The translations under genes and the position numbers were made by a program. The notes under the pieces are model-generated. The model saw nothing but the letters and a program-made list of their open reading frames with translations. It searched no databases and was not told the origin of the DNA. Shown here piece after piece: positions 1 through 64,000 of a stretch of 64,000 nt of DNA. Origin of the DNA: Marsupella aquatica (Eukaryota > Plantae > Marchantiophyta); assembly GCA_973895155.1 (NCBI GenBank), contig OZ316898.1, forward strand, positions 9,886,286-9,950,285, in the 5' to 3' direction. How positions within the stretch are numbered: the first letter of the stretch is position 1; each line of letters starts with the position of its first letter.

Positions 1-1243
1 TAAAAATTGGTGGAGGACTAAAGATAGGACAAGAGGAGGACATTTGAACACGGAGATGGTTTTCAGGCCGCAAGACATCCGCCGTGTCTTCATTATTCTA
101 CAGGGTATATGACACTGCCAAAGTGCCAAACTACGTACACTCCAAATTAATGCGGATTGTTTACAACTCAGGTTCCACCCAGGCGCGACTCGGACTGCCA
201 TACGAGTTTGTACAATACAGGTCTTCCTTCGTTACACCACTGATACGGAATACGGAGGTACGAACCGGGGGCGGTAGAACGCGGGATGCCGGAATGCCGG
301 TTGCAGCGTGAAGAAGGGGTCGTTTCTATTTCTTTATTATTGTTTTCATGACTGACACAATCGACGGCGAGGAAGTAGAAGGTGCCGGTGTGGAGGGATC
401 TCGAGCCGTCAATTTCGAGTTCGTTAACTGCAGTTAGTTTCCTGTTTCCCCAAACGCGGAAATGAAAATCTCTGTTCGGGCCTGTATTCTGCAGTCCCTA
501 GCGTCCCGAACTCAGGCTGGCGGTAATTCTCCGAGAATTATTGGTTCTAATAATAGGGTGTCTCAAATCTTTCCTTTTTGCCTCAACAACAACTTCCCCA
601 AAAACATGGTACCCAAACTCTACCGTAGTCGTCATTAGGTTCGCAGTGAAAATAATTAAATCCAGAAAATTGGACGGCCAGCGCACAAATTTGTGACTGC
701 ATACGTGTCAGGCCGGGAAATTATTTTTTACAGTCCGTGAAACAGTTCAATTTTTTTTACCAGTCCCGTTTCACCCACTTTTACTGGGAATTATTTAAAT
801 GTGGGACTCATTCGGCCCGGGTACTCTTGGACATTTTTCCCCGTCATTGAAACACGCGACATGAAATTTGGCACCATTTACGACCGCGATGTGCAAGGCA
901 ATTCACGGAGCACACATTCATGGCTCACAAGAAGACATTCATGATTCACAGGCCCACACGTAGACAGATCCAATGTTTCATGGAGAATGCAGGAGTGTTA
1001 TTCAGATGTTGAAAGCCAAATCATCCACAAGCGAATGGAGGCCTACTTCATTGACAAATTCAATGAATCGTGGAAGATTAAATCCAAACAAAATTTGACA
1101 AAATCACAGAATTGAGTGTGTACACACTTAAAGAAGAGCATACAGGCAAAACGCCCTTAAGTGCCTTCGAGCTTCTATCGATAAAGTTACTACGGCTCAT
1201 CAACTACACTGTAAACTACTTGGAATGCTCTAATCTCTCTAAA

Positions 1244-1924
1244 CTACTTAGAACGCTGCGGTCGTTTGGCAAGTGTTTTGGTTCGCGGGGCTTGTCCATA
1301 GCGCCGTCTAATACTCGCCCGAGCTTCTTCAAGCATCGCAGCCTCCTCCCGTTGTAAACGCCTGTCAAAGTTTGTCAAAGCATTGTCGAAGACGCGACGA
1401 CCATGTGTGCCAACTTCATCTTGTACAGCAGCGCTGGCGCGAGGTGATTCCGCATTGTCGGGAGGAGGCATTGCCTCCCTTCGCAATTGGTTGGGCGGAC
1501 GGTTATCTGAAGTGAAATGCTTTGGATCCAAGTCGTATTGGTCCTGTGGAATGGATGAAAGTTGGAAGAAAATGTCGGCAGGAACCTGCACTGCAATTGC
1601 ATACACATCCACTCCAACACATTTGAACAGAAGCTCCTTGCCAAAGCAAGTCCTAAAAGGCTCCTTTGATGCGTTGGTCCAATTGCTAACATTGGTGCAA
1701 TAGAGTGTCTGATAATGCATACGTTGGGGTCCATGAGCTGGACTTGAAGGATCCTCGGGCTTGGGCAAGAAGAGTGACTCGCACAACATTGTATCATAGT
1801 TCACAGGACATGGCAGCAAGTGAGAACGGTTGTAGTCCACCGGTGTCAAGCTTGAATCCGCGTTCGACATGGAGCTCCTTACACAAGTCCCACACAATGA
1901 ATCAGAAACAATCCCCAAATCCAC
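1244..1924 (-). CDS. hypothetical protein (cargo ORF or terminal exon inside the pogo-like element)
   Basis: 226-codon open frame with CxxC near the N-end and a charged/basic C-terminus. No recognisable family, and the start is uncertain (non-ATG in the track). Confidence 0.3.
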   Translation of the reverse strand: MDLGIVSDSLCGTCVRSSMSNADSSLTPVDYNRSHLLPCPVNYDTMLCESLFLPKPEDPSSPAHGPQRMHYQTLYCTNVSNWTNASKEPFRTCFGKELLFKCVGVDVYAIAVQVPADIFFQLSSIPQDQYDLDPKHFTSDNRPPNQLRREAMPPPDNAESPRASAAVQDEVGTHGRRVFDNALTNFDRRLQREEAAMLEEARASIRRRYGQAPRTKTLAKRPQRSK

Positions 1925-2774
1925 ACAAAAGGAGCTGCGGCGCCAGAGCGAAGTCGATTAGGCACAATGCAAGACACCAGAATGAGTTAGTCCTACCAGG
2001 CAAGCCAAACTTTATCCCGAATCCAGTAAAATCGACCCGTTGTGTCTTTAGTGCCGGTTACGCTCCTCACACTTCGTCATTAAGACATTTTGAGACGACA
2101 CAAGCAAAGTTTGTACTGGCCAAAGTAAATCAAGAATGTATGTACCTCCAAGTGGGTGTAGATGTTGACGTCTAACGTCCAATTTCGCTCCTTGCAAGTG
2201 TACTTGATTGGCACTTGTGGGATTCAAACCCAGACTATTAGCCTCAACTCCAATTAGTCATTCATTGAGCACATACGAGGAGAAAAAAACCTTTGACATC
2301 CTTCAGTTAATCTTGCATTCCAAAATGTCTCCTTGCGGACAAACTACAGGACTACAGAATACAAACGGCAAGTGCTAATCTGTAACTAACTACCGCAAAC
2401 AATTCAGCCTCCTGACCATCCCCAAACAAAATCGTGCCGTCTAGATTGGCATCACAATCCAAGCTGCAAGAGCTTCAGCCCTTTCTCTCAGGTGTCTGCA
2501 TATGGAGTTGTAGCATAGGGATCCGTAAGGTATGTTTGAAAGTCTGTAGGACCACTATTAACGACCTGTGTGAAATCAAACAATCGATCATCCGAGATGT
2601 CACCGATCATCGCTAACTCGTTCAAATTTGGTAAGCTTCTACCACCAGCACAACTCTAAACAACTTGGTTCAAATCCAAGTCTCCATCCCACTCCTGCAT
2701 GAGTACAGCTCCAGGACACGGTTCTGGCTCCAAAGAGGTGTCTCCTCCGGCAGTCCAATTGTTAAACCTCCCTC

Positions 2775-3025
2775 CTAAACACTGAAAGCTTCCTCCTGAA
2801 ACTCTGCAGTCCAAGCTCGCAACAAGCCACACTTGGTCCATCCTTTCAACAACATATCATTCAAAGCAGAAATATCTGTAAATGCTTTGTACAAAAATTC
2901 CACTGCTTTCACTCGGAATGTGCATATTGCCAAGTCCAATCTAGATGACTGAGGGATGATCCCAGATGAGAATTGATTCGCTATCATCCTGGTGGCCCAC
3001 ACATGGTATTGCTTTTGAAAACTGA
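2775..3025 (-). pseudogene. C-terminal fragment of a pogo/Tigger (DDE_1)-type transposase
   Basis: FQKQYHVW...RLDL...AVEFLYKAF...MLLKGWTKCGLLRAW resembles the post-catalytic helices of pogo-family transposases. The catalytic part is missing and is replaced by unrelated DNA from about 3030. Confidence 0.55.
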
Positions 3026-5699
3026 TCCAATTTCTCATTCACTTGTCATCTACCATTTAACCTTTTTGTCAAACAATTAGTGATGACCTGTACGATTACT
3101 CGAGACAGTGATCTAGAACTATCTTAGTTTGATCCTCCGCCTGTTACTTGAATTGAATGTCAATTTCCCTTTCCCCTTTCAGTTAATGTTTCTTCATAGA
3201 GGATTTCCAAACCCATTGTAGAAAGTTCTTCAGACACTGACTCTTCTTCTTCCTCTCTAATAATTCTCACCCAACTCTCAATCAGGGCTTTACATTCATT
3301 CGGGGCATTTTGTAGCCCAAATGGGATGTGTTCCAATTTAAACGACCAATCAGAGGTAGTTAATTCCATGTTACCTACTCTGGGTCTCACTCAGAATTTG
3401 CCTCTTATCCATTACTCAACATTTCACTTTGGCAAGGATTCCTTTAACAATTTGTAATCTCAATCACCACATGCCATACTATTCTGATATTTCCTTTTAC
3501 AGGTTCCAACCAAATCCAAATGAATTCTCCATTGTCAAATTTTAATATTTCCAGCCATCTCTTTTTCAATATCAATTTCTTAGTCTTGATTCTAATGACA
3601 TACAGCAAATACAAGCTATGCAATCAAATGCTCCCTGAATTCCTACCAATAGGCCTTGATTGCATCTTTCATTCCATGAACACATCAATTTCTTTACATG
3701 GTTTTTCTTCCATGGGCTTCCATCTACCTTCAGATCTAGCAATCCGGCACTACCTCCTCCTGGGCTGCCTCTCGAGCTTCCTGATTCTGAAAGTTTCCAC
3801 AACAAAAGACCTCTCCCATTCCTACTCTGCTACCCTATATTTATGCTACAGGCAAGTTTGCCCAACTGACTCTAACAATTAGCAGTTGTAACTGTCAAAC
3901 TGCTTATTCAGTTTTTCTAACCGCTTCATTCTACTAAAGGCATAGGTTAATCGTTACTTGTCACAGTAACTATTAATTGTTACTCGCTACTGGATCGTGC
4001 ATCTCTTAACTGGTTGTCTTTCGGTTAATCGTTCTTCGGAACGATCAGTCGAAAGTTCGTCCTTTGGCTTGGTGGCTCCAATGTTAAGCACTTGAATGGC
4101 TACCTCCCCCGGTTCTACTGGTGTTTCACTGACTCTTGCTTCTGATCACCGGTATGTGGGGTGAGTCCTCATTCTTTGGAATCCCAGTATCTGTTGAGTA
4201 CTCTTGCTGCGGTTCTATGCAATTCTCACTACCCAGAAGTCATTCATTACACGATGACAGTCTCTCTCCTGGGTTCCAAGTTGCTTGTGAAATTCATGAC
4301 CAGGCACTCCAAACAATTGACAGCCAGCTTCTTCCCATACTTGATACACAACAGTGTTGATTTGCACACAGAAATTGTACAGGTGTTGGCCTGATCCAAC
4401 CGTTTTACAAAAATGGTTGATTCGCTTCCGATTCGACGACCCTGCATCCTGGTGTTCTCTGTTCATTCTAGCCCTGCGAGCATTTGGACCTAAAGTGCAT
4501 ATTTTCCCATCTTCCAAGGGAATATCACATCCTTCATAAACTAGCTCGCTACCATGCATGCCCCAAATAGCTTCAATGGTTACTCCAATCAGACAGAGGA
4601 CTCCAGATTGCTCCATCTCCGTAAAGTTGTTGCTATATCACAAAAACTGAACCTCGACTAGAAAAATGAAGTTCGTCTAGAGGTTTTTAGGGTTAACATT
4701 GTGGAGGCTTTAAAGTCTTGATTTCTACTTAACTATAACTCAACTATTAGCTTAATTGCTACTAATCTTAACTGGCTAAAATGTAACATTTCAGGTCTTC
4801 AACTCCCGCTTCAGCTCCAAATTCAACCAATTCACATCGACGATCAAAATGAGCAGCCCCGACAATCGCGAACCTTCCATTCGGCAACAATCTCACTCCC
4901 GCTGCTCGCGAAATCTCCAAACAAACCCTATCGACGCGCCAAACCGCAAAAACTCCCAGGAATCCATCGCTGTCATGAACACAACATTCATCGGTCCCTC
5001 TACCGTGAACACGAAGAGAAACTTAGATGGCGCCGCGAACAAAGGTTTAGGGCAGGCAAATGCAAAAACACTGATATATCGATACTAGGATCATCGACGG
5101 CTGGGAAAAAATTGCCCATAGGATCGCGGCAGGTGGAAACACCTTAAAAATAATGTTTCGCGGTCGGTGACCGCGACCCTAATGTCGACTACGGTACTAG
5201 TTTCAATCAGGGTCAGGAGTTTGGGTGCCATTTTTCCCATTAATTTCAAGGTTTAAGATGCCCTAAAATAAAATTACTTTCAAAGCAAAGAACAATTCTG
5301 ATTTGGGATGATGGTGCTTACCTTAGTGCAGTCCAGCAATTTTTTGGTGGCCAAAATTAGCTAGATTTCACACTCACTATGAAAGTGTTGGTCATTTTTG
5401 GCTACAACTCTCCAGATTTTTCTTGTGCACTAACCAGTTTTGCATCTAGTCCCAAAGCCCAATAGCCCAATGTAACTATTATCCTTAATCTATGGATAAT
5501 TGATGGCGAATGGGAATACTAGGGAATGATTATTGTTAGCATCACATTTGTCACCCTACAGAAAAAGAAAAAACTGCAAAATTAAACTTGGAGAAACATC
5601 AAAACTTAAGCTGATGCCATTCATATACAGGATCCCAATAACAAAGCAGCCTAATAAAGGGGTGAAGGAAAGGGAAGAGGCCTGAGCAAAACCAATGAG

Positions 5700-8260
5700 G
5701 TCAAACAAGGCGCCCCCCCCCCCCCCCACACACACAAACACAAAGGAACAAAGACAAATGCAAACAAGAAACTAACAAAGAAACCAAGAAGACTAACACC
5801 CTACTGGGCCAAAAACTGAAAGCCTCGTAGAGTTCCAGAGTAAACCGCATGGGAGGGTCACAAAGGGTCACAAAGTGGAATCTGTCTAGAGACCATAAAA
5901 CCAATTGCATCAGCCCTACCAAGGAGGGTGAAAGCCTGGGCCCACAGTAAGGCCACAGACACCCTTTGTCTAAAGAAGGCAGTGCAAACTGAAACAGGTG
6001 GGAAAGGCCTCTGCTCAATACAAAAAGCTACATAGGCTCAAAGAAATTGGTCGTAGGTATGGCGGAGAGAGCCACAAACCTCAAGAGCAAACAGGTAGAA
6101 AGATCCCTTGAGTATCGAATTGCATATGCTTCCTCCTTGAGCCTGGTTGCCTTGGCTGCAGCATGTCCTTGCACATGGGCGGCCACCACAATGTGGCTCC
6201 CTCTAGTAGGAGCGGCCACAACCACATCACCAAGTGCCCAAACGCCAGCCCTAGAAAAAACCAAATGAGCCCACTGCCGGTCAGGAACACCATCCCGAGG
6301 GGGGAGCACATGTTGTTGCTCTATAACAACATGGTACCCCAAGTCCCGAGCAATGGCAGCCACCGCATCCCAAATGTCATCACGACTGGCAGTCCGCTTG
6401 CTCCCATGGCCACATCTGAGGACATGAACTCCCAAAGGTTCTTGCAATGCCCCACAAACACAAGTGGGTTAGCCAAGGAGATAGGGGTGAGGAAGTCCCA
6501 GCCGAGGGCACAAAAAAGTGATAAAGAGGAAGGAGCTCAAACGAAAGGGGCCCCACCAAGGGCTAGCAGATAGCCAAGTGCAGAACCAGTCCCAACACAA
6601 AATAGGAGGCAAGACCAGACCGAGTCGGAAGGTGCTTTGGAGAGCATATTGGAAAGGGTGTGATGGTGCATGCGGTCCTAAATCACTTGCTGAACACAAT
6701 CCGGACTATGTAAGACCACCTCCACAAAGGCTGGAACAGCGGCCTGCACGGCCTTCAGCAATAGGGAGCAGGCTTGGCAAAGGCTGACTAAAAAGGGAGG
6801 ACCCCGTCCTCAACCCCCATGATGTGGTCAAAGAGGATGGGCTGAAGATCCACAATGAAGCGAGAGGCAAAGGTTCCCATTCCAGTGGTGTCAAAGATGA
6901 GAACAATGACATAAACAATGGAGTGGACGGCACAGCCCTCAAAAGATATGAAGGGAGTCAGACAAAGAGTGAACCAGAATCATGAAAGTACTTTGATCTT
7001 TGCCAAGGGCCACCAATTGGTCAATAATGTAAAGCACATCCTGAGATAGAAATTGTGTGCAAAGACTCACGGAGAAGAGCATCCTCCCCAAATGGGACCC
7101 CTAGGACCCGAATGCCCTCCGCAAGAGTGCGACAAGGTGGGGGAGGAGTGAAAGAAATAAGGGAGTGGAAGCAAAGACCAAACCCTTCTGAGACTGAACT
7201 GAAAGGCAAAGAAGCACCATCTGGTCAACAAAGTGGATATAACCATCACCTAAGATCATAGTGGGTTCCACCACATGAGTATCATCGGCAATGGATGAAA
7301 CATGCACGGGGAAAAGCCACTGGCTCGAAGTGCACACAGTGAGCCATTGCAAACAAGGCACCTCCAATGGGATCCCCCTGTTGTGTACCCAACTTTGACA
7401 GAATGGTCGTGTAGGACCCAAGACTTAGGGTCCCGCTTAGGGTCAGGGTAGAACAACAAGACAAGGGTCCCACAGACGGCTCAAACAAACGGAACGAGGG
7501 ATGCAATCTCCCCACCCGTGTCCCACATCTCCTCAACAATTGCACGTCGAGAAACAGAGTTGAATGCATTAGCCACGTCCACCTAGATGACCCCCCCAAT
7601 CAGGGACGATGCCCCCGATGGCACGGAGGCCATGCACTTCACTCTCATAACTGTCCGGGGTGGCCACCCCAAGCTAATGGGGGGAAGAGGAGAAACAAAT
7701 AGTGACCGAGTCTAGGGGGGGTCACTTCCACGGACGTGGCACATCATGTGCAACGAACTATAAACCCATTTAAATAGGTGTGGTGGAAGACTTCCAAAGT
7801 TTGGTGGAAGAACACATAGGGCATGTTTTATCTAGTCAACTTTAAAGAACACATAGGCCTATTTAATTGTAAAAATACTTTCTTTAAAGTTTTTAAGGGT
7901 TTTTTAGTAAAAACTGACAAAATTTAAAGAAAGAAAGGGTTTTGCAAAAAAATATTTTTCACTTATAAATTAGGGGGGTCAAACCCTAAAACGTCGCACG
8001 CAATGTATGGCCCTCCATGTAGTGACCCCCCCAGGACCGAGTTTGAAGGCAAACACAACGACTGACCATCCAATAAAGAATGTCCCCTATGGCGAGGGGC
8101 CATCCCTGATAGGCTCCTTGGTCATGGCCAAAAGCCGGGCAACAATAGGAGGAATATATGGCCCCCGGCAACATGAGCACAAACCTGAAAAAACTGAGAA
8201 AACCCAAATTCGGAGTCGACTGGAAGGAAGCAATCCAACAACTGTTAAAACATCATCCTA
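5700..8260 (-). mobile_element. decayed CRE-like non-LTR retrotransposon (RT + restriction-like endonuclease)
   Basis: Fragmented RT motifs in order on the minus strand: (R)PLAIGDILY.MVSR (~8100), VDVANAFNSVSR (~7570), GTQQGDPIGGALF (~7380), IADD (~7285), GIRVLGVPFG (~7100). Then H.LRC.HG..R...RD...E...ALGDVVV..P...K...Y (6028-6447), typical of the Zn-knuckle/RLE end. Many frameshifts and stops; outer boundaries approximate. Confidence 0.75.
7715..8032. mobile_element. MITE-like insertion within the CRE-like RT
   Basis: Ends GGGGGGGTCACT...AGTGACCCCCCC with an AT-rich core. Direct repeat GACCGAGT lies near both ends (7704-7711, 8035-8042). RT-like coding sequence resumes on both sides. Confidence 0.7.
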
Positions 8261-9429
8261 GATTGGCCAGCAGCCAAACGACATGGCAAGTGCAGGAAAA
8301 CGGATATGAAAACCTGTCCATTCAATAAAGAAAGGAATACTTCAATTGTGGATCCTACTAACAGAATATTCTTGGGTTAAACCAATAAAGAAGTTTGCCA
8401 TGTGAATTTTAAAAATATCCTTAGCATCCCAAATGTTTTTAGATGTATGCATAGTTTCTAAAATTTTAAAAATGATTACCCAATTTTTACTAAACAGACT
8501 AGTATGGATTTGTTTTATGAGTAAAGTGTTATTTGAGTGAAAGAAAGATTATTTTGCAATCAATCCAGGTGCTCGTCCATCCTGGCTTCAGTATCTCTCC
8601 CCAGGCATTTTGTGAAACATTGAAAAGTTTCTAGAAATTTATTTCTAAAATGAATAAATGTTAGATGACCCGGGTCAGATTTCTTCACGTCGGCTGCACA
8701 TCTTAGGCAGTGGGGCAAACTACTCATGTTTTTCGTTGGTGGTTCTAAACATTAGCAAAGATGCCTACTATGTTACTCTACTGACAAGCACAGGTCAAGT
8801 ATTTTCTTTCAATTATATAATATTTATGACTATTATTGTAGAGTATTTTCTGGCTAATATTCCCCATAGTGCATTAGATGGTGGCAAATGAAACAAAAAA
8901 AATTCAGTGTCAGCCTGAGTGCAGTTAGCTTGCCAACTTTTTAGGTAAGTCATTGGCTATTTTTTGCCGACCAAAAAAATGGCTGGGGCAAACCAACCCC
9001 AAAAACAATCACACCTGTAGCTTGCTAGTGGATCAGGTTACTTTTGGCTACTAGAAGATAGGATTGTTGGACTATAACTTTTTCTAGGAAGAGGTCTCAG
9101 TACTATGGACTAAACTTTTTTGAGGGGCATGTAAGAATGTATGTCAATGGTGCATTTTTCAAAAAATTGGTTTAACTTTAATTTGGCCTATTATAACAGT
9201 TTTCCTTGTCATTCTTTACGGACCACATGAGAGGTCCCTTCCAAAATTCCTGGCACCATAGTGTGCCACGTCAACAACAACCGCAACAAACAAGACTCAT
9301 CAGTTTTATGAATCAAACTTATAGTGTTCATTCGTGTTTATGTCAATTTGGGTGTAAATTTTGGGATGCCATGCCGTAAAAAGAAAAGTAAAAAATTAGA
9401 AATGCAAAGAGCAGGATGGTTAAAATTGT

Positions 9430-9530
9430 CACTATGTAACCGTTTTAGTTACGTATCCAATTTTAAAACTTAAATTCAATCACTATGTAACCGTTTTAGT
9501 TATGTATCCAATTTTAAAACTTAAATTCAA
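9430..9530. repeat. 51-bp tandem duplication
   Basis: CACTATGTAACCGTTTTAGTTA(C/T)GTATCCAATTTTAAAACTTAAATTCAA x2. Confidence 0.9.
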
Positions 9531-9649
9531 AGATTGAAAAATATTTTTCATATAATAAATAATGACTAATAACAAACTTGACAGCTTCCTTGTTAAAGGG
9601 TAATTGGCACCTGGAGTAAGATTTTCGGCCCTTTGCAATTAAGGTAAAC

Positions 9650-10005
9650 TGCTAGCCATGGTCCGTACTTGAACTCAACAAATTGATACAATTTATTTGA
9701 TTGAACAACATTGATCTGGTTTCAAATGCACTTGCCACGGATTGAATTTTAATTGACTCTCTTAGCTTGATAACCACCGTTTCGCCTGCAAAGCAAAGTA
9801 TTCCTACAGTAGTTGAAGGAATGCCAAACTGCCAACTATGGTCCAAACTTGAACTCAATGAACTGAAACAATTCATTTGATTAGCCATTCATCTAATTTC
9901 AAATGGACTTGCCACTGATTGAATTCTGACTCTCTTAGCTTGAGAATTTGGTTGCATGTAGCTTTTGCTTGTGCTCACAAGTTGAAGGAATGCCAAACTG
10001 CTCAG
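9650..10005. repeat. diverged ~180-bp tandem duplication
   Basis: ATGGTCC..ACTTGAACTCAA...GACTCTCTTAGCTTGA and GTTGAAGGAATGCCAAACTG each occur twice at about 180-bp spacing. Confidence 0.75.
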
Positions 10006-11233
10006 GCCATCGCTGAATGGGTCCACATTGATTTTGTGAGAAAATTTAATCTAAACAATACAAACTGTAAAATTATCCTACTTGTCCAACACAACATGAC
10101 TATCAGCTTCCCTTCCTAATCAAACTTCTCTCTTCTCTAAGCTTAAACTCTTCCCTTCTCCATTTGGTGAATAGCTGTGTCAAGGTGATGAGGCTATTAA
10201 CCTTTAATTCAAAACTTGCCAAAGTCGGATTGCAATGAAATCTCAAGTATTTCCAATTATTTGAAAGTACATTGACAAATTGGGTGACACATCTTCTACA
10301 AACATGACTCATGATTAGCTACTAGAAAGCTTAGGGTTTGTAGTTGAGAAAAGCAAGGAGAAAAGCAGACTTCTCAATTAGCCAAGGGGTCCACGAAACT
10401 AATTCTATTTTAAATTACTTGAACCCCATATATTCTTCACTATTTTAAATTTCAAGTTAATTGAAGCCCCCTATATAATTTTAACATTTCTTTCTCTTGA
10501 TTCCCTCCCAGCCCCAAGTGGAGTCATCTACCACAACTGGATTCAACTACCACATTGTAAACAGTGCTGCAGCGTAAATAAAAAATTGATTATACATTTG
10601 AAGTATGAATCTTTATGACTCTCCAGTTTGGCCGATTGGGGCTACATGTGACTCAAATTCACCCCGCTATTGTGACATTCCTTTCTTGTATCATTGTATA
10701 ATTTCTTATAGAATTATTTTTATATAAAATAATGGAAATGAATTGTATGACTAATTACATGTCTTGGATGGGCTTTTGCCCTCTGTCCGGCTTTGCCCCT
10801 CTCTCGCTCTCGTAGAGGGGGGTGGACGATCCCTTTCGTAGATAAATATAAAAAAACATTCATACTCATATGCTTTGAAATTAGTCTTTTTTTTCAAATA
10901 TTTACGTGGAAGCGAAACTTGTAATTGAAGATGCCATCCCGTATCTGTGTCCTCACTCCAGCCGTAAGGTCTCCTTCAACTTATTTTTTTATTTCTTGGG
11001 TCTCCAATAGGGCGTCTCAAAATTAAGTTATTTAAAGAGCGGTTTGGACGTCCGACTGCAAAAAGGGGTTACCGAAAGTCAGGCCGCGTCACGAGTGTCG
11101 GGCACAGTGTCCAGGGGGTACTTAAAATTGAGTGGTGCTGCGGCCGCAGGTGTGGGTAGCGTACCTTGGGTTAAGACTCCCCTAAACTGCCGACCTAGGC
11201 CTGTCAATACAGAGGGCTCTTTTGAACTGCGCC

Positions 11234-11302
11234 ATTTTTGCCAGTCTCATTTTTGAACTCGTTTTTGCCAGTCTCGTTTTTGAACTCGTTTTTGCCAGTT
11301 TC
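11234..11302. repeat. 27-bp tandem repeat (~2.5 copies), subterminal in the Harbinger element
   Basis: TTTTTGCCAGTCTC(A/G)TTTTTGAACTCG repeated. Confidence 0.85.
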
Positions 11303-11486
11303 AAATCGCGTGTTCCCCCTCTCAGTTTGCCAACCAAATTGTGACGCAATTTTGATTCTCGTCTTCTTCTTAACGTGGGCGCGCATCATGGACAATCGTC
11401 AGTCATGTGCTGAGGGTGGCCAAATTGGAACATCGCAGTCACCATTCCTTGTTCCTGATTCACAACAAACTTAAGCTCAGGAAACG

Positions 11487-12757
11487 ATGGCGCCCCCATC
11501 CGCGCATCAGAACCAGTGTGGAGACAATCAGAAACTCAGGCCAGAGCATCTGCTTAAGATCGTCGAATGGCTTGAAGATCCTGATAATTTTGCTATGCTG
11601 AATGGGTCAAGTCGTCGTCTGGCAGTTGGGGTAAGACATCCCAACAAAAAGACTGTCTTCAAGCTGATGTTAATGATCTTACACTCCAACGGATTTCCGC
11701 GATTTGTAACCACAGGGGAGAACTTGGGGAAACGATTCAATCGTTACGTAAAGAAATACAAGGAGGCCTTGGCAATTAAATCTGATTCAGGTGAAGGGGT
11801 GACCTTGGGAGAGCTACGTGCGGGAATCACACTGGAGGATAAGCTTGAAAAGATCTGCCCTCACTTTGATCGTATGCATGCTCTATATGGAGAGCGTGCC
11901 AATGTTCAACCTCCAAGCACGGGAACAGCAGGCTTACCGGGAGTGCCTGAGCTTTACATCCACCCATCCGATGATGAGGATGAATCTGCCAAAAATGATG
12001 AGCATATAGGTATGTTTACTGTCCAAGAATGTTGTTGTTTTGGGTATTTCTTGATGAGCAAGAAGCGTGTCATTTACAATGGCGTAAAAATGGATGCCTT
12101 TATTGTGCAGGAGAGCCTGATTCCCAATTTGATTTCACATCGGCTTTTGAGGTTGAGTCTGAACATCTGCACTCACGACCAGAACCGGACATTAGCCAGG
12201 CCACTGAAGAGGCTCACCCAGCTGCCTTTGGGCCATGCCAATCAGAGCAAACCACTAAACAGCCACCTGCAGTGCCAACAGCCAATTCGGAAATTCCAGG
12301 GTCGGATGGTGGTCCTGTTCCAAATCCCACTGCACAACGGAACACTTCTGCCTCAAGGAGACCGGGTAAGAGGCCTGCCAATTCGCAAGCAACTTCAAGG
12401 CCTAATTTGGCTGAATTATATGCAGACAAGATAGCAGAGAAGAACTCATATCGGCAACATATGATTACAGTGAAGGATAAGTGGAGAACTGAAGAACTTG
12501 CTGATAGGCGAGAGGCCAGGGAGATTGTAGCACTTCAGACCCTGAAGAGAGATCGCATCCAAAGAAGAGCAGATGAGAAACGGGCTAGAGCGGACCATTT
12601 ACACCAATTGGCTATGCTGCAAACCCAACAGGCCAACTTCATGTTAACTGAACTTTTAAAGTCCAATAGGAGTCGAGAAGAGATCAGAGACCTGATGAGT
12701 TTAATTCCTGGAGATCCAACTGCGACCAACACTCGTGACACTGGAGATGTGTTGTAG
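11487..12757 (+). CDS. Harbinger ORF2, Myb/SANT-like DNA-binding protein (2 exons, 389 aa)
   Basis: Exons 11487-12009 and 12111-12757 are joined by a GT..AG intron (12010-12110) that restores one frame. N-terminal helical domain ends in LEKICPHFDRMHALYGERANVQP (Harbinger ORF2-like), followed by a low-complexity linker and C-terminal coiled coil. Confidence 0.8.
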
Positions 12758-13559
12758 GAAGAACTGAAGATTGGGTGAGGCTGAGATGCAGTTTGGGCAC
12801 AGATTATGTCAATGTACTCTATGAATAGTAATCAGCATTAGGCCTCGAATGTAGAGTTCGTGTTAGTAGCATAGGCTACTTTAATTCCAGACCAATGCCA
12901 ATTTTGAAGGCGCCTGTGCAATTTTGCTGATTAATGTGAAGCATTCACAGTCATTGTACCTTGCGCTGTTGCATTAAGTTGACTACTTGAACTTTGCCAT
13001 ACTCTGTGTGCTGTCCTGTACACCTTTGTATGATGTGCCTCAATTGACATTGAGTTTATTCACAAAGTACTTCAACAATCGGCTGTCCCCAAATGCAGAC
13101 ACTAGAAGCCAAATGCGAGTCCATTCATGGTACAATCAGTGCTCTCTGATAAATGTTGGCAAAAATGCTGCTTGCATGAAGGCCCTTTATTAAATACTCC
13201 ATGTCTTTGCTCACGGCTGAACACTGGCGAGAACCATCAAAACTTGTATGACAAACTATATCCTAACCTGGATTGAAGTGGGAGGTCTTATATATCTGTC
13301 TAGTATGCATAGGTCTGTGCTGCCCTATCTGTATATGAAATATGAATACTCCTAAACAGAATGTTGGGAACTGAATGGTCCTAAGTAAACTTCAAATACC
13401 ATTCAGGCACAACCGGGCTCAACCTGCACAAGGCCAGAAGGCTCGAACAGTCAGAAATTCACATTGTTACAACATATCATGTAACAAAACAGGGGCACCA
13501 CTTCCATAATAAACCAAGTATTGGAGGGTATAAAGGTCGCAGTATGTCTTCCCCATACC

Positions 13560-15063
13560 TCATTCAGAGAACAAAAAACCCCCAGGTCTACGATGAAGTT
13601 CGAGAGCCTCATCCATGACCCTCACTAGCAGAGCATTGCCCACAGCAGTAACTCCACGCCTAGAAACATGTTGAGGGTCTGGACCCCTCCCCTCTGGTTC
13701 CGCTTCTGCTTGTGGACCTTCCTCTGCTGTAATGTCAATTTCTGCGTCGTCACTACTGGTCCATTCATCATTTTGGCTCAAGACATAGTTGTGGAGTTTT
13801 CCACAAACCGCGACCCATCTCACCATCCATGCACTGTCCTTCTTTTCATTTAGCTGAACTCTGACTTCTTTCAAAGAATGCCAACGAGATTTTAAAACCC
13901 CAATGTAATGTTCATTTGTGACACGAGCTTTAGCAACACATGTATTGAAGTCTTCTTTGTCAGACACAAGGTCTGCCCTCTTAAAAGCACAAACAAGATG
14001 AGGCAACGCTTGATAACCAGAATCCCCAAGCAAGTATTGGTCTTCTTAAAAAATGTGGGTACTTCCAACACCAGAGCAATAACCCCACAGGGGTGATTTC
14101 CTCAAACATGTGAGGTCGGAGCAGGAACCAGGCATTCCTGCAAAACAAATACAGAGCACAATTTACACTACAACCTTATAAACCCGAAGTCCTAATTAAT
14201 AATACATGTAATAACAAAGTGGAAGTACTTACCTGTGAACATGAAGAGAATCTTCCGTCTGTGGTCACAAATGACTTGAACATTCACGGAATACCTGCAT
14301 TTTCGATCATAGTAGCACTCTCCATGGTGGTGTGGTCGCTGAGTCAGTGGTAAGAGTGATCCATCTATGAGGCCCAAACATCCACGAAAGCCAAGTTTGC
14401 CAAATGCTTCCAGGATCTCTACACGGTCCCTCCTTGTTGGCCATTGAATCTGGTCTTTCAGTGCATCCTCAAGTGCAAGAAATGCACCAAAGTTCCACTG
14501 CTGACGCCCCAGGTTGGGATAAGGTGATTCAGGCAAGCACCATTGCCATCATGCCCAAGACGGTCGAGACAGACAGCCAGCTGCCTCACAATAGGTGTCT
14601 GCAAATGTCTAGACTCATTCTTGAAGATTGGGTGAGGCTCTATCAATTCGAGGAGGTGGAAAAAGGACCTCTTGTCCATCCTTGTCATCTGTCTAAACAA
14701 TCGATCAGGCAAGTTGTGAAAAAACTGTGTTGCAAACTCATTTGACTTTACACTTATGTGACGAGGAACTAAGTAGCGAGTGTTATACATCAAAAAATAA
14801 AGCTCAGAAAAGTCAGCTACATTTTGTGCCTCTTCACAGTCATCTTCTTCGTCAGAGTCAGAGGAATCATCCACATTCGCTCCTGACCCACTGCTGCTTG
14901 AATACTGAGGAGGGTTGATGCAATCAAAGCGCTCGAGTGACCTCAAAGAGCTGTCACTACTTCCACCATCGGAATCGCTCCCAGAGCTATGCAACATGAT
15001 GTTTAATTGCACTTTTTGCTTCACCAGTCTCAAGTGCTTCTGGCGATCAGATACTCGAGGCAT
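13560..15063 (-). pseudogene. Harbinger/HARBI1-like DDE transposase, disrupted
   Basis: FRQMTRMDKRSFFHLL helix, then LIDGS (D), YYDRK.RYSVNVQVICD, GMPGSCSD, LLGDSGY (D), ARVTNEHYIGVLKSRW (E). Intron 14138-14232; frameshift at ~14481; in-frame TAA at 14046-14048. Confidence 0.9.
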
Positions 15064-15300
15064 GATGCTGACAATCCTGGAGACAAGACAGTTGTATGTC
15101 ATAGAGGACATACTTTACAACACAACACATTCATGCTAGCAACCATCTAAATTCGGAAGGTAATTAAAGCTCAAAAATGCACATGACCCACATTCACAAC
15201 AAAGCAGCAAAGAAATGTTGGAAAATTTCAATTTCATTTAAAGGCCTCAAACATTACATACTATGTAACTACATACTACATAGATATGATACTAGTACAT

Positions 15301-15933
15301 TTAATCCTCTAAGTCTGTGCCCTGCAAGGCCACAATAAGATCAGCCAAGATCTTCTTTGCACTTTTAGGTTTCTGTGGGGTGCGAGAAGTCGCTGCCTTG
15401 GCAGGAGTGACCTGAGTAGGACTTGCTGGTGTCTTGTGCCTGTACTGCACAGGACTCTGACAGATATCATCAAGGAGCGAAACTCTCTGGATGTGCAACT
15501 CCAGATCCTTCACGGATATGGTAACATGCAATCTGGGGCATTTTTGCACAATTGCTTGGATTGTCCCCATCTGAATGTGTTCAGACATCTTTGAAAATTT
15601 GAGTGTAGAGGAATTGAGTAGAATCGATGCACTATCCCATATTTGAGCTCGCAATGGCTTGCAAGCAGCATGGACGGCATCAAACAAAATCAATTGGAAC
15701 CTGAATTTATGGACTCCTGGCAGGATATGGCCACATCGGGGTCCAAATTCCAAGGATTTTCCACAAGGAACACCAACAGCAGTATCTAGATACAGGCAGG
15801 ATAAATAAGTGAATTTCCTAGGGTAGGGATTTCGGGCAACATAGTTCCCAACCCAAACATTAGCTCTAAAATATTCAACTTTCCCTGAAACCCTGTTCTC
15901 CTCGATGTCTGTGAGTGAAGTCCATTCAGCCAT
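15301..15933 (-). CDS. RPA1 C-terminal (zinc-ribbon OB-fold)-like protein, ~210 aa, third gene of the Harbinger element
   Basis: FTYLSC...PCGKSL...RCGH...KFRFQLILFD...AQIWDSASILLNSSTLKF parallels the RPA70 DBD-C pattern YxAC..CxKK...C..C...YxLxxxxxD....xFDxxAExLLG. ATG at 15933 follows a TTCCTCCAG acceptor. The frame is open, with a basic C-tail. Confidence 0.6.
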   Translation of the reverse strand: MAEWTSLTDIEENRVSGKVEYFRANVWVGNYVARNPYPRKFTYLSCLYLDTAVGVPCGKSLEFGPRCGHILPGVHKFRFQLILFDAVHAACKPLRAQIWDSASILLNSSTLKFSKMSEHIQMGTIQAIVQKCPRLHVTISVKDLELHIQRVSLLDDICQSPVQYRHKTPASPTQVTPAKAATSRTPQKPKSAKKILADLIVALQGTDLED

Positions 15934-16289
15934 TGCCTGGAGGAACAAAAGGAGAGTGGACATTGAGCAGAGCATGACAGACATTTGAATACACTAAGCA
16001 GAACAGAGTAGAGCATTCAAGTATGTGGAGAATCAAACAGCATGCGCAACATAATGCACAGTAGAAGCAACTGTAGAACAAGGGAGAACTTGGGTAAAAA
16101 ATGGCAAGAAGAACTGCACACCACAATGTCGTTGTCAAAGCTAGCTTGCAACTCGCGCTTCACCAAAGCACTGAAGCCTCTCGCTTCACAGGAACCTAAA
16201 TGTCGTTGCTAAAGAAACCTTCACCGCACGATGCAACATGGACCTTCACGAACAGGACGCAGGACGCAGCAATCACCTGCCGACGCAGC

Positions 16290-16715
16290 CTCAACCTTCA
16301 CGCAGCCTTGACGTTCAGAGCGAGCTTCAGAGCATTTCAGAGCAGCATCGGGGACCTTCAAAGCGCAATTTTTGATTCACGAGGGTCACAGTAGCATCGG
16401 GCAGCCTTGTTGTTCAGAGCACTATGCAACTTGAGCAGCATCGACGACCTTCAGAGCACTATGCAGGTTGAGCAGCTAGCATCGACGACCTTCACGCAGC
16501 CTTGACGTTCAGAGCGAGCTTCAATGCCAATCAGAGCAGCATCGACGACCTTCAAAGGCGCAACCAGCATTCACAAAGCTCACAACAGCGTCGGGCAGCC
16601 TTGACATTCAGAGCACTATGCAGCTTGAGCAGCATCGACAACCTTCACGAGGCTCACAGCAGCATCGGGCATCGACAACATTCAGAGCATTAGGCAGCTT
16701 GGACGACAAGCTTCG
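16290..16715. repeat. mosaic subterminal repeat block of the Harbinger element
   Basis: Interleaved copies of AGCAGCATCGACGACCTTCA (about 5) and GCAGCCTTGACGTTCAGAGC (about 4). Confidence 0.8.
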
Positions 16716-18084
16716 CACAACTCTCAAGCTGCAGCGATGCTGCAAACCACAGTCACGTCCGGTAACCTCAGGCTGGCCTGTCCCGGTCGCGGTCGCTGGT
16801 CTGTCCCGGTCCCGGCAGTAGGTGCAGACTCTAAAACGGCTGACCAACCAGAAAGGGCCGCGGGCCGTCGGACTGAACCGCGGTCAGGCAAATCGGGCCA
16901 AAAAAGTTAATTTTGAGACGCCCTAATGGAATCTTATTAGATTTAGCTGACGTCGTTGCTCACCTGGTAGCGCTTTTCGGTGACCAAAAAAATCCTCAAA
17001 TTTCCACAAATTTTGTTTTACATCATTTCCCTTTGGCAGAATTGTCAAAACTTTCACAAAACTCTGCTGTATATCTGAGTTACTGGCGAAAGCCATTTGA
17101 CAGTTGTGTGATCCTTCAAAATCACATTCCAACTCAACTTACCTCTGGGGGGCTTCATAAGCCTGTGGGTGTGTTTTCATCTAAGCAAAGTGGGGGCCTT
17201 GATGTGTAGATCCTTTTTGGTCTGGCCTAGATTTTTGGTCTGGCCTAGAGTTACTAGGCTAGATTCAGGGTCTGGCAAAGTGGGGGCTTTGATGGGGGCC
17301 AGACCCTGAATCAAAGCTCTTGCTTGGTCCATTGTTTTAGACTATGTCTTGAGGTGGTCCAAGGTTTTGACAAAAAGGGTCTACACATCAACAAAAATAG
17401 GACACACAAGGGCCCCCCTAGCAGGTGACTAGAATCAGTAATGGTCTTGCCTGAATCTGTGGTCCAGTTCGTGCAAAGTGAAGTGTGGCCTGTTCCCACA
17501 CCTCCAATGGCTAGGATTGCATGTCAGTCACAGTCAAGAAAAAAACTGTCATTGAGTTCTTGTAAAGCCACAACCACATCAGTCATTCATGTTCATTCCA
17601 ACGTGAGTTATCCCATAGTAGGATCAGTAATTACATTGCTGATACATGCTCTTTACCCTAAAGACAACTGTGCTCTTTACCCTATGACACCTTGCCATTG
17701 GGATTTCTCGTGGGCTTCATGACAACTGTTGGAATTGTTGGGGGGGGGGGGGGGGAGGAGGAGGGAATACGGGGATAGATTCTACTACGGGCAGGCAAGG
17801 GAACTGGGTTCTCATCAAGTGCTTTTGAATTCATTTTCAAAATTTCAAAATTTTGAAAGGGAACGAGATGGTGCCCCAAAAGTTTATTCCACAAGAGCGT
17901 AGACACCCCAAGAGTTTTTTTCACAAGAGGTTACATTTCTAGTTTACTACACTTGTTTATGTTATGTTTTTTACTCAGAAGAAACTCATCACCACAAGGA
18001 AAGAATGAAGTGGATGGCCTGCATGATGGTTGGAGACTGCCACATCTTCAGAGTACAACCTGGTTTACTTGTCCCTGATAACAG

Positions 18085-18335
18085 CAGATATCTTGGCATC
18101 CATGTTAACAATGGAACCAATGGCAGCTTTCAGTGATTGGATGAGTCCCTTGCAAACTTGGCTTACATCCAAGCAAAAAACCATTGGGTAGGAATCTTAC
18201 GGAGAGAAAGCCATGTATGATGACTATGCTTTCTTTGATAGAGGCGCCCAATGTTCTTTCTCACAAACGAGAAATTCTAATTTGGAAAACAGTCAATGAG
18301 ATTGAAAGTAGGAGAGCAAGGAAGCTATTCTTGAT
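18085..18335 (+). mobile_element. possible L1-like LINE RT C-terminal remnant
   Basis: Across shifted frames: RYLGIHV, then LGRNL, PMFFLS, IE...RKLFL, in the order expected after the LINE RT thumb. Heavily decayed. Confidence 0.35.
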
Positions 18336-21300
18336 GCCAGACTACTTTCCAGATTGTTCCCAATACCAGTAACCAAGTCACCCTCAGGTGCAGTTTCCTT
18401 GGCTTGCTCCTACTCCAACCCAATCCAATACCCCCTTGCCCAACTTCCCAGCCCCTTACCCCCTCACTTGACAAACTCTAGGGAGTAACTCTAGCCTAAC
18501 TACTTAGAGTCCTTTGCATGCTGCCGAGCGCTTGCTTGAGTGCAGATTGTCCTCCAACCAGCTTACACATTTCACCACATTCCAACTGCAAGGCAACTGC
18601 ACTTGCCACCTCTTATTTGGCACCAACCACCCCCAATTGCCACATCCACCTTCCATGGCCATCTTGCCACCTTCTCCCCATAATTGAAAAACTTATGGTG
18701 ACCATCAAAGCCCCTTGTTTTCACGGGCTGACAATGCGACCCTCAAGATATGTATATCAAGGAGAAACTGCCCAAGCTTGGTAGTCGCTGGCCCTTCCTC
18801 TAAAATAAAAAAAGGAAGAAAAATGGGACAGCTCAAGCCGCCCAGCTACAGTAGCTTGCAGGCCAGATAATCCCCATTCAAGAAGTTACGCTCTGCTTGC
18901 TGGTAATGGATGAAGTGTCCCCTCACTACAAACAAAACACTCATTGACCTACATTTGTTTATGTGAGGTTGAACTGGAAACAAGAAAATGAAAGTATGTG
19001 AGTCTTGCATTGCAAAGCCATTACTTAATTATCATCGTAGACCTTCTATGATTTTATAATTTTGGTGGAAGTTCTCCACCTTCCAAAACTTCTACAATTT
19101 GTATGATCTTTTGCATTAATGCTTGACTTTCAAGGAAACAAATTTTAGTAATTATGCCAAAGTGAAGTTGCACTCCAATTGCCGTCTTTCTCTCTAAAGG
19201 AGAAAACGGCAAAAAGCCAAAAACAGCAACTTACTTTTGTTATTACTGATAGTGACGATCAGTGTGCGGGATGTTAGTGCTTGTTTTTCCTTTCAAATTG
19301 TAGAGCACGCCAAAAATACATTCTCTAGATTTATTTTTTCCCTCTGAAAACAATGAGTACAACGATAAATCAGTGGTTTACATCTCAAGTTTCACCAACA
19401 CATCCAGTTTGTTTTAGCAGTGATTGAAATTTACAGTCACGAGCCCTCGTGGGAATGCACACGAAAAGTTACCCAGCTTCATGTCTATCTTTATTCACAA
19501 ACATTAATTAAATTTCGAAATTTCTATCACTCGATAGATTATAGCCTATCACTTACTTAATAGCTGACCTGTACACTTTTGTGTATTATTATTATTTTCA
19601 GAGACAACCCCTGTAGATTTCTGTGGTTATTGATGTTTTGAGACAACCTGATAGCCCCCTACTCTAATACTCCGTTCTGTCACCACAAAGCTAGCCCCAC
19701 ACAATCATGCACTCCTGGATTTCATTCATTTCCATCCACCACCAAGCCTAGCCACCAGCCTATTTTTTAACGTTTTTCTTTTCAACTAGTGTGGCGATTG
19801 TCACCGGAGAAATGCCAAAATATTCTTTCTGTGTTTCCCGAATTATTTACTCATCATTAGACTCCCTAGATTAAGGACGGCTCTACATTCTGGCAAATCG
19901 GGCTAAGATTAGGTGAAAATCTAGCTAGTGGGATCGAAACAATCTCTTTCTTATTACCCTGCTAGTTATTCTCAATCTCTCCCCCAACTATTTTCATCAT
20001 TACATTGAATGACCCCCATTTTATATATGGGTTAATCTTTTCTCCTGTATTTAACCTGAGTTAATTCCGCATTGGTGGTCTACCACATGGCAAGGTGCTA
20101 TTGGCCACACAATGCAAACAAATCAAGCTGGCCTGGGTTTGTTCTTTGAAACAGGATGGAGGGGAAGGAGCTGGGCGTGAGAAAGAAAGGGGCAGCCCTG
20201 TTGTCGAGCCTGCATTTTCTAAAACAGGAGAACAGGGAGAAATCCGGGGGGTAGGCTTAGCTTTGCTCAGCTTGAGGGAGCCGGCCCCATACTCCCACCT
20301 TTTGCATAGTAGGAATGAGTCAACCTAGGTTACGGCATTAGTGGATGGGGTTTGGCGGGGCATTGCCACATGACACACAAACCAATGCAAATGACCTTGG
20401 GTTAAGTAACTCAGTAACAATGAAGTCATACACAAAACACAGGTTATTAAAATAGTGTGGGGTACAGGTTTCTAATAAGCATCAATTTGGGGGATTGGGT
20501 TTATAAAAAATGGTACAACTCTACACTGGTTATTCATAATTGCTACCGAAAGTGGCAAAAGTTTGCGGGAGATTTTTTGGGGGAGGTGGAAATTGGCCAG
20601 ATTTTGCACCAGCCACAGCGCCACAGCGCCACATGCATTCCTGGAGTTCATGCATGCAGCAGCGAGGCAGCAGCCCTGGGATTGACTTGGCGTCGTTGAA
20701 TGGAAGGAAGCTGCTGGGTCACTCCATGGCACTCTGGAAGGTTCAGCACTTGAGCAACTCAGCGCTGCCACGCCTGGCATGCGCGAGCGAAGGAATTATT
20801 CCTTTTTTTGTATTGTATAGTAGGGAAACAAATGCTCAAGTAAAAAGCAAGATTTAGGAGTAGGGATGGAATGATGGAGTGTCTTTGACCAAATCTCACC
20901 AAAATTAAGCTTCGCCTGGAATGACGCTGAGAGCGCGAGATTCGCGTTTAAAAAGAACCTTTACATGCCGGCAACTATGGGACACCGTAGGGACCACTAA
21001 TTTTTTAGCCAGTGTGGCCACTGCATGTCCCTCTATTTCTACAAGGGAAGAGATACTAGGAATCTTTGTTATAAATTTTTCTTGTATTATATTCTGACCG
21101 TCGGATATACTTAGATTTAGTGATGACCGTTAGATTTTAACAAATGGGGTCCATCATTTGGAGAAAGTGACTATTGACATACAAAGAATTTAGAGAAGAG
21201 ATAGAATTTGGCAAAAACTCACACCTAAAAAATATGCTGGTAGGGACCATAGGGTTGGGTTGCAGGAGTTGTACATCAAAATATGACATATATCATTCCA

Positions 21301-23319
21301 TACCATGACAAACCTCATAATTTTCTTTAAATTAGTGAGTGCACACCATATATTACCACACTTTAATGTGCGATTATCACAGGGCTCGGGTTGGCTTAAA
21401 GGCTCAAAAACTAGTTAATTATATAGGTGCCTTTTTGGATTGCCTTGAACAGAAATGAGTAAGAAACTTAGTAGCCTCTCAGCACCAGGGTCATCTTTCA
21501 ACCCCTTTAGAGTGGCAAATGTAAGACGTGTGAAGTAGAAGATGTTCATTAGACATCCAGGGAGGTACATGTTTTAGTAACATTGAAAGCATTTTTGATG
21601 TAAAACAAAATTTTGATGTAATTTATTAATGCATACTTTTTTCTAAAAGCAATGAAACAAATACAGAAAAATGATTTATGGCATAGCACAATTTTTAAAA
21701 AATATTAATTTTTCTAGCAGCCACTGCTGACAAACAATAAGCGGGAAAACATAAGCCATGAAAAGGTGAGCCCCAAGTGCCCCAAAGTGAGACAGCCCCA
21801 CTGAAGTCCGAAACAACAAACAATCATGATGACAGAGAAATACAGTCATCAAAAGGTGAGCCCCAAAGACTATCCTAACATGGTGCTATAAATTTCCGTC
21901 AATGTTGTATAGCGCTGGTCAGTAGTTTTTCTTTTGGCTAATTTTAGCTAAATTGTTACCCAAGATTTGGAGTGGCTACTTATAGAGAGGAAAAGAATGA
22001 GACCTTTTGGACCATATGAGCTGGTTAACATGTCTCGGTTCTCCTTTCTGACCCCACTGGTTGACCCTTTTTGCCAATTTTTTTGGACCAAATTGGCAAC
22101 TTCCCTTACTCCCTAGGTTGCTAGAATACTTATTTAGAATAGCATTTAGTGATTTAAAAAGAATAACTGGGACTATAAACATATGGAATGACATAATACA
22201 CCCTATACAGTCACATTTTGATGTACAATTACTGGAATGTTAGTTTCAATAGATGGCTGACACTATCATGTTTTTCAGTTTCCTTGTACTGCTTTGTGTC
22301 TGATATCATATTGAAGTCGACACAATCCGTTTGAAGTTGATTGGAAAAGGACATTGCTTGAACCACCACTGGCCAAATGTAAGGGGGAAGTGTCCAAGAC
22401 TTCCCTCCAAGACTTCCCTCCAAAACTTCCCCCTGTTTTCACTTTCCATTAGCTTTTTCTTTGGAGGGTGCCAATTTGTTTTGTTCCACAGAAATTTACT
22501 TTTAGTGGTGACTCTGGTAACCATAGCTTTTAAAGGGGCAGGTGGTTTAATAAACTATTATTCAAATTCTTTAGTCACAACAGGGCTTGTGAATGTTCAC
22601 TTGGCCTGTTGATATAATTGCATACTACTGCCATTCCATTTGAAATTGATTGAGCATTGGTTGTTTAAGTGCTATTGTTAATATTTTGTTCATCTACAAC
22701 AAATATTGGTTCCAAATTGACAATGTTCAGCACATGGTCTCACGTGCACTAAATAAAAATAGTTCTTGTTGAATTAATCAAAGTTTATAAAATTCATGTC
22801 TCGGTAACGTTATATGACACCTGCAAGATAAACCCTCCAACCACCAAATCACCACGGTGTAGACATAATCAGGAAAAGGAAAAGCTTAGAAACCTCCACC
22901 ATTTAGGCATAAATACATGATAGACAATTCCACTGTATCCATTACAATTGATAAGGAACACCAGAGCCACATTGAGCCATCAAAGAAACCAAGGTCGAAT
23001 GAAATCTCCAAGATGTCACTGATATTTACCAGAATGCAAGGTCAAATCATGGGCTTCACATTGTACATCATGTTTACTGGATTGAGGAGTGTTGTCACGT
23101 TGTTAACCAATAGAACATGCCCACAAGATGTGAGTTCGAACTTCCAAACGCAGAGCTTGCTGATGATGTTGCAGATGTTGCATGGAACACGGTGTAAAGT
23201 TGATTTCCTAAAATTGAAGCTAATCACCAATAGACAGGAAGACTATTCAAGTGTGTCCATACAGGACCAAGCAACACTGGTAGGTTGACAGTGTGACCGA
23301 ATTTTTATATTTCTAGTAA

Positions 23320-26300
23320 CTAAGAGGAGCTTCTGTGGGAAATGGCAGCTGCACTCCCAATTATCAAAATGGCTCCAAACATATCCCACATTGTCGGGAT
23401 CTCTTGAAGAAACATGACTCCCAGAATGAACGTGAAGAGCACCTGAGACATAGGACGACCCCTTAACGTTAGTTGTGACTCTCAACTGCTACGTTGGGGA
23501 TCAAGTTGACTCCGTCGACAATTTTTCTGTAACCAAATTAATTCTTCAAAGGCTAATGAAAATTTGCCATTACTGAGCTCGTCACAAGTAGCGGTTATTA
23601 GATTCCACGAAATGCACGAGAGATCTTAATAAAGCATTGTTTTTGTGTCCACTTGCTGTAGGACTTTAGACAAGATGCTGCTTGTCTGAAGCCAATACTT
23701 AGGCAAAGTAATGAGTATCAGGCCTTAATAGAAATTATACGTATAGTATTCTGAAACCTTTGCACCTGGGCTGAAACTAAGAATACCACAGAACTGACAG
23801 GGAACTGACTTACTAAAGACCCTAATGATATTTGCAAAGGATTGACGTTGAATTTAGGCTTACGGGACAATCAGGAAAGTAACATTCGTTCATAATGCTT
23901 CTTCTACCTGATTATTCAATACTTTTCATCAATTATTCAGCCATATTCTGTATCTGAGTTACAGCCATTTGCCGAGAGGTTGTCAACATCTGCTTTTATC
24001 GAGAATACTTTCGCACTTCCCTAGACTAAATGTGGCAGAGGTTGCTACTTGAGAATGCAAAAGCCAGAGGTTGCTACTATCAGTCTTCTTACTTTTTGCG
24101 CGCTCCAAACAAAATCATTCGACACAATCAAGTAGATTGCTTTTAAAGGGATCTAAACCACAGATGAAGTCATTTGTGCAAGCAATGACGGTGAGTTGAG
24201 ATTAGATCGTTCAAAACAGAAAAGTTGTACCTTCAAATACTGAATGGGGGTAACGCTCGAAGCCTTCTCAAGTTGCAAAGCCCTTGTTAGAAACACCTGC
24301 ATAGCAATGGCCCAGAGGCAAAATGAACAAATGATTAGGATTCCACTCATTGAGAAATATGGTTGAGAAAACTGGCAAATCCAGCCTCCTCTGCTGCTCA
24401 AGCCTCTACCGACAAACAAATTTGTATCCAAAACTTATCCCAACCTTGTGCAACCGAATCCATGCATGAGAGTGAAAGATAGCGGTGAAGGGGCCAGAAG
24501 ACGACCTGTGCAGAATACGCCACGAGTCCAACGAGAAACATCAACGTGATCTCCATAGCCCCTGGTGGTTTGAAGCCCTGCGGAAAAACGGAGAAACATA
24601 TCACAAAGGGCGGTCCTTTGCTCCATAAATACTGATTGTGATCGAAAAGTAATATTCGCCAACAAAATCGGAGACAACTTGGGATATTACAGAGGAGGTC
24701 TCCAAGACTGGAATAAAATAGGTTGACGATGGGGGAACCTCGGCTCCGGTGGAAAAGAAAGCAAGCGGGGCCAAAAACTAAACGCAGCCCAGTGCAGGAG
24801 CTAGCTGACAAGAGAATGTGTTTTTTAAGTTTGAAAATGAGAGTAGGAGGTCTTTTAATCTTGAACAATGCGTTGCTCCAGCAACACTAAGAATCCGTGA
24901 AAGGAGAAATATACGAAGATGTAAGGAGAGATCTAGAAAATGGCAGATCAAAATAGGGGCCCTTTCACGGCTTATCCACAGAATTTAGATTTTCCCCTTA
25001 GATTCACGTCATAGAGTAACTGGATGCATGAACATGTGCTGCAGACCTGAAAGAGTGTTCCCAGAGCTGCCATTGGAGTGGAGAAAGCAGCAAAAGCGAA
25101 CACAGAAACCCTGCAACATGGATTAAACGAAACTTTTAGACATCAAATTGTAAAATTTAACAAAAAACAAACGTGGAGTGCAAGTCTGATTAATTTCTGC
25201 ACGTGTAGCACAACCCAGCGACGTGCAGTCTTGGCTAGTGACCTTGACATTCAATGTAGACCAAGTTGGAAAACAAGCTTTCGCATATTGACGAGCAGAA
25301 AGATCTGTCAGGTTCCTTACAACGGAGGTTCACCATGTTGTCCAATGATGCGCACAAGAATGTACGAAAGTGCACCCAAAGCAGCTGCTCCAAGCGCCGT
25401 TGCGACTCCCACATACAAATCCAAGATGCTTCTGTTCCCAGTATGCCGTCCTACATGAAAGGACAATTGCAATTGCAGAATGTTTCCATGCGATTAGGGC
25501 AATTCAATTTAAGATATTCAATCCAGACTTATTCAGCATGTTGAGAAAGGGAACGCGGATTTTCTTTTCCTAATTCATATTCAGAAAATCAGACAAGGTG
25601 GATTAAAGAGAACTAACAAGCAACCTACAACCTCATCTTAATGAAGTGAGAGAAGAAAACCTGAAGATAGGATCTGAGGTTGCGTGACAAGTAGAACTCC
25701 CAAAAAACTGCAAAATGTTCCTGCAACCAAAACCTTCAAATTGACAAATGTGCAGAACCAGAGAAACAACAGAGCGTGGGAGGCTTCTGATCTAGTGTTA
25801 TTGTAAGAGATAACAAAGTCTGAAGGCAGTCAACTTTGCTAGTGCAAATAATCTTAGGGCAAAGAAAGAAAACTTCGTCTCGTGGCATTATCCGTAAAGG
25901 TCACTTGTTTCTGGTAAAATTCCAAACCGATAAAACCTGATTGCATGTCCGCTTGCTAGCATTACTAAAGGGAAAGTCCTCCAAAACAGTCACCAGATGT
26001 ACAGATAACCAACGGTGGATAGCTATGATATGATATAGCATTTCTCTTCATAGACGTCAAATTTCACCTGCAGCTTCTGCCCCACTCCAACTCTCGTTCA
26101 AAAACACTGTTGCCAGAATAATCGTAAAGACAGGAGTCGTGAAATTCAGTACAGTTGCATCACGCAAGGGTAGAATCTGTATGCTGCACCAATCCAAGTT
26201 CCTCTTAGAATATCCAATATTCCAGATCAGGTCCTAGAAGAATCACTCTAAGTTGCCGGCGTTGAACTGCGACAACACATTGCAGAGAATTCAAAGTAGT

Positions 26301-27455
26301 GATAACCTCTACAGCATTGTGCAGGCCAATAGTTGACAAACATCCACCATTACAATCCGGGAGCTCAGAATCACCTATAAAAATATGCGGAAATAGATAT
26401 GAAGCCAACAATGGCTCGAGCCAGGACCAATCGCCGGACTTTGGGTGTTCCCCACAGAGGATGTTTCATTCGTCTCAAGGTCGCTCCAGCCAATAGAGAG
26501 ATTAACCCACATCGGAACATAACAATCTCTGAGGAAGGAATCGAGCGCACTGCCGGATCACCACATAGCAAAGACACCAAGCTCCATTAGTCAGGGCTCT
26601 TGTTTCTGTCAGTCTTTGCTGTCGTGTTGGTCCCAGATGAGTTCTTTACAAAGATCGTCACCAGGGACCTCCGCAGCAGTATAGAAGACAACTAGGAATC
26701 CATGTTTCCATATTTGGCTCCTATTTGCGGAAAATATACATCTTGTGAAGCGGGTCCTAGCTTGAACATCATCAAAGCCAGAATTTGGAGATTCTAGGTA
26801 TTCATACCATATTCCTCTGTAATTCATCCTCCGAGATCGTTTAAACAAGTGTATATTTAAAGGATTCTCTAAAGTCTGTCCCGATCAGTAGTGGCATCGT
26901 TTTAGAGAATTGAACTGTGCCCACTTTACACCATCGAGACTGTCTTGAATGGTCATAAATCAAGAACTCACTAGTTATGCTCACGAAAATTATGCTTGAA
27001 AAATGGCACTAGGACCGCTGAGAAATTTCCAGTTGCACAGGTCATTTTACATAAGATTTCAGGAATTGTTGATATGGTAAACAAAAACCTGTGAGGAGCT
27101 TGACGAAAAGGCCCATTAGGCTATATGACGCAGACGAAATGGCCATGCACGCGGATCCAGAGTATTTGGATCCCCCCCAAATCCAACTCCACATTCTAAT
27201 CCATTTCATCAACCTGGATTGGGAACTTCCGTCTGTAAACCCTTTGTCGAGGGCATCGAATTGTTTGCTACTCTCCACGTCACGATATATCGCATCAGTA
27301 GGCTTTGACTCGTCTTCATAATTTCGTTCGCTTGGTTCCACATATCCTAGTTCTACTGATTCAAGATCTTTCCTCGTCGAGAAATCTCTCTTCACCTCCC
27401 GTAGCCCGCGTCCGCGCAATAGAAAGCTCTCTAGATCCATATCTCTGTGTTCCAT
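23320..27455 (-). CDS. EamA/DMT-family (SLC35G-like) membrane transporter, 9 coding exons, ~390 aa
   Basis: Exons 27089-27455, 26375-26549, 26068-26183, 25661-25720, 25321-25450, 25047-25110, 24506-24577, 24231-24296, 23320-23442 are all GT-AG with consistent phases. Motifs EIVMFRC, RAIVG, LPLRDATVLNFTTPVFT..LA..FLNE, FLTRALQLEKA, two 5-TM repeats. The true start could be further upstream. Confidence 0.9.
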
Positions 27456-30284
27456 CTCGCCGAACGATTTGACCGGCTGGGAGACGCTTTCTCCCTCTGC
27501 TTCTTCTAAACCCTTACGAACATTCCCATAAGAAACTCCCGCGTGATCCCCAATTGCCAATAATACCAAGCTACCTCGAATCAAAGAATTATATTTCTAA
27601 TACCTGGCTCCAATTGAGGTCCCAGTGCCACCCGCAAGCAGCGATCCCTTCCACAATCAATGAAATCCAGACACCCATCTTTGGGCGGGCGTTGGGCTGA
27701 AGTCGACTGGAGGACCAAAGACGATTTTCACTATTTTGAGCTGCAGTGAGAAATGGGCTCACTAGTATTCAAGGCCTGGAATTCCTCGGCAGGTCAACCC
27801 TCCTGGACAATTTTGTTGGTCCATCCACTGTCGGTTTCCACGCCCACGCTGAGCACCGACAGAACTCCGTGCGCAGGGGATAAACCAACTCCCTGCAATT
27901 TCTTATACCACTGCAGTCTTTCAACCTGTGCAAAATCCAAGAAGCAGAATTGGGAACCTCCTCCTCCTCTCTTTCAAGTCCGACCTTCTTCAAGAGAAAC
28001 AGGTTGTTCACATGCGGTCTTCGGCGGGAGGTCCTTAGGAAAAGACCCTCCTCACTCTCCCACAGATTGTGGCCAAAACCCGAAGATCCACCAATGTCTC
28101 ATTAATGCCCTCTTCGATAGACAGAAATCCCATCCATCTCGAATGTGTGCCATTTAATTTTCGCAATCACCCTCACAGAGAATGTGAACCACCCGTCCCA
28201 GTGCAAGACTGCTACCACCCCTTCTGACCGCTTCTGATAATTGGGTCCAAGAGACTCCCAACTTCCCGAGTCACTCGGCAGGGCAGCCTACAAGCAAAAT
28301 GGATAATTCCAGCCCAGACCGATCGGAACCAATCAGAAGTAGACCAAAGTAAGAATTGAAGGCCAAATTCTTTAGTAAACGGTCATCGGTGGAAGGAAGC
28401 TGCAGAGAAACGACGGAACACAGCCAATCATTCGCTGGGGAAAACAAATTGTCGTTCAAGCTTCTCATTCCTCATTATTCTCATTCTTCAGTCGGGCAAG
28501 GGACAAGAAAACTAGAGTCATCGTAACAATCGGTCGCGCATGCTTGTCATTTCAAGGAAGTCAGAGTTTCCATTATTGCCTGCCTATCTACTCTCACGTT
28601 TTACTCGCATGAATTCTACCTTTGAATCGTGCCCGACATTTTCGTTTGTTGTCAAACCCATGTACCTCGCGCGACGTTCCAGAGAAAGAAGACATTTTGC
28701 TGAAAGTAGAGGATGCCTTCGAGAGCCTGTGTATGACAGCCACCTTAAGCAGATCACCCTCCACCAGAGAGGGCTTTCAGTAAAGTATAATCGTAGTCAA
28801 TTTCGGGTCCGCTGACACGCCAGGTTTTTTTTAATGACGCAGTATAAGTAACTGAGGCAAATTCGTTGTGCTGACTTCGATTGACCCTCACAATCTGTTT
28901 GCTGTTCGTAAAGTACTCTCGTATTCAGCTGTTTTCCCCTTTTGTCGTTCTACTGTAGAGAAAAAGATTCATGAAACAGGAAACATTTCATAGGATCGCA
29001 TTTAGAGAAAAAGATTCGTGCACCAGGAAATTGATTGCAATTCGTCTCCGACTCCAGTCTTACATGAATCAAAGCTGTGTCTTTTCTGGTGACGATATCT
29101 CAACAGTGATGAATTCTTTGCTCAGACGAGAATGAGCATCCTGGTGACCTCCTTCGAGTCATCAAAGATCGTGACCGTTGTTTTGTTTTGTGTTGTTTCT
29201 AATTTTGGCTTTTATGCCGTTGTATTCTGTTTCTTCTTGTGATTTATGAAGTATATTGGTAAGAGCTATTGATCAGCAAGTCATGTTCCCTGGTGAAAAC
29301 TGAAAACCCTTCGACAGGTTGAGAATTCCATAACATAATTGAATCGCTTAAACAACCTGCATCAGAGAAGTGCGATCCCTGTCGATAATCTGATCTCGAA
29401 ATTCTTAAATAATCTTCACTGATGAAGTTTGAGAGCACGGCTTCGATAAATCCTCTCGACAACTTTCGTCTCTGGAGTCGAGGGCCGGATTTTAGGAGCA
29501 GGATTTTATTGATACCAAACGAACGAGATAGCGTACATATTCTAGACAAGTAACATTGTACCAATACGGCTCCGAGCAAAATCACGGTCTTATAGCTTCA
29601 CCAATCTCATGGTCTTATCAGCACTGTCTTGGAACGAGTAATTCAAGTTCCCAAGTAGGAGAAAAACCTCCAGCACCGCAACAGCAGGACGAAGGGTATG
29701 AACTTGTAGAGAACGATTGCCAGGAGTTGAAGGGTCGAAGGATAGATCACAGCAATCCTACAAGAAAGGCACTCTCCGAAGTCTTATCTCTCATCGAGTT
29801 CCACACCCGAAAATAGAAGTACGAGAACTTTTTGTTGCCAAGCGATATTGCCAGAAGAATGAAAGTTTTCGTACACTAAATTCACTAGTGGAGGTACAAG
29901 CAGATTGTGTGTCCAACAAGAAATCTAAGTAGATTGGACGTCAGTTCCTTGCAACACTTAGGGTTATATTTCTTGAACTGTTAGGAGAGTTCTCTGAGTT
30001 CAATTCCATCTTGGGACCTCCAATCCCCCCTACGTTCCAAAATTTGTCTTCGAGTACCAGACTCTACTCGCCATCACTCACTCGCTTAACGCATGGTTTC
30101 GTCTCGCTTTTCTTCCGGAGGGTGAAGAATTTTGGGGTTGGGAGATTTAGAAGTCAATGCATGTTCTTACCGTCGTGACGATCATGTTAAAAATCGGCGC
30201 TTTCGACATCTGGATCTGTAAAGCATGTTTTCCAGCACATCTAGATCTGGAGATCGGTTCCTCTTGGAAACCTATGAAATCCTG

Positions 30285-30380
30285 CAGTCAATAGTCTTTG
30301 ATTTCCAAAGAGCAGCTTCAGACTCCACACTGCTGTCAACAGTCTTTGATTTCCAAAGAGAAGTTTCAGACTCCACACTG
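30285..30380. repeat. 45-bp tandem duplication
   Basis: GTCAA(T/C)AGTCTTTGATTTCCAAAGAG(C/A)AG(C/T)TTCAGACTCCACACTG x2. Confidence 0.9.
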
Positions 30381-32220
30381 GTAAGGAAAAACTGTAATGA
30401 CGAACTAACTTTGAACCAGAACGTCTGTCATGTGCCAAAAACAAGATTTTTTAAAAGTAAGAACGCAGAACATGACTAACACCACTGCAGAAGAATTTCC
30501 AGCGACTGAATTATTTATGAGCAACGTACTGGGTCACAAGCGGATGTTGTTATGCAATGAGATCTTTAACAAACCTGCACCAGGGAATAATAGAACTTGG
30601 GTGAACATAGTACATAGGCAGTTTGGAGTAGATAGGCGGGCAATAATAGAACTTGGGAGAACAGAACGAGGCGTTCGAGGAGATTGGCTTCGAATTTAAC
30701 ATTTAAATAGCTTGCCGGCCCAAGCACAGCTAGAGAAGTGCTGTCATTTCAGAAAGCATCAAGTGATGTCGATCTGTCCCAGTCAGTCAGAGTTCCAAGT
30801 CTTTAGTCTAGGATTTTAATGAATTTGAACTTAGTTGAGCTACTAAATCAACTTTTTTCATATTTCATATTTTTGCCTTTTTTCTCGGTCAACAGCTTTT
30901 CCTCGCTGCCTCTAACGGTCAGGATGTTCCATGCGCTGGGGAGCAATATTATAGTGGGTAATAGGAGTGTTCCAATAACTTAAGCTTTTTGTTGCAGGTC
31001 TTTCTGGTGGAGATACCAAATGAATCCTTCTATTCATTCTTTGGCCTGAACTTGAATGCAAAAGATCCCCATTTCTTGTTACGCCAGTCAACTTTTCCAT
31101 CCCGCAGTCTTTTAATCGTCTATATTTTACACAGGCATAATCAATTCAATCGAAGGGACACTCTGCTGCCGATGTTTGTGACAAGTTCTTCAAACTCAGT
31201 CACAGACAACGTTGTTGGTGAACACAATCGTTTGACTTTCCTTATTTTAGTACGTACAGAAGACTCAAAAGACAACACAATGTTGGAGCAATTTCTGACA
31301 GAAGACTCAAAAGAGAAGACTGTTCAGGAACGTACATTCTGTGAGCATTTCTTCTGCCCATGATTTCTGTCCATTGCAGATCACCAAACATTTTGAAGTG
31401 AAGGGCGTTGGTAAACGAACTACTGTCAGTAGCTGAGACACCATGTTTCTTCTGTCCATGATTTCTGTCCGTGGCAGATCACGAAACATTAAGTGAACAG
31501 TGTTTGTAAAGAACTAGCTGAGACACCATGTCAGCCTTCAGTACGATTCGAAGAAGCCTGTGACCAGGCCCCTCCTCTTCCCTGTCGAATCGTCCTGAGC
31601 AGAGTGTCTTGGATTGGTGACAAGTTGGGCTTACCAAACGTTTCTACTGGACAGAGAGAGAGAACATTATTTCCTGAAGGAGAGCCATAAAAGTACAATG
31701 AGAGATAATTGGGCAAAGCTGAGAAAGGCATCATGAGCAGCCCCTCCTGATGAGCTTACACATCATTCCATAAGAGAGCCCTCCTGTTCATTGTGATTTC
31801 TTTTAAGTCTGTGTGATGTTGAGGAAAATTAGTTGGTGATGCCTTATTGAACTTTGTGGGTAAGGGTTAACTTCAACTTCTTTGTTCTTTCACTTTGAAC
31901 GCCTCCTTGGACTCTTGGGGGCATTTTTCAGAGCACTTATGTGAAGAACGGTGAAGGATGCAAACACGAGCCTCACTCAACTCTGTTGCGGGTTGGGAAG
32001 AGAAAGTGTACATAGAAGGAGCAAAACTCGCTAATATAAATGAGCAATTGGATTATCTTGGTAGGGAAAATCTATTCAGCCTGGGGCACTTGCATTGTTG
32101 CACAATACACAGTTGCTTTCTGATGTGCAATTACAGCCAGGTGATAAAGTGCTCAACAAGTTCAGGGAATTTCATTACCGGTATCACTAAATAATTTTCT
32201 CTTCATGGATCCATCCCTGG

Positions 32221-32345
32221 CCTTAACTCATCACTTCTGTAAGTGTTAGTGCTTGCTTTTAAAGGATGTCTAAATTTCTCTTCATTAGACCTATCCCTTA
32301 ACTCATCACTTCTGTAAGTGTTAGTGCTTGCTTTTGAAGGATGTC
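32221..32345. repeat. 50-bp direct repeat, 75-bp period
   Basis: CCTTAACTCATCACTTCTGTAAGTGTTAGTGCTTGCTTTT(A/G)AAGGATGTC x2. Confidence 0.9.
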
Positions 32346-33550
32346 AAATCATGCATCTACAATACCATTTCTGATGTGTATATGTTACGAGCTATTATTT
32401 TTACAAGGGCTCCAGGTGATCATTGGATTGGTCATTAGCTGGCAATGACAGCATCTTAGTACGTCAATTTTGCCCAATCAAGCATCTACAATACCCTTTC
32501 TAATGTTAAATAGAACTACAAATATTCCAAGGATTAAAGTAAAATTAGTGGTCATTTCCTCATAGTCCTGCTGAAATCCTTCATTATAAATTCCCCTTCA
32601 TTGCCTCACTCCGTCTTGCAAAGGAGTCAGGGGTTTCCGCGGAACACGGCTCTGTGTATAGGTACATTGTATGTATATCCTTCATGCTTCGAATCAAATG
32701 CATGGCTTCCTGGCCCACTCAAATATCCAATGAATTTGTGAGACATACAAACTACCTTCTATATGCTTTCTATATACTCAAGAAAACTGGCTCCTTCCTC
32801 TTATCTGATGACAAGGTTACCCGCCACGCCAACTTGGAGCAATTGTCCCATGAAACCCTCTCCCAAACTGAGACATACAAACTAGCTTCTATAATTATGC
32901 TTTCTATCTATTCGAGGCAAACTAGCTCCTTCCTTTAATCTGAGGACAAGATTGCCCTCCACTTCAATTGGGAAGCCATTCTCCCATAAAACCCACTCCC
33001 AAGCTGAGGCAAATTCGTGCAAGAAACCCTCTCAATACATGCCTTGACCAGTTGGAGCAGCTGCAGATGAGCTTGATAGTGTTTTGGGCACAATTTTCCA
33101 TCGACGATTGTGCATATTAGGGCGTGTCAAAGTTCTCCCGCAACCAAAGTTCCCCTTAACCAAAGTGTTACGACTTTAAGTTTTTGGACATATGACCCTT
33201 ATGGGCTACTTATTTTGGTAGCCCATACTTATTTTGTCCTGGCAGTAAGAGCATTTTATGTATCAATTTTGGTAGCAGCCTACAGTGATTTTGTCTTTGA
33301 CACGCACTATTATAGATCTTCAAACTTGAGGACGAGAACTGATCCAGGCTGAGCCTTGAGATAATTGTGCTCAACAATGGACCGTGAATAGTACTCGAGA
33401 CGCTGTAATCGTTGGACGGACCGAAGGTCGAGACGCTGTCATCATGGCATGCACGGGGTGAATTCGTCCCTCCGACTTCCACTGCCTTTGCGGGGGTGTC
33501 TGCCAGGTACATGAGGTGCAGTATCACCCACCATAGAGTGTTCTCCGTCT

Positions 33551-36500
33551 CTAACAGACATTGATTTCCTTCATTTGTGGGAACTCGGTTGGATCCGGAC
33601 TCGACCAATCTAGTCTAGTGTCCTGAACTCTGCGCTGGAAACCTCTCCATGTAGAATGGATGTTTTCGACGGCGTCCGTGAGCATCGGCTTTGGGTGCCA
33701 GCGACTTTTCGGTATGTCATCCCGCATCTTCTCCAGTCTGACCGCCGGATTCTTGTCCCAGTATTGCCTCAGAAGACTGCCATATATCACACAAATTCAA
33801 AGAAGAAAGGCAATGCTGCCGGTTACGGACCTCGTCCATTACAGTATATGAAAGTCACGAAGGCGAGCAAACGGGAGAATGCACGCGATACAATTCCCCA
33901 GCTGAGAATGACAGTATGTGGTAGACGACGTGCATAGTTGTTTAGAGTTGTAGCTGATGACCGAAGAGCCTTTCGATGCTGATCGCAACTATTCTCTATA
34001 TTTTTTCGAACTGATCACTCTGAGCAATTCCCTTCGACTGACTGTTAGTTGTATTGTTACTCAGAAGCAGGACAACGAACCAGGTGGATGATTTTCGAAG
34101 GTTCTCGATGAGTAAACGATTGTTTTCTTACGGCCTGATGTATATATATATTCAGACAGTTCTCTTTCTTCGTGAGCACTGCTTGAAGATGTATCATATC
34201 TGATTGGGATTGCCGACCAGTTGGACCTGCCCACCTTGACCGGGTCTGACCGATGGCTCCGAAAGTGGTATGGGTTCGATAATCTATGAGGTTGACACAT
34301 ACAATTTGAAAGGTAACATACAGGCGACCAAGGCTGAGTGGTCGATCCATGATGCAAGAGAATTTTCTCTGCCCAGTTTAATAATTGTCTTGGTTTGATC
34401 ACCCATGTATAGGACAGCCCAAGAGAGAGGAGGGCAGGAGAAACACCGGAGTGAGCTAGGAGACTAATCCAACGTGGCAAGACAGATCTTGATCAAAGCC
34501 TCAAGGTGATTGACTTAGTGGTGAAAGCAATGGTCTAGTTATCGCCCAAGGTGATCTACTTGGTGATGAATGCAATCATGGTGTAGTTGTGGTTGACCCA
34601 TTGCAATACCCCTAAGTCCAAAGAGGCACCTTTAAAACGATGGTCATAAATGATTGCTGGTAGTACTATCATGCAAGATCGAGCTCCCACTCAAACTGAT
34701 TGCTCAACACAAGTAACATTGTAATCAGGTTGAACACCATGACTAGGTTGGCGTACTATCATATGGAAGTAGGGAAGGGGTATATGGATTTAAAGTTGTC
34801 AAATAACAAAATAAGAGTTGCTTGATACTCTAGTACTCGTCCTCTAAGAACTAGTTGGCACGGTCAATTAGTTGCCATTAGTACCAACTCCTATTTCTAT
34901 GGCGGATACAGTAAGGTTGTCAAATTTGCCAAGGTCCATACCATCATCCCCCCGACCTTGGATGAAAAGTCCAAGACTGAATAAGAATACGGAAGCCGAA
35001 TGAAAGATTTCTTTGCAACCCGAACATGATAGAAAATGAGTTTAGGATAGACACTTACACTTTCATTCCGGGCGGATATGTCTTCATTCGAAACTCTGGT
35101 CGTTTATCTTCATGAGCACGCTTTTGTGCTACTTCATGGCCGGTACTACTCAGAAGTCCAGGTCCACCTTCAAACATCTTCAAACGACAATTCCAAAAGT
35201 TCAAGTTGGGTCAAGGATCGAACAATTGTTCGTAAATCTGAATCATATCGATATGTGCATAATCTTGATGTTCAGTTGACGAATGAATAGTTGCAGCAGG
35301 ATGAGTACCTCTGTAATGATAATTGCAAAAGAGAAGACATCAACACTTTTGTCGTAATTTTCATGTAAGAAAACTTCAGGAGCCATGTACCGATCTGCAA
35401 TCCAGGAAAGTAATTGTACGGCCGTCTGCACGTCCGTGTCCTCTTATTAATTCAGTATCCTTTCAAAATGGAACATTTATATGTAGATGTTTAGATGTCT
35501 CCATTCCCATCCAAGATTTTAGCGCAATCCTGGATGTACTATCCTCCAAGTGATGGACCTCATAATTTACACAAAAATATCAAAACTTTCCATGATCATC
35601 ATTCAAGCGAGGTCTGCAAATGGAATTGCTCCGTGCATGCGTCCTTTTCGCTTCTCAATTACTGTTTCAAAAGGTGGACTCAGCAATCAAAACAATGTAA
35701 ATTAAATTTTTTAGATACGCAAAATTTGTGAAGTCGAAATTAATACGGGACGATGTCCCATCATCTATCTTTATTACTTTGGTTCAACGATACCATGGCC
35801 AAGGACTGGCAAGCTGTACCATGCTGGACTTACAAGTTCCTGTTCCCCCTGTCATTTCATATGCAGAGTTTGCTTTTCGCGGGCCCATCAACTTCGACAA
35901 CCCGAAGTCCGCAACCTGCAAATGGCCCGCTTTATCATGCAGCAAGTTTCTGACGTAACATCGCGATAATGAGAACCTTCGAACGCTTGTGAGCTATGAA
36001 ATTAATCTGGAGCCAATATGGAATGCCAAGTATCCCCAAAGTGACCACGGGCTTCAAAATCTTTGGAGCATGATGTCGCGCAGGCTGTGACCATAGGCAA
36101 TGTCCTAGTCCGAGAATCTTTGGACATCTTGGGCGGGTTTCTAAAGACCAGCGAGGACAGTTTGCGTCAACACAATGCAAAAGGATGACTATTGTTGCCA
36201 AGGATGGGACGGAGCCATGTCAATTATGCCATATTGCAACTCGTCTGTCCGTCAACTACATATGATTCCGAATCAACAAAAGGAGAGATTTCAATGCACT
36301 AAGACAGATAGAAAACGTTTCCAAGGAAGACAGATAGAGAACTGATTACAGATTCCGAGGCGTGTACATACCTCGGTTTCAAATCACGATGAACGATGGC
36401 TTTTGGTTTGTGCTGGTGCAGATAATTCATGCCCCAGAATTACTTCCAATGGAAAATTCTTCATTCATGAGAAATGAAAAATGCGCACATTTGATTTTTT

Positions 36501-37511
36501 AATCATGTTTGGTTGCGCAATAGCTTATGAGTTTTGAAGGTCATGAGAAATCGAACTTTAGTCGATAAGTATAACGATTCAAATGTACATCACTACGGAA
36601 ACACTGAAAGTGCGGACGCCCTTCAAAAGCTGTTCAAAGCTCTTACCGAGAAATATCGAGGGCATAGCTCACCGCATCTCTCGCTGGGATTCGACCCCCT
36701 CTACTGATAATTTCATGCAGGTCTCCCTGCTCATACCAAGGATTATTTATTTGATTCTTTCCAATATGCAATCCCCGGCCATACTACTGGAGTACGTGTT
36801 ATCAGTGATCGCTAAAAATGAAACTTAGTATGTACAATCTGTCAACAAGCTGGCCGGCAATGCGCTTAATCACTCGAATTCGGTCTACTATATCCAAAAT
36901 TCGATGCATCAAGAAACACTCAGAAAGCTAGAGAACATTAAGATATACATTGCAGTACTGTACCTTAGGAAGATACTCCGTAACGATGACGCGGTTATTA
37001 TTTTTCGTAACAGCTCCAAGGAACTCAACAATATTTGGGTGTCGGAGACTTTGCAGCAACAAGAGCTGCATGTGGAACTCTTCTGTTGTCCAGGAATCAA
37101 AGCACATGTTACATCCCCAGTCAGTCAGCACTGCAGAGATAATGAACTGAGGAGAACCTTTTAGTGCAAGAGGCAGGAGCAAATCGCTGGGGGGAAACGG
37201 TCGACTGGATTGACCTTAGCGTTTCGCTCCAACAGCAACTCCACTAAGCCAAGGCTGCCCTCACTGGCTGCGAGATGCAGTGCTATGCGTCCATTGTAAT
37301 CCGAGGAGTCCACATCCAGACCTTCTTCGTCCAGGATTTGCCTGACGCCATCTACATCTCCCAAGCTGGCGAATTGTAACAAGCTCACAATCTTGTCGAC
37401 CGGGCTAGACTGCAGCGAAGCAGCTATCATGTCTTCCTGTGTCTTCATAATCCAACGCTTCACCATAATCTGCTGAAACTCTAGCTTGCGTTCGATCGCT
37501 GGAAGAAACAT
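33551..37511 (-). pseudogene. ankyrin-repeat Raf-like kinase (integrin-linked kinase / VIK-like) pseudogene
   Basis: Ankyrin exon (DYNGRIALHLAASEG..VELLL). Kinase exons LRHPNIVEFLGAVT..IVTEYLPK (36964-37082), GDLHE..YALDISR (36647-36726), GMNYLH..IVHRDLKPR (~36372-36434), VADFGLSK..TGGTGT, YRYMAPEV..KSVDVFSF, MFEG..RPEF, LLRQYWDKNPAVR. The last ankyrin and kinase N-lobe exons are absent and one acceptor reads TG. Confidence 0.85.
34055..34718. mobile_element. possible solo LTR in the last intron of the kinase pseudogene
   Basis: Ends TGTTACT...AGTAACA (7-bp inverted), flanks TTGTAT/TTGTAA, internal TATA-like run; no coding content. Confidence 0.35.
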
Positions 37512-38996
37512 CGAAGAGTAAGACTCGATGAAACCACAGTCAACTACTTCATGAAATGGGGAGTATTAACTGAGCAAAAGTCTTGAGAGCCAGCACCTCC
37601 ATCCGGAGCTCCATCATCCTAATCGAGTCCTCGTCCCGGTCCTCATTCATTCACAGGACCAACTATTGTGACCAGGATCAGTGCATAGATGATCACTATC
37701 CAAGCCTCAAATCACCGCTGCCACTATATTTCAAGGGGAAGCGTCAAGTCCTTGTAAATCAATTGGAAAAGTGACATGATGCCTCCCCTGTCCCCGTCCT
37801 GAACATGAATAAACAGGGGACACTTGTAATTCCAAAGCAAGAACAAGTAATGCAAGAGGATTACTTGTCAAACAGGGAAAAAATCATCAAATAAAGAAGA
37901 AGGTACAAAGCAATATTGCAATGAGCTTTACAACATGATTGAGGTCGGCAATACAAATTGAAGGACAAAGCCAACTCTTACTGCATTCCAAGGGGTACAC
38001 TTTTCTCCCACAATTTCAGGACAACATTCTGATTTCATGCAAGCCAGTACACACTACAGTTGAAAGGAATTTTGTTACCTAGAAAAAAAAAGGAATATAT
38101 AGCGATTGAAGTCATTCCAAAACAATGCATGCCTCCGCTGTTGCAAAAGCATAATTTTGGTTTTGAATTGAGCTGTTATAAACACAAACTTTTTGGTTTC
38201 CTGAGTTTAACAGTTTGATCATTTGAACATGCACTTCAGGTTGACTTAGTGAAGCCCAGATTTCGCCCATGCTGATGTCTATTGTTTGTTAGAGTAGTTT
38301 TTGTCTGTGTGGTTGTTAAAGTGTATCTAGTGATAGTTGAAATATCCTATGTTAATAGTGCATAGGATCACTTTAGTACACAGTTCAGGGTTGAAATTAG
38401 TGAAAGCCTGTCAAAAATGTACCTGGATTCGTTAGTGTGATGCCTTTTGGATGTTTCAGGTGTGGTCCCTCAATAGTTTGGAGTATCTACTGTACAGTCT
38501 GGGCACTTTCTTCAATCCTAACAGCAACATATTTCTTACTTAATTCTATGCCCGACTGTACATAAGGTATGGTCCACCTAACTACTATAGTGGATTATAG
38601 GATTGCAAAATAAATTATTAAAGCTCTTGTAACTAGATTTTTCAAAGTGCATAGAGAAAAGACACTTTGTTGGTAAGCACTCCTTATTGTCCCTGTATCA
38701 TATAATCCTAAAACCTAACCTTCTAAGATTCTATTTTTTATTCTTAAATCCGTTGAACAAGACTTTTTGTGTTGATTTTTCTGTATTTTAAGGAAGATAA
38801 TGTAGGACTTGGGAGCTCTTGACCAAAGACTATCTTAAGTTGTTTAATTCTTATTTGACATGGGCCTTTGATGAAACTAACCACTTTTGGTAGTCAAGTG
38901 GTCCCTTCCTCCCTTCTCAACATGCAATGAGCTATGGTCTCTATGTTTGTCTTGTCTCTAATTTTGCTTGATAGTTGATTCCTTTGTACTTGTATA

Positions 38997-41704
38997 TGTA
39001 GAGGTTAAATCAGTCTTGGGTTGAACTATGGTTAGTATGTTAACTAGGGTTTACTCTAACCCTAGTTGAAGAGATTGTCCTTATCTCTTCAACTTCTATG
39101 TGGTGTGAGAACACACAAGAGAGTTCTCAAGAGAGAACACAGGGATATAGCAAGGAGATGAGAGCTTGAAGAGATGAGAGCTATGGCAATGCTTGAGTAG
39201 ACACATAACCGTTAATAAAACTTTGTCTTCCCGTGGACGTAGTCAACCTTGAGGCGAACCACGTAACTATTGAGTGTACGTGTATGTTTGGAGATGGGAA
39301 GCACTAGCTTCTTGGATTTCCAAAATGCTTCAAAGTTTGGAAATCTTGGAAACTTTGGAGATGGAAAGCACTTCAAACTTATGGGCAATGAAGTAAATCC
39401 AAACAAACCTTGAGTAATCATCGATAAACGATACATAGTATTGGTTGCCTGAATGTGAGGAAACCGGAACAGGCACCCACACATCAGAATGAATATACTC
39501 AAGTACAGTTTTAGAATGATGAATGGCAATCGGAAATGGAGATCCATCCTCATTTCAAGAGGTCCTAGCTTCTATGGAGAAGCAACAGTGGCAGGCGGCG
39601 ATGTGCATGGAAATGAAATCACTTCATGATAACAAGACTTGGGAACTCACAAGTCTACCTAGTGACAAGCAGGTTGTTGACAGCAAGTGGGTGTATAGGA
39701 AGAAAGATGGACCCACGGAGGAATTTAAGGACACGATGCTGAGAAGATATTTAAGGCTTAGTTGGTAGCCAAGGGGTTTACTCAACAGAAAGGTATAGAC
39801 TACATGAGGCTTTTTCATCTGTAGCAAAGTGTTCAACAATATGTTTGCTATGCGCTCTTGTAGTTTATTTGATCTGGTTTTAGATCAAATGGATGTTGTC
39901 ACAATATTCTTATATGGATCGTTGGATGAGGTGATTTATATGAGGCAACCAGAGGGTTTTGTGCAAAAGGGCAAGAAAAATTTGGTATGCAGATTGCTAA
40001 AATCCTTGTATGGATTAAAACAGAGCCCAAGACAGTGGAACAAGCATTTTGATGAATTTTTGAAATCGCTTGGATTTATGCAAAGCGTGTACGATCCATG
40101 TGTTTACATCATCGATTTGTGCAAAGCGTGTACGATCCATGTGTTTACATCAGGCGTGTGAACAGCACAGGTTTTAAGTTTATCATCCTTGTATTCTATG
40201 TGGATGACATGCTCATTACAGCAAAGGATAGGGGCGAAGTTGATAAGCTTAAGGCCCAACTCAATTTTGAGTTCAAGATGAAGGACTTGGGCACAGCCAC
40301 GAGGATCCTAGGCATGGAGATTGTTAGGGATGTGAACAAAGCCAAACTTTGGCTGACGTAGAAAAGATATGCAGAAAAGGTGCTCTCAAAATTCAACATG
40401 GCAGATGCTAAGGTTGTGAGTGTTCTTTTGGCAAGGCATTTTAATATTTCTCCAGCATTTTATCCATCGGATGCAACAGAAAAAAGTTTGATGTCCAAAG
40501 TTCCTTATGAAAGTGTTGTGGGTAGTTTAATGTATCTCATGGTATGCACCCGACCAGACATAGTTTATGCCGTTAGCAAGGTAAGCAGATACATGGCAAA
40601 TTAATCTAGGAAAAGTTCATTGTTAAGCAGTGAAGTGGATTTTGCGCTACATCAGAGGTTCCACTAAGAAGGGTTTATTGTTTGGTGCAAGTTTAAACAA
40701 TATAAAATTAAGTGCTTCAAGGTTAGGTGGATGCAGACTACGCAGGTGATCTGGATAAGAGAAGATCAACAACTGGATATGTATTTACACTTGCTAGTAG
40801 ATGCATTAGTTGGAAGTCTACCCTCCAAAAGTGTGTTGCAAAGTCTACTATGGATGTCGAGTATATAGCGACAGCAGAAGCAGCATTAGAGACCATTTGA
40901 TTGAAAAGGTTTGTCACAGAGATGGGCTTATCACAAAATTGTGTGTATCTTCATTGTGACAGTCAAAGTGCAATTTACACTACCAAGAATTAGGTGACGG
41001 ATGGCAGGGTAAAGCACATTGATGTCCGCTATCATTTCGTCCAACATACATTATTGGATGATGAATTTGAGCTTGTCAAGATTGATGGAAAGCTTAATCC
41101 AGCGGATGCTTTTACCAAAGTATTAGACTCCAATAGTTTTTCAAGGCATTGTCATTATTTACAAATATTGTAAATATAGAGTTAACCAAGAAAATGTCTC
41201 TATATGAGTACTCCATCTGATGACTTATCGACTGCGGCTTAGTTCTAGTTAACCTTTGCATTAGGGGGAGGGTCTTTTGGCCCTACTGTCTTGAACTTCC
41301 CGCATAGGAACTTGTAAGGAAAAGACAATATTATGAACCCTCCCAAGACATGAGTTAAGGGGGAGTTTGTAGAGGTTAACTTAGTCTTGAGTTGAACTAT
41401 GGTTAATATATTAACTAGGGTTTACTCTCACTTTAGTTGAAGAGATTGGTCCTTATCTCTTCAACTTCTATGTGGTGTGAGAACACACAAGAGAGTTCTC
41501 AAGAGAGAACACAGGGATATATCAAGGAGATGAGAGCTTGAAGAGATGAGAGCTATGGTGATGCTTGAGTGGACACATAACCATTAATAAAGCTTTGTCT
41601 TCCCATGGACATAGTCAACCTTGAGGCGAACCACGTACCGGACCACGTAACTATTGAGCACGTGTTTGTTTGGAGTGTTTTTCCTGACCTAATTTCTCCC
41701 CACA
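38997..41704 (+). mobile_element. Ty1/copia LTR retrotransposon, internally deleted
   Basis: 5' LTR 38997-~39292 (truncated) and 3' LTR 41368-41704 (TG..CA) are highly similar. TSD GTATA (38992-38996; 41705-41709) and PPT AAGGGGGAG. Decayed RT (WQAAM..EM.SL..NKTWEL, QMDV.T.FLYG, LLKSLYGLKQSPRQW, YVDDMLI) and RNase H ([25 protein letters not shown]). Confidence 0.95.
39520..41172 (+). pseudogene. Copia reverse transcriptase-RNase H remnant
   Basis: Successive ORF fragments 39523-40604 plus RNase H motifs to ~41170. Multiple stops and frameshifts, including a 41-bp tandem duplication at ~40074-40152. Confidence 0.9.
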
Positions 41705-43152
41705 GTATATATGGCCTCCAAAGTAAGGCAAGGATCGCATTTGGTTCCTGCCAGACTATGGATTCATTTAAGTGTTGCTTGTAGCTAGTCTAGATTGTAG
41801 AATGCTTTGACTGAGAATATTTCATTGCTCTACAACTGATCCGAATGCAACACAGTTGCTGCTGCTGCTTTGTAGTAACACAAAATTTGAGACTTTTAAT
41901 TTAAGAAAATAACCATTTTGATAACATTCAAACAAAGAGGCTATTGTGACATACAACAAACACTAGATAGAGAGGGCAGAAGCCCTAGAGCTCCAACTAC
42001 AACATGGTTGATGGTATAGAATGTTCGAGAATCTGACTACACACTATCAAGAAACCAGAACAGTGCCCAACAACTTCAAACAATTTTTAGATTGCAAGAG
42101 AGATATCAAAATTGTCAGGCACAATGTGCAATGCTTATACAAAATCCTGCATGAGAAACCCACGCAAGGTTCAAGGCAATACCTACTAGCTCCCATGTTT
42201 TCTCCATCTCGCAGCCCTTCCCTCCATGGTCGCAAATGGAATTACACTTCCTTGCACCCCTACAGCCTTTAACTAATTGGCTCTCAAATTGTAGAGAGCT
42301 ATCAAAATTCAGATCTGGACAATAATTGCACTTGGAAAATGTGAAAGAAATATGATACCAACCTGCAAGTTTGATTGAAGTAGAATGTGCTCTCTTTGTT
42401 CATAAGTTATAAAGTGAAGAAGTGCCAGTGGTGTGCAACAAGAAAAATGGTTGGCACTTGTAGCGCACCTAAAAAACTTCAGTGGAGCTCCTTCAAATCA
42501 TCCACTCAAGCCCTTATGGGACACCGGGCAGGAGTATATGCAAACTGATCACACTTACAGGTGAATATGGTAGCATACGGATGATTCTATGGAGCTTATG
42601 AACTCCAAATAAAATGGATTCACATCAACAATTGAAATGCATAGACACTCTACTGAATGACAACCTCATGAACTCCAACTGCTGAATCGCCACAACACAA
42701 ACCCTTGATGTTCCCGTTTTGAAAAAGCACCCCTGCCACTTGCAAATCTTGGAGTAGATTGCGCTTGCCACACACAAATCAGAGCACAAATCTGGCCAGG
42801 GCACAAAATGCTGCCACTTGCAAACACTCACATACACCCCAGAAAAATGGCAGCACCCCAAAATTAACAGAAAATTTGTCTGCAATGTGAACACTTGAAT
42901 CTTGACAGGCGGCCCGCAAACACAAAGAAACCCCAATGGAGCAGCAAACTGAGGGTTTAGGGCAGGTCGGGGGCAGGTCAATATGAAACCCTTGATAAAC
43001 CCTAACGCAAATCATTGACAGTCACAGAAGATTCATTGCAGGATCAGGATAGCTGGAAGTACATTTATCTATATAAATATTTTTCCTGGTTAATGGCTGC
43101 AAACCAAGCTACTACTATGGAGTAAGTGGCAGATCAGCTGAATGTGGAGGCA

Positions 43153-43452
43153 AAGGTTGAGCACTTTGTCAAACTTTTAGGTCCATGGAGGATTAGTGTT
43201 TACAAAGAAAATTGCTATTACAAATATAGGTTGAGCAATTTGTCAAACCTCTAGGTCCATGGGGGACTGTGTTTGCAAAGAAAGGTTGAACAATTTGTTA
43301 ACTGTCTGGGTTCATGGGGGATTTTTGTTCACAAGGACAATTGTTATTACAAACAAAGGTTATAGCACTTTGCCAACATTGGGTTTCAGTTTCAACATTT
43401 GGCGTTACTATTACATACAAACTAAGGCTGAACAATTTGTTTAACCACTAGA
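43153..43452. repeat. degenerate tandem array (~55-75-bp unit, ~5 copies)
   Basis: AGGTTGA(G/A)CA(C/A)TTTGT..AAC...(T)AGGTCCATGG repeated. The last unit continues at 44308 after an insertion. Confidence 0.7.
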
Positions 43453-44307
43453 TGTTGAGCATAGATAACATTCACAACAGTAAGCGTATGACACATCGAA
43501 CGCACAAGGGATCGACATAAGTAATACGAGGTTCACCTCCTCGAGGTTATGTCCATGGAACATACAAGAGAGTTTTACTTAACTCTAAGCTCATCGGTCA
43601 TACCAAGTATCCATAGTGTAAACTTTCATTATCTCTTTTGTCACAATGAGTCTTGGTTTCACTTATCCAAATAAATATCATTTAGATTATAATGTACAAT
43701 TTAGTTATTTTAATCACATCTTCAACTACAATTAATCTAATTATAGTTATATATGGTAACCTTGGACTTAAAAGTAAATAGTGAATGACAGGCTAGAACA
43801 AACATCAAAAGGCCAACAACCACGGTGGCCAGAACAAACACAATCAAAAGGCCAACAACCACGCGGGGATCAAACACTTTCAATCCCCAGGGAAAAGGAA
43901 AAGAGATTCAAGTCGTGTGGAAAAGTAAATGAATCACAAATCAAAGAGGAAACACTAAGCAACGACCGCAATTAAGAGGGCACACTCTACCACAACCCTG
44001 CTGGTAATCATACATCAAAATGTGACTGTCTTCATGGAAAGAAAGAAAAAAACTAGGTTATCACAATATACAGAGATGTTGTACATAGTACATGTCAAAC
44101 TAGGGTTATCATAGTATACAAAGGTGTTGTACATAGTACATGTCATATTTTGATGTGCAGTTATCACAAGAACGAGAAAAGGACCAGCATAACTGGGCAC
44201 CGAACATCTGTTCAAAGACAAACATCCAGCGAAAGGATAAAGTATTTGCACCGACAAAATCATTACATGGAACTTAGCAAAACAAATCACCTTGGATGAT
44301 TGAAACA
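43453..44307 (-). mobile_element. probable solo LTR (Copia-like)
   Basis: TGTT...AACA ends; flanks CTAGA/TTAGG are both one change from CTAGG of the interrupted repeat unit. Contains TACGAGGTTCACCTC..TATGTCCATGGAA, similar to the reverse complement of the U5 motif in the 39-41 kb Copia LTRs. Confidence 0.6.
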
Positions 44308-47300
44308 TTAGGTCCATGGGGATTGGAGTTTTAAACTGCGCGAACCGAGATGGTAGTACGGTAGAGGCAGCGTCGGGCAGGCTGCCCACTCACGAACGGC
44401 GGTCAAGTGAGGCGCAGAGGTGGGCAACGGGACTCGTGCCTCTAGTTGCCCGAGCGGGGACACCGGGCAGGTCAGAGCCGTCACGACCAGCCAGAGCACA
44501 TCGAGGCAAAGCAGGGCAGGGCTGGGTTAGGGCGGGTTGAAACGGGCAGGCCCTCTAAAGTGAACGGGAGGCCCGAAGGATCGCCGTGAGCCGGGTCGGG
44601 CAGGCAGGGACGTCCTTGCAAAACTTTGTACCGACTACCGACGGACCACTATTTGGGCCGGGCTGGGCAGGACCTGGACAGTTGCAGATCTGGGCAGTAC
44701 TCCCGGTCCACGATTGAGTCCACCTTATTATTACTACCTTAGAATCCACTACAGTAATACTGTACCCATACACGTGCTTCCCCAATCTGCCGCCCCTGGT
44801 TCGTGTCTGGAGCTCGAACGACCAAATCTGTGTTGCGTCACTGTCAGTATCATTCATAGAGTATCGGAGTGCAATACATAAATAAATATTAAAAGTTTAG
44901 GTTTAGAATGAAAAATATTTTATGGTCATTGTGAAACCTAGAATTCCCCTGTTCGTCTAACACGGATGGGAGTGCTATCTCGGTTAGCGCAAAATCTTTA
45001 TAATTATTAAAATTGTGGGCTTCACTAGAAAACTATTTTGGGATCCTAGTGAAACCTAGAAATATTTGTCACTTGAATTTTGAGACCAAGCATGTTGTAA
45101 ACATGGACTTTTCAGTGCATGCATTATCTGTAAAAGCATTAACTATTCTGTATGTATGTGTACAGGAGAATAATGTACTGGCCTTGAGTTATTTTTCAAA
45201 AGGAAAAATAGTTAATGGTTTGTGCAGGAACCAGAATGGCAGTTCTCATAAAGGTAGTCTTTTATGAGAACCTAACTTTTATTCCTGGGCAAGTAGCCCT
45301 TTGCCCTCCCTCCCTCGATGATGTATATACATGGTGCGCATACTAAGGGAATGTGGGCTTAGACTAAAGCAAATTCAATCACATTCACAAGGAACATCTT
45401 AGGATCTGAGCAGAGCCCATGACTCAACAAAATATTTTCTAAGAGCATCTCCATGGATATGGTATGTATGTGGCTGTCTCCTACCTATTCTAGACCTAAA
45501 ATGGTCTCTTGGTGATGGATTGGCTTGCTAGGATTCTTCACTCCTTCCTTGTCTTTGTTCCTTTTGTTTGTACTTAGATGGGCACCATTCTGAACTCCGC
45601 AAAATGAAGTGATTGCATTTAATTGGGAGGCTTCAGTCTACACAATAGGCCCTTAAGAGTATATTTGGATCCCTTATATTTGACAGTCTTCACTAGACAG
45701 TACACTTGTATTTGAGAGTCTTCACTCTAGACACTGGGCCCAGGCCCAGAAGGGTAGATTTTAGATTACACTTATATCTAAAAGGTCTATCAAGGTCAAT
45801 CAAAGGTCTGGATCAAGGTCAATCAAAGGTCTGGATCAGTCATGGGTCCTATCAGGTTACACTTTTCATTTTGGGGTCCCATCAAATAAAAACCTCCAAG
45901 TCTGGGCTCGTAAAATAAAGTGATTTGCATTTGCAAGAATCGCCCTTCGAAGATTCACGGCTGCATTTGGGTGGTACGAGACTGCAGTAGTGCAAATGTG
46001 ACAGCTTCACTTCATGACCAACTCACCACCAACATGTCGCAGCACTCACTTCATAATCGTGGCCAAGACAATATAGCATGGATCTTCCTCGTCGTCCTCT
46101 AGACTAAGAGCCAAGTCTGAATCTACACACACACTCATACACACACGAAGTAATGAGTGACGAGTGATGAGTTGACGAAGTGAGGGATATTCGCAATCTG
46201 TGGTGAGCAGTTCACTGGAAACTGGAAAGGTCGACTGGTCGAGCAAGCCTGGACGAAAACGGTCGATTCTTGAGACTGTTCACAGAAAGAGGAGTTGACA
46301 AAGTGAGCAGTGCTGTTGCTAGGTTTGCACAACTGCACTTAACGCGCTGAGGTTTCTTGTTCTCACTTGACAGTCTGGTAGGACGTGGGAAACCTCCACA
46401 ATTTCAATATCAAGCGAGCTCCAGTTCCGAGCAGAAGCGAAGTTTCTCTTGATGATCTTGTCAAACCCCACCCGGCCGTTTGAAAGAGTCTTGGGGAGGA
46501 GTGGGTCCCAGGCCTCTCATTTCAACAGTCTTCAAGCTGGCGCTCATGTCCTACTGTAGCTCTCTCGCGTGAAAGCAAGATTTGCTTATAAGAAGTGTCA
46601 GGGAGACTGGAACAGAAATTTCCCACTGCGGTTTTGAAAGCCAGGTTCTCAAACTGATGAGAAAGAATGAAGACAAGTGTTTTTAAATGCTCTGGAAGAA
46701 ACAGTGGGGCTTTTCCTGTAGTCCACTTGTCGTCTTGTTGGCTCAAAGCTCACATAGCAGACTCACACGTAATGTTTAAGGATGGAGTTCTCCACAATGC
46801 TTTCAAACGAGCGTTACACTATGACTCGGGAAAAAAGGGGGATAGGGGGCTTGTAGAGACTACGAGTCGTATTGGCAGCTCAATGCTCACATAGTAGATT
46901 CTTACACACAACATAATAGGATGAAGTTACACAACAACGCGTTCTTAAGAGCGTTACATGCTCTGGAGCAAAACTGGAGAGGCTGGTGCGTCAGCAATTG
47001 TGTCAATGCCGTCCTGAAGGGATGCGTGGGACATGAGCAGTGTTTCATGGAGCGAGATTTTCCCGTGATGGCATGAAGTATAAACTTTTCACGGTCTACG
47101 ATATTTAATTTCCCTGTGGGAGGTCATGGTCATTAACATGCACATGGCACAATCCTGTTGTTCGGAAGGGGAAGAAGCGAGCAGGTCAGGCTTTCATGAT
47201 TGGACTACGACTGTATAGGAAAAGGGTGCAAGGGAGGCTTCCTCGGTGATGAAATGATAGTTTGGAACATTCAAACCTCCATCGGGTGAAAAGAAACGAA

Positions 47301-47357
47301 AGAAAGCGACGGCCGGGACTACTACCCACCGCGTGGGCTCCAGTCGGTTGCAGCGTT

Positions 47358-47488
47358 CCCATCAATTATTTGGAGCTCGAGAGGACGCGTTTACTCGACA
47401 AAGGTCCACTTTAAGAAAACAAACTTTAGCGCCCAATCAATTATTTCGAGCTCGAGATGACACGTATACTCGACAAGGGTCGACTTCA
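47358..47488. repeat. ~75-bp period tandem duplication
   Basis: ATCAATTATTT(G/C)GAGCTCGAGA.GAC.CGT.TACTCGACAA.GGTC.ACTT x2. Confidence 0.8.
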
Positions 47489-48425
47489 AGAATACGCCCT
47501 TTACCAACCCACCTCACTCACGTAGGCCCCTTGAAATTCACACGTTTAAATTGGTTTCGACTGCCACTGGGCCCAGAGGTTATTTGGGAACTTCCAAGGA
47601 AGATGGGCACATTCTCCACTGAATTTAGAATCTGTGCCTGAGATTCATCTCCAAAAGTCAAACAGTTACACAAAGGGGGGGCCACCGAAACTCAACAGCG
47701 TGAGCATTGTTAGTAAATTGAAGTAGTTTGAAGGGGTCCGGCACGGAATTCACAAGCGGAAAACCACATTCTCTCAGCCAGGATCTTGACTCGAGATCCC
47801 TTTTGAAAAGTCAGAACGTCATGCGGGGCCACCTACTAGAGAGAAAAAACGTCACGGGAATATCTCTCCATTAAATACTATTCAGTAAATGATAATAGAG
47901 GTATGTTTCCCATAACAATATTCAAGATTTTCTCTTTTGGAGTGTAGAGATAAATTCGAATGAACAAGCTTCCCCAAAGAAAAAGCCTGTGATCATCTTA
48001 TTATTGCGCATGGGATTTTTGAATACGCAGTGAGCACACTGCTGTCACGTTTAAATCTAGAGCTGGAATTCAGCTTTTCTCTATTAGACCACAAAATTCA
48101 GAGGACTGAAATCCTAGTGGCTGAAGATCGAGGAGCGAAATGAGAATGTTGATCGGATCGAACTGCTAAAACTCTGCAAAAAGTACTATATTTGGTAGAT
48201 TAGAAACAAGCCTATGAATAGTATGCGAAGACGAACGCCCGCCCACAGATTCTGCTCAGCCACAGCAGCCAGGGTCCGCATGACGCAGAGACTCGTTTTC
48301 TCACAGCTCCACTAATGAGTTTAAAAGTGCAATTCATGCACCAATTGTGTCGCACTCTGCCAAATCAAGCCCTTATTTACAAATAACCTACACCAATTGC
48401 TCATGTCCTTTGCTGGATCTACCTT

Positions 48426-51091
48426 CTAAACGTCCTGTTTGATGACTTCCTTTGTATCAACATCGCTGAAGACCCGTCGTCGAAAATCCTCTACCATGAG
48501 AGGGAGACCATCCCTCAAAGATATCTTTGGTGCCCAGCCGAGAAATTCCTTTGCCTTGCTGATGTCAGGCTTGCGCATGTGAGGGTCATCCGCAGTGTTC
48601 TCCTTGAAGGAGATCTTAGCATTGGGGTCAATGACCTCTTTCACGACCTGCAGAAAAGAACATTTGTAACAACCATCGAAAGACGTGAGCGTGACTGCTC
48701 ATCAACATACCACCGACAGAAAGGCAAAGGAAGCACCCATCACAGAAAATATATGCAATCCAAGATCTAACAGAAGAGGTGCTTACGTCTGCAAGTTCCA
48801 GCATAGTGAATTCTCCAGGATTTCCAAGATTGAAGGGACCAATGTGGTCACCATCCATAAGCTTCATCAAACCTTCGACCTGCAGTTGCCAAAAAGAGTC
48901 AGATGATCTCTTTTCACGTCCAAGCAGAGTTGCAAAACTAAGTGGAACACGAGCCTCCTCTAACGTCTGAAGGAATACGAGGACATCGACAATTCTGACA
49001 CAAGAATTTCCACTGGCCTGAAATTACTTTCCCTATTCCAATAATAGGGATCACGATACAAGTTCAAATCAGTTCAGAAAGAGTAGTTGCCTACGGTATC
49101 CTTGGAAGACTTACCAAGTCGGACACATATTGGAAACTTCGTGTTTGTTTCCCGTCACCATAGACGGTCATAGGCTCCTTGCGAAGGGCCTGCAGCAGGG
49201 CGAGAAGTTGAGCCGAATGGATCCTATGTCAGAATACTGACGTGCCACGGGAAGCAGGCAACCCTACTACAAAGCGAACGAGAAAGGAGCATGCAGCCAC
49301 AAATGCACTTCACATAGCTTGAGAGGCAAATAATAAAAAAGTAAACGCAAATATGTTGCTCATGCCCTAGAAAAGCTTGTCCGTTGGGGAGCATTGTAGA
49401 TCAGAACCTGAGCTACGAAATTGCTGACGACACGGCCATCATCGACGCACATCCTAGGCCCATAGGTATTAAAGATCCGAGCAATGCGAACCTGCACCAC
49501 AATGATAAAATCTTCTTAAAATACTCAAGTTATCGTTAGACCCAGAGATCAGAAGAACGAATCACATTATCCGTCACAGCAATGCTTGATGTTTTGCTCT
49601 GACAGACAGAACCGGGTATGTCACTGCAAAACTCGACACCCACCTCCACATTGGCTCCCCTGTGGTAGTCCATCGTCAAAGTTTCTGCCACTCGTTTTCC
49701 CTCATCGTAACAACTCCTCACACCTGGGCAAGACAGATCAAGTCAATCACCGCAATGTGCAATCTAAATGCTAAAATAACATGTAGTTAGTACACCTAGT
49801 GTAAAATCACACCAGCATCGATTCAATTACTAAACTGGAACATATAAGCGTTCATCATATTGAGTATGTGAAATTCGATAAGAAAGAGGGCACCCACCGA
49901 TTGGGTTCACATTCCCCCAGTATTCTTCCTTCTGAGGATGCTCCAGGGGATCTCCGTACACCTCGCTGGTGCTAGTGAGCAAGAATCTGGCTCCCACTCG
50001 CTTCGCAAGTCCCAGCATGTTGAGAGTTCCTACCACATTTGTCTTGTAGGGTCGGGAATTAAGGAAAAAGACATTCACAAAGCACAAATTCTGCATCAGA
50101 ATTGGATCCAACAAAAATGCAGCAGGAATAGAGACATCTGCCAGAGCTTCAGGGCTAGGAGATCAGCTTCTGGCCCGTTCATGACATAAAATCAAAATTA
50201 GGTACGACATATTTGGGACGAGTTCTTGAGGGAGGCCACCGCGATTCACAGTCAAGCCCCCCCTCGAACATGACATTGACCGAGTCTTGGTTAGAGCAGT
50301 GCACGCACGGAAAGAACAGAGCCCATGAGAGCCAACTTTCTGATCAAGGAGCTACCGTACTGACTGAAGACATCACCAAATGACACCTAAAAATCCGCAT
50401 TCACTGCTTTGTGGATCAAACCGACTAGAGCATTGATTGGAAGTAACACAGAAGAGGATATGATGGTCTTGACGGGGTTGAACTTGTAATGAACAGGGGA
50501 AGCCGGGCACGCTAAGTGGTAGATTTGATCCACTTCCAGGAGGATTGGCTCCACCACATCGTGCCGGATCAGCTCGAACCGGGGATCGCCAAAGTGCTTC
50601 TGCAGATTCTCCTTCCTGCCGGTGAAAAAGTTGTCGAGCACGATCACACTGTCTCCACGTTCCATGAGTCTGTCCACGAGATGGCTGCCCACAAAGCCGG
50701 CCCCTCCCGTCACAACAACCCTCAGGCGCTTCGTCGTCAGGCCGAGTGGAATCTTGCCACCAGCGCTGGTGATCGCGGGGTGGGGCAACGATGATTCCAA
50801 GCTCATCCGATGCCCGAAGGTTTCCATCAACCGGGTCTCCGTCGCCAGCGAGTTCTTGTCGAATGTCTGACGCGACCGCTCAGCGAACAGATTACCCGGC
50901 TGCAAAACGAACACTGCCGTTGCAATTGCCATCCCGACGAGGACGAACAGCAGGCGCTGCTCTTTCAGCATGTACTCCACCCCTCTCACATTTGCCCATG
51001 GCTTCTTGGGCTTTGCAGAATAGGTTTGGGCCAGCTGCGGCACCTCCCCCTCCTGACGCCGATGGTTCAAACTCATGTTGCCGCTCATCAT
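48426..51091 (-). CDS. UXS: UDP-glucuronic acid decarboxylase (UDP-xylose synthase), membrane-anchored type, 7 exons, 443 aa
   Basis: Exons 50462-51091, 49898-50045, 49644-49723, 49408-49491, 49115-49189, 48787-48879, 48426-48647. N-terminal TM ([14 protein letters not shown]), [63 protein letters not shown]. Confidence 0.97.
50046..50461 (-). other. U12-type (minor spliceosome) AT-AC intron, UXS intron 1
   Basis: 5' end ATATCCTC, branch site TTCCTTAAT (50066-50058) 12 nt before the 3' end, which is AC. Removal gives the conserved NPVKTI|KTNVVGT. Confidence 0.93.
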
Positions 51092-52134
51092 CGTCAATCT
51101 CTCCTTTCCTCTGCCTACTCCACTACACTGCACTCCACTACAGCACACCACACCAACCGATCGAGACCGCCTCTACATTGACCACAATCAATGTCCGATC
51201 TCAAGCTTCCACGCTTAAAACCCACCACGAGCGATCGATCGCTCCTTCAACAGATCGATCGATTAATCCCACACACCAAAAACCACCCAGCCGATCAAGA
51301 AGCCGTCACCCGCCTACACCTGAGAAATCAACATCGCCCACCCGCACGAAAATCTGAACAATCAATCGACACTCCTGCAGCCGATCTCACCACTCTACTC
51401 TGGTACCAGATCCGATCCGATCTGCTCGCTCGGCGGAACTCAGTGCGTAATCAGAGCGGAAGAACTCGGAGCGAGAGGTCCGAAGCGAGGCAAGGAATCA
51501 TCGGAGCCAGCTCTCGCTTCATCATTTTCTTTGTAGGCGGCTGCGCTCCGTTGGGGACTTAGGGGGAGCTGATTATTGAATGAATGGGGAGGGAGAGAGA
51601 GAGGGAGGGAGAGAGAGGGGGAGGCAGGGACGAACGAGGAAAGGGAGGGAAATTTGGCAGATCGGATCTGCGAGCTCGAAATCGAAAGGTGCGTCTGGCC
51701 CGGACTTGACCACCTTCTTGTGTGTGCTCAGCAGCCGCACAATGTATGTCCGAGAGAAGACAGATAGACTCCTGAAAACTGGCAGATCCAGCGTTTTTCT
51801 TGATGGCGAAAAGCCGCCAAGTTTCGCGTCATTTTAATAGAGTTTTTCGTAAAGTGAGACAACCATCATTTTCCTTCCAATTCAGGGTGAGTTAAAGTTT
51901 GAACCTGGCCTCAATAGTGCTGTCTCAAAGTTTTGATAAAGGAATGGTCATACCTTTTTCGCAAGGTTAAGTTAAAGTCATTTTTATTTATTTTCTGTCG
52001 CCAGCCCCTAGAGACACTACCCATCCTTACGGCAAAAGGTTATAGATTATGAATTTCATAGTTTGTAACGTTGGTGTTCATACCCGGGGACTAGGGAGTT
52101 AATGTCCACCAAATTGTCAGCTTTGAGAGGCGCT

Positions 52135-52765
52135 AATGACTCATGTTTAGAATTCCAATTCAGGGTGAGTTGACGTTCAATCCTAGCCTCAACCAACTCA
52201 CATTGAGAAGAGAGTGAGTTAACATTTAAACCCAGCCTCAACGACTCATGTTTAAAACTCCAATTCAGGGAGAGTCAACTTTGAACAAGGCATCAATGAC
52301 TCACATTTAGAATTCCAATTGAGGGTGAGTTAATGTTTGAACCCAGCCTCAGCGATTCATGTTTAGAATTCTTATCCAAGGTGAGTTAAACACGTGAACC
52401 CAGCCAAAACAAATCACGTTTAGAATTCCAGTTCAGAGTGCGGGAATGGTTGAACCTAGCCTCAACCACTCACGTTCTGAGTTTAGAATTCCAATTTAGG
52501 GTAGGTTAACAACCGAATCCAGCCTCAACCACCCACTTTAGAATTTAGAATTCATATTCAGTGTGAGTTAACATTCAAACCTAGCCTCAACAATTCATGA
52601 TTAGAATTCCAACTCAAGGTGAGATAACAATCAAACCTAGCCTCAACAATTCATGTTTTATAGTTCCAACTTAAGGGAGTTAACATTCAAACCCAGCATC
52701 AACTACTCATGTTTAGAATTCCAACTCAGGGTGAGTTAACATTCAAATCCAGCAATGTTTAGAAT
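52135..52765. repeat. minisatellite, ~58-bp unit, ~11 diverged copies (plus an isolated copy at ~51875-51915)
   Basis: Consensus approx ACTCATGTTTAGAATTCCAA(T/C)TCAGGGTGAGTTAACATTCAAACC(T/C)AGCCTCAAC, head to tail with no unique spacers. Confidence 0.9.
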
Positions 52766-53569
52766 ACAAGATCAAACCACAAAAACTCCTCCCAGACAAT
52801 TTCCTAAACCCTGCTAGAGAACTCTTTGGTAAATCACTCTCAATTCAGTGATTAAGTTTTGTGAGGGGGTGATTTACAGTTTTTGGGTTTTCATGGTTCT
52901 TTCCATCAGGTTCATTTAAGTATACTGTACCACCTTCATTATTTTTCTCCTCGATAAAAGTACATTTGAATTTTAGCATTATTAATATTCTCTACTTTTA
53001 CGAACACAAGTGTATGAAGGTATCGGTCCAGGAGCAAAATAATGAAGGGCTTGCGAATGATACAGGGACGTTTTCAAAAACTTTTACTGACTTATTTGAA
53101 TATCAACGTTCCAGATTAACCGCACACAGATCTAACTGTCATGATTAGTACCGTACGAAACTTTTTGTATCCGGGGCTTCTCAATTCGCAAACGTGCCAC
53201 CTGTCCTTACAGGAGGAAACCACTCGCGGGGGGGCAGGGGAGGGAGGGCAGTAGAGGGCAGTAGTTGTAGGGGAAACAGCCGGTTCGGTGTGCGGGCAGT
53301 ACAGTAAATATTAACAGGACCGGGAAAGGGGCAGGGAAAAAGGTACGGGCAGGGTGGAGACGGTGGTGGGCGCACGCAAAACGCTAGATTCTGTCTTCTC
53401 TCGGATGCTTGCTCTGTGCCTCCTGCCAGCCGGGCAACATTTTGAAAAAGTCTCTCCCGAGTACAGCGTAATTTTGTCTCTTATTCTCCAGGGTGGCGAC
53501 CATCTCCTTGTGTAAAAGGGTAAACGCCATGGCGCTGTCTTCCCCATCCCCTAACAAAACATGATGACA

Positions 53570-54105
53570 TTGTGTTTGAATATGGAAATTTTGGGTCTCG
53601 TGATGGATTAGACATTTAAACTTGAAGACAATGTCTAATTAACATAATGTCCGAGGGTTGTGTTTGGGCTGGAGCCTTATCATTTTTAAGATCTTTTCTT
53701 ACTCTCCATAGTGGCAATGTCACCTTGTAGGGGAAAAGGCCATCGTAGAGTCCCCCCCCCCCCCCCTCTTTAACACAGGACCATGGTGTTGTGTTGTGTC
53801 GGAAGTGGAAACTTTTGGGTCTGGTGATGAATGAATTAGACATTTTGAATTTGAATACTATATTTACTTGACACAATGTGTGAGCGTGTTTGAGCTGGCT
53901 GTTGTCAGTTTTAATATCTTCGTGGTGGAAAATGTCCCCTTGTATGAAGAGGAAAATGCCATGGCTGCCCTCCCAACACATTGCCATGGAGTTTGTGTGA
54001 ATGTGGAAGTTTTTGGGTCTCTCAACCAAAAAGTCATTTGACCATGAAGTCAACACAATGTTTATTTAACATGATGTCCGGGCGTTGTGTTTGAGCTAGA
54101 TGTTG
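53570..54105. repeat. diverged ~200-220-bp tandem repeat (~2.5 copies)
   Basis: GGAA..TTTTGGGTCT recurs at ~53584, 53807 and 54005, each followed by a (T)GTGTTTG(G/A)GCT-type block. Confidence 0.7.
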
Positions 54106-55176
54106 TGTTCAAGTTTTGACCCTATACTGTTCTACATTGAACACAAAGGTACAAATTTATTAATCATATGACTATGACAATATTTGACCACAAGGTCTAT
54201 TTTCTAACACACCACCATGCAAGTAAAAAATACTAAACATATAGTCAAAACTCAAATACAAGGGTCCAGGTGAAATATTCAAATAGAGAGCCATGTGGCC
54301 CACTATTCAAAATAGAAGCCCAATCAGGGAAAGACTTTTCTTTAACTAACTTTCCTAGATTATTTTCTGACTGTCAGATCTCCATAGCTTTACAGATAAC
54401 TGTCACATTTCACATTTGGCTAGTGGGTCCTGATGTGAGAGTGGCTACTGGAAGACAAAATATGTATCCATGTTTTGCCAGAAGTGGCAAAGACTTTTAG
54501 GAGAGTTGTGTCCTCAAGCTCCGTGAAACATTTTAAAATCATTTTTTCATTTCAGAAATTATTGCAATATCTAACATGATGGTCCCATCGATTCAGCCTT
54601 TGAACCACAGCACCTTTGACACCGTCACTAGTCTATAGCTTTCTCATTCCAAAAACATTTCCACAACTAAGTTTGACCTTCCATATCTCCCTCTAACAGA
54701 ATTGGCTACTATATTTGGGAGTGCTTTGGAAAGATCATTGCACCCAGTCTAATCACTAGTTTTTTTTTCACTTTCACTTCTCTGTCAATGTAGCTAATTG
54801 GTTTGGGTTTGTTAGAAACTTACTGGAAAGATCTTATTTATTTAACTCTCCTGTTACCATTGATTTATTCTAAAAATAAACTAAACATTTGGAAGATCAG
54901 TGTTTACTCTAACATATTTAGAACATCCTTAAAAATTTTGCATGACGAAAGATTTCGTCAGTCTGACCTAAAACTTTAGTAATTGTATATTTTTAGCACA
55001 CACCGAGATGGCACTGCAGGCAGTTTGCCAGGTACCCAAACTAGAGGGCGCGCCAATCAGGAAACAAGAACGGAAAAGCGTTCGTAAAAATAATAATATA
55101 ATACAATTTCACACGTCGAGGCCACGCTCCAAGAACGCCGACCGGTACGGGACCCGTATAGTCCTCTACTGTACCA

Positions 55177-55221
55177 GACCGAAACCGAACCAAACTGAAC
55201 CGAACCGAACCGAACCGAACC
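55177..55221. repeat. (GAACC)n microsatellite
   Basis: GACCGAAACCGAACCAAACTGAACCGAACCGAACCGAACCGAACC. Confidence 0.9.
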
Positions 55222-55692
55222 AATGGACGGACTACCCTCTGACAATTTCACGACTCTGACGGGTCCCCGTCCTTTCTGTTCCGTCCCCCGCCCCCGTCCC
55301 CGGTCCATGGAGAAACAGGTACAGTTAGTACACGGGCCCTGTCCCCCACCAATAATGGCCCCATCGTTTCTTGTCCGTCAAGGTTGGGCGCGGGAATCCC
55401 CACCCTGAATAGCGCCCGTGGGGGCGGACTAGTCCCGCTGGCCAGTGCCACCAAACTCTCCGTCTGGTGCCTGTCGGTCGGTGCGATCCTTATTCATATT
55501 TTGGCGGGGGAGCCAAAGTGGCGACCGCTCGTAGTCGTGAGTCGTGACTATTGGGCGTCTATCTACCGTCAGATCGCCTGACTTCTGGCAAATGAGAAAC
55601 AGCCTCGTGTTTGTATTATTTGGCCAATGACTTGGTTTTTCGTTTCTTTGAGTTGCGTTTTTTGTTTTGAGTTTGTATACAGGAAAGTCGAG

Positions 55693-56570
55693 TTTACAGG
55701 GCATTGTATTTCATAATAATGCCCAAACAAATGAGAGCTTCAGTTTGAGTTATGAAGGGTTGTTATTTGTCCATATTGCCATGATACGAAGACCTTAGTA
55801 CATTAAAAGATTCAAGGGATTTTTACTTTTACTAATTTTAATATATGTGAAAGAGAAATCTCATAGTGAGTGGATGCAGATCTTGACTGTGCATTTTTTT
55901 TCCATAAATGCCCTGAAAATTACAACGAGAATAATGACAAGGGCACCAAGAAGCCTGGTTAGATATGAGGATGCCCCAAAATGAAGGCTGTAGTCTAACT
56001 TTGAAGGGACATTGTGACCCAAAAAATGTCCTTAATTACAATGTAACTTAAGTAAAAACTTGAGTAAATTCTTGAAAAAAAATCAAATAAAATCAGTGAA
56101 ATTAAAGCAATACAATAATGTGGAAAGAAAGACCAAGAAGTTAACATGCCACCATTTTAGGCCATGTAAACTTCAGCAAATTTAGGTTTTGTTTCACATG
56201 GTACAAGTCTTGGACTTTGAGTTTCATATGCCTAATTTGATGGGTCATTGCATAATGTCCTCCCTAAAGCAAGGTGTGTATTGTTGAAATGAAATTGCCT
56301 AAAAAATACAATGCCAAGACTCACAAAGTCTTTGGTATACAGTTAAGTTCTGTTTTTACAGGGCATTGTGGGACATAATGCCATGCAGAACAAGAGCTTC
56401 CGCTCAAGTTTTTTGAGGAGCTATTATTGCTAATAATGTGTGGTAAGACGACTTAAGAGATTTTTAATTTTACTCAGTTTAGTACAAATATAGGCGAGAA
56501 CTTTCAAAATCAGGTAGTTGAAATCTTTGCTGTGCATCCTTCTCAATAAATGCCCTGAAATTACAAAGAG
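55693..56570. repeat. diverged ~230-bp direct repeat, ~660 bp apart
   Basis: TTTACAGGGCATTGT...ATAATGCC...GAGCTTC and ATAAATGCCCTGAAA(A)TTACAA occur at ~55693-55930 and ~56355-56570. Confidence 0.7.
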
Positions 56571-58054
56571 AAAGGTCACAAAGTGCATTACATAAATAAG
56601 ATTACAACTACAAAAACCATGGAATGGTGCAATTGTTGTGTAGAGAGTCGTCTCATCCCCCTGTCCATTATTCTACTGGGACTCAGGCATTCTATATCCT
56701 TTGTTAGGCCAAGGCGGATTGGTTCTAAGGGATTAGCCAAATCCCTGGTTGCTACCAGAAATGCAGTTTACCCCAGAGCTCGACAAAGGACTTTTCAGTT
56801 TGTGCATGGCTCAGTAGGGCTTTAGTTCTTTTGCCATCTGGACTCTTGGACTTTGTGGCTATTGAGCTTTTTGCATCTTTGGTTTCTTGGTAATTCTTCA
56901 GTTGTTTCCTCCCTTTATTAAGTGTTTGACCTTGGACTCCTATCTCCCAATAAGGCACTTTTTGCTCTATGGCAAAGAATACCAAAAACACAATTCAAAG
57001 AAAGGCCATAAGAGTAAATCAAAGCATCAAATGGAGTGCAAAGAGAGGAACAACTATCTTGCAATCTACGGCTCTTTGAATGGATCCTAAGTCAAGTTAG
57101 TCTTTGCCGGTTTCTTTGTCTGAGTTAATAGCTGGTGAGTAATCATAGGGTTTGATTTGGGGTTTGATGAACAGATATTGCCCTGATGTCATGTCGAGGG
57201 ACAGTGCCGCTTGTGCACATCGGCATGTCCCTCGCATGCCCGCTAGGTATGGTTAGGGCTAGTGTACTACCTGAGTTAGCGACATGTTCTTGTAGCAAGT
57301 CTGGGCCGTTCTTGAAGCAAATGTGCTTGTTAGTGTGACGCCAGGACTTTACTTGCTTAGGGCATGTCTTTCTTTGTGGGTTTTTCAGTTCTTCTTGAAT
57401 CGCTGTGAGACAGAGTTTTTCAGAGGCTGCTCGTCGGTTCCGTACACGGAATTCACACAGTGATTCGTTAGATGCTCCCGGCCGATCTTGGCATCTCGCC
57501 GGTTTTCGATTCGATTTCAGTACATTTGTTTCTATCACGCCTTTTTATTCAAGAAGAACTGCCGAGTTAGCGGTGAGGAGAAGAAGATTGCTCGTGGCAA
57601 TTTCGACAATTTCTGGTGAAGCCATTGCAATTTCTTCGACGGACATTGGAGTGACGAGTTAAAAGTTATGGGCTTATTGTGGTGTTATGTGTATACATAA
57701 CAAGGGGCCCGGATTTTTCTTTCCCTGCCGCAACCTGTTTCGCAACTTGCTGTTGTCGACTGCTGCATCGACGCGACTGCACCCGCGCTCGCATTTTTAA
57801 CAACCTCTTTGGGGTCGTTTTTGCATTCCCGGCCACGGCTGCCAGCGAGTTTGCCTCGGCCACCTCGCGACTACCTCGCGCCCCTATTACATCCTTATGT
57901 TCTCGGCCATGCGCCTCCCCTCGGCACTTTTCCCCTTCCTGGCATCTCATTTTCCGATGCCGCTGCCAGTTTCCTGCCGTTGCCATTAAAGCAGGGGAGG
58001 GGAGTTCAATTCGAACTCCCTCACTCGGGAGTAGATTTTCGCCCCAGACCAAGG

Positions 58055-58445
58055 CTGCAAGGCAGGAGCGCAAGGAGAGGGCCCGGGGCCCTATGCTGCA
58101 TTAAAAGGAGGAGAGGGAGTACATTCGACTCCCTCCTCTTGGGAGTCACACTTCTGCCAGGCACAAGGCCCCATTCAGCATAAAGAGGGGGAGGAGTTGA
58201 AGCGAGACTGCAAGAGGAGAGGGCACAAGGCCCCATTCAGCATAAAGAGGGGGAGGAGTTGAAGCGAGACTGCAAGAGGAGAGGGCACAAGGCCCTATGA
58301 AGCATTAAAGGGGGAGGGGAGGGGAGTACATACGACTCCTTCCCTCAGGAGTCCATCTACCAGGGCACAAGGCCCACAGAAGCCTTTAAGGAGGGGAGAG
58401 GGAGCTCGTAGCTTCCCTTTGAGAGCTCATAAAGAGGGGGTGGCG
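58055..58445 (+). repeat. purine-rich tandem repeats in the retroelement LTR/leader
   Basis: 62-bp unit GGCACAAGGCCCCATTCAGCATAAAGAGGGGGAGGAGTTGAAGCGAGACTGCAAGAGGAGAG x2 exact (58160-58283), with diverged flanking copies. Confidence 0.9.
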
Positions 58446-59067
58446 CAAAGCCCTATCCAGGGCTCGAGCACTTAAGGTCTGTTTTGCTTTTCCCTCGCCT
58501 TGAGTCCCATTTACTGCTTTCTGACTTGCCTGGCTCTTTGCGATCTGCATAGGGAAACGACCTGCACAGACCCGTTTTTCCATTTTCCGACCCCAGATGC
58601 CGCGACCTGCAACCCGTGGGTTGTAGCCGGCAAGGCGTCGACCTGCCTCAAATGCCGCGCGAGAACCTCCCTCCGACTGCATAGGGCACCGTGCCTGAGT
58701 GTGTATACACACTCGCTCGGTTGCCGGTCCCCACCTGATTTTCCTTTTCCGTCGATGCGCGCCTTCCGCCCGTTCCCGGGTCCACATCGGGCCCGATGCA
58801 TATAATTACGGGGGGTCCCGATGTATACACTTCAGGGGGGTCCATTTCACTATATTTTTTTCACTGCCGCTGACATTCGGCCTTCCCGGGCATTTGGTAG
58901 CCGCCGGTAATCCACATAGGGCTACACGCCCGGGTATACACATTGAGGCCACGGCATTTCTGCCTCAAGCCGTTTGCTTCATTGTGGGTTAATTTTTTAG
59001 CCTTGGGCCTGCCATTTATTTTTCTTGTCAGTTTCTTTCCCATCGGCACCCCAGGTGAGCATGCAGC

Positions 59068-62000
59068 ATGTCAGCAGAGGAGCCCAGTTGTAGCAGCACA
59101 TCGCCACCGACACCCAGGTACCACTTACAGAGTGATCCACGACCGTTGGTGCCCATTTCATTGGAGTCTCGGCAATTTCGACGACGTCAGCAGACATCAG
59201 CAGCACCCACACCACGTAACCCTTCTGCTACATTTGGCGGTCGCTTCACCACTACCCCGAAGCCTACTATCACTTCCTTGCCATTTACCCCTTCTGCATC
59301 AGTGGTTGTTCCAGCTTCACCGACATACAGCATGGATGCTAGTCACTCATCTGGCCGCATTGAGCGCTTCAGCGGGCGGCCAGGCACTGTCTCTTTACGT
59401 GAGTTCAAATCCACTTTCTACACTGTCGTTTACGAATTGGAGTTGAAGTATGGCAGCAATTTCACAAATGCTTTTGCATTTAAGCAGCTAGCCAGGTATG
59501 TGCACCATGAGGCGTTGGATGTGTATGAGCAGCACTCTCAATGGCTGCTTGCTGTCACACAGTTGCCTAACCCTACCTATGCCAGTGCAATTACGGCAGC
59601 CTCACAATTGGCCTTACAGAATGCCATTGCAGCCCATGCTGCTGCTCCTGCCACTTCCCCTCCTACTCCAGTTCCCACCACTGCGCCAGTTACTCCCACT
59701 GTCTTGGCACAGGCTACATCAGGCATTTCTCCCACCATTGATTCCCCTGCCTTTGCTGATCCAGTGGCTGAGTTTTTCCACGTTCTTGAATTGGAATTCC
59801 CAATCAAGAGTGCTGATAAAATCATGCAGTTGGCCACCTTTGTGAGGCAGCGCGATGAAACATTGAAGATGATGTATCGCCGGCTTCTCAAGCTGAAGGA
59901 GGACACCCAGAGCATCACTGACCTGGAAGCTGCTCATCGCTATCTTCGCGCATTGGAGGGCACACCAGCTCTCCATTCGCAAGTGTTGCAGCAAGTATTC
60001 TCAGAGTTTGGCGACAGCTACACCCTACTCAATGTCTATGATACTGCTGAGAAACTTGAGTTGGCCCATGCACATTATGAGGCCAGTATTGCGCGTCCAC
60101 CGCGATCCAGGTACCAGGCTGCTGCTCCTACAATGGCCACCCCGTCTCGTGTGCCACAGTATGCTTCCAAGACCAAACCAGCACATGCTGCTTTCATGCT
60201 GCCATCTTGCAACTACTATGGCAATCCTAATCACAAGGCTAATGAATGTGATATTGTTGCTGAGGACCTGTCTTGTGATTTTTGCGGGAAAGTGGGCCAC
60301 TTGGAGGCAGTTTGTTTTGCCAAATTCCCAGAGCGGAAGCAGCTACGACAACAGGCCACTCATCCTGCTCCTGTTTCCACTCCCCCACCAGCTAGGAGGG
60401 CTCCTACTGCATCAGTTGCTCCTCCTTCCAGTGGCAAAGCACCCGGTGCTAACAAATTGCCCAAGCAGCCACAGAAGCAACCAGCTCAGAAGGAGGCTCA
60501 CAACGCACAGGCAACTCAACTCCAGTCTCTGACTCATGAGGTTGAGTCCTTACGTGCCCAACTTGCCAACATCAAAGGCAAGTCCACTGCCTCTGCTGGT
60601 CCTTCTCAACCGGCTCGTCACGTGCAACCCATCCCTGGCCCAGGCACCGCTGACAATTCAGCACCTCTCCCCCGCTCTTTCTATGGCTTACCATTTGATG
60701 CTCATATGGATGAGTGTGTGCTGTCCTCTGCTCCACAGCCTGGCCTTACAGCAGAATTTTCAGATTCATTCTGCCCTTCCTATTTTGCTTACCAGCAGGC
60801 CAGTGCTGCCTCCCGTATTGCTCCCACACGCCGCATTGTACAGGCTGATGGTCTTGCTGCCGGTCCTCTGACTAGAGCCAGGGGCGCTCGGGCTGTCATG
60901 CCCCAATCTTTTCAGCCACTCACACTTGCTGAAGAGCGCACCTTGTTGGCGAGGGGGGAGGGAGCTGCAGCTACATCCATTCCACCACCAGGTGCTGCTG
61001 ACATTTCACAGGGAGTTGTTTCTCCTGAGCTGCTTGAGCATTTCACCTCCGGTATGGCACAAAGGATTCTTACAACTCCACTTTTCAGTTGCCATGATTT
61101 ACAGCTGGATGCTAGAGCTGTCATCAGACCGCTAGAGGGCTCACTGCATTCTTCATCAGCCCCTGTGACACCGGTTTTGGAGGTCCAATCTCATGTACAT
61201 ACTGGACCTTTTTCTTCTCCTTTACATGTTCCCATTGGTTTGGCTACCCCAATACCGATTGCTGCTGATTGTGTGACCAGAGCTACACTTGATTCTGGTC
61301 ATGCTGCTCCATCTTTCCTGGCTATGTTGTTGAGTGGAAAGACCGTGGACACTAACTCCCTTCACAAGGTACCTCATCATTTGCCAAGAGTGGTGCCTAG
61401 TGACAGGACTTCAGTTTCCACCACCATTGCCATTGTTGACAACAGGAATTCAGTGGTCAAGTTGGAGGGTCACACTCCTCAGGTGGTCATGCTAGACACA
61501 GGTGCTCAACCAGTGATATTGGGCATTCAATTTGCCAAGAAGATGGGACTGCTGACTGATCATTTACAGCAATCCAAGTGGCACATTCGGACTGCTAGTG
61601 GCACTGTGGAGGATGTGTTGGGTGAGAGTTCTACTTTACTCACTCTCACTTTTAATGGAGGTACAGATCAGGAACTGCATTTCCCAGTCAGATGTTTGGT
61701 TACCAATGCCACTACGTATGATGTGCTCATTGGCCAGGAGGCTTTGTTCCCACCAGGTTTTACCATTGACAACTGGCATGAGCATGCATACTACAGAGTT
61801 GATTGGCATACGGATGGCTCACACTTGGGCTATATTTCACTTGATTTGCATGGTGCCCATACTCCTATGGCTCACCACTGTGTGTTGAAAGCAGTGCACA
61901 CAGCTACCTATGTCAACCACCCATTGCAGGATTGGATTGAGGAGGATGATGATGAGGTGGCTACTACACATGCTGCTGCATGTATAGCAGCACTTTCCAG

Positions 62001-62094
62001 CAACGTGGATCATCAACCAGAGGTGGTACAACGGCTCCAAGCAGCCCATGGACCTTTGATGGCTGCATTGCACAAATTTGAGGACCTTGGGTAG
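59068..62094 (+). CDS. retrotransposon Gag-protease (1008 aa open frame)
   Basis: Gag-like start RIERFSG..VSLREF and MHR-like QRDETLKMMYRRL. Zinc knuckles CNYYGNPNHKANEC (one Cys lost) and CDFCGKVGHLEAVC (~60208-60315). Aspartic protease VMLDTGA (DTG 61495-61503) and YDVLIG. Confidence 0.88.
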   Translation: MSAEEPSCSSTSPPTPRYHLQSDPRPLVPISLESRQFRRRQQTSAAPTPRNPSATFGGRFTTTPKPTITSLPFTPSASVVVPASPTYSMDASHSSGRIERFSGRPGTVSLREFKSTFYTVVYELELKYGSNFTNAFAFKQLARYVHHEALDVYEQHSQWLLAVTQLPNPTYASAITAASQLALQNAIAAHAAAPATSPPTPVPTTAPVTPTVLAQATSGISPTIDSPAFADPVAEFFHVLELEFPIKSADKIMQLATFVRQRDETLKMMYRRLLKLKEDTQSITDLEAAHRYLRALEGTPALHSQVLQQVFSEFGDSYTLLNVYDTAEKLELAHAHYEASIARPPRSRYQAAAPTMATPSRVPQYASKTKPAHAAFMLPSCNYYGNPNHKANECDIVAEDLSCDFCGKVGHLEAVCFAKFPERKQLRQQATHPAPVSTPPPARRAPTASVAPPSSGKAPGANKLPKQPQKQPAQKEAHNAQATQLQSLTHEVESLRAQLANIKGKSTASAGPSQPARHVQPIPGPGTADNSAPLPRSFYGLPFDAHMDECVLSSAPQPGLTAEFSDSFCPSYFAYQQASAASRIAPTRRIVQADGLAAGPLTRARGARAVMPQSFQPLTLAEERTLLARGEGAAATSIPPPGAADISQGVVSPELLEHFTSGMAQRILTTPLFSCHDLQLDARAVIRPLEGSLHSSSAPVTPVLEVQSHVHTGPFSSPLHVPIGLATPIPIAADCVTRATLDSGHAAPSFLAMLLSGKTVDTNSLHKVPHHLPRVVPSDRTSVSTTIAIVDNRNSVVKLEGHTPQVVMLDTGAQPVILGIQFAKKMGLLTDHLQQSKWHIRTASGTVEDVLGESSTLLTLTFNGGTDQELHFPVRCLVTNATTYDVLIGQEALFPPGFTIDNWHEHAYYRVDWHTDGSHLGYISLDLHGAHTPMAHHCVLKAVHTATYVNHPLQDWIEEDDDEVATTHAAACIAALSSNVDHQPEVVQRLQAAHGPLMAALHKFEDLG

Positions 62095-62160
62095 CATAAT
62101 GGACAACCAATAGCCCCAATCTTGAGCGCACCAGTTACATGGACTCCTCCTTCAGATGGC

Positions 62161-63100
62161 CTTACATTGCTTGAGCTTTTTGGTGGCATTTCTACAGGCC
62201 TGGAAGCTCTCCTACAGTCTGGCATGGTGGTGAAGCAGTACATCTATGTGGATATTGATCCAGGTGCAAGGCAAGTGGCTGAATCCCGTCTGCTGGAATT
62301 TTCAGAGCGATTTCCTCAGCAGTTTCCACACAGTGCATGGAAGTCTGCATTTTCTTTCTTTCCTCCAGATATCCAGCTTGTCCAGCACCGGCACTTAACC
62401 CTTCTTGGCTCCCTTGATTTGATCATAGCTGGTTGGGAATGCCAAGGGTTTTCAGCTGCTGGTCACGGTGCTGGACTGCATGATTCTCGTTCTGGCCTTT
62501 TCACAGCATTGGTTCAGATTCTCACCTGGGCTCAATCCCTTTATCCTGCTGTTGGTTATATCATTGAGAATACTCCATCTCAGTTTGACCAGCGTCCATA
62601 GGTCAAAGAGGATTTCAGTGTGGTCCAGCACTACTTGGGACCACCCCTTCTCATTGATGCAGTGCATTGTGGTTCTTATGCACATCATCTTCGTAACTTT
62701 TGGACTAACCTTGCACCACCTTCCTTGCTGGAGATGGCTCTTCACCACACATCTAGGGACACTAACCTTACAGTGGACCAGATTTTGGATCCTGACAGTT
62801 CTTGCCAACCAGTTACACGGCAAGAGCCAGCACCTTGGTATCCAACTAATACCATTGGACAACCCCGTGCTGCTTGGCCTACATTTGTGTCCTTTCCAGG
62901 TGCACATGCTTTTCAGGGTGATGGTCCTGGGCTGGTTTATCGACATTCTACCGGTACATGGGATGAACCTAGTCCTGAGGAGAGAGAACGGGCTATGGGC
63001 TTCCAACCCGGTACTACAGGTCACACCAAAATCACCAGGCTGGCCAGGAATGCTTTACTTGGCAGGGTAATGGATCTCAATGCTCTCACTTGGCTTCTGG
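62161..63100 (+). pseudogene. C5-cytosine DNA methyltransferase domain (DNMT3/DRM-like fold, unpermuted motif order) within Pol
   Basis: Motifs in canonical order: I LLELFGGISTG, II YVDID, III DI, IV IIAGWECQGFS (Cys 62440-62442), V DSRSGLF, VI YIIENT, VIII HHLRNFWTNL, IX ERERAMGF, X LLGRVMD. One internal TAG at 62599-62601. Confidence 0.9.
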
Positions 63101-63439
63101 TCACTTGCATCCTTTTTCAGATGTACATTCCTCCAGCATTAGGAGCTCCAGCCTTACCACTCCATAGTGCTGCTGCATGGCATCCAGACCAGGTGCACTT
63201 ACCGCTGTCCAACACTCACCACTTCAGTCCAAGTGTTGGGGGGGAGGAGGTCCCTTGTAATGTGGCTGACATTATTTCTGAGTTTCATGGTGTGGACCAC
63301 TTCAAATCAGCAGGTACAACAGGCCTTGGAGAGGCCTCATTACCTTATGAGCAGCATGCTAGCAGCTTGGACAGTGGAGAGGCTGGCACTTCTGGCTCTT
63401 CAAGCACGAGTACATCAGGTCCTATTCCTAGTGTTGCCA

Positions 63440-64000
63440 ACTACACATTTATCATGGGCAACCACCTGAGTAAAAGACAGAAGGACCAGCTGCTGAATTT
63501 TCTCCTCAAGCATGAGAATGTGTTTGCTTTCTCTATGAAGGACTTGGGTAAGTGCAAGACTATGCAGTTCTCCATTGAGTTGGCTGATGAAACACCTATC
63601 TTTAGGCGGAGACACCGTTTGAGTAAGCATGAGTGGCAGCTGGTGGATGAGAGGTGCCAAGAGCTTTATGAAGCTGGTCTTATTCAGCCATCTACATCAG
63701 ATTTTGCAGCAGCTACAGTGATGCCAGCAAAGAAGGATTCCAGTGGATTGTGGACAGAGAAGCGCATGTGTGGGGACTACAGGCCATTGAACCTGGTACC
63801 CCATGCCGCGGCCAGAGGAGCTATTTGACAGCATTGGAGACTCAGACATCTTCACTCTTGTGGATCTAAGGCAAGGCTTCAACCAGATTTTGCTACTTGC
63901 AAAGGACCGTAAGAAAACAGCTTTCCATGGTAGTAACCAACTATGGGAGTGGTTGGTGATGCCATTTGGCTTGAAGAATGCGCCCATATTCTTTCAAAGA
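63440..64000 (+). pseudogene. Ty3/gypsy reverse transcriptase (N-terminal part, frameshifted)
   Basis: VFAFSMKDLG, ELYEAGLIQPSTSDFAA, KKD..RMCGDYRPLN, then a frameshift at ~63795, then YPMPRPEELFD..IFTLVDLRQGFNQI..DRKKTAF..MPFGLKNAP. Confidence 0.93.

Follow-up and report, generated by a model that had tools for sequence, protein, structure and literature searches.

A third gene with a predicted RPA70C-type zinc OB fold in a Pangu/Harbinger2-like transposon of the liverwort Marsupella aquatica

The element and its genes

The window, i.e. the whole stretch of 64,000 nucleotides from Marsupella aquatica contig OZ316898.1 that we analysed, contains plant-type host genes and a transposon extending from 11009 to 16924 (5,916 bp). 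Three genes lie inside one pair of terminal inverted repeats (TIRs), as the initial annotation of this DNA had proposed: a transposase gene, a convergent partner gene (ORF1) and an intact open reading frame of 210 aa (ORF3). The features of the element and its flanks are the following:

11006..11008, plus strand: left target-site duplication AAT, read from the flank
11009..11026, plus strand: left TIR, 18 bp perfect, starting AG, from the inverted-repeat search
11487..12757, plus strand: ORF1, partner gene convergent to the transposase, two predicted exons, about 389 aa
13560..15063, minus strand: DDE_Tnp_4 transposase (Pfam) with D/D/E motifs present and a predicted GT-AG intron at 14232-14138
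15301..15933, minus strand: ORF3, intact open reading frame of 210 aa from ATG to stop
15937..15958, minus strand: pyrimidine tract and CAG, three bases ahead of the ORF3 ATG, read from the sequence
16285..16721, no strand: degenerate direct repeats (families D5, D7 and D12; unit length about 47-79 nt) in the stretch from ORF3 to the right TIR
16907..16924, minus strand: right TIR, 18 bp perfect, from the inverted-repeat search
16925..16927, plus strand: right target-site duplication AAT, read from the flank

The largest well-matched inverted repeat around ORF3 pairs 11003-11033 with 16900-16930. Within it, the TIRs start with AG, are perfect over 18 bp at both ends and agree at 23 of the first 25 positions, and AAT flanks them on either side; the perfect TIRs described earlier were thus recovered. 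Other insertion sites are represented by three contigs of run X1, which match the window through the A at 16925 and part from it at 16926, which fits a duplication of the type 5'-ANT-3' and not TWA. Reading the TIR from GGGCG with a TAA duplication was rejected, since the left flank would then be ATA and the right flank TAA, whereas AAT matches AAT. Around the duplication, the flanks (11003-11008 and 16925-16930) are nearly palindromic, a hint at a longer target preference. In runs X1-X3 the element is covered at several times the depth of its flanks, although depth as such gives no copy number. Beyond the right end, an 819-nt contig (run X5, record 27) matches the flank at 16931-17196 with 312 nt upstream that are unlike the element, and may represent an empty site. 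Many other contigs start at 17466 with unrelated upstream parts, where another repeat family begins.

Two pieces of the transposase score above the Pfam cut-off for DDE_Tnp_4, and the D, D and E catalytic motifs align with those of a Calypogeia transposase (P0135). The gene is broken in the window by a frameshift near 14477, which corresponds to a 16-nt deletion behind this position relative to other copies, and by an in-frame stop at 14046-14048. The copy in the window is non-autonomous and appears to be in drift. Removal of a predicted GT-AG intron (12010-12110) restores the frame of ORF1, for which no Pfam match was found, Myb/SANT included. Its nearest look-alikes in the Atlas are unnamed plant and basidiomycete clusters (0.92 and 0.91); Myb/SANT-like rows appear at 0.79 only and serve as leads, and a single-sequence structure model reached a pLDDT of 38. 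Where Harbingers usually have a transposase and a Myb/SANT protein, the element has a transposase gene, defective in this copy, and a partner gene without a Pfam match to Myb/SANT. No Rep or helicase families were detected by Pfam among the ORFs of the element. By its anatomy alone the element is better filed as a Pangu/Harbinger2-like PHIS than as a canonical PIF/Harbinger. The earlier assignment to Harbinger therefore holds as far as the DDE_Tnp_4 domain and the TIRs are concerned, whereas the AAT duplication, in place of TAA/TTA, fits Pangu/Harbinger2 and not canonical Harbinger.

ORF3 runs from 15933 to 15301 on the minus strand, upstream of the DDE_Tnp_4 transposase and co-oriented with it. 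Both its arrangement and all of its previously listed motifs were found again: Y43-x-x-C46, C57-G-K, C67-x-H69, F77-x-F-x-L-x-L-x-D85 and W99-D-x-A-x-x-L-L106. In 200 mononucleotide shuffles of the element, an ATG-initiated ORF of at least 210 aa did not arise once. A stop codon precedes the ATG by 60 codons, and the CAG just ahead of the ATG is, from its sequence, likely the splice acceptor of a 5'-UTR intron. The protein is predicted to consist of a zinc OB fold (about aa 1-156), a linker rich in S, T, P and K (about 159-190) and an amphipathic C-terminal helix (192-205).

Several further features were observed in the window. Host exons on the minus strand include one for an NAD-dependent epimerase like UDP-glucuronate decarboxylase, with a membrane anchor (50387-51172), one with ankyrin repeats (37161-37565) and one resembling a membrane protein (27042-27596). 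On the plus strand, 59059-63828 holds, in this order, a gag-protease frame like that of retrotransposons, a segment of a C5 cytosine methyltransferase (PF00145, E 2.7e-7) and the start of reverse-transcriptase-like sequence, with two in-frame stops. Methyltransferase-bearing retrotransposons have been described from algae. Inverted repeats of 27 nt (89%) delimit 621-5196, which may be another DNA transposon, the outer TA of the repeats being a potential duplication; inside it, on the minus strand, a 237-aa frame (1244-1957) has no Pfam match. Another pair of inverted repeats (26 nt, 92%, 2 kb apart) at 28568-30651 shows no clear duplication. Two direct repeats of about 270 nt (38997-39265 and 41368-41637), 2.37 kb from one another and 90-96% alike, are candidate LTRs of a short retro-element. 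Degenerate tandem repeats were seen at 51850-52774 (unit about 56 nt), 43152-43441 (55-74 nt) and 58073-58394 (62-80 nt).

Protein family and predicted fold of ORF3

Searched alone, ORF3 had no Pfam match, no PDB sequence match and nothing usable in the Atlas, where SWIM rows at 0.78-0.79 were rejected as below lead level. A single-sequence step retained four relatives out of 105 candidates (37-58% identity), and a profile built from these extended the family to 126 clusters at E≤1e-3, of which 78 reach E≤1e-10. Its members include CAM6082296.1, CAM6099887.1, KAL3693906.1 and KAL3696492.1. For the alignment, 81 of 127 relatives were chosen for wide domain coverage, which together with ORF3 gave 82 rows. 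The zinc ligands are kept in nearly all rows that have a residue at the position: C46 in 72/74, C57 in 72/78, C67 in 78/81 and H69 in 75/77. Position 99 is F or W in 78 of the 82 rows, and R78 is kept in 63. ORF3 belongs to an unannotated family of zinc OB proteins with a Cys3His site, which are divergent and mostly missed by Pfam. Most relatives are 200-300 aa long; a search for longer or fused forms spanned 672-2000 aa and is weak, since it missed a known member of 675 aa.

Species names were attached to four of the 28 relatives looked up, all from liverworts (Calypogeia fissa and Riccia sorocarpa), and to five of the six transposase matches, likewise from these two species. Several OB paralogues with less than 50% identity to one another occur per genome. 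In a tree of 73 of the 82 rows (nine short rows omitted), the window protein and two Calypogeia proteins fall into one supported group, which has 23 members and leaves out the Riccia protein; being drawn with no outgroup, the tree indicates no origin. The Riccia-type OB branch (P0071, P0072, P0076, P0081, P0095 and P0110) has a different and longer C-terminal region, which is repeated in P0110.

The resemblance to the RPA1 zinc-OB domain, recognised before from motifs, became visible only with the family profile and a structure model, and there four approaches agree. The profile matched DBD-C of yeast Rpa1 (6i52_C, E 8.1e-5); the second PDB match, C18orf21 (E 0.008), was set aside for biased composition. 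Individual members match Pfam Rep_fac-A_C (6/82) or CDC24_OB3 (8/82) at E up to 0.1, and one Rep_fac-A_C match lies above the curated cut-off; it comes from P0075, which is itself an alignment row and has 155 columns aligned to the family. An AlphaFold2 model of ORF3 (pLDDT 88.3) found human RPA70C as its best Foldseek match (8rk2_A, E 1.4e-5), and the 18 matches at E up to 0.001 are chains of RPA70, telomere end-binding protein and Teb1. The combination of structure model, Foldseek and Rep_fac-A_C search that the initial annotation had suggested hence came out in favour of the resemblance. VIA-align gave Teb1 OB-C a Z of 14.1 (rmsd 2.6, 136 residues aligned), tied with RPA70C (13.6 and 13.3), and POT1C 10.5, with matches spanning model residues 1-156. 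The predicted fold of ORF3 is thus the C-terminal zinc OB fold of RPA70, with a putative Cys3His zinc ribbon formed by C46, C57, C67 and H69.

Counting along the profile alignment from residue 442, W99 sits on yeast F537 (human F532). F537 is a conserved DNA-contact aromatic of Rpa1 (PMC11848354). In human RPA70C the L45 loop carries Y581, R575, K577 and R586 (bioRxiv 10.1101/2020.09.04.283879). The corresponding region of the model is a two-residue turn between strands 134-142 and 145-153; in 52/73 rows of the family the beta4-beta5 turn has a short length of 11 residues (V137-H147), and it holds an aromatic residue in only 20/73, and the L45 loop with these four residues is therefore absent. 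On the model, then, half of the DNA cleft would be kept. The domain is not strongly basic, with 14-18 K+R and 12-17 D+E in six members.

These features bear on a reading in which the OB fold is an adaptor that binds the transposase or ORF1 in the transpososome, or the element ends or internal repeats, and not generic ssDNA. The top VIA-align matches include Teb1 OB-C and POT1C, domains that act largely in protein contacts, the L45 loop is missing, and internal repeats adjoin ORF3. In contrast, the wide retention of the F537-matching aromatic and of R78 is what would be expected of a nucleic-acid cleft, and the two-gene rule for Pangu given in PMC4482050 implies that a third subunit is not generally needed. 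We regard an adaptor as quite improbable.

The tethered C-terminal helix is likely an interaction helix. Of about 60 rows, 68-93% conserve its hydrophobic face (192, 196, 199, 200 and 203). This face could belong to a mimic of RPA70C in which the helix replaces RPA70 beside host RPA32/RPA14; such an alternative or decoy RPA would loosen silencing or redirect repair. Arabidopsis RPA2/ROR1 mutants release transcriptional silencing, which counts for a mimic, as do the conserved hydrophobic face and the reduced DNA cleft. The only part of RPA70 that is kept is moreover a trimer-core domain, since DBD-C, D and E make up the RPA trimerisation core (bioRxiv 10.1101/2020.09.04.283879). However, about 35 low-confidence model residues separate the helix from the OB fold, and the helix lies past the end of the structural match (about 156), so that its identity with the RPA helix is doubtful on the model. 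Its sequence also differs greatly among family members, where a fixed host partner would be expected to limit variation. A mimic is in our view unlikely, and we prefer to read ORF3 as a protein that handles ssDNA itself.

ORF3 in related copies of the element

Runs under two organism labels gave contigs that cover the whole element including ORF3, although the best-matching run set may be the window's own source. Contigs with differing alleles on ORF3 numbered 23, 20 and 71 in runs X1, X3 and X4, respectively. A contig of 13,670 nt from run X1 is 16-19% diverged (81 of 423 bases differ in ORF1 and 62 of 399 in three transposase pieces) and is without about 310 bases of the transposase. It is collinear into ORF3, with the same depth of 16.4 at the joints and an offset of 2164 against 2155-2161 expected, and it ends within about 10 bases of the collinearity prediction; its identity within ORF3 is inferred from this depth and offset. 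ORF3 is not a recent one-off capture, because it is kept in related copies including this diverged one, and the earlier argument against a recent capture is supported to this extent.

Some copies of ORF3 carry frameshifting indels. The analysis of variants rests on 40 of 108 ORF3 variants, namely those listed, which comprise 13 silent and 27 replacement changes (pN/pS 0.62). They were split post hoc, by chosen thresholds, into three classes. Variants of minority subfamilies, seen in at least two runs, number 7 silent and 9 replacement among the 40 (pN/pS 0.38, p 0.05), those of the window's own branch 2 and 10, and those seen in a single run 4 and 8; the contrast between the window branch and the others among these 40 is not significant (p 0.27). 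One contig shows 8 silent changes among 11 differences (p 0.0006-0.008) together with a 1-base deletion. This fits ORF3 being under selection in active lineages and decaying in dead copies. Conservation at the protein level is stronger evidence than the variant counts, and the evidence for selection is modest. Retention of the ORF in related copies with dN/dS below 1, which had been named as a check, was thus found as regards retention; for its second half the evidence is modest, and the frameshifts and the pN/pS over all listed variants count against the helper role proposed below.

The window branch, with its 2 silent to 10 replacement changes among the listed variants, agrees better with old cargo, i.e. 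an OB gene of a liverwort host or borne by a Helitron that was picked up and carried with no role in transposition. Such an origin has precedents, since Helitrons repeatedly carry RPA domains (PMC11417382) and TIR elements are known to capture genes (PMC8903248). Genomic context is also in its favour. By accession adjacency in Calypogeia and Riccia, a small sample, none of four named OB proteins adjoins any of five named transposases; in Calypogeia, 377 accessions lie between the OB protein CAM6082296.1 and CAM6082673.1, the closest transposase on the same contig. Metagenome scans added no context: the 49 matches of a pattern scan included no relative, and none of the 23 loci of a motif scan had a transposase or ORF1 match, its one short and weak profile match being expected from the search pattern itself. 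The completeness of ORF3, with ATG, stop and likely 5'-UTR acceptor, its place in the copy diverged by 16-19% and the silent excess between subfamilies count against mere cargo. Furthermore, several paralogues of below 50% identity per genome and 126 clusters resemble a mobile gene family more than a conserved host gene. Old cargo thus appears rather unlikely, and the best reading of ORF3 is that of a long-held third transposon gene.

Possible role of ORF3 and comparison with known systems

With a probability of roughly 45%, we propose that ORF3 is the third gene of a multi-copy Pangu/Harbinger2-like element and encodes a stand-alone zinc OB protein of the RPA70C type, likely as a helper that handles ssDNA. 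Transposons of the cut-and-paste type multiply when the sister chromatid, which is the sole template in a haploid gametophyte, serves to repair the donor break. The transposase and ORF1 would excise the element as in other Harbingers, in which a Myb-like protein binds the transposase and the ends before excision (PMC9179366). The OB protein would then attach to the resected single strands of the donor break, and its C-terminal helix may hold it to itself or to a partner and thereby offset the reduced cleft. In favouring repair from the sister chromatid, it would restore the donor copy and raise the copy number.

An RPA-like gene is to be expected in a Helitron, which moves by rolling circle and makes ssDNA, but not in a cut-and-paste element. 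That a TIR/DDE element keeps such a gene suggests that the element acts on the way the host repairs the donor break, through which copies are gained, or on RPA-linked silencing. A wider idea, possible but doubtful, is that a bryophyte cut-and-paste lineage encodes a stand-alone RPA70C mimic that, either by coating the donor break or by taking over host RPA32/RPA14, would steer repair and help the element to evade silencing. If true, the 126 clusters would make up a family of SSB proteins carried by transposons, and the first one for a TIR/DDE element.

At the protein level, ORF3 shares with RPA70 DBD-C (Rep_fac-A_C; 8rk2, 1l1o, 4gnx, 6i52) and Teb1 OB-C (3u50) the OB fold with an inserted zinc ribbon, the beta-3 aromatic, the helix pair that follows it and a C-terminal helix. 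Its identity to RPA70 DBD-C is about 15%. The zinc site is Cys3His (C-x9/10-C-x9-C-x-H) instead of four Cys, with the His one place earlier than the fourth Cys, L45 is short where that of RPA70 DBD-C is long, and the C-terminal helix sits on a long linker. ORF3 is without the F, A and B domains of RPA70 and stands alone, unlike a multi-OB chain.

At the level of the element, DDE_Tnp_4, the convergent partner gene, short TIRs and a 3-bp duplication are shared with canonical PIF/Harbinger as described in PMC9179366, from which the element differs by AAT in place of TAA/TTA, a partner without a Pfam Myb/SANT match and the third gene. Pangu, which corresponds to Harbinger2 of Repbase according to Kojima (PMC12730594), is described with a 5'-ANT-3' duplication, two ORFs and TIRs that begin with AG or GG and are 11-40 bp long (Han et al., PMC4482050). 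The ANT duplication, the AG start of a TIR within this length range and DDE_Tnp_4 agree with these accounts, and so does ORF1, which like the second ORF of Pangu is without a recognised motif. The third gene sets the element apart, two ORFs being usual in Pangu, though not universal, as does its length (5.9 kb, where Pangu averages about 3.5 kb); no land plant is among the 15 hosts in the Pangu section of PMC4482050.

Precedents for PHIS with three genes are HarbingerS, with a SET domain, and PHISTA, with TET/JBP (PMC12730594). As in these, an extra gene is stably carried beside the transposase, and HarbingerS is related to Pangu/Harbinger2; their extra genes, however, are described as chromatin- or DNA-modifying enzymes, whereas ORF3 would encode a non-catalytic OB fold. 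In the literature searched, with Repbase Reports and subscription journals outside its scope, no report of a Harbinger or other TIR element with an RPA or OB-fold gene was found, and the main text of PMC3627910 contains no RPA70. Three-gene PHIS and RPA-bearing Helitrons are each known, and what may be new is their pairing, for which an earlier database description is possible. With the RPA genes of Helitrons (PMC11417382) ORF3 has in common that an RPA-like gene is borne by a transposon; yet Helitrons move by rolling circle through an ssDNA intermediate, and the present element is a TIR/DDE cut-and-paste transposon with a duplication and no Rep/helicase gene. In comparison with Pack-TYPE elements, which are non-autonomous and contain pieces of a closely similar host gene, the element family encodes its own transposase, and ORF3 is whole and only distantly similar to RPA70C.

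Follow-up and report, generated by a model that had tools for sequence, protein, structure and literature searches.

A dead Ty3/gypsy retrotransposon copy from a liverwort-like host carries a putative DNMT3-type cytosine methyltransferase between protease and reverse transcriptase

Among described systems, the one nearest to the element analysed here is KnitGypsy-Dnmt3 of Klebsormidium nitens, in which a Dnmt3-related DNA methyltransferase (DNMT) lies within the Gypsy Pol ORF (de Mendoza et al. 2018, Nat Commun, PMC5890265). As described in the portions of that paper drawn on here, its key residues are conserved, it is under purifying selection, it is present in few copies in K. nitens, and its copies have a DIRS-like repeat arrangement (PMC5890265). 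Two Symbiodinium elements, SymbioDIRS-Dnmt3 and SymbioLINE-Dnmt, appear in the same paper; the former is of Dnmt3 type with reported de novo CG methylation, and the Symbiodinium elements are treated there as independent acquisitions (PMC5890265). A preprint on LTR elements with DNA methyltransferases, EpiLTRs and DAM-LTRs, reports the DAM-LTRs to be absent from Streptophyta and, in its portions used here, mentions "streptophytes (Gypsy-DNMT3)" merely as earlier work (Fernandez-Moreno et al. 2026, bioRxiv 10.64898/2026.05.21.726589). As far as these sources go, the streptophyte Gypsy-DNMT3 kind is known in print from Klebsormidium only, and a literature search found no published description of land-plant members.

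We analysed a 64,000-nucleotide stretch of DNA (the window) whose last part, according to an earlier sequence-only reading, holds a gypsy element with a DNMT of its own. The explanation we favour, at a probability of roughly 85%, is a dead copy of a Ty3/gypsy element from a liverwort-like host, with an inherited DNMT between protease (PR) and reverse transcriptase (RT) that, in live copies, would likely methylate the element's own cDNA or insertion. The features of the locus are as follows.

57690–59331, + strand: probable 5′ LTR and long leader; edges approximate
58160–58317, + strand: tandem repeat, 62-bp unit in 2.6 copies, within the presumed leader/LTR
59332–64000, + strand: Gag-Pol part of the element (Gag, protease, C5 cytosine methyltransferase, RT), its 5′ part
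59332–61455, + strand: Gag and spacer up to the protease, with the ATG at 59332
60208–60249, + strand: first zinc knuckle, damaged (CNYYGNPNHKANEC), Tyr replacing the second Cys
60274–60315, + strand: second zinc knuckle, intact C-X2-C-X4-H-X4-C (CDFCGKVGHLEAVC)
61456–61746, + strand: retropepsin-type aspartic protease with DTG (PF13975, PF13650)
62092–62094, + strand: first in-frame TAG, in the PR-DNMT linker, private to the window copy
62161–63114, + strand: C5 cytosine methyltransferase domain of DNMT3 type, with motifs I, IV, VI, VIII, IX and X in unpermuted order
62440–62442, + strand: catalytic Cys of motif IV (GWECQG), preceded by Glu where most DNMTs have Pro
62599–62601, + strand: second in-frame TAG, within the DNMT after motif VI and before motif VIII; private to the window copy
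62686–62688, + strand: His at the first Arg position of motif VIII, which the family conserves; change private to the window copy
63115–63528, + strand: DNMT-RT linker, poorly conserved (pN 0.27–0.33 against relatives)
63529–63798, + strand: RT, N-terminal portion, still in the Gag frame, aligned with the RT start of relative P0004 and ending at a short frameshifting deletion
63791–64000, + strand: RT (RVT_1) in the +2 frame, truncated by the window end

The sequence-only reading had seen ORFs in one frame split by single TAG codons, and this holds: the stop-to-stop ORFs 59059–62094, 62095–62601 and 62602–63828 share a frame, broken only by TAG at 62092–62094 and 62599–62601. RT does not stay in the Gag frame throughout, as had been proposed, since the frame shifts to +2 at ~63796. 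Nor does Gag appear to begin at 59068; collinearity with the relative P0038 points to the ATG at 59332. The claim of two CCHC knuckles stood for the second, which is intact, and failed for the first, in which Tyr takes the place of the second Cys; in P0038 both knuckles are intact, with C-X2-C-X4-H-X4-C at the site of the first. On the window Gag ORF, Pfam zf-CCHC gave no match with an E of 1 or better; it does match P0056, a relative from a Klebsormidium cluster to which the window Gag shows a weak collinear match (22.6% over 371 aa, E 9e-10).

The element probably starts at about 57.7 kb, upstream of the Gag ATG. GC content, in 100-bp bins, rises from 0.38 to 0.56 at ~57700 and is high from there on, and in L001, an LTR-flanked relative, a 292-bp 5′ LTR begins ~1.5 kb upstream of the point corresponding to window position 59318. 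The 62-bp repeat at 58160–58317 has 94% matches, with two copies 100% identical. DNA similarity to relatives was not found upstream of ~59200, and neither a second LTR nor a repeat of any upstream segment was found within the window; RNase H (RH), integrase (IN), PHD finger and 3′ LTR of this copy would fall past its end at 64000.

Pfam models for all three enzymes matched above their cutoffs. The protease scores 30 bits with PF13975 (gag-asp_proteas; cutoff 28.2, E 7.9e-7) and also exceeds the cutoff for PF13650 (E 2e-5), its active-site stretch MLDTGAQ lying at 61489–61509; RVT_1 (PF00078) matches 63791–63997 with 36 bits (cutoff 29.6, E 7.7e-9). PF00145 (DNA_methylase) matches 62095–62598 with 30.8 bits (cutoff 22, E 2.7e-7) and the read-through frame, with the stop set to X, with 27.4 bits. 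The DNMT motifs, including the Cys in GWECQG and the ENV-like Glu, were found in canonical order where they had first been placed: LELFGG at 62170, GWECQG at 62431, IIENT at 62560 (with the motif VI Glu present at 62566–62568), motif VIII at 62680, ERERAMGF at 62980 and LLGRVMD at 63055. Family profile searches favoured DNMT3A (E 1.3e-25) over DRM (1e-12 to 1e-14, best 1.7e-14) and M.HhaI (2.9e-7), and the profile alignment to DNMT3A spans motif I, motifs IV–VIII and motifs IX–X in order. An AlphaFold2 model of the domain (340 aa) has a pLDDT of 95.7 and a pTM of 0.93; in a Foldseek search of the PDB with this model the best 50 matches listed are all DNMT3A, 3B or 3C (best E 5.7e-18; TM by target at most 0.85). 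By profile and predicted fold, the catalytic domain alone is of DNMT3 type, with DNMT3A/3B/3C as the nearest solved structures; PWWP and ADD reader domains gave no Pfam match on the window ORFs.

The placement of the DNMT within the element, between PR and RT, is shared by its relatives. Residues 1–1214 of P0038, a 1214-aa Gag-PR-DNMT ORF, are collinear with the window from Met 59332 (62% identity); P0004 joins DNMT, RT and RH (RNaseH) in a single 820-aa ORF collinear with the window frame (69%), and P0006 from Calypogeia carries a collinear PR-DNMT (68%). L001, a 9.1-kb element with LTRs at 5843–6134 and 14691–14982, encodes PR, DNMT, RVT_1, RT_RNaseH, Integrase_H2C2, rve and PHD in this order in a single frame, preceded by Gag. 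A repeat search covered the 19 loci of relatives that are 15 kb or longer: 9 have 236–312 bp direct repeats 8.6–11.5 kb apart, 2 have other repeats and 8 have none. DNA homology to 80 metagenome loci is continuous from ~61350 to 64000, and contigs from four public runs span this segment in full. Relatives are collinear across both junctions, which places the DNMT with the family and not with a separate insertion or a chimeric assembly. These comparisons show a family layout that reads as Gag-PR-DNMT-RT-RNaseH-integrase-PHD finger flanked by roughly 300-bp LTRs, and show, by homology, that the family has inherited its DNMT as a component of the element. In size, the family reaches 541 representative clusters (E ≤ 1e-30); in metagenomes it occurs on at least 580 stretches.

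The host was correctly called a land plant: a UXS exon is 84% identical to that of Calypogeia fissa and 68% to that of Marchantia paleacea, which makes it liverwort-like. Thousands of family contigs occur in public runs, many at least 99% alike; in run X1, 5599 contigs matched the window element, 1999 of them at least 99% alike. At least one liverwort-like host carries an abundant and young population of the family. None of 73 metagenome loci in which one HSP spans the DNMT core has a stop-free core, so intact copies are rare in the metagenome host. As for RNA, no data set was listed as containing the window copy.

The window copy itself is dead, with two private C>T stops, a private Arg>His change within motif VIII and, where RT begins, a deletion that shifts the frame. 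We compared it with contigs of the public runs X1, X2, X3 and X5. Position 62092 reads as C at a depth of 30147/30490 in X1, 30271/30582 in X2, 1248/1248 in X3 and 108/108 in X5, and position 62599 reads as C at 19127/19268, 6639/7156, 1207/1207 and 18.5/18.5, respectively. Position 62687 is G, not A, at all depth in the four runs. The window carries the family residue in 43 of 44 conserved columns (≥85% conserved), the motif VIII His being the sole deviation, where 95% of 64 family members have Arg; the motif VI Glu and motif VIII Arg-x-Arg are thus complete in the family, and the window copy is without the first Arg. At 63795 and 63797, contigs of X1, X2 and X3 have loose ends, which show that other copies contain extra letters at this point.

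Against four relatives, the DNMT has a pN of 0.17–0.21 and a saturated pS of 0.70–0.73, which makes its dN/dS of 0.07–0.12 a rough figure; pN is 0.19–0.20 in the protease, 0.22–0.26 in Gag and 0.27–0.33 in linkers. This pattern shows purifying selection on the DNMT that is as strong as on the protease.

In unrooted DNMT trees, from which host DNMT3, DRM, CMT and MET1 were left out, one branch (SH-like support 98 with 188 rows; SH-aLRT 98 with 66 rows) has every one of the 25 PR-DNMT rows on one side and every one of the 104 RH-DNMT-IN rows on the other. On the window's side lie Closterium proteins and the P0056 cluster (90% identity), whose PR-DNMT matches the window collinearly (E 4e-61). This cluster contains K. 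nitens GAQ80424.1, which we take to be one of the published KnitGypsy-Dnmt3 copies. The trees show the window DNMT grouping, in the sequences compared, with PR-DNMT elements of Klebsormidium, Closterium, Marchantia and Calypogeia; the sister group, whose named members are chlorophyte, has its DNMT between RNase H and integrase. A separate land-plant lineage of such elements, as first proposed, is not what these data describe, since the Klebsormidium-cluster and Closterium elements share both the tree side and the PR-DNMT layout. Judged by these affinities, the window element is of the published streptophyte Gypsy-DNMT3 kind, reaching into bryophytes. Named relatives occur in Marchantia, Calypogeia and Sphagnum, with Marchantia polymorpha among the carriers.

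In live copies, the element's protease would cut the polyprotein, and the methyltransferase, free or joined to RT, would likely methylate cytosines of the new cDNA or of the fresh insertion. Copies just made would thereby be marked on arrival, doing less damage to the host and hidden among methylated repeats, and the integrase-linked PHD finger would likely read histone H3 tails, steering insertion or methylation. We infer the methylating function; this half of our explanation draws on what de Mendoza et al. (2018, PMC5890265) discuss.

The residue before the catalytic Cys bears on this function. Of 188 family domains, 91, the window's included, have EC in motif IV, 53 have PC and 5 another variant, with none recognised in 39; catalysis could be altered, given Glu rather than Pro at this position. 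We know of no active C5-methyltransferase with Glu-Cys in motif IV. The DNMT might on this account be a pseudo-enzyme that does not methylate and is kept for a structural or a DNA- or chromatin-binding role. We regard this as improbable, because the other catalytic and SAM-binding positions are all kept in the family (in relatives, Cys116 in 64/64 aligned sequences, Glu158 in 65/65, Gly31 in 52/52, Arg200 in 92% and Asn205 in 63/63), because EC and PC forms are both present on both sides of the DNMT tree, as expected if both work, and because constraint on the DNMT equals that on the protease. Klebsormidium copies, moreover, keep the key residues, and the DIRS-borne Dnmt3 methylates CG, by the account in the parts of de Mendoza et al. 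(2018, PMC5890265) used here.

An active enzyme could instead act on the host genome or on RNA, at insertion-site chromatin or on host genes in trans, as counter-defence or by-product. Both targets are raised as possibilities in the portion of the discussion by de Mendoza et al. (2018, PMC5890265) cited above; the PHD finger of the relatives' integrase would fit chromatin targeting, and the family is very abundant in host runs. The DNMT adjoins RT in the polyprotein, however, which would favour cDNA, and we consider a host or RNA target very unlikely. That the DNMT is foreign to the element, whether as a piece of a host gene, as a nested insertion or as a chimera of the assembly at one locus, has next to no probability left: its sole hint is the two stops that flank or interrupt the segment, and these are private point changes, while collinearity of both junctions in independent relatives from other sources, the unbroken homology to metagenome loci and the spanning contigs refute it.

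Plants fight transposons chiefly by cytosine methylation, and a transposon family with a putative de novo methyltransferase of its own would reverse this usual picture. On the sequence evidence, the Gypsy-DNMT3 kind is placed in liverworts, with a sister architecture in chlorophytes. This offers tractable hosts, Marchantia foremost, for studying the targets of a transposon-borne DNMT3, Glu-Cys activity and PHD targeting, and it carries a warning for annotation, as "DNMT3-like" matches in bryophyte genomes may be transposon genes. A bolder and decidedly tentative reading, which we think more probably wrong than right, sees one ancient green-lineage family that captured its DNMT once, before the chlorophyte/streptophyte split, and moved it within Pol (RH-DNMT-IN versus PR-DNMT-RT), with an active enzyme pre-methylating new insertions. 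The family would then have persisted into land plants and, in leafy liverworts, have had a recent burst of activity at a very high copy number, and its DNMT3-type enzyme and integrase-linked PHD may shape the bryophyte methylome; if true, this would be directly testable in the genetic model Marchantia polymorpha.

Compared with cellular DNMT3A/3B/3C, its best sequence and structure matches, the window DNMT shares the catalytic fold and motif order, but identity to these and to plant DRM2 is only ~20%, its TRD region is longer (340-aa model versus 270–290-aa targets), its polyprotein is without PWWP or ADD by Pfam, and motif IV has Glu-Cys for the Pro-Cys of cellular DNMTs. DRM is circularly permuted, whereas the window DNMT is not. 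SymbioDIRS-Dnmt3 and SymbioLINE-Dnmt are likewise retrotransposons with a C5-methyltransferase, as described in the portions consulted (PMC5890265), but belong to the tyrosine-recombinase DIRS and LINE classes and to another host lineage. EpiLTRs and DAM-LTRs resemble the window family as LTR elements with DNA methyltransferases and a chromatin-reader domain, and differ, on the preprint's description as used here, in having a DNMT sister to DNMT4 that is paired with a Dam-like adenine methyltransferase and a chromodomain (bioRxiv 10.64898/2026.05.21.726589). The chlorophyte RT-RH-DNMT-IN-PHD elements (Scenedesmus sp. PABB004 'pol', Monoraphidium neglectum), database proteins on which a literature search found no paper, have a homologous DNMT (35–42% identity) and, like the window family, gypsy-type RT, RH and IN followed by a PHD finger; their DNMT, however, follows RNase H and precedes integrase, where that of the window lies between protease and RT. 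The Klebsormidium cluster of GAQ80424.1 shares the Gag(CCHC)-PR-DNMT layout with collinear Gag and PR-DNMT, although DNMT identity is just ~29–36% and the window host is a liverwort-like land plant. KnitGypsy-Dnmt3 as published in the sections drawn on here likewise has an unpermuted Dnmt3-related domain within a Gypsy Pol ORF under purifying selection; it has few copies, in contrast to thousands of contigs of the window family in public runs. Its repeats are described as DIRS-like, and window relatives show, on a search for direct repeats, a single plain pair of ~300-bp LTRs; the window relatives also carry after their integrase a PHD finger that those sections on KnitGypsy-Dnmt3 do not mention (PMC5890265).

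Three stop-to-stop ORFs of the Marsupella element share one frame and are separated by single TAG codons, as the sequence-only reading had described, and Pfam matched three of the domains it had proposed: protease, C5 cytosine methyltransferase (DNMT) and reverse transcriptase (RT). The coding features of the element are as follows.

Features of the window element
59059-62094, 62095-62601 and 62602-63828: stop-to-stop ORFs in the same frame, broken only by TAG 1 (62092-62094) and TAG 2 (62599-62601)
59332: ATG, likely start of Gag
60208-60249: zinc knuckle, second Cys replaced by Tyr
60274-60315: zinc knuckle, intact
61456-61746: retropepsin-type protease (Pfam PF13975, E 7.9e-7; PF13650, E 2e-5)
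62161-63114: DNMT domain (C-5 DNA_methylase PF00145 in the middle ORF, Pfam E 2.7e-7, 30.8 bits with the cutoff at 22)
63791-63997: RVT_1 (Pfam E 7.7e-9)

Some details of that description required revision. The first ORF, previously begun at 59068, stands, but we place its likely Gag start at 59332 because the 1214 residues of the related protein P0038 align collinearly, over their full length, with the window from this ATG onward, at 62% identity. Only one of the two CCHC knuckles claimed for Gag is intact, and no zinc knuckle was found on the Gag ORF by Pfam. RT shares the Gag frame up to 63798 and reads in the +2 frame thereafter. The portion of the element inside the window extends up to the start of RT; no repeat marking an LTR was found within the 64 kb, and the leader has no match to an initiator tRNA-Met primer-binding motif, which occurs twice elsewhere where chance would give 4.9. 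With these minor corrections, the earlier description of the locus is confirmed.

The methyltransferase had been taken as part of the element rather than a separate insertion or an assembly chimera, and its relatives agree. DNMT occurs with RVT_1 and RT_RNaseH in the single 820-aa ORF of P0004, with Gag and protease in the 1214-aa ORF of P0038, behind the protease in P0006 from Calypogeia fissa, and with Gag-CCHC and the protease region in P0039 (Mp_4g09160, 1278 aa) from Marchantia polymorpha. Relatives are also encoded in at least 580 metagenome contig stretches, from which we retained 80 loci; window DNA aligns to these at 65-70% identity over 59318-64000, with no break from about 61350. 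We therefore rejected a chimera or nested insertion, given the collinear DNMT in the relatives' ORFs and this unbroken homology. Nineteen of the retained loci are 15 kb or longer, and 9 of these carry direct repeats (236-312 bp) at a distance of 8.6-11.5 kb. In the metagenome locus L001, LTRs at 5843-6134 and 14691-14982 (91.8% identical) enclose protease, DNMT, RVT_1, RT_RNaseH, Integrase_H2C2, rve and a PHD finger (PF00628, E 2.9e-10, within 13307-14461), in one frame interrupted by single stops. From the relatives' ORFs, the metagenome repeats and L001, the family layout is LTR-Gag-PR-DNMT-RT-RH-IN-PHD-LTR (PR, protease; RH, RNase H; IN, integrase).

Searching solved structures with a profile of 13 family sequences, we found the strongest matches to DNMT3A (E 1.3e-25) and DNMT3B/3C (~1e-23), as against 1e-12 to 1e-14 for DRM-type plant enzymes and 3e-7 for M.HhaI; the profile alignment runs in order through motif I, motifs IV-VIII and motifs IX-X. 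A structure predicted from the window DNMT, with X at its stop, and a 66-row alignment has a mean pLDDT of 95.7 and a pTM of 0.93, and the top 50 Foldseek matches listed from the PDB are DNMT3A, 3B or 3C throughout (best E 5.7e-18; TM by target up to 0.85). In the family alignment, 44 columns reach at least 85% conservation; the window carries the family residue at 43 of them, the sole mismatch being the first Arg of motif VIII, replaced by His (62686-62688). The window keeps the catalytic Cys (62440-62442), which 64 of 64 relatives share, and the Glu of motif VI (62566-62568), shared by 65 of 65. The profile alignment and conserved columns bear out the canonical motif order, catalytic Cys and motif VI Glu noted from the sequence alone, and the analysis shows a DNMT3-type fold whose catalytic and cofactor motifs the family retains.

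Motif IV gives rise to the main alternative. Pro-Cys is the usual dipeptide here in other DNMTs; the window has Glu-Cys, and the Glu-Cys form could represent a non-catalytic module. Across 188 family domains we counted 91 with Glu-Cys, 53 with Pro-Cys and five other variants, with no motif IV recognised in 39. Against a non-catalytic module, the remaining catalytic residues are fully conserved, and the Glu-Cys and Pro-Cys forms alternate across the family, each being found on both sides of the tree of these 188 domains. For a catalytic DNMT, we propose that the element protease would free the enzyme, or that it would stay joined to RT; the enzyme's likely methylation target would be newly made cDNA or the fresh insertion, so that the copy arrives pre-marked. 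The integrase-linked PHD finger would likely read histone H3 tails and thereby guide insertion or methylation.

To Nei-Gojobori counts between the window and four metagenome loci (L001, L019, L010 and L056), the DNMT contributes a pN of 0.17-0.21 with a saturated pS of 0.70-0.73. The protease (pN 0.19-0.20) and N-terminal Gag (0.22-0.26) have saturated pS as well, and pN reaches 0.27-0.33 in the two linkers. With dS saturated, the dN/dS ratios of 0.07-0.12 can be taken as approximate. The DNMT has been constrained like the element's core enzymes across the divergence of the compared lineages, under purifying selection.

The window copy itself is dead, a pseudogene. Comparing contigs from four public sequencing runs, whose organisms are coded A, B and C, over 59332-63999, we found 5599 matching contigs in run X1 (1999 of them at least 99% alike), 3067 in X2, 681 in X3 and 399 in X5; summed contig depth over the element is very high, depth not being equal to copy number. 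TAG 1 begins at 62092, where the depth with C is 30147/30490 in X1, 30271/30582 in X2, 1248/1248 in X3 and 108/108 in X5; TAG 2 begins at 62599, where the corresponding depth is 19127/19268, 6639/7156, 1207/1207 and 18.5/18.5, respectively. At 62687, in the motif VIII His codon, the entire depth of the runs has G. Each TAG arose from CAG, a CHG site, by a C>T change, and the His codon by a G>A change within a CG site; all are private and function-damaging, and the three transitions would match what is expected if 5-methylcytosine was deaminated while the copy was silenced. Contigs in three runs have loose ends at 63795 and 63797, and therefore other copies have extra letters at the frame shift of the window copy. 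The family of the window copy looks young. The relatives in the metagenomes, in contrast, form an old family: every one of the 73 DNMT cores spanned by one HSP contains stops (1-13 each; seven further loci, with the core not within a single HSP, were left out of this count), so this family is no source of an intact full-length element.

To survey the family more widely, we ran HMMER over 1.84 billion representative proteins. A cutoff of E<=1e-3 was passed by 16011 of them and one of E<=1e-30 by 541; none of the best 150 exceeds 7e-79, and polyproteins 1000-3456 aa in length are numerous among these. Mapping RT, RH, IN, PHD and PR with segments taken from the related proteins P0004, P0044 and P0038, with Pfam in agreement on five proteins, revealed two layouts, PR-DNMT(-RT-RH-IN) and RT-RH-DNMT-IN-PHD, the latter complete in 47 proteins. 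FastTree, applied to the 188 DNMT domains, gave a tree in which a single branch (SH-like 98) parts 52 rows (25 PR-DNMT, 27 unassigned, zero RH-DNMT-IN) from 136 (104 RH-DNMT-IN, 32 unassigned, zero PR-DNMT), and a quick IQ-TREE search on 66 rows chosen from both sides gave the identical split (SH-aLRT 98); both trees are unrooted, with cellular DNMTs left out. The window DNMT is nearest Calypogeia P0006 (76%), and named members on its side are Calypogeia, Marchantia and Closterium spp., together with P0056 (1272 aa, zf-CCHC and DNMT), whose cluster includes Klebsormidium nitens GAQ80424.1 and which is collinear with the window over Gag (E 9e-10) and PR-DNMT (E 4e-61). On the other side, the members with names come from two chlorophytes, Scenedesmus sp. 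PABB004 and Monoraphidium neglectum. Judged by these trees, the two layouts divide along the green lineage. Homology matches occur in Sphagnum, beside Calypogeia and Marchantia.

In both layouts the PHD finger lies behind the integrase core (L001, P0044, P0045 and P0118), the place where chromoviruses have a chromodomain. The RT-RH-DNMT-IN-PHD proteins P0044 and P0045 continue for several hundred residues beyond it, without a Pfam match in that stretch; by eye, it has a glycine-rich motif resembling that of class-I methyltransferases as well as an S/T-P-P/W-F motif, and may be a second methyltransferase.

Elsewhere in the window we identified one host gene.

50387-51172, minus strand: UDP-glucuronate decarboxylase (UXS) exon by homology, with 50405-51091 encoding the N-terminal part of the enzyme

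It matches Calypogeia fissa best, at 84% with 100% query coverage; next come an unnamed protein (75%) and Marchantia paleacea (68%). Because both this exon and the window DNMT are nearest Calypogeia, the genome is liverwort-like, in keeping with the land-plant host assumed earlier. The exon product has an N-terminal membrane-anchor-like stretch, and ~56-bp tandem repeats (at least 8 copies, 62-87% identity) adjoin the gene at 52111-52753. Two ~270-bp direct repeats (38997-39265 and 41368-41637; 90-96% identical, 2.37 kb apart) are possible LTRs of a small non-autonomous element. At 11475-12757 (plus strand) and 14458-15993 (minus strand) there are several ORFs, 218-319 aa long; the product of 14458-15114 resembles, by eye, the N-terminal region of PIF/Harbinger-type transposases. 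The ORFs at 1244, 11475, 12002, 14458, 15301, 57143 and 57701 had no Pfam match. Nested ~79-bp direct repeats, with spacings of 194 and 74 bp, occupy 16285-16721.

A Gypsy element of K. nitens with Dnmt3-related domains within its Pol ORF is described by de Mendoza et al. 2018 (PMC5890265), a paper that reports few copies with conserved key residues and Ka/Ks <0.2. There the authors call the function of this DNMT unclear and suggest cDNA methylation, protection from editing, insertion-site effects or self-limitation. A 2026 preprint on adenine-methyltransferase LTR elements (10.64898/2026.05.21.726589) cites "streptophytes (Gypsy-DNMT3)" solely as the 2018 work; the DNMT of its own LTR elements is reported to be DNMT4-like, whereas that of the window is DNMT3-type. 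In the literature searched, including work citing de Mendoza 2018, we found no description of a land-plant DNMT retrotransposon, although the 2018 supplements may list more taxa. The DNMT-bearing family is much larger and more widespread than print suggests and extends to the genetic model Marchantia. The window element shares with K. nitens Gypsy-DNMT3 a DNMT3-type domain in a Gypsy polyprotein and has Gag and PR-DNMT collinear with P0056, whose cluster probably includes such a K. nitens element. Of the land-plant lineage of DNMT-armed elements proposed from the sequence alone, the land-plant membership holds, and its standing as a separate lineage is not supported: the window element is a new land-plant member of a kind already known.
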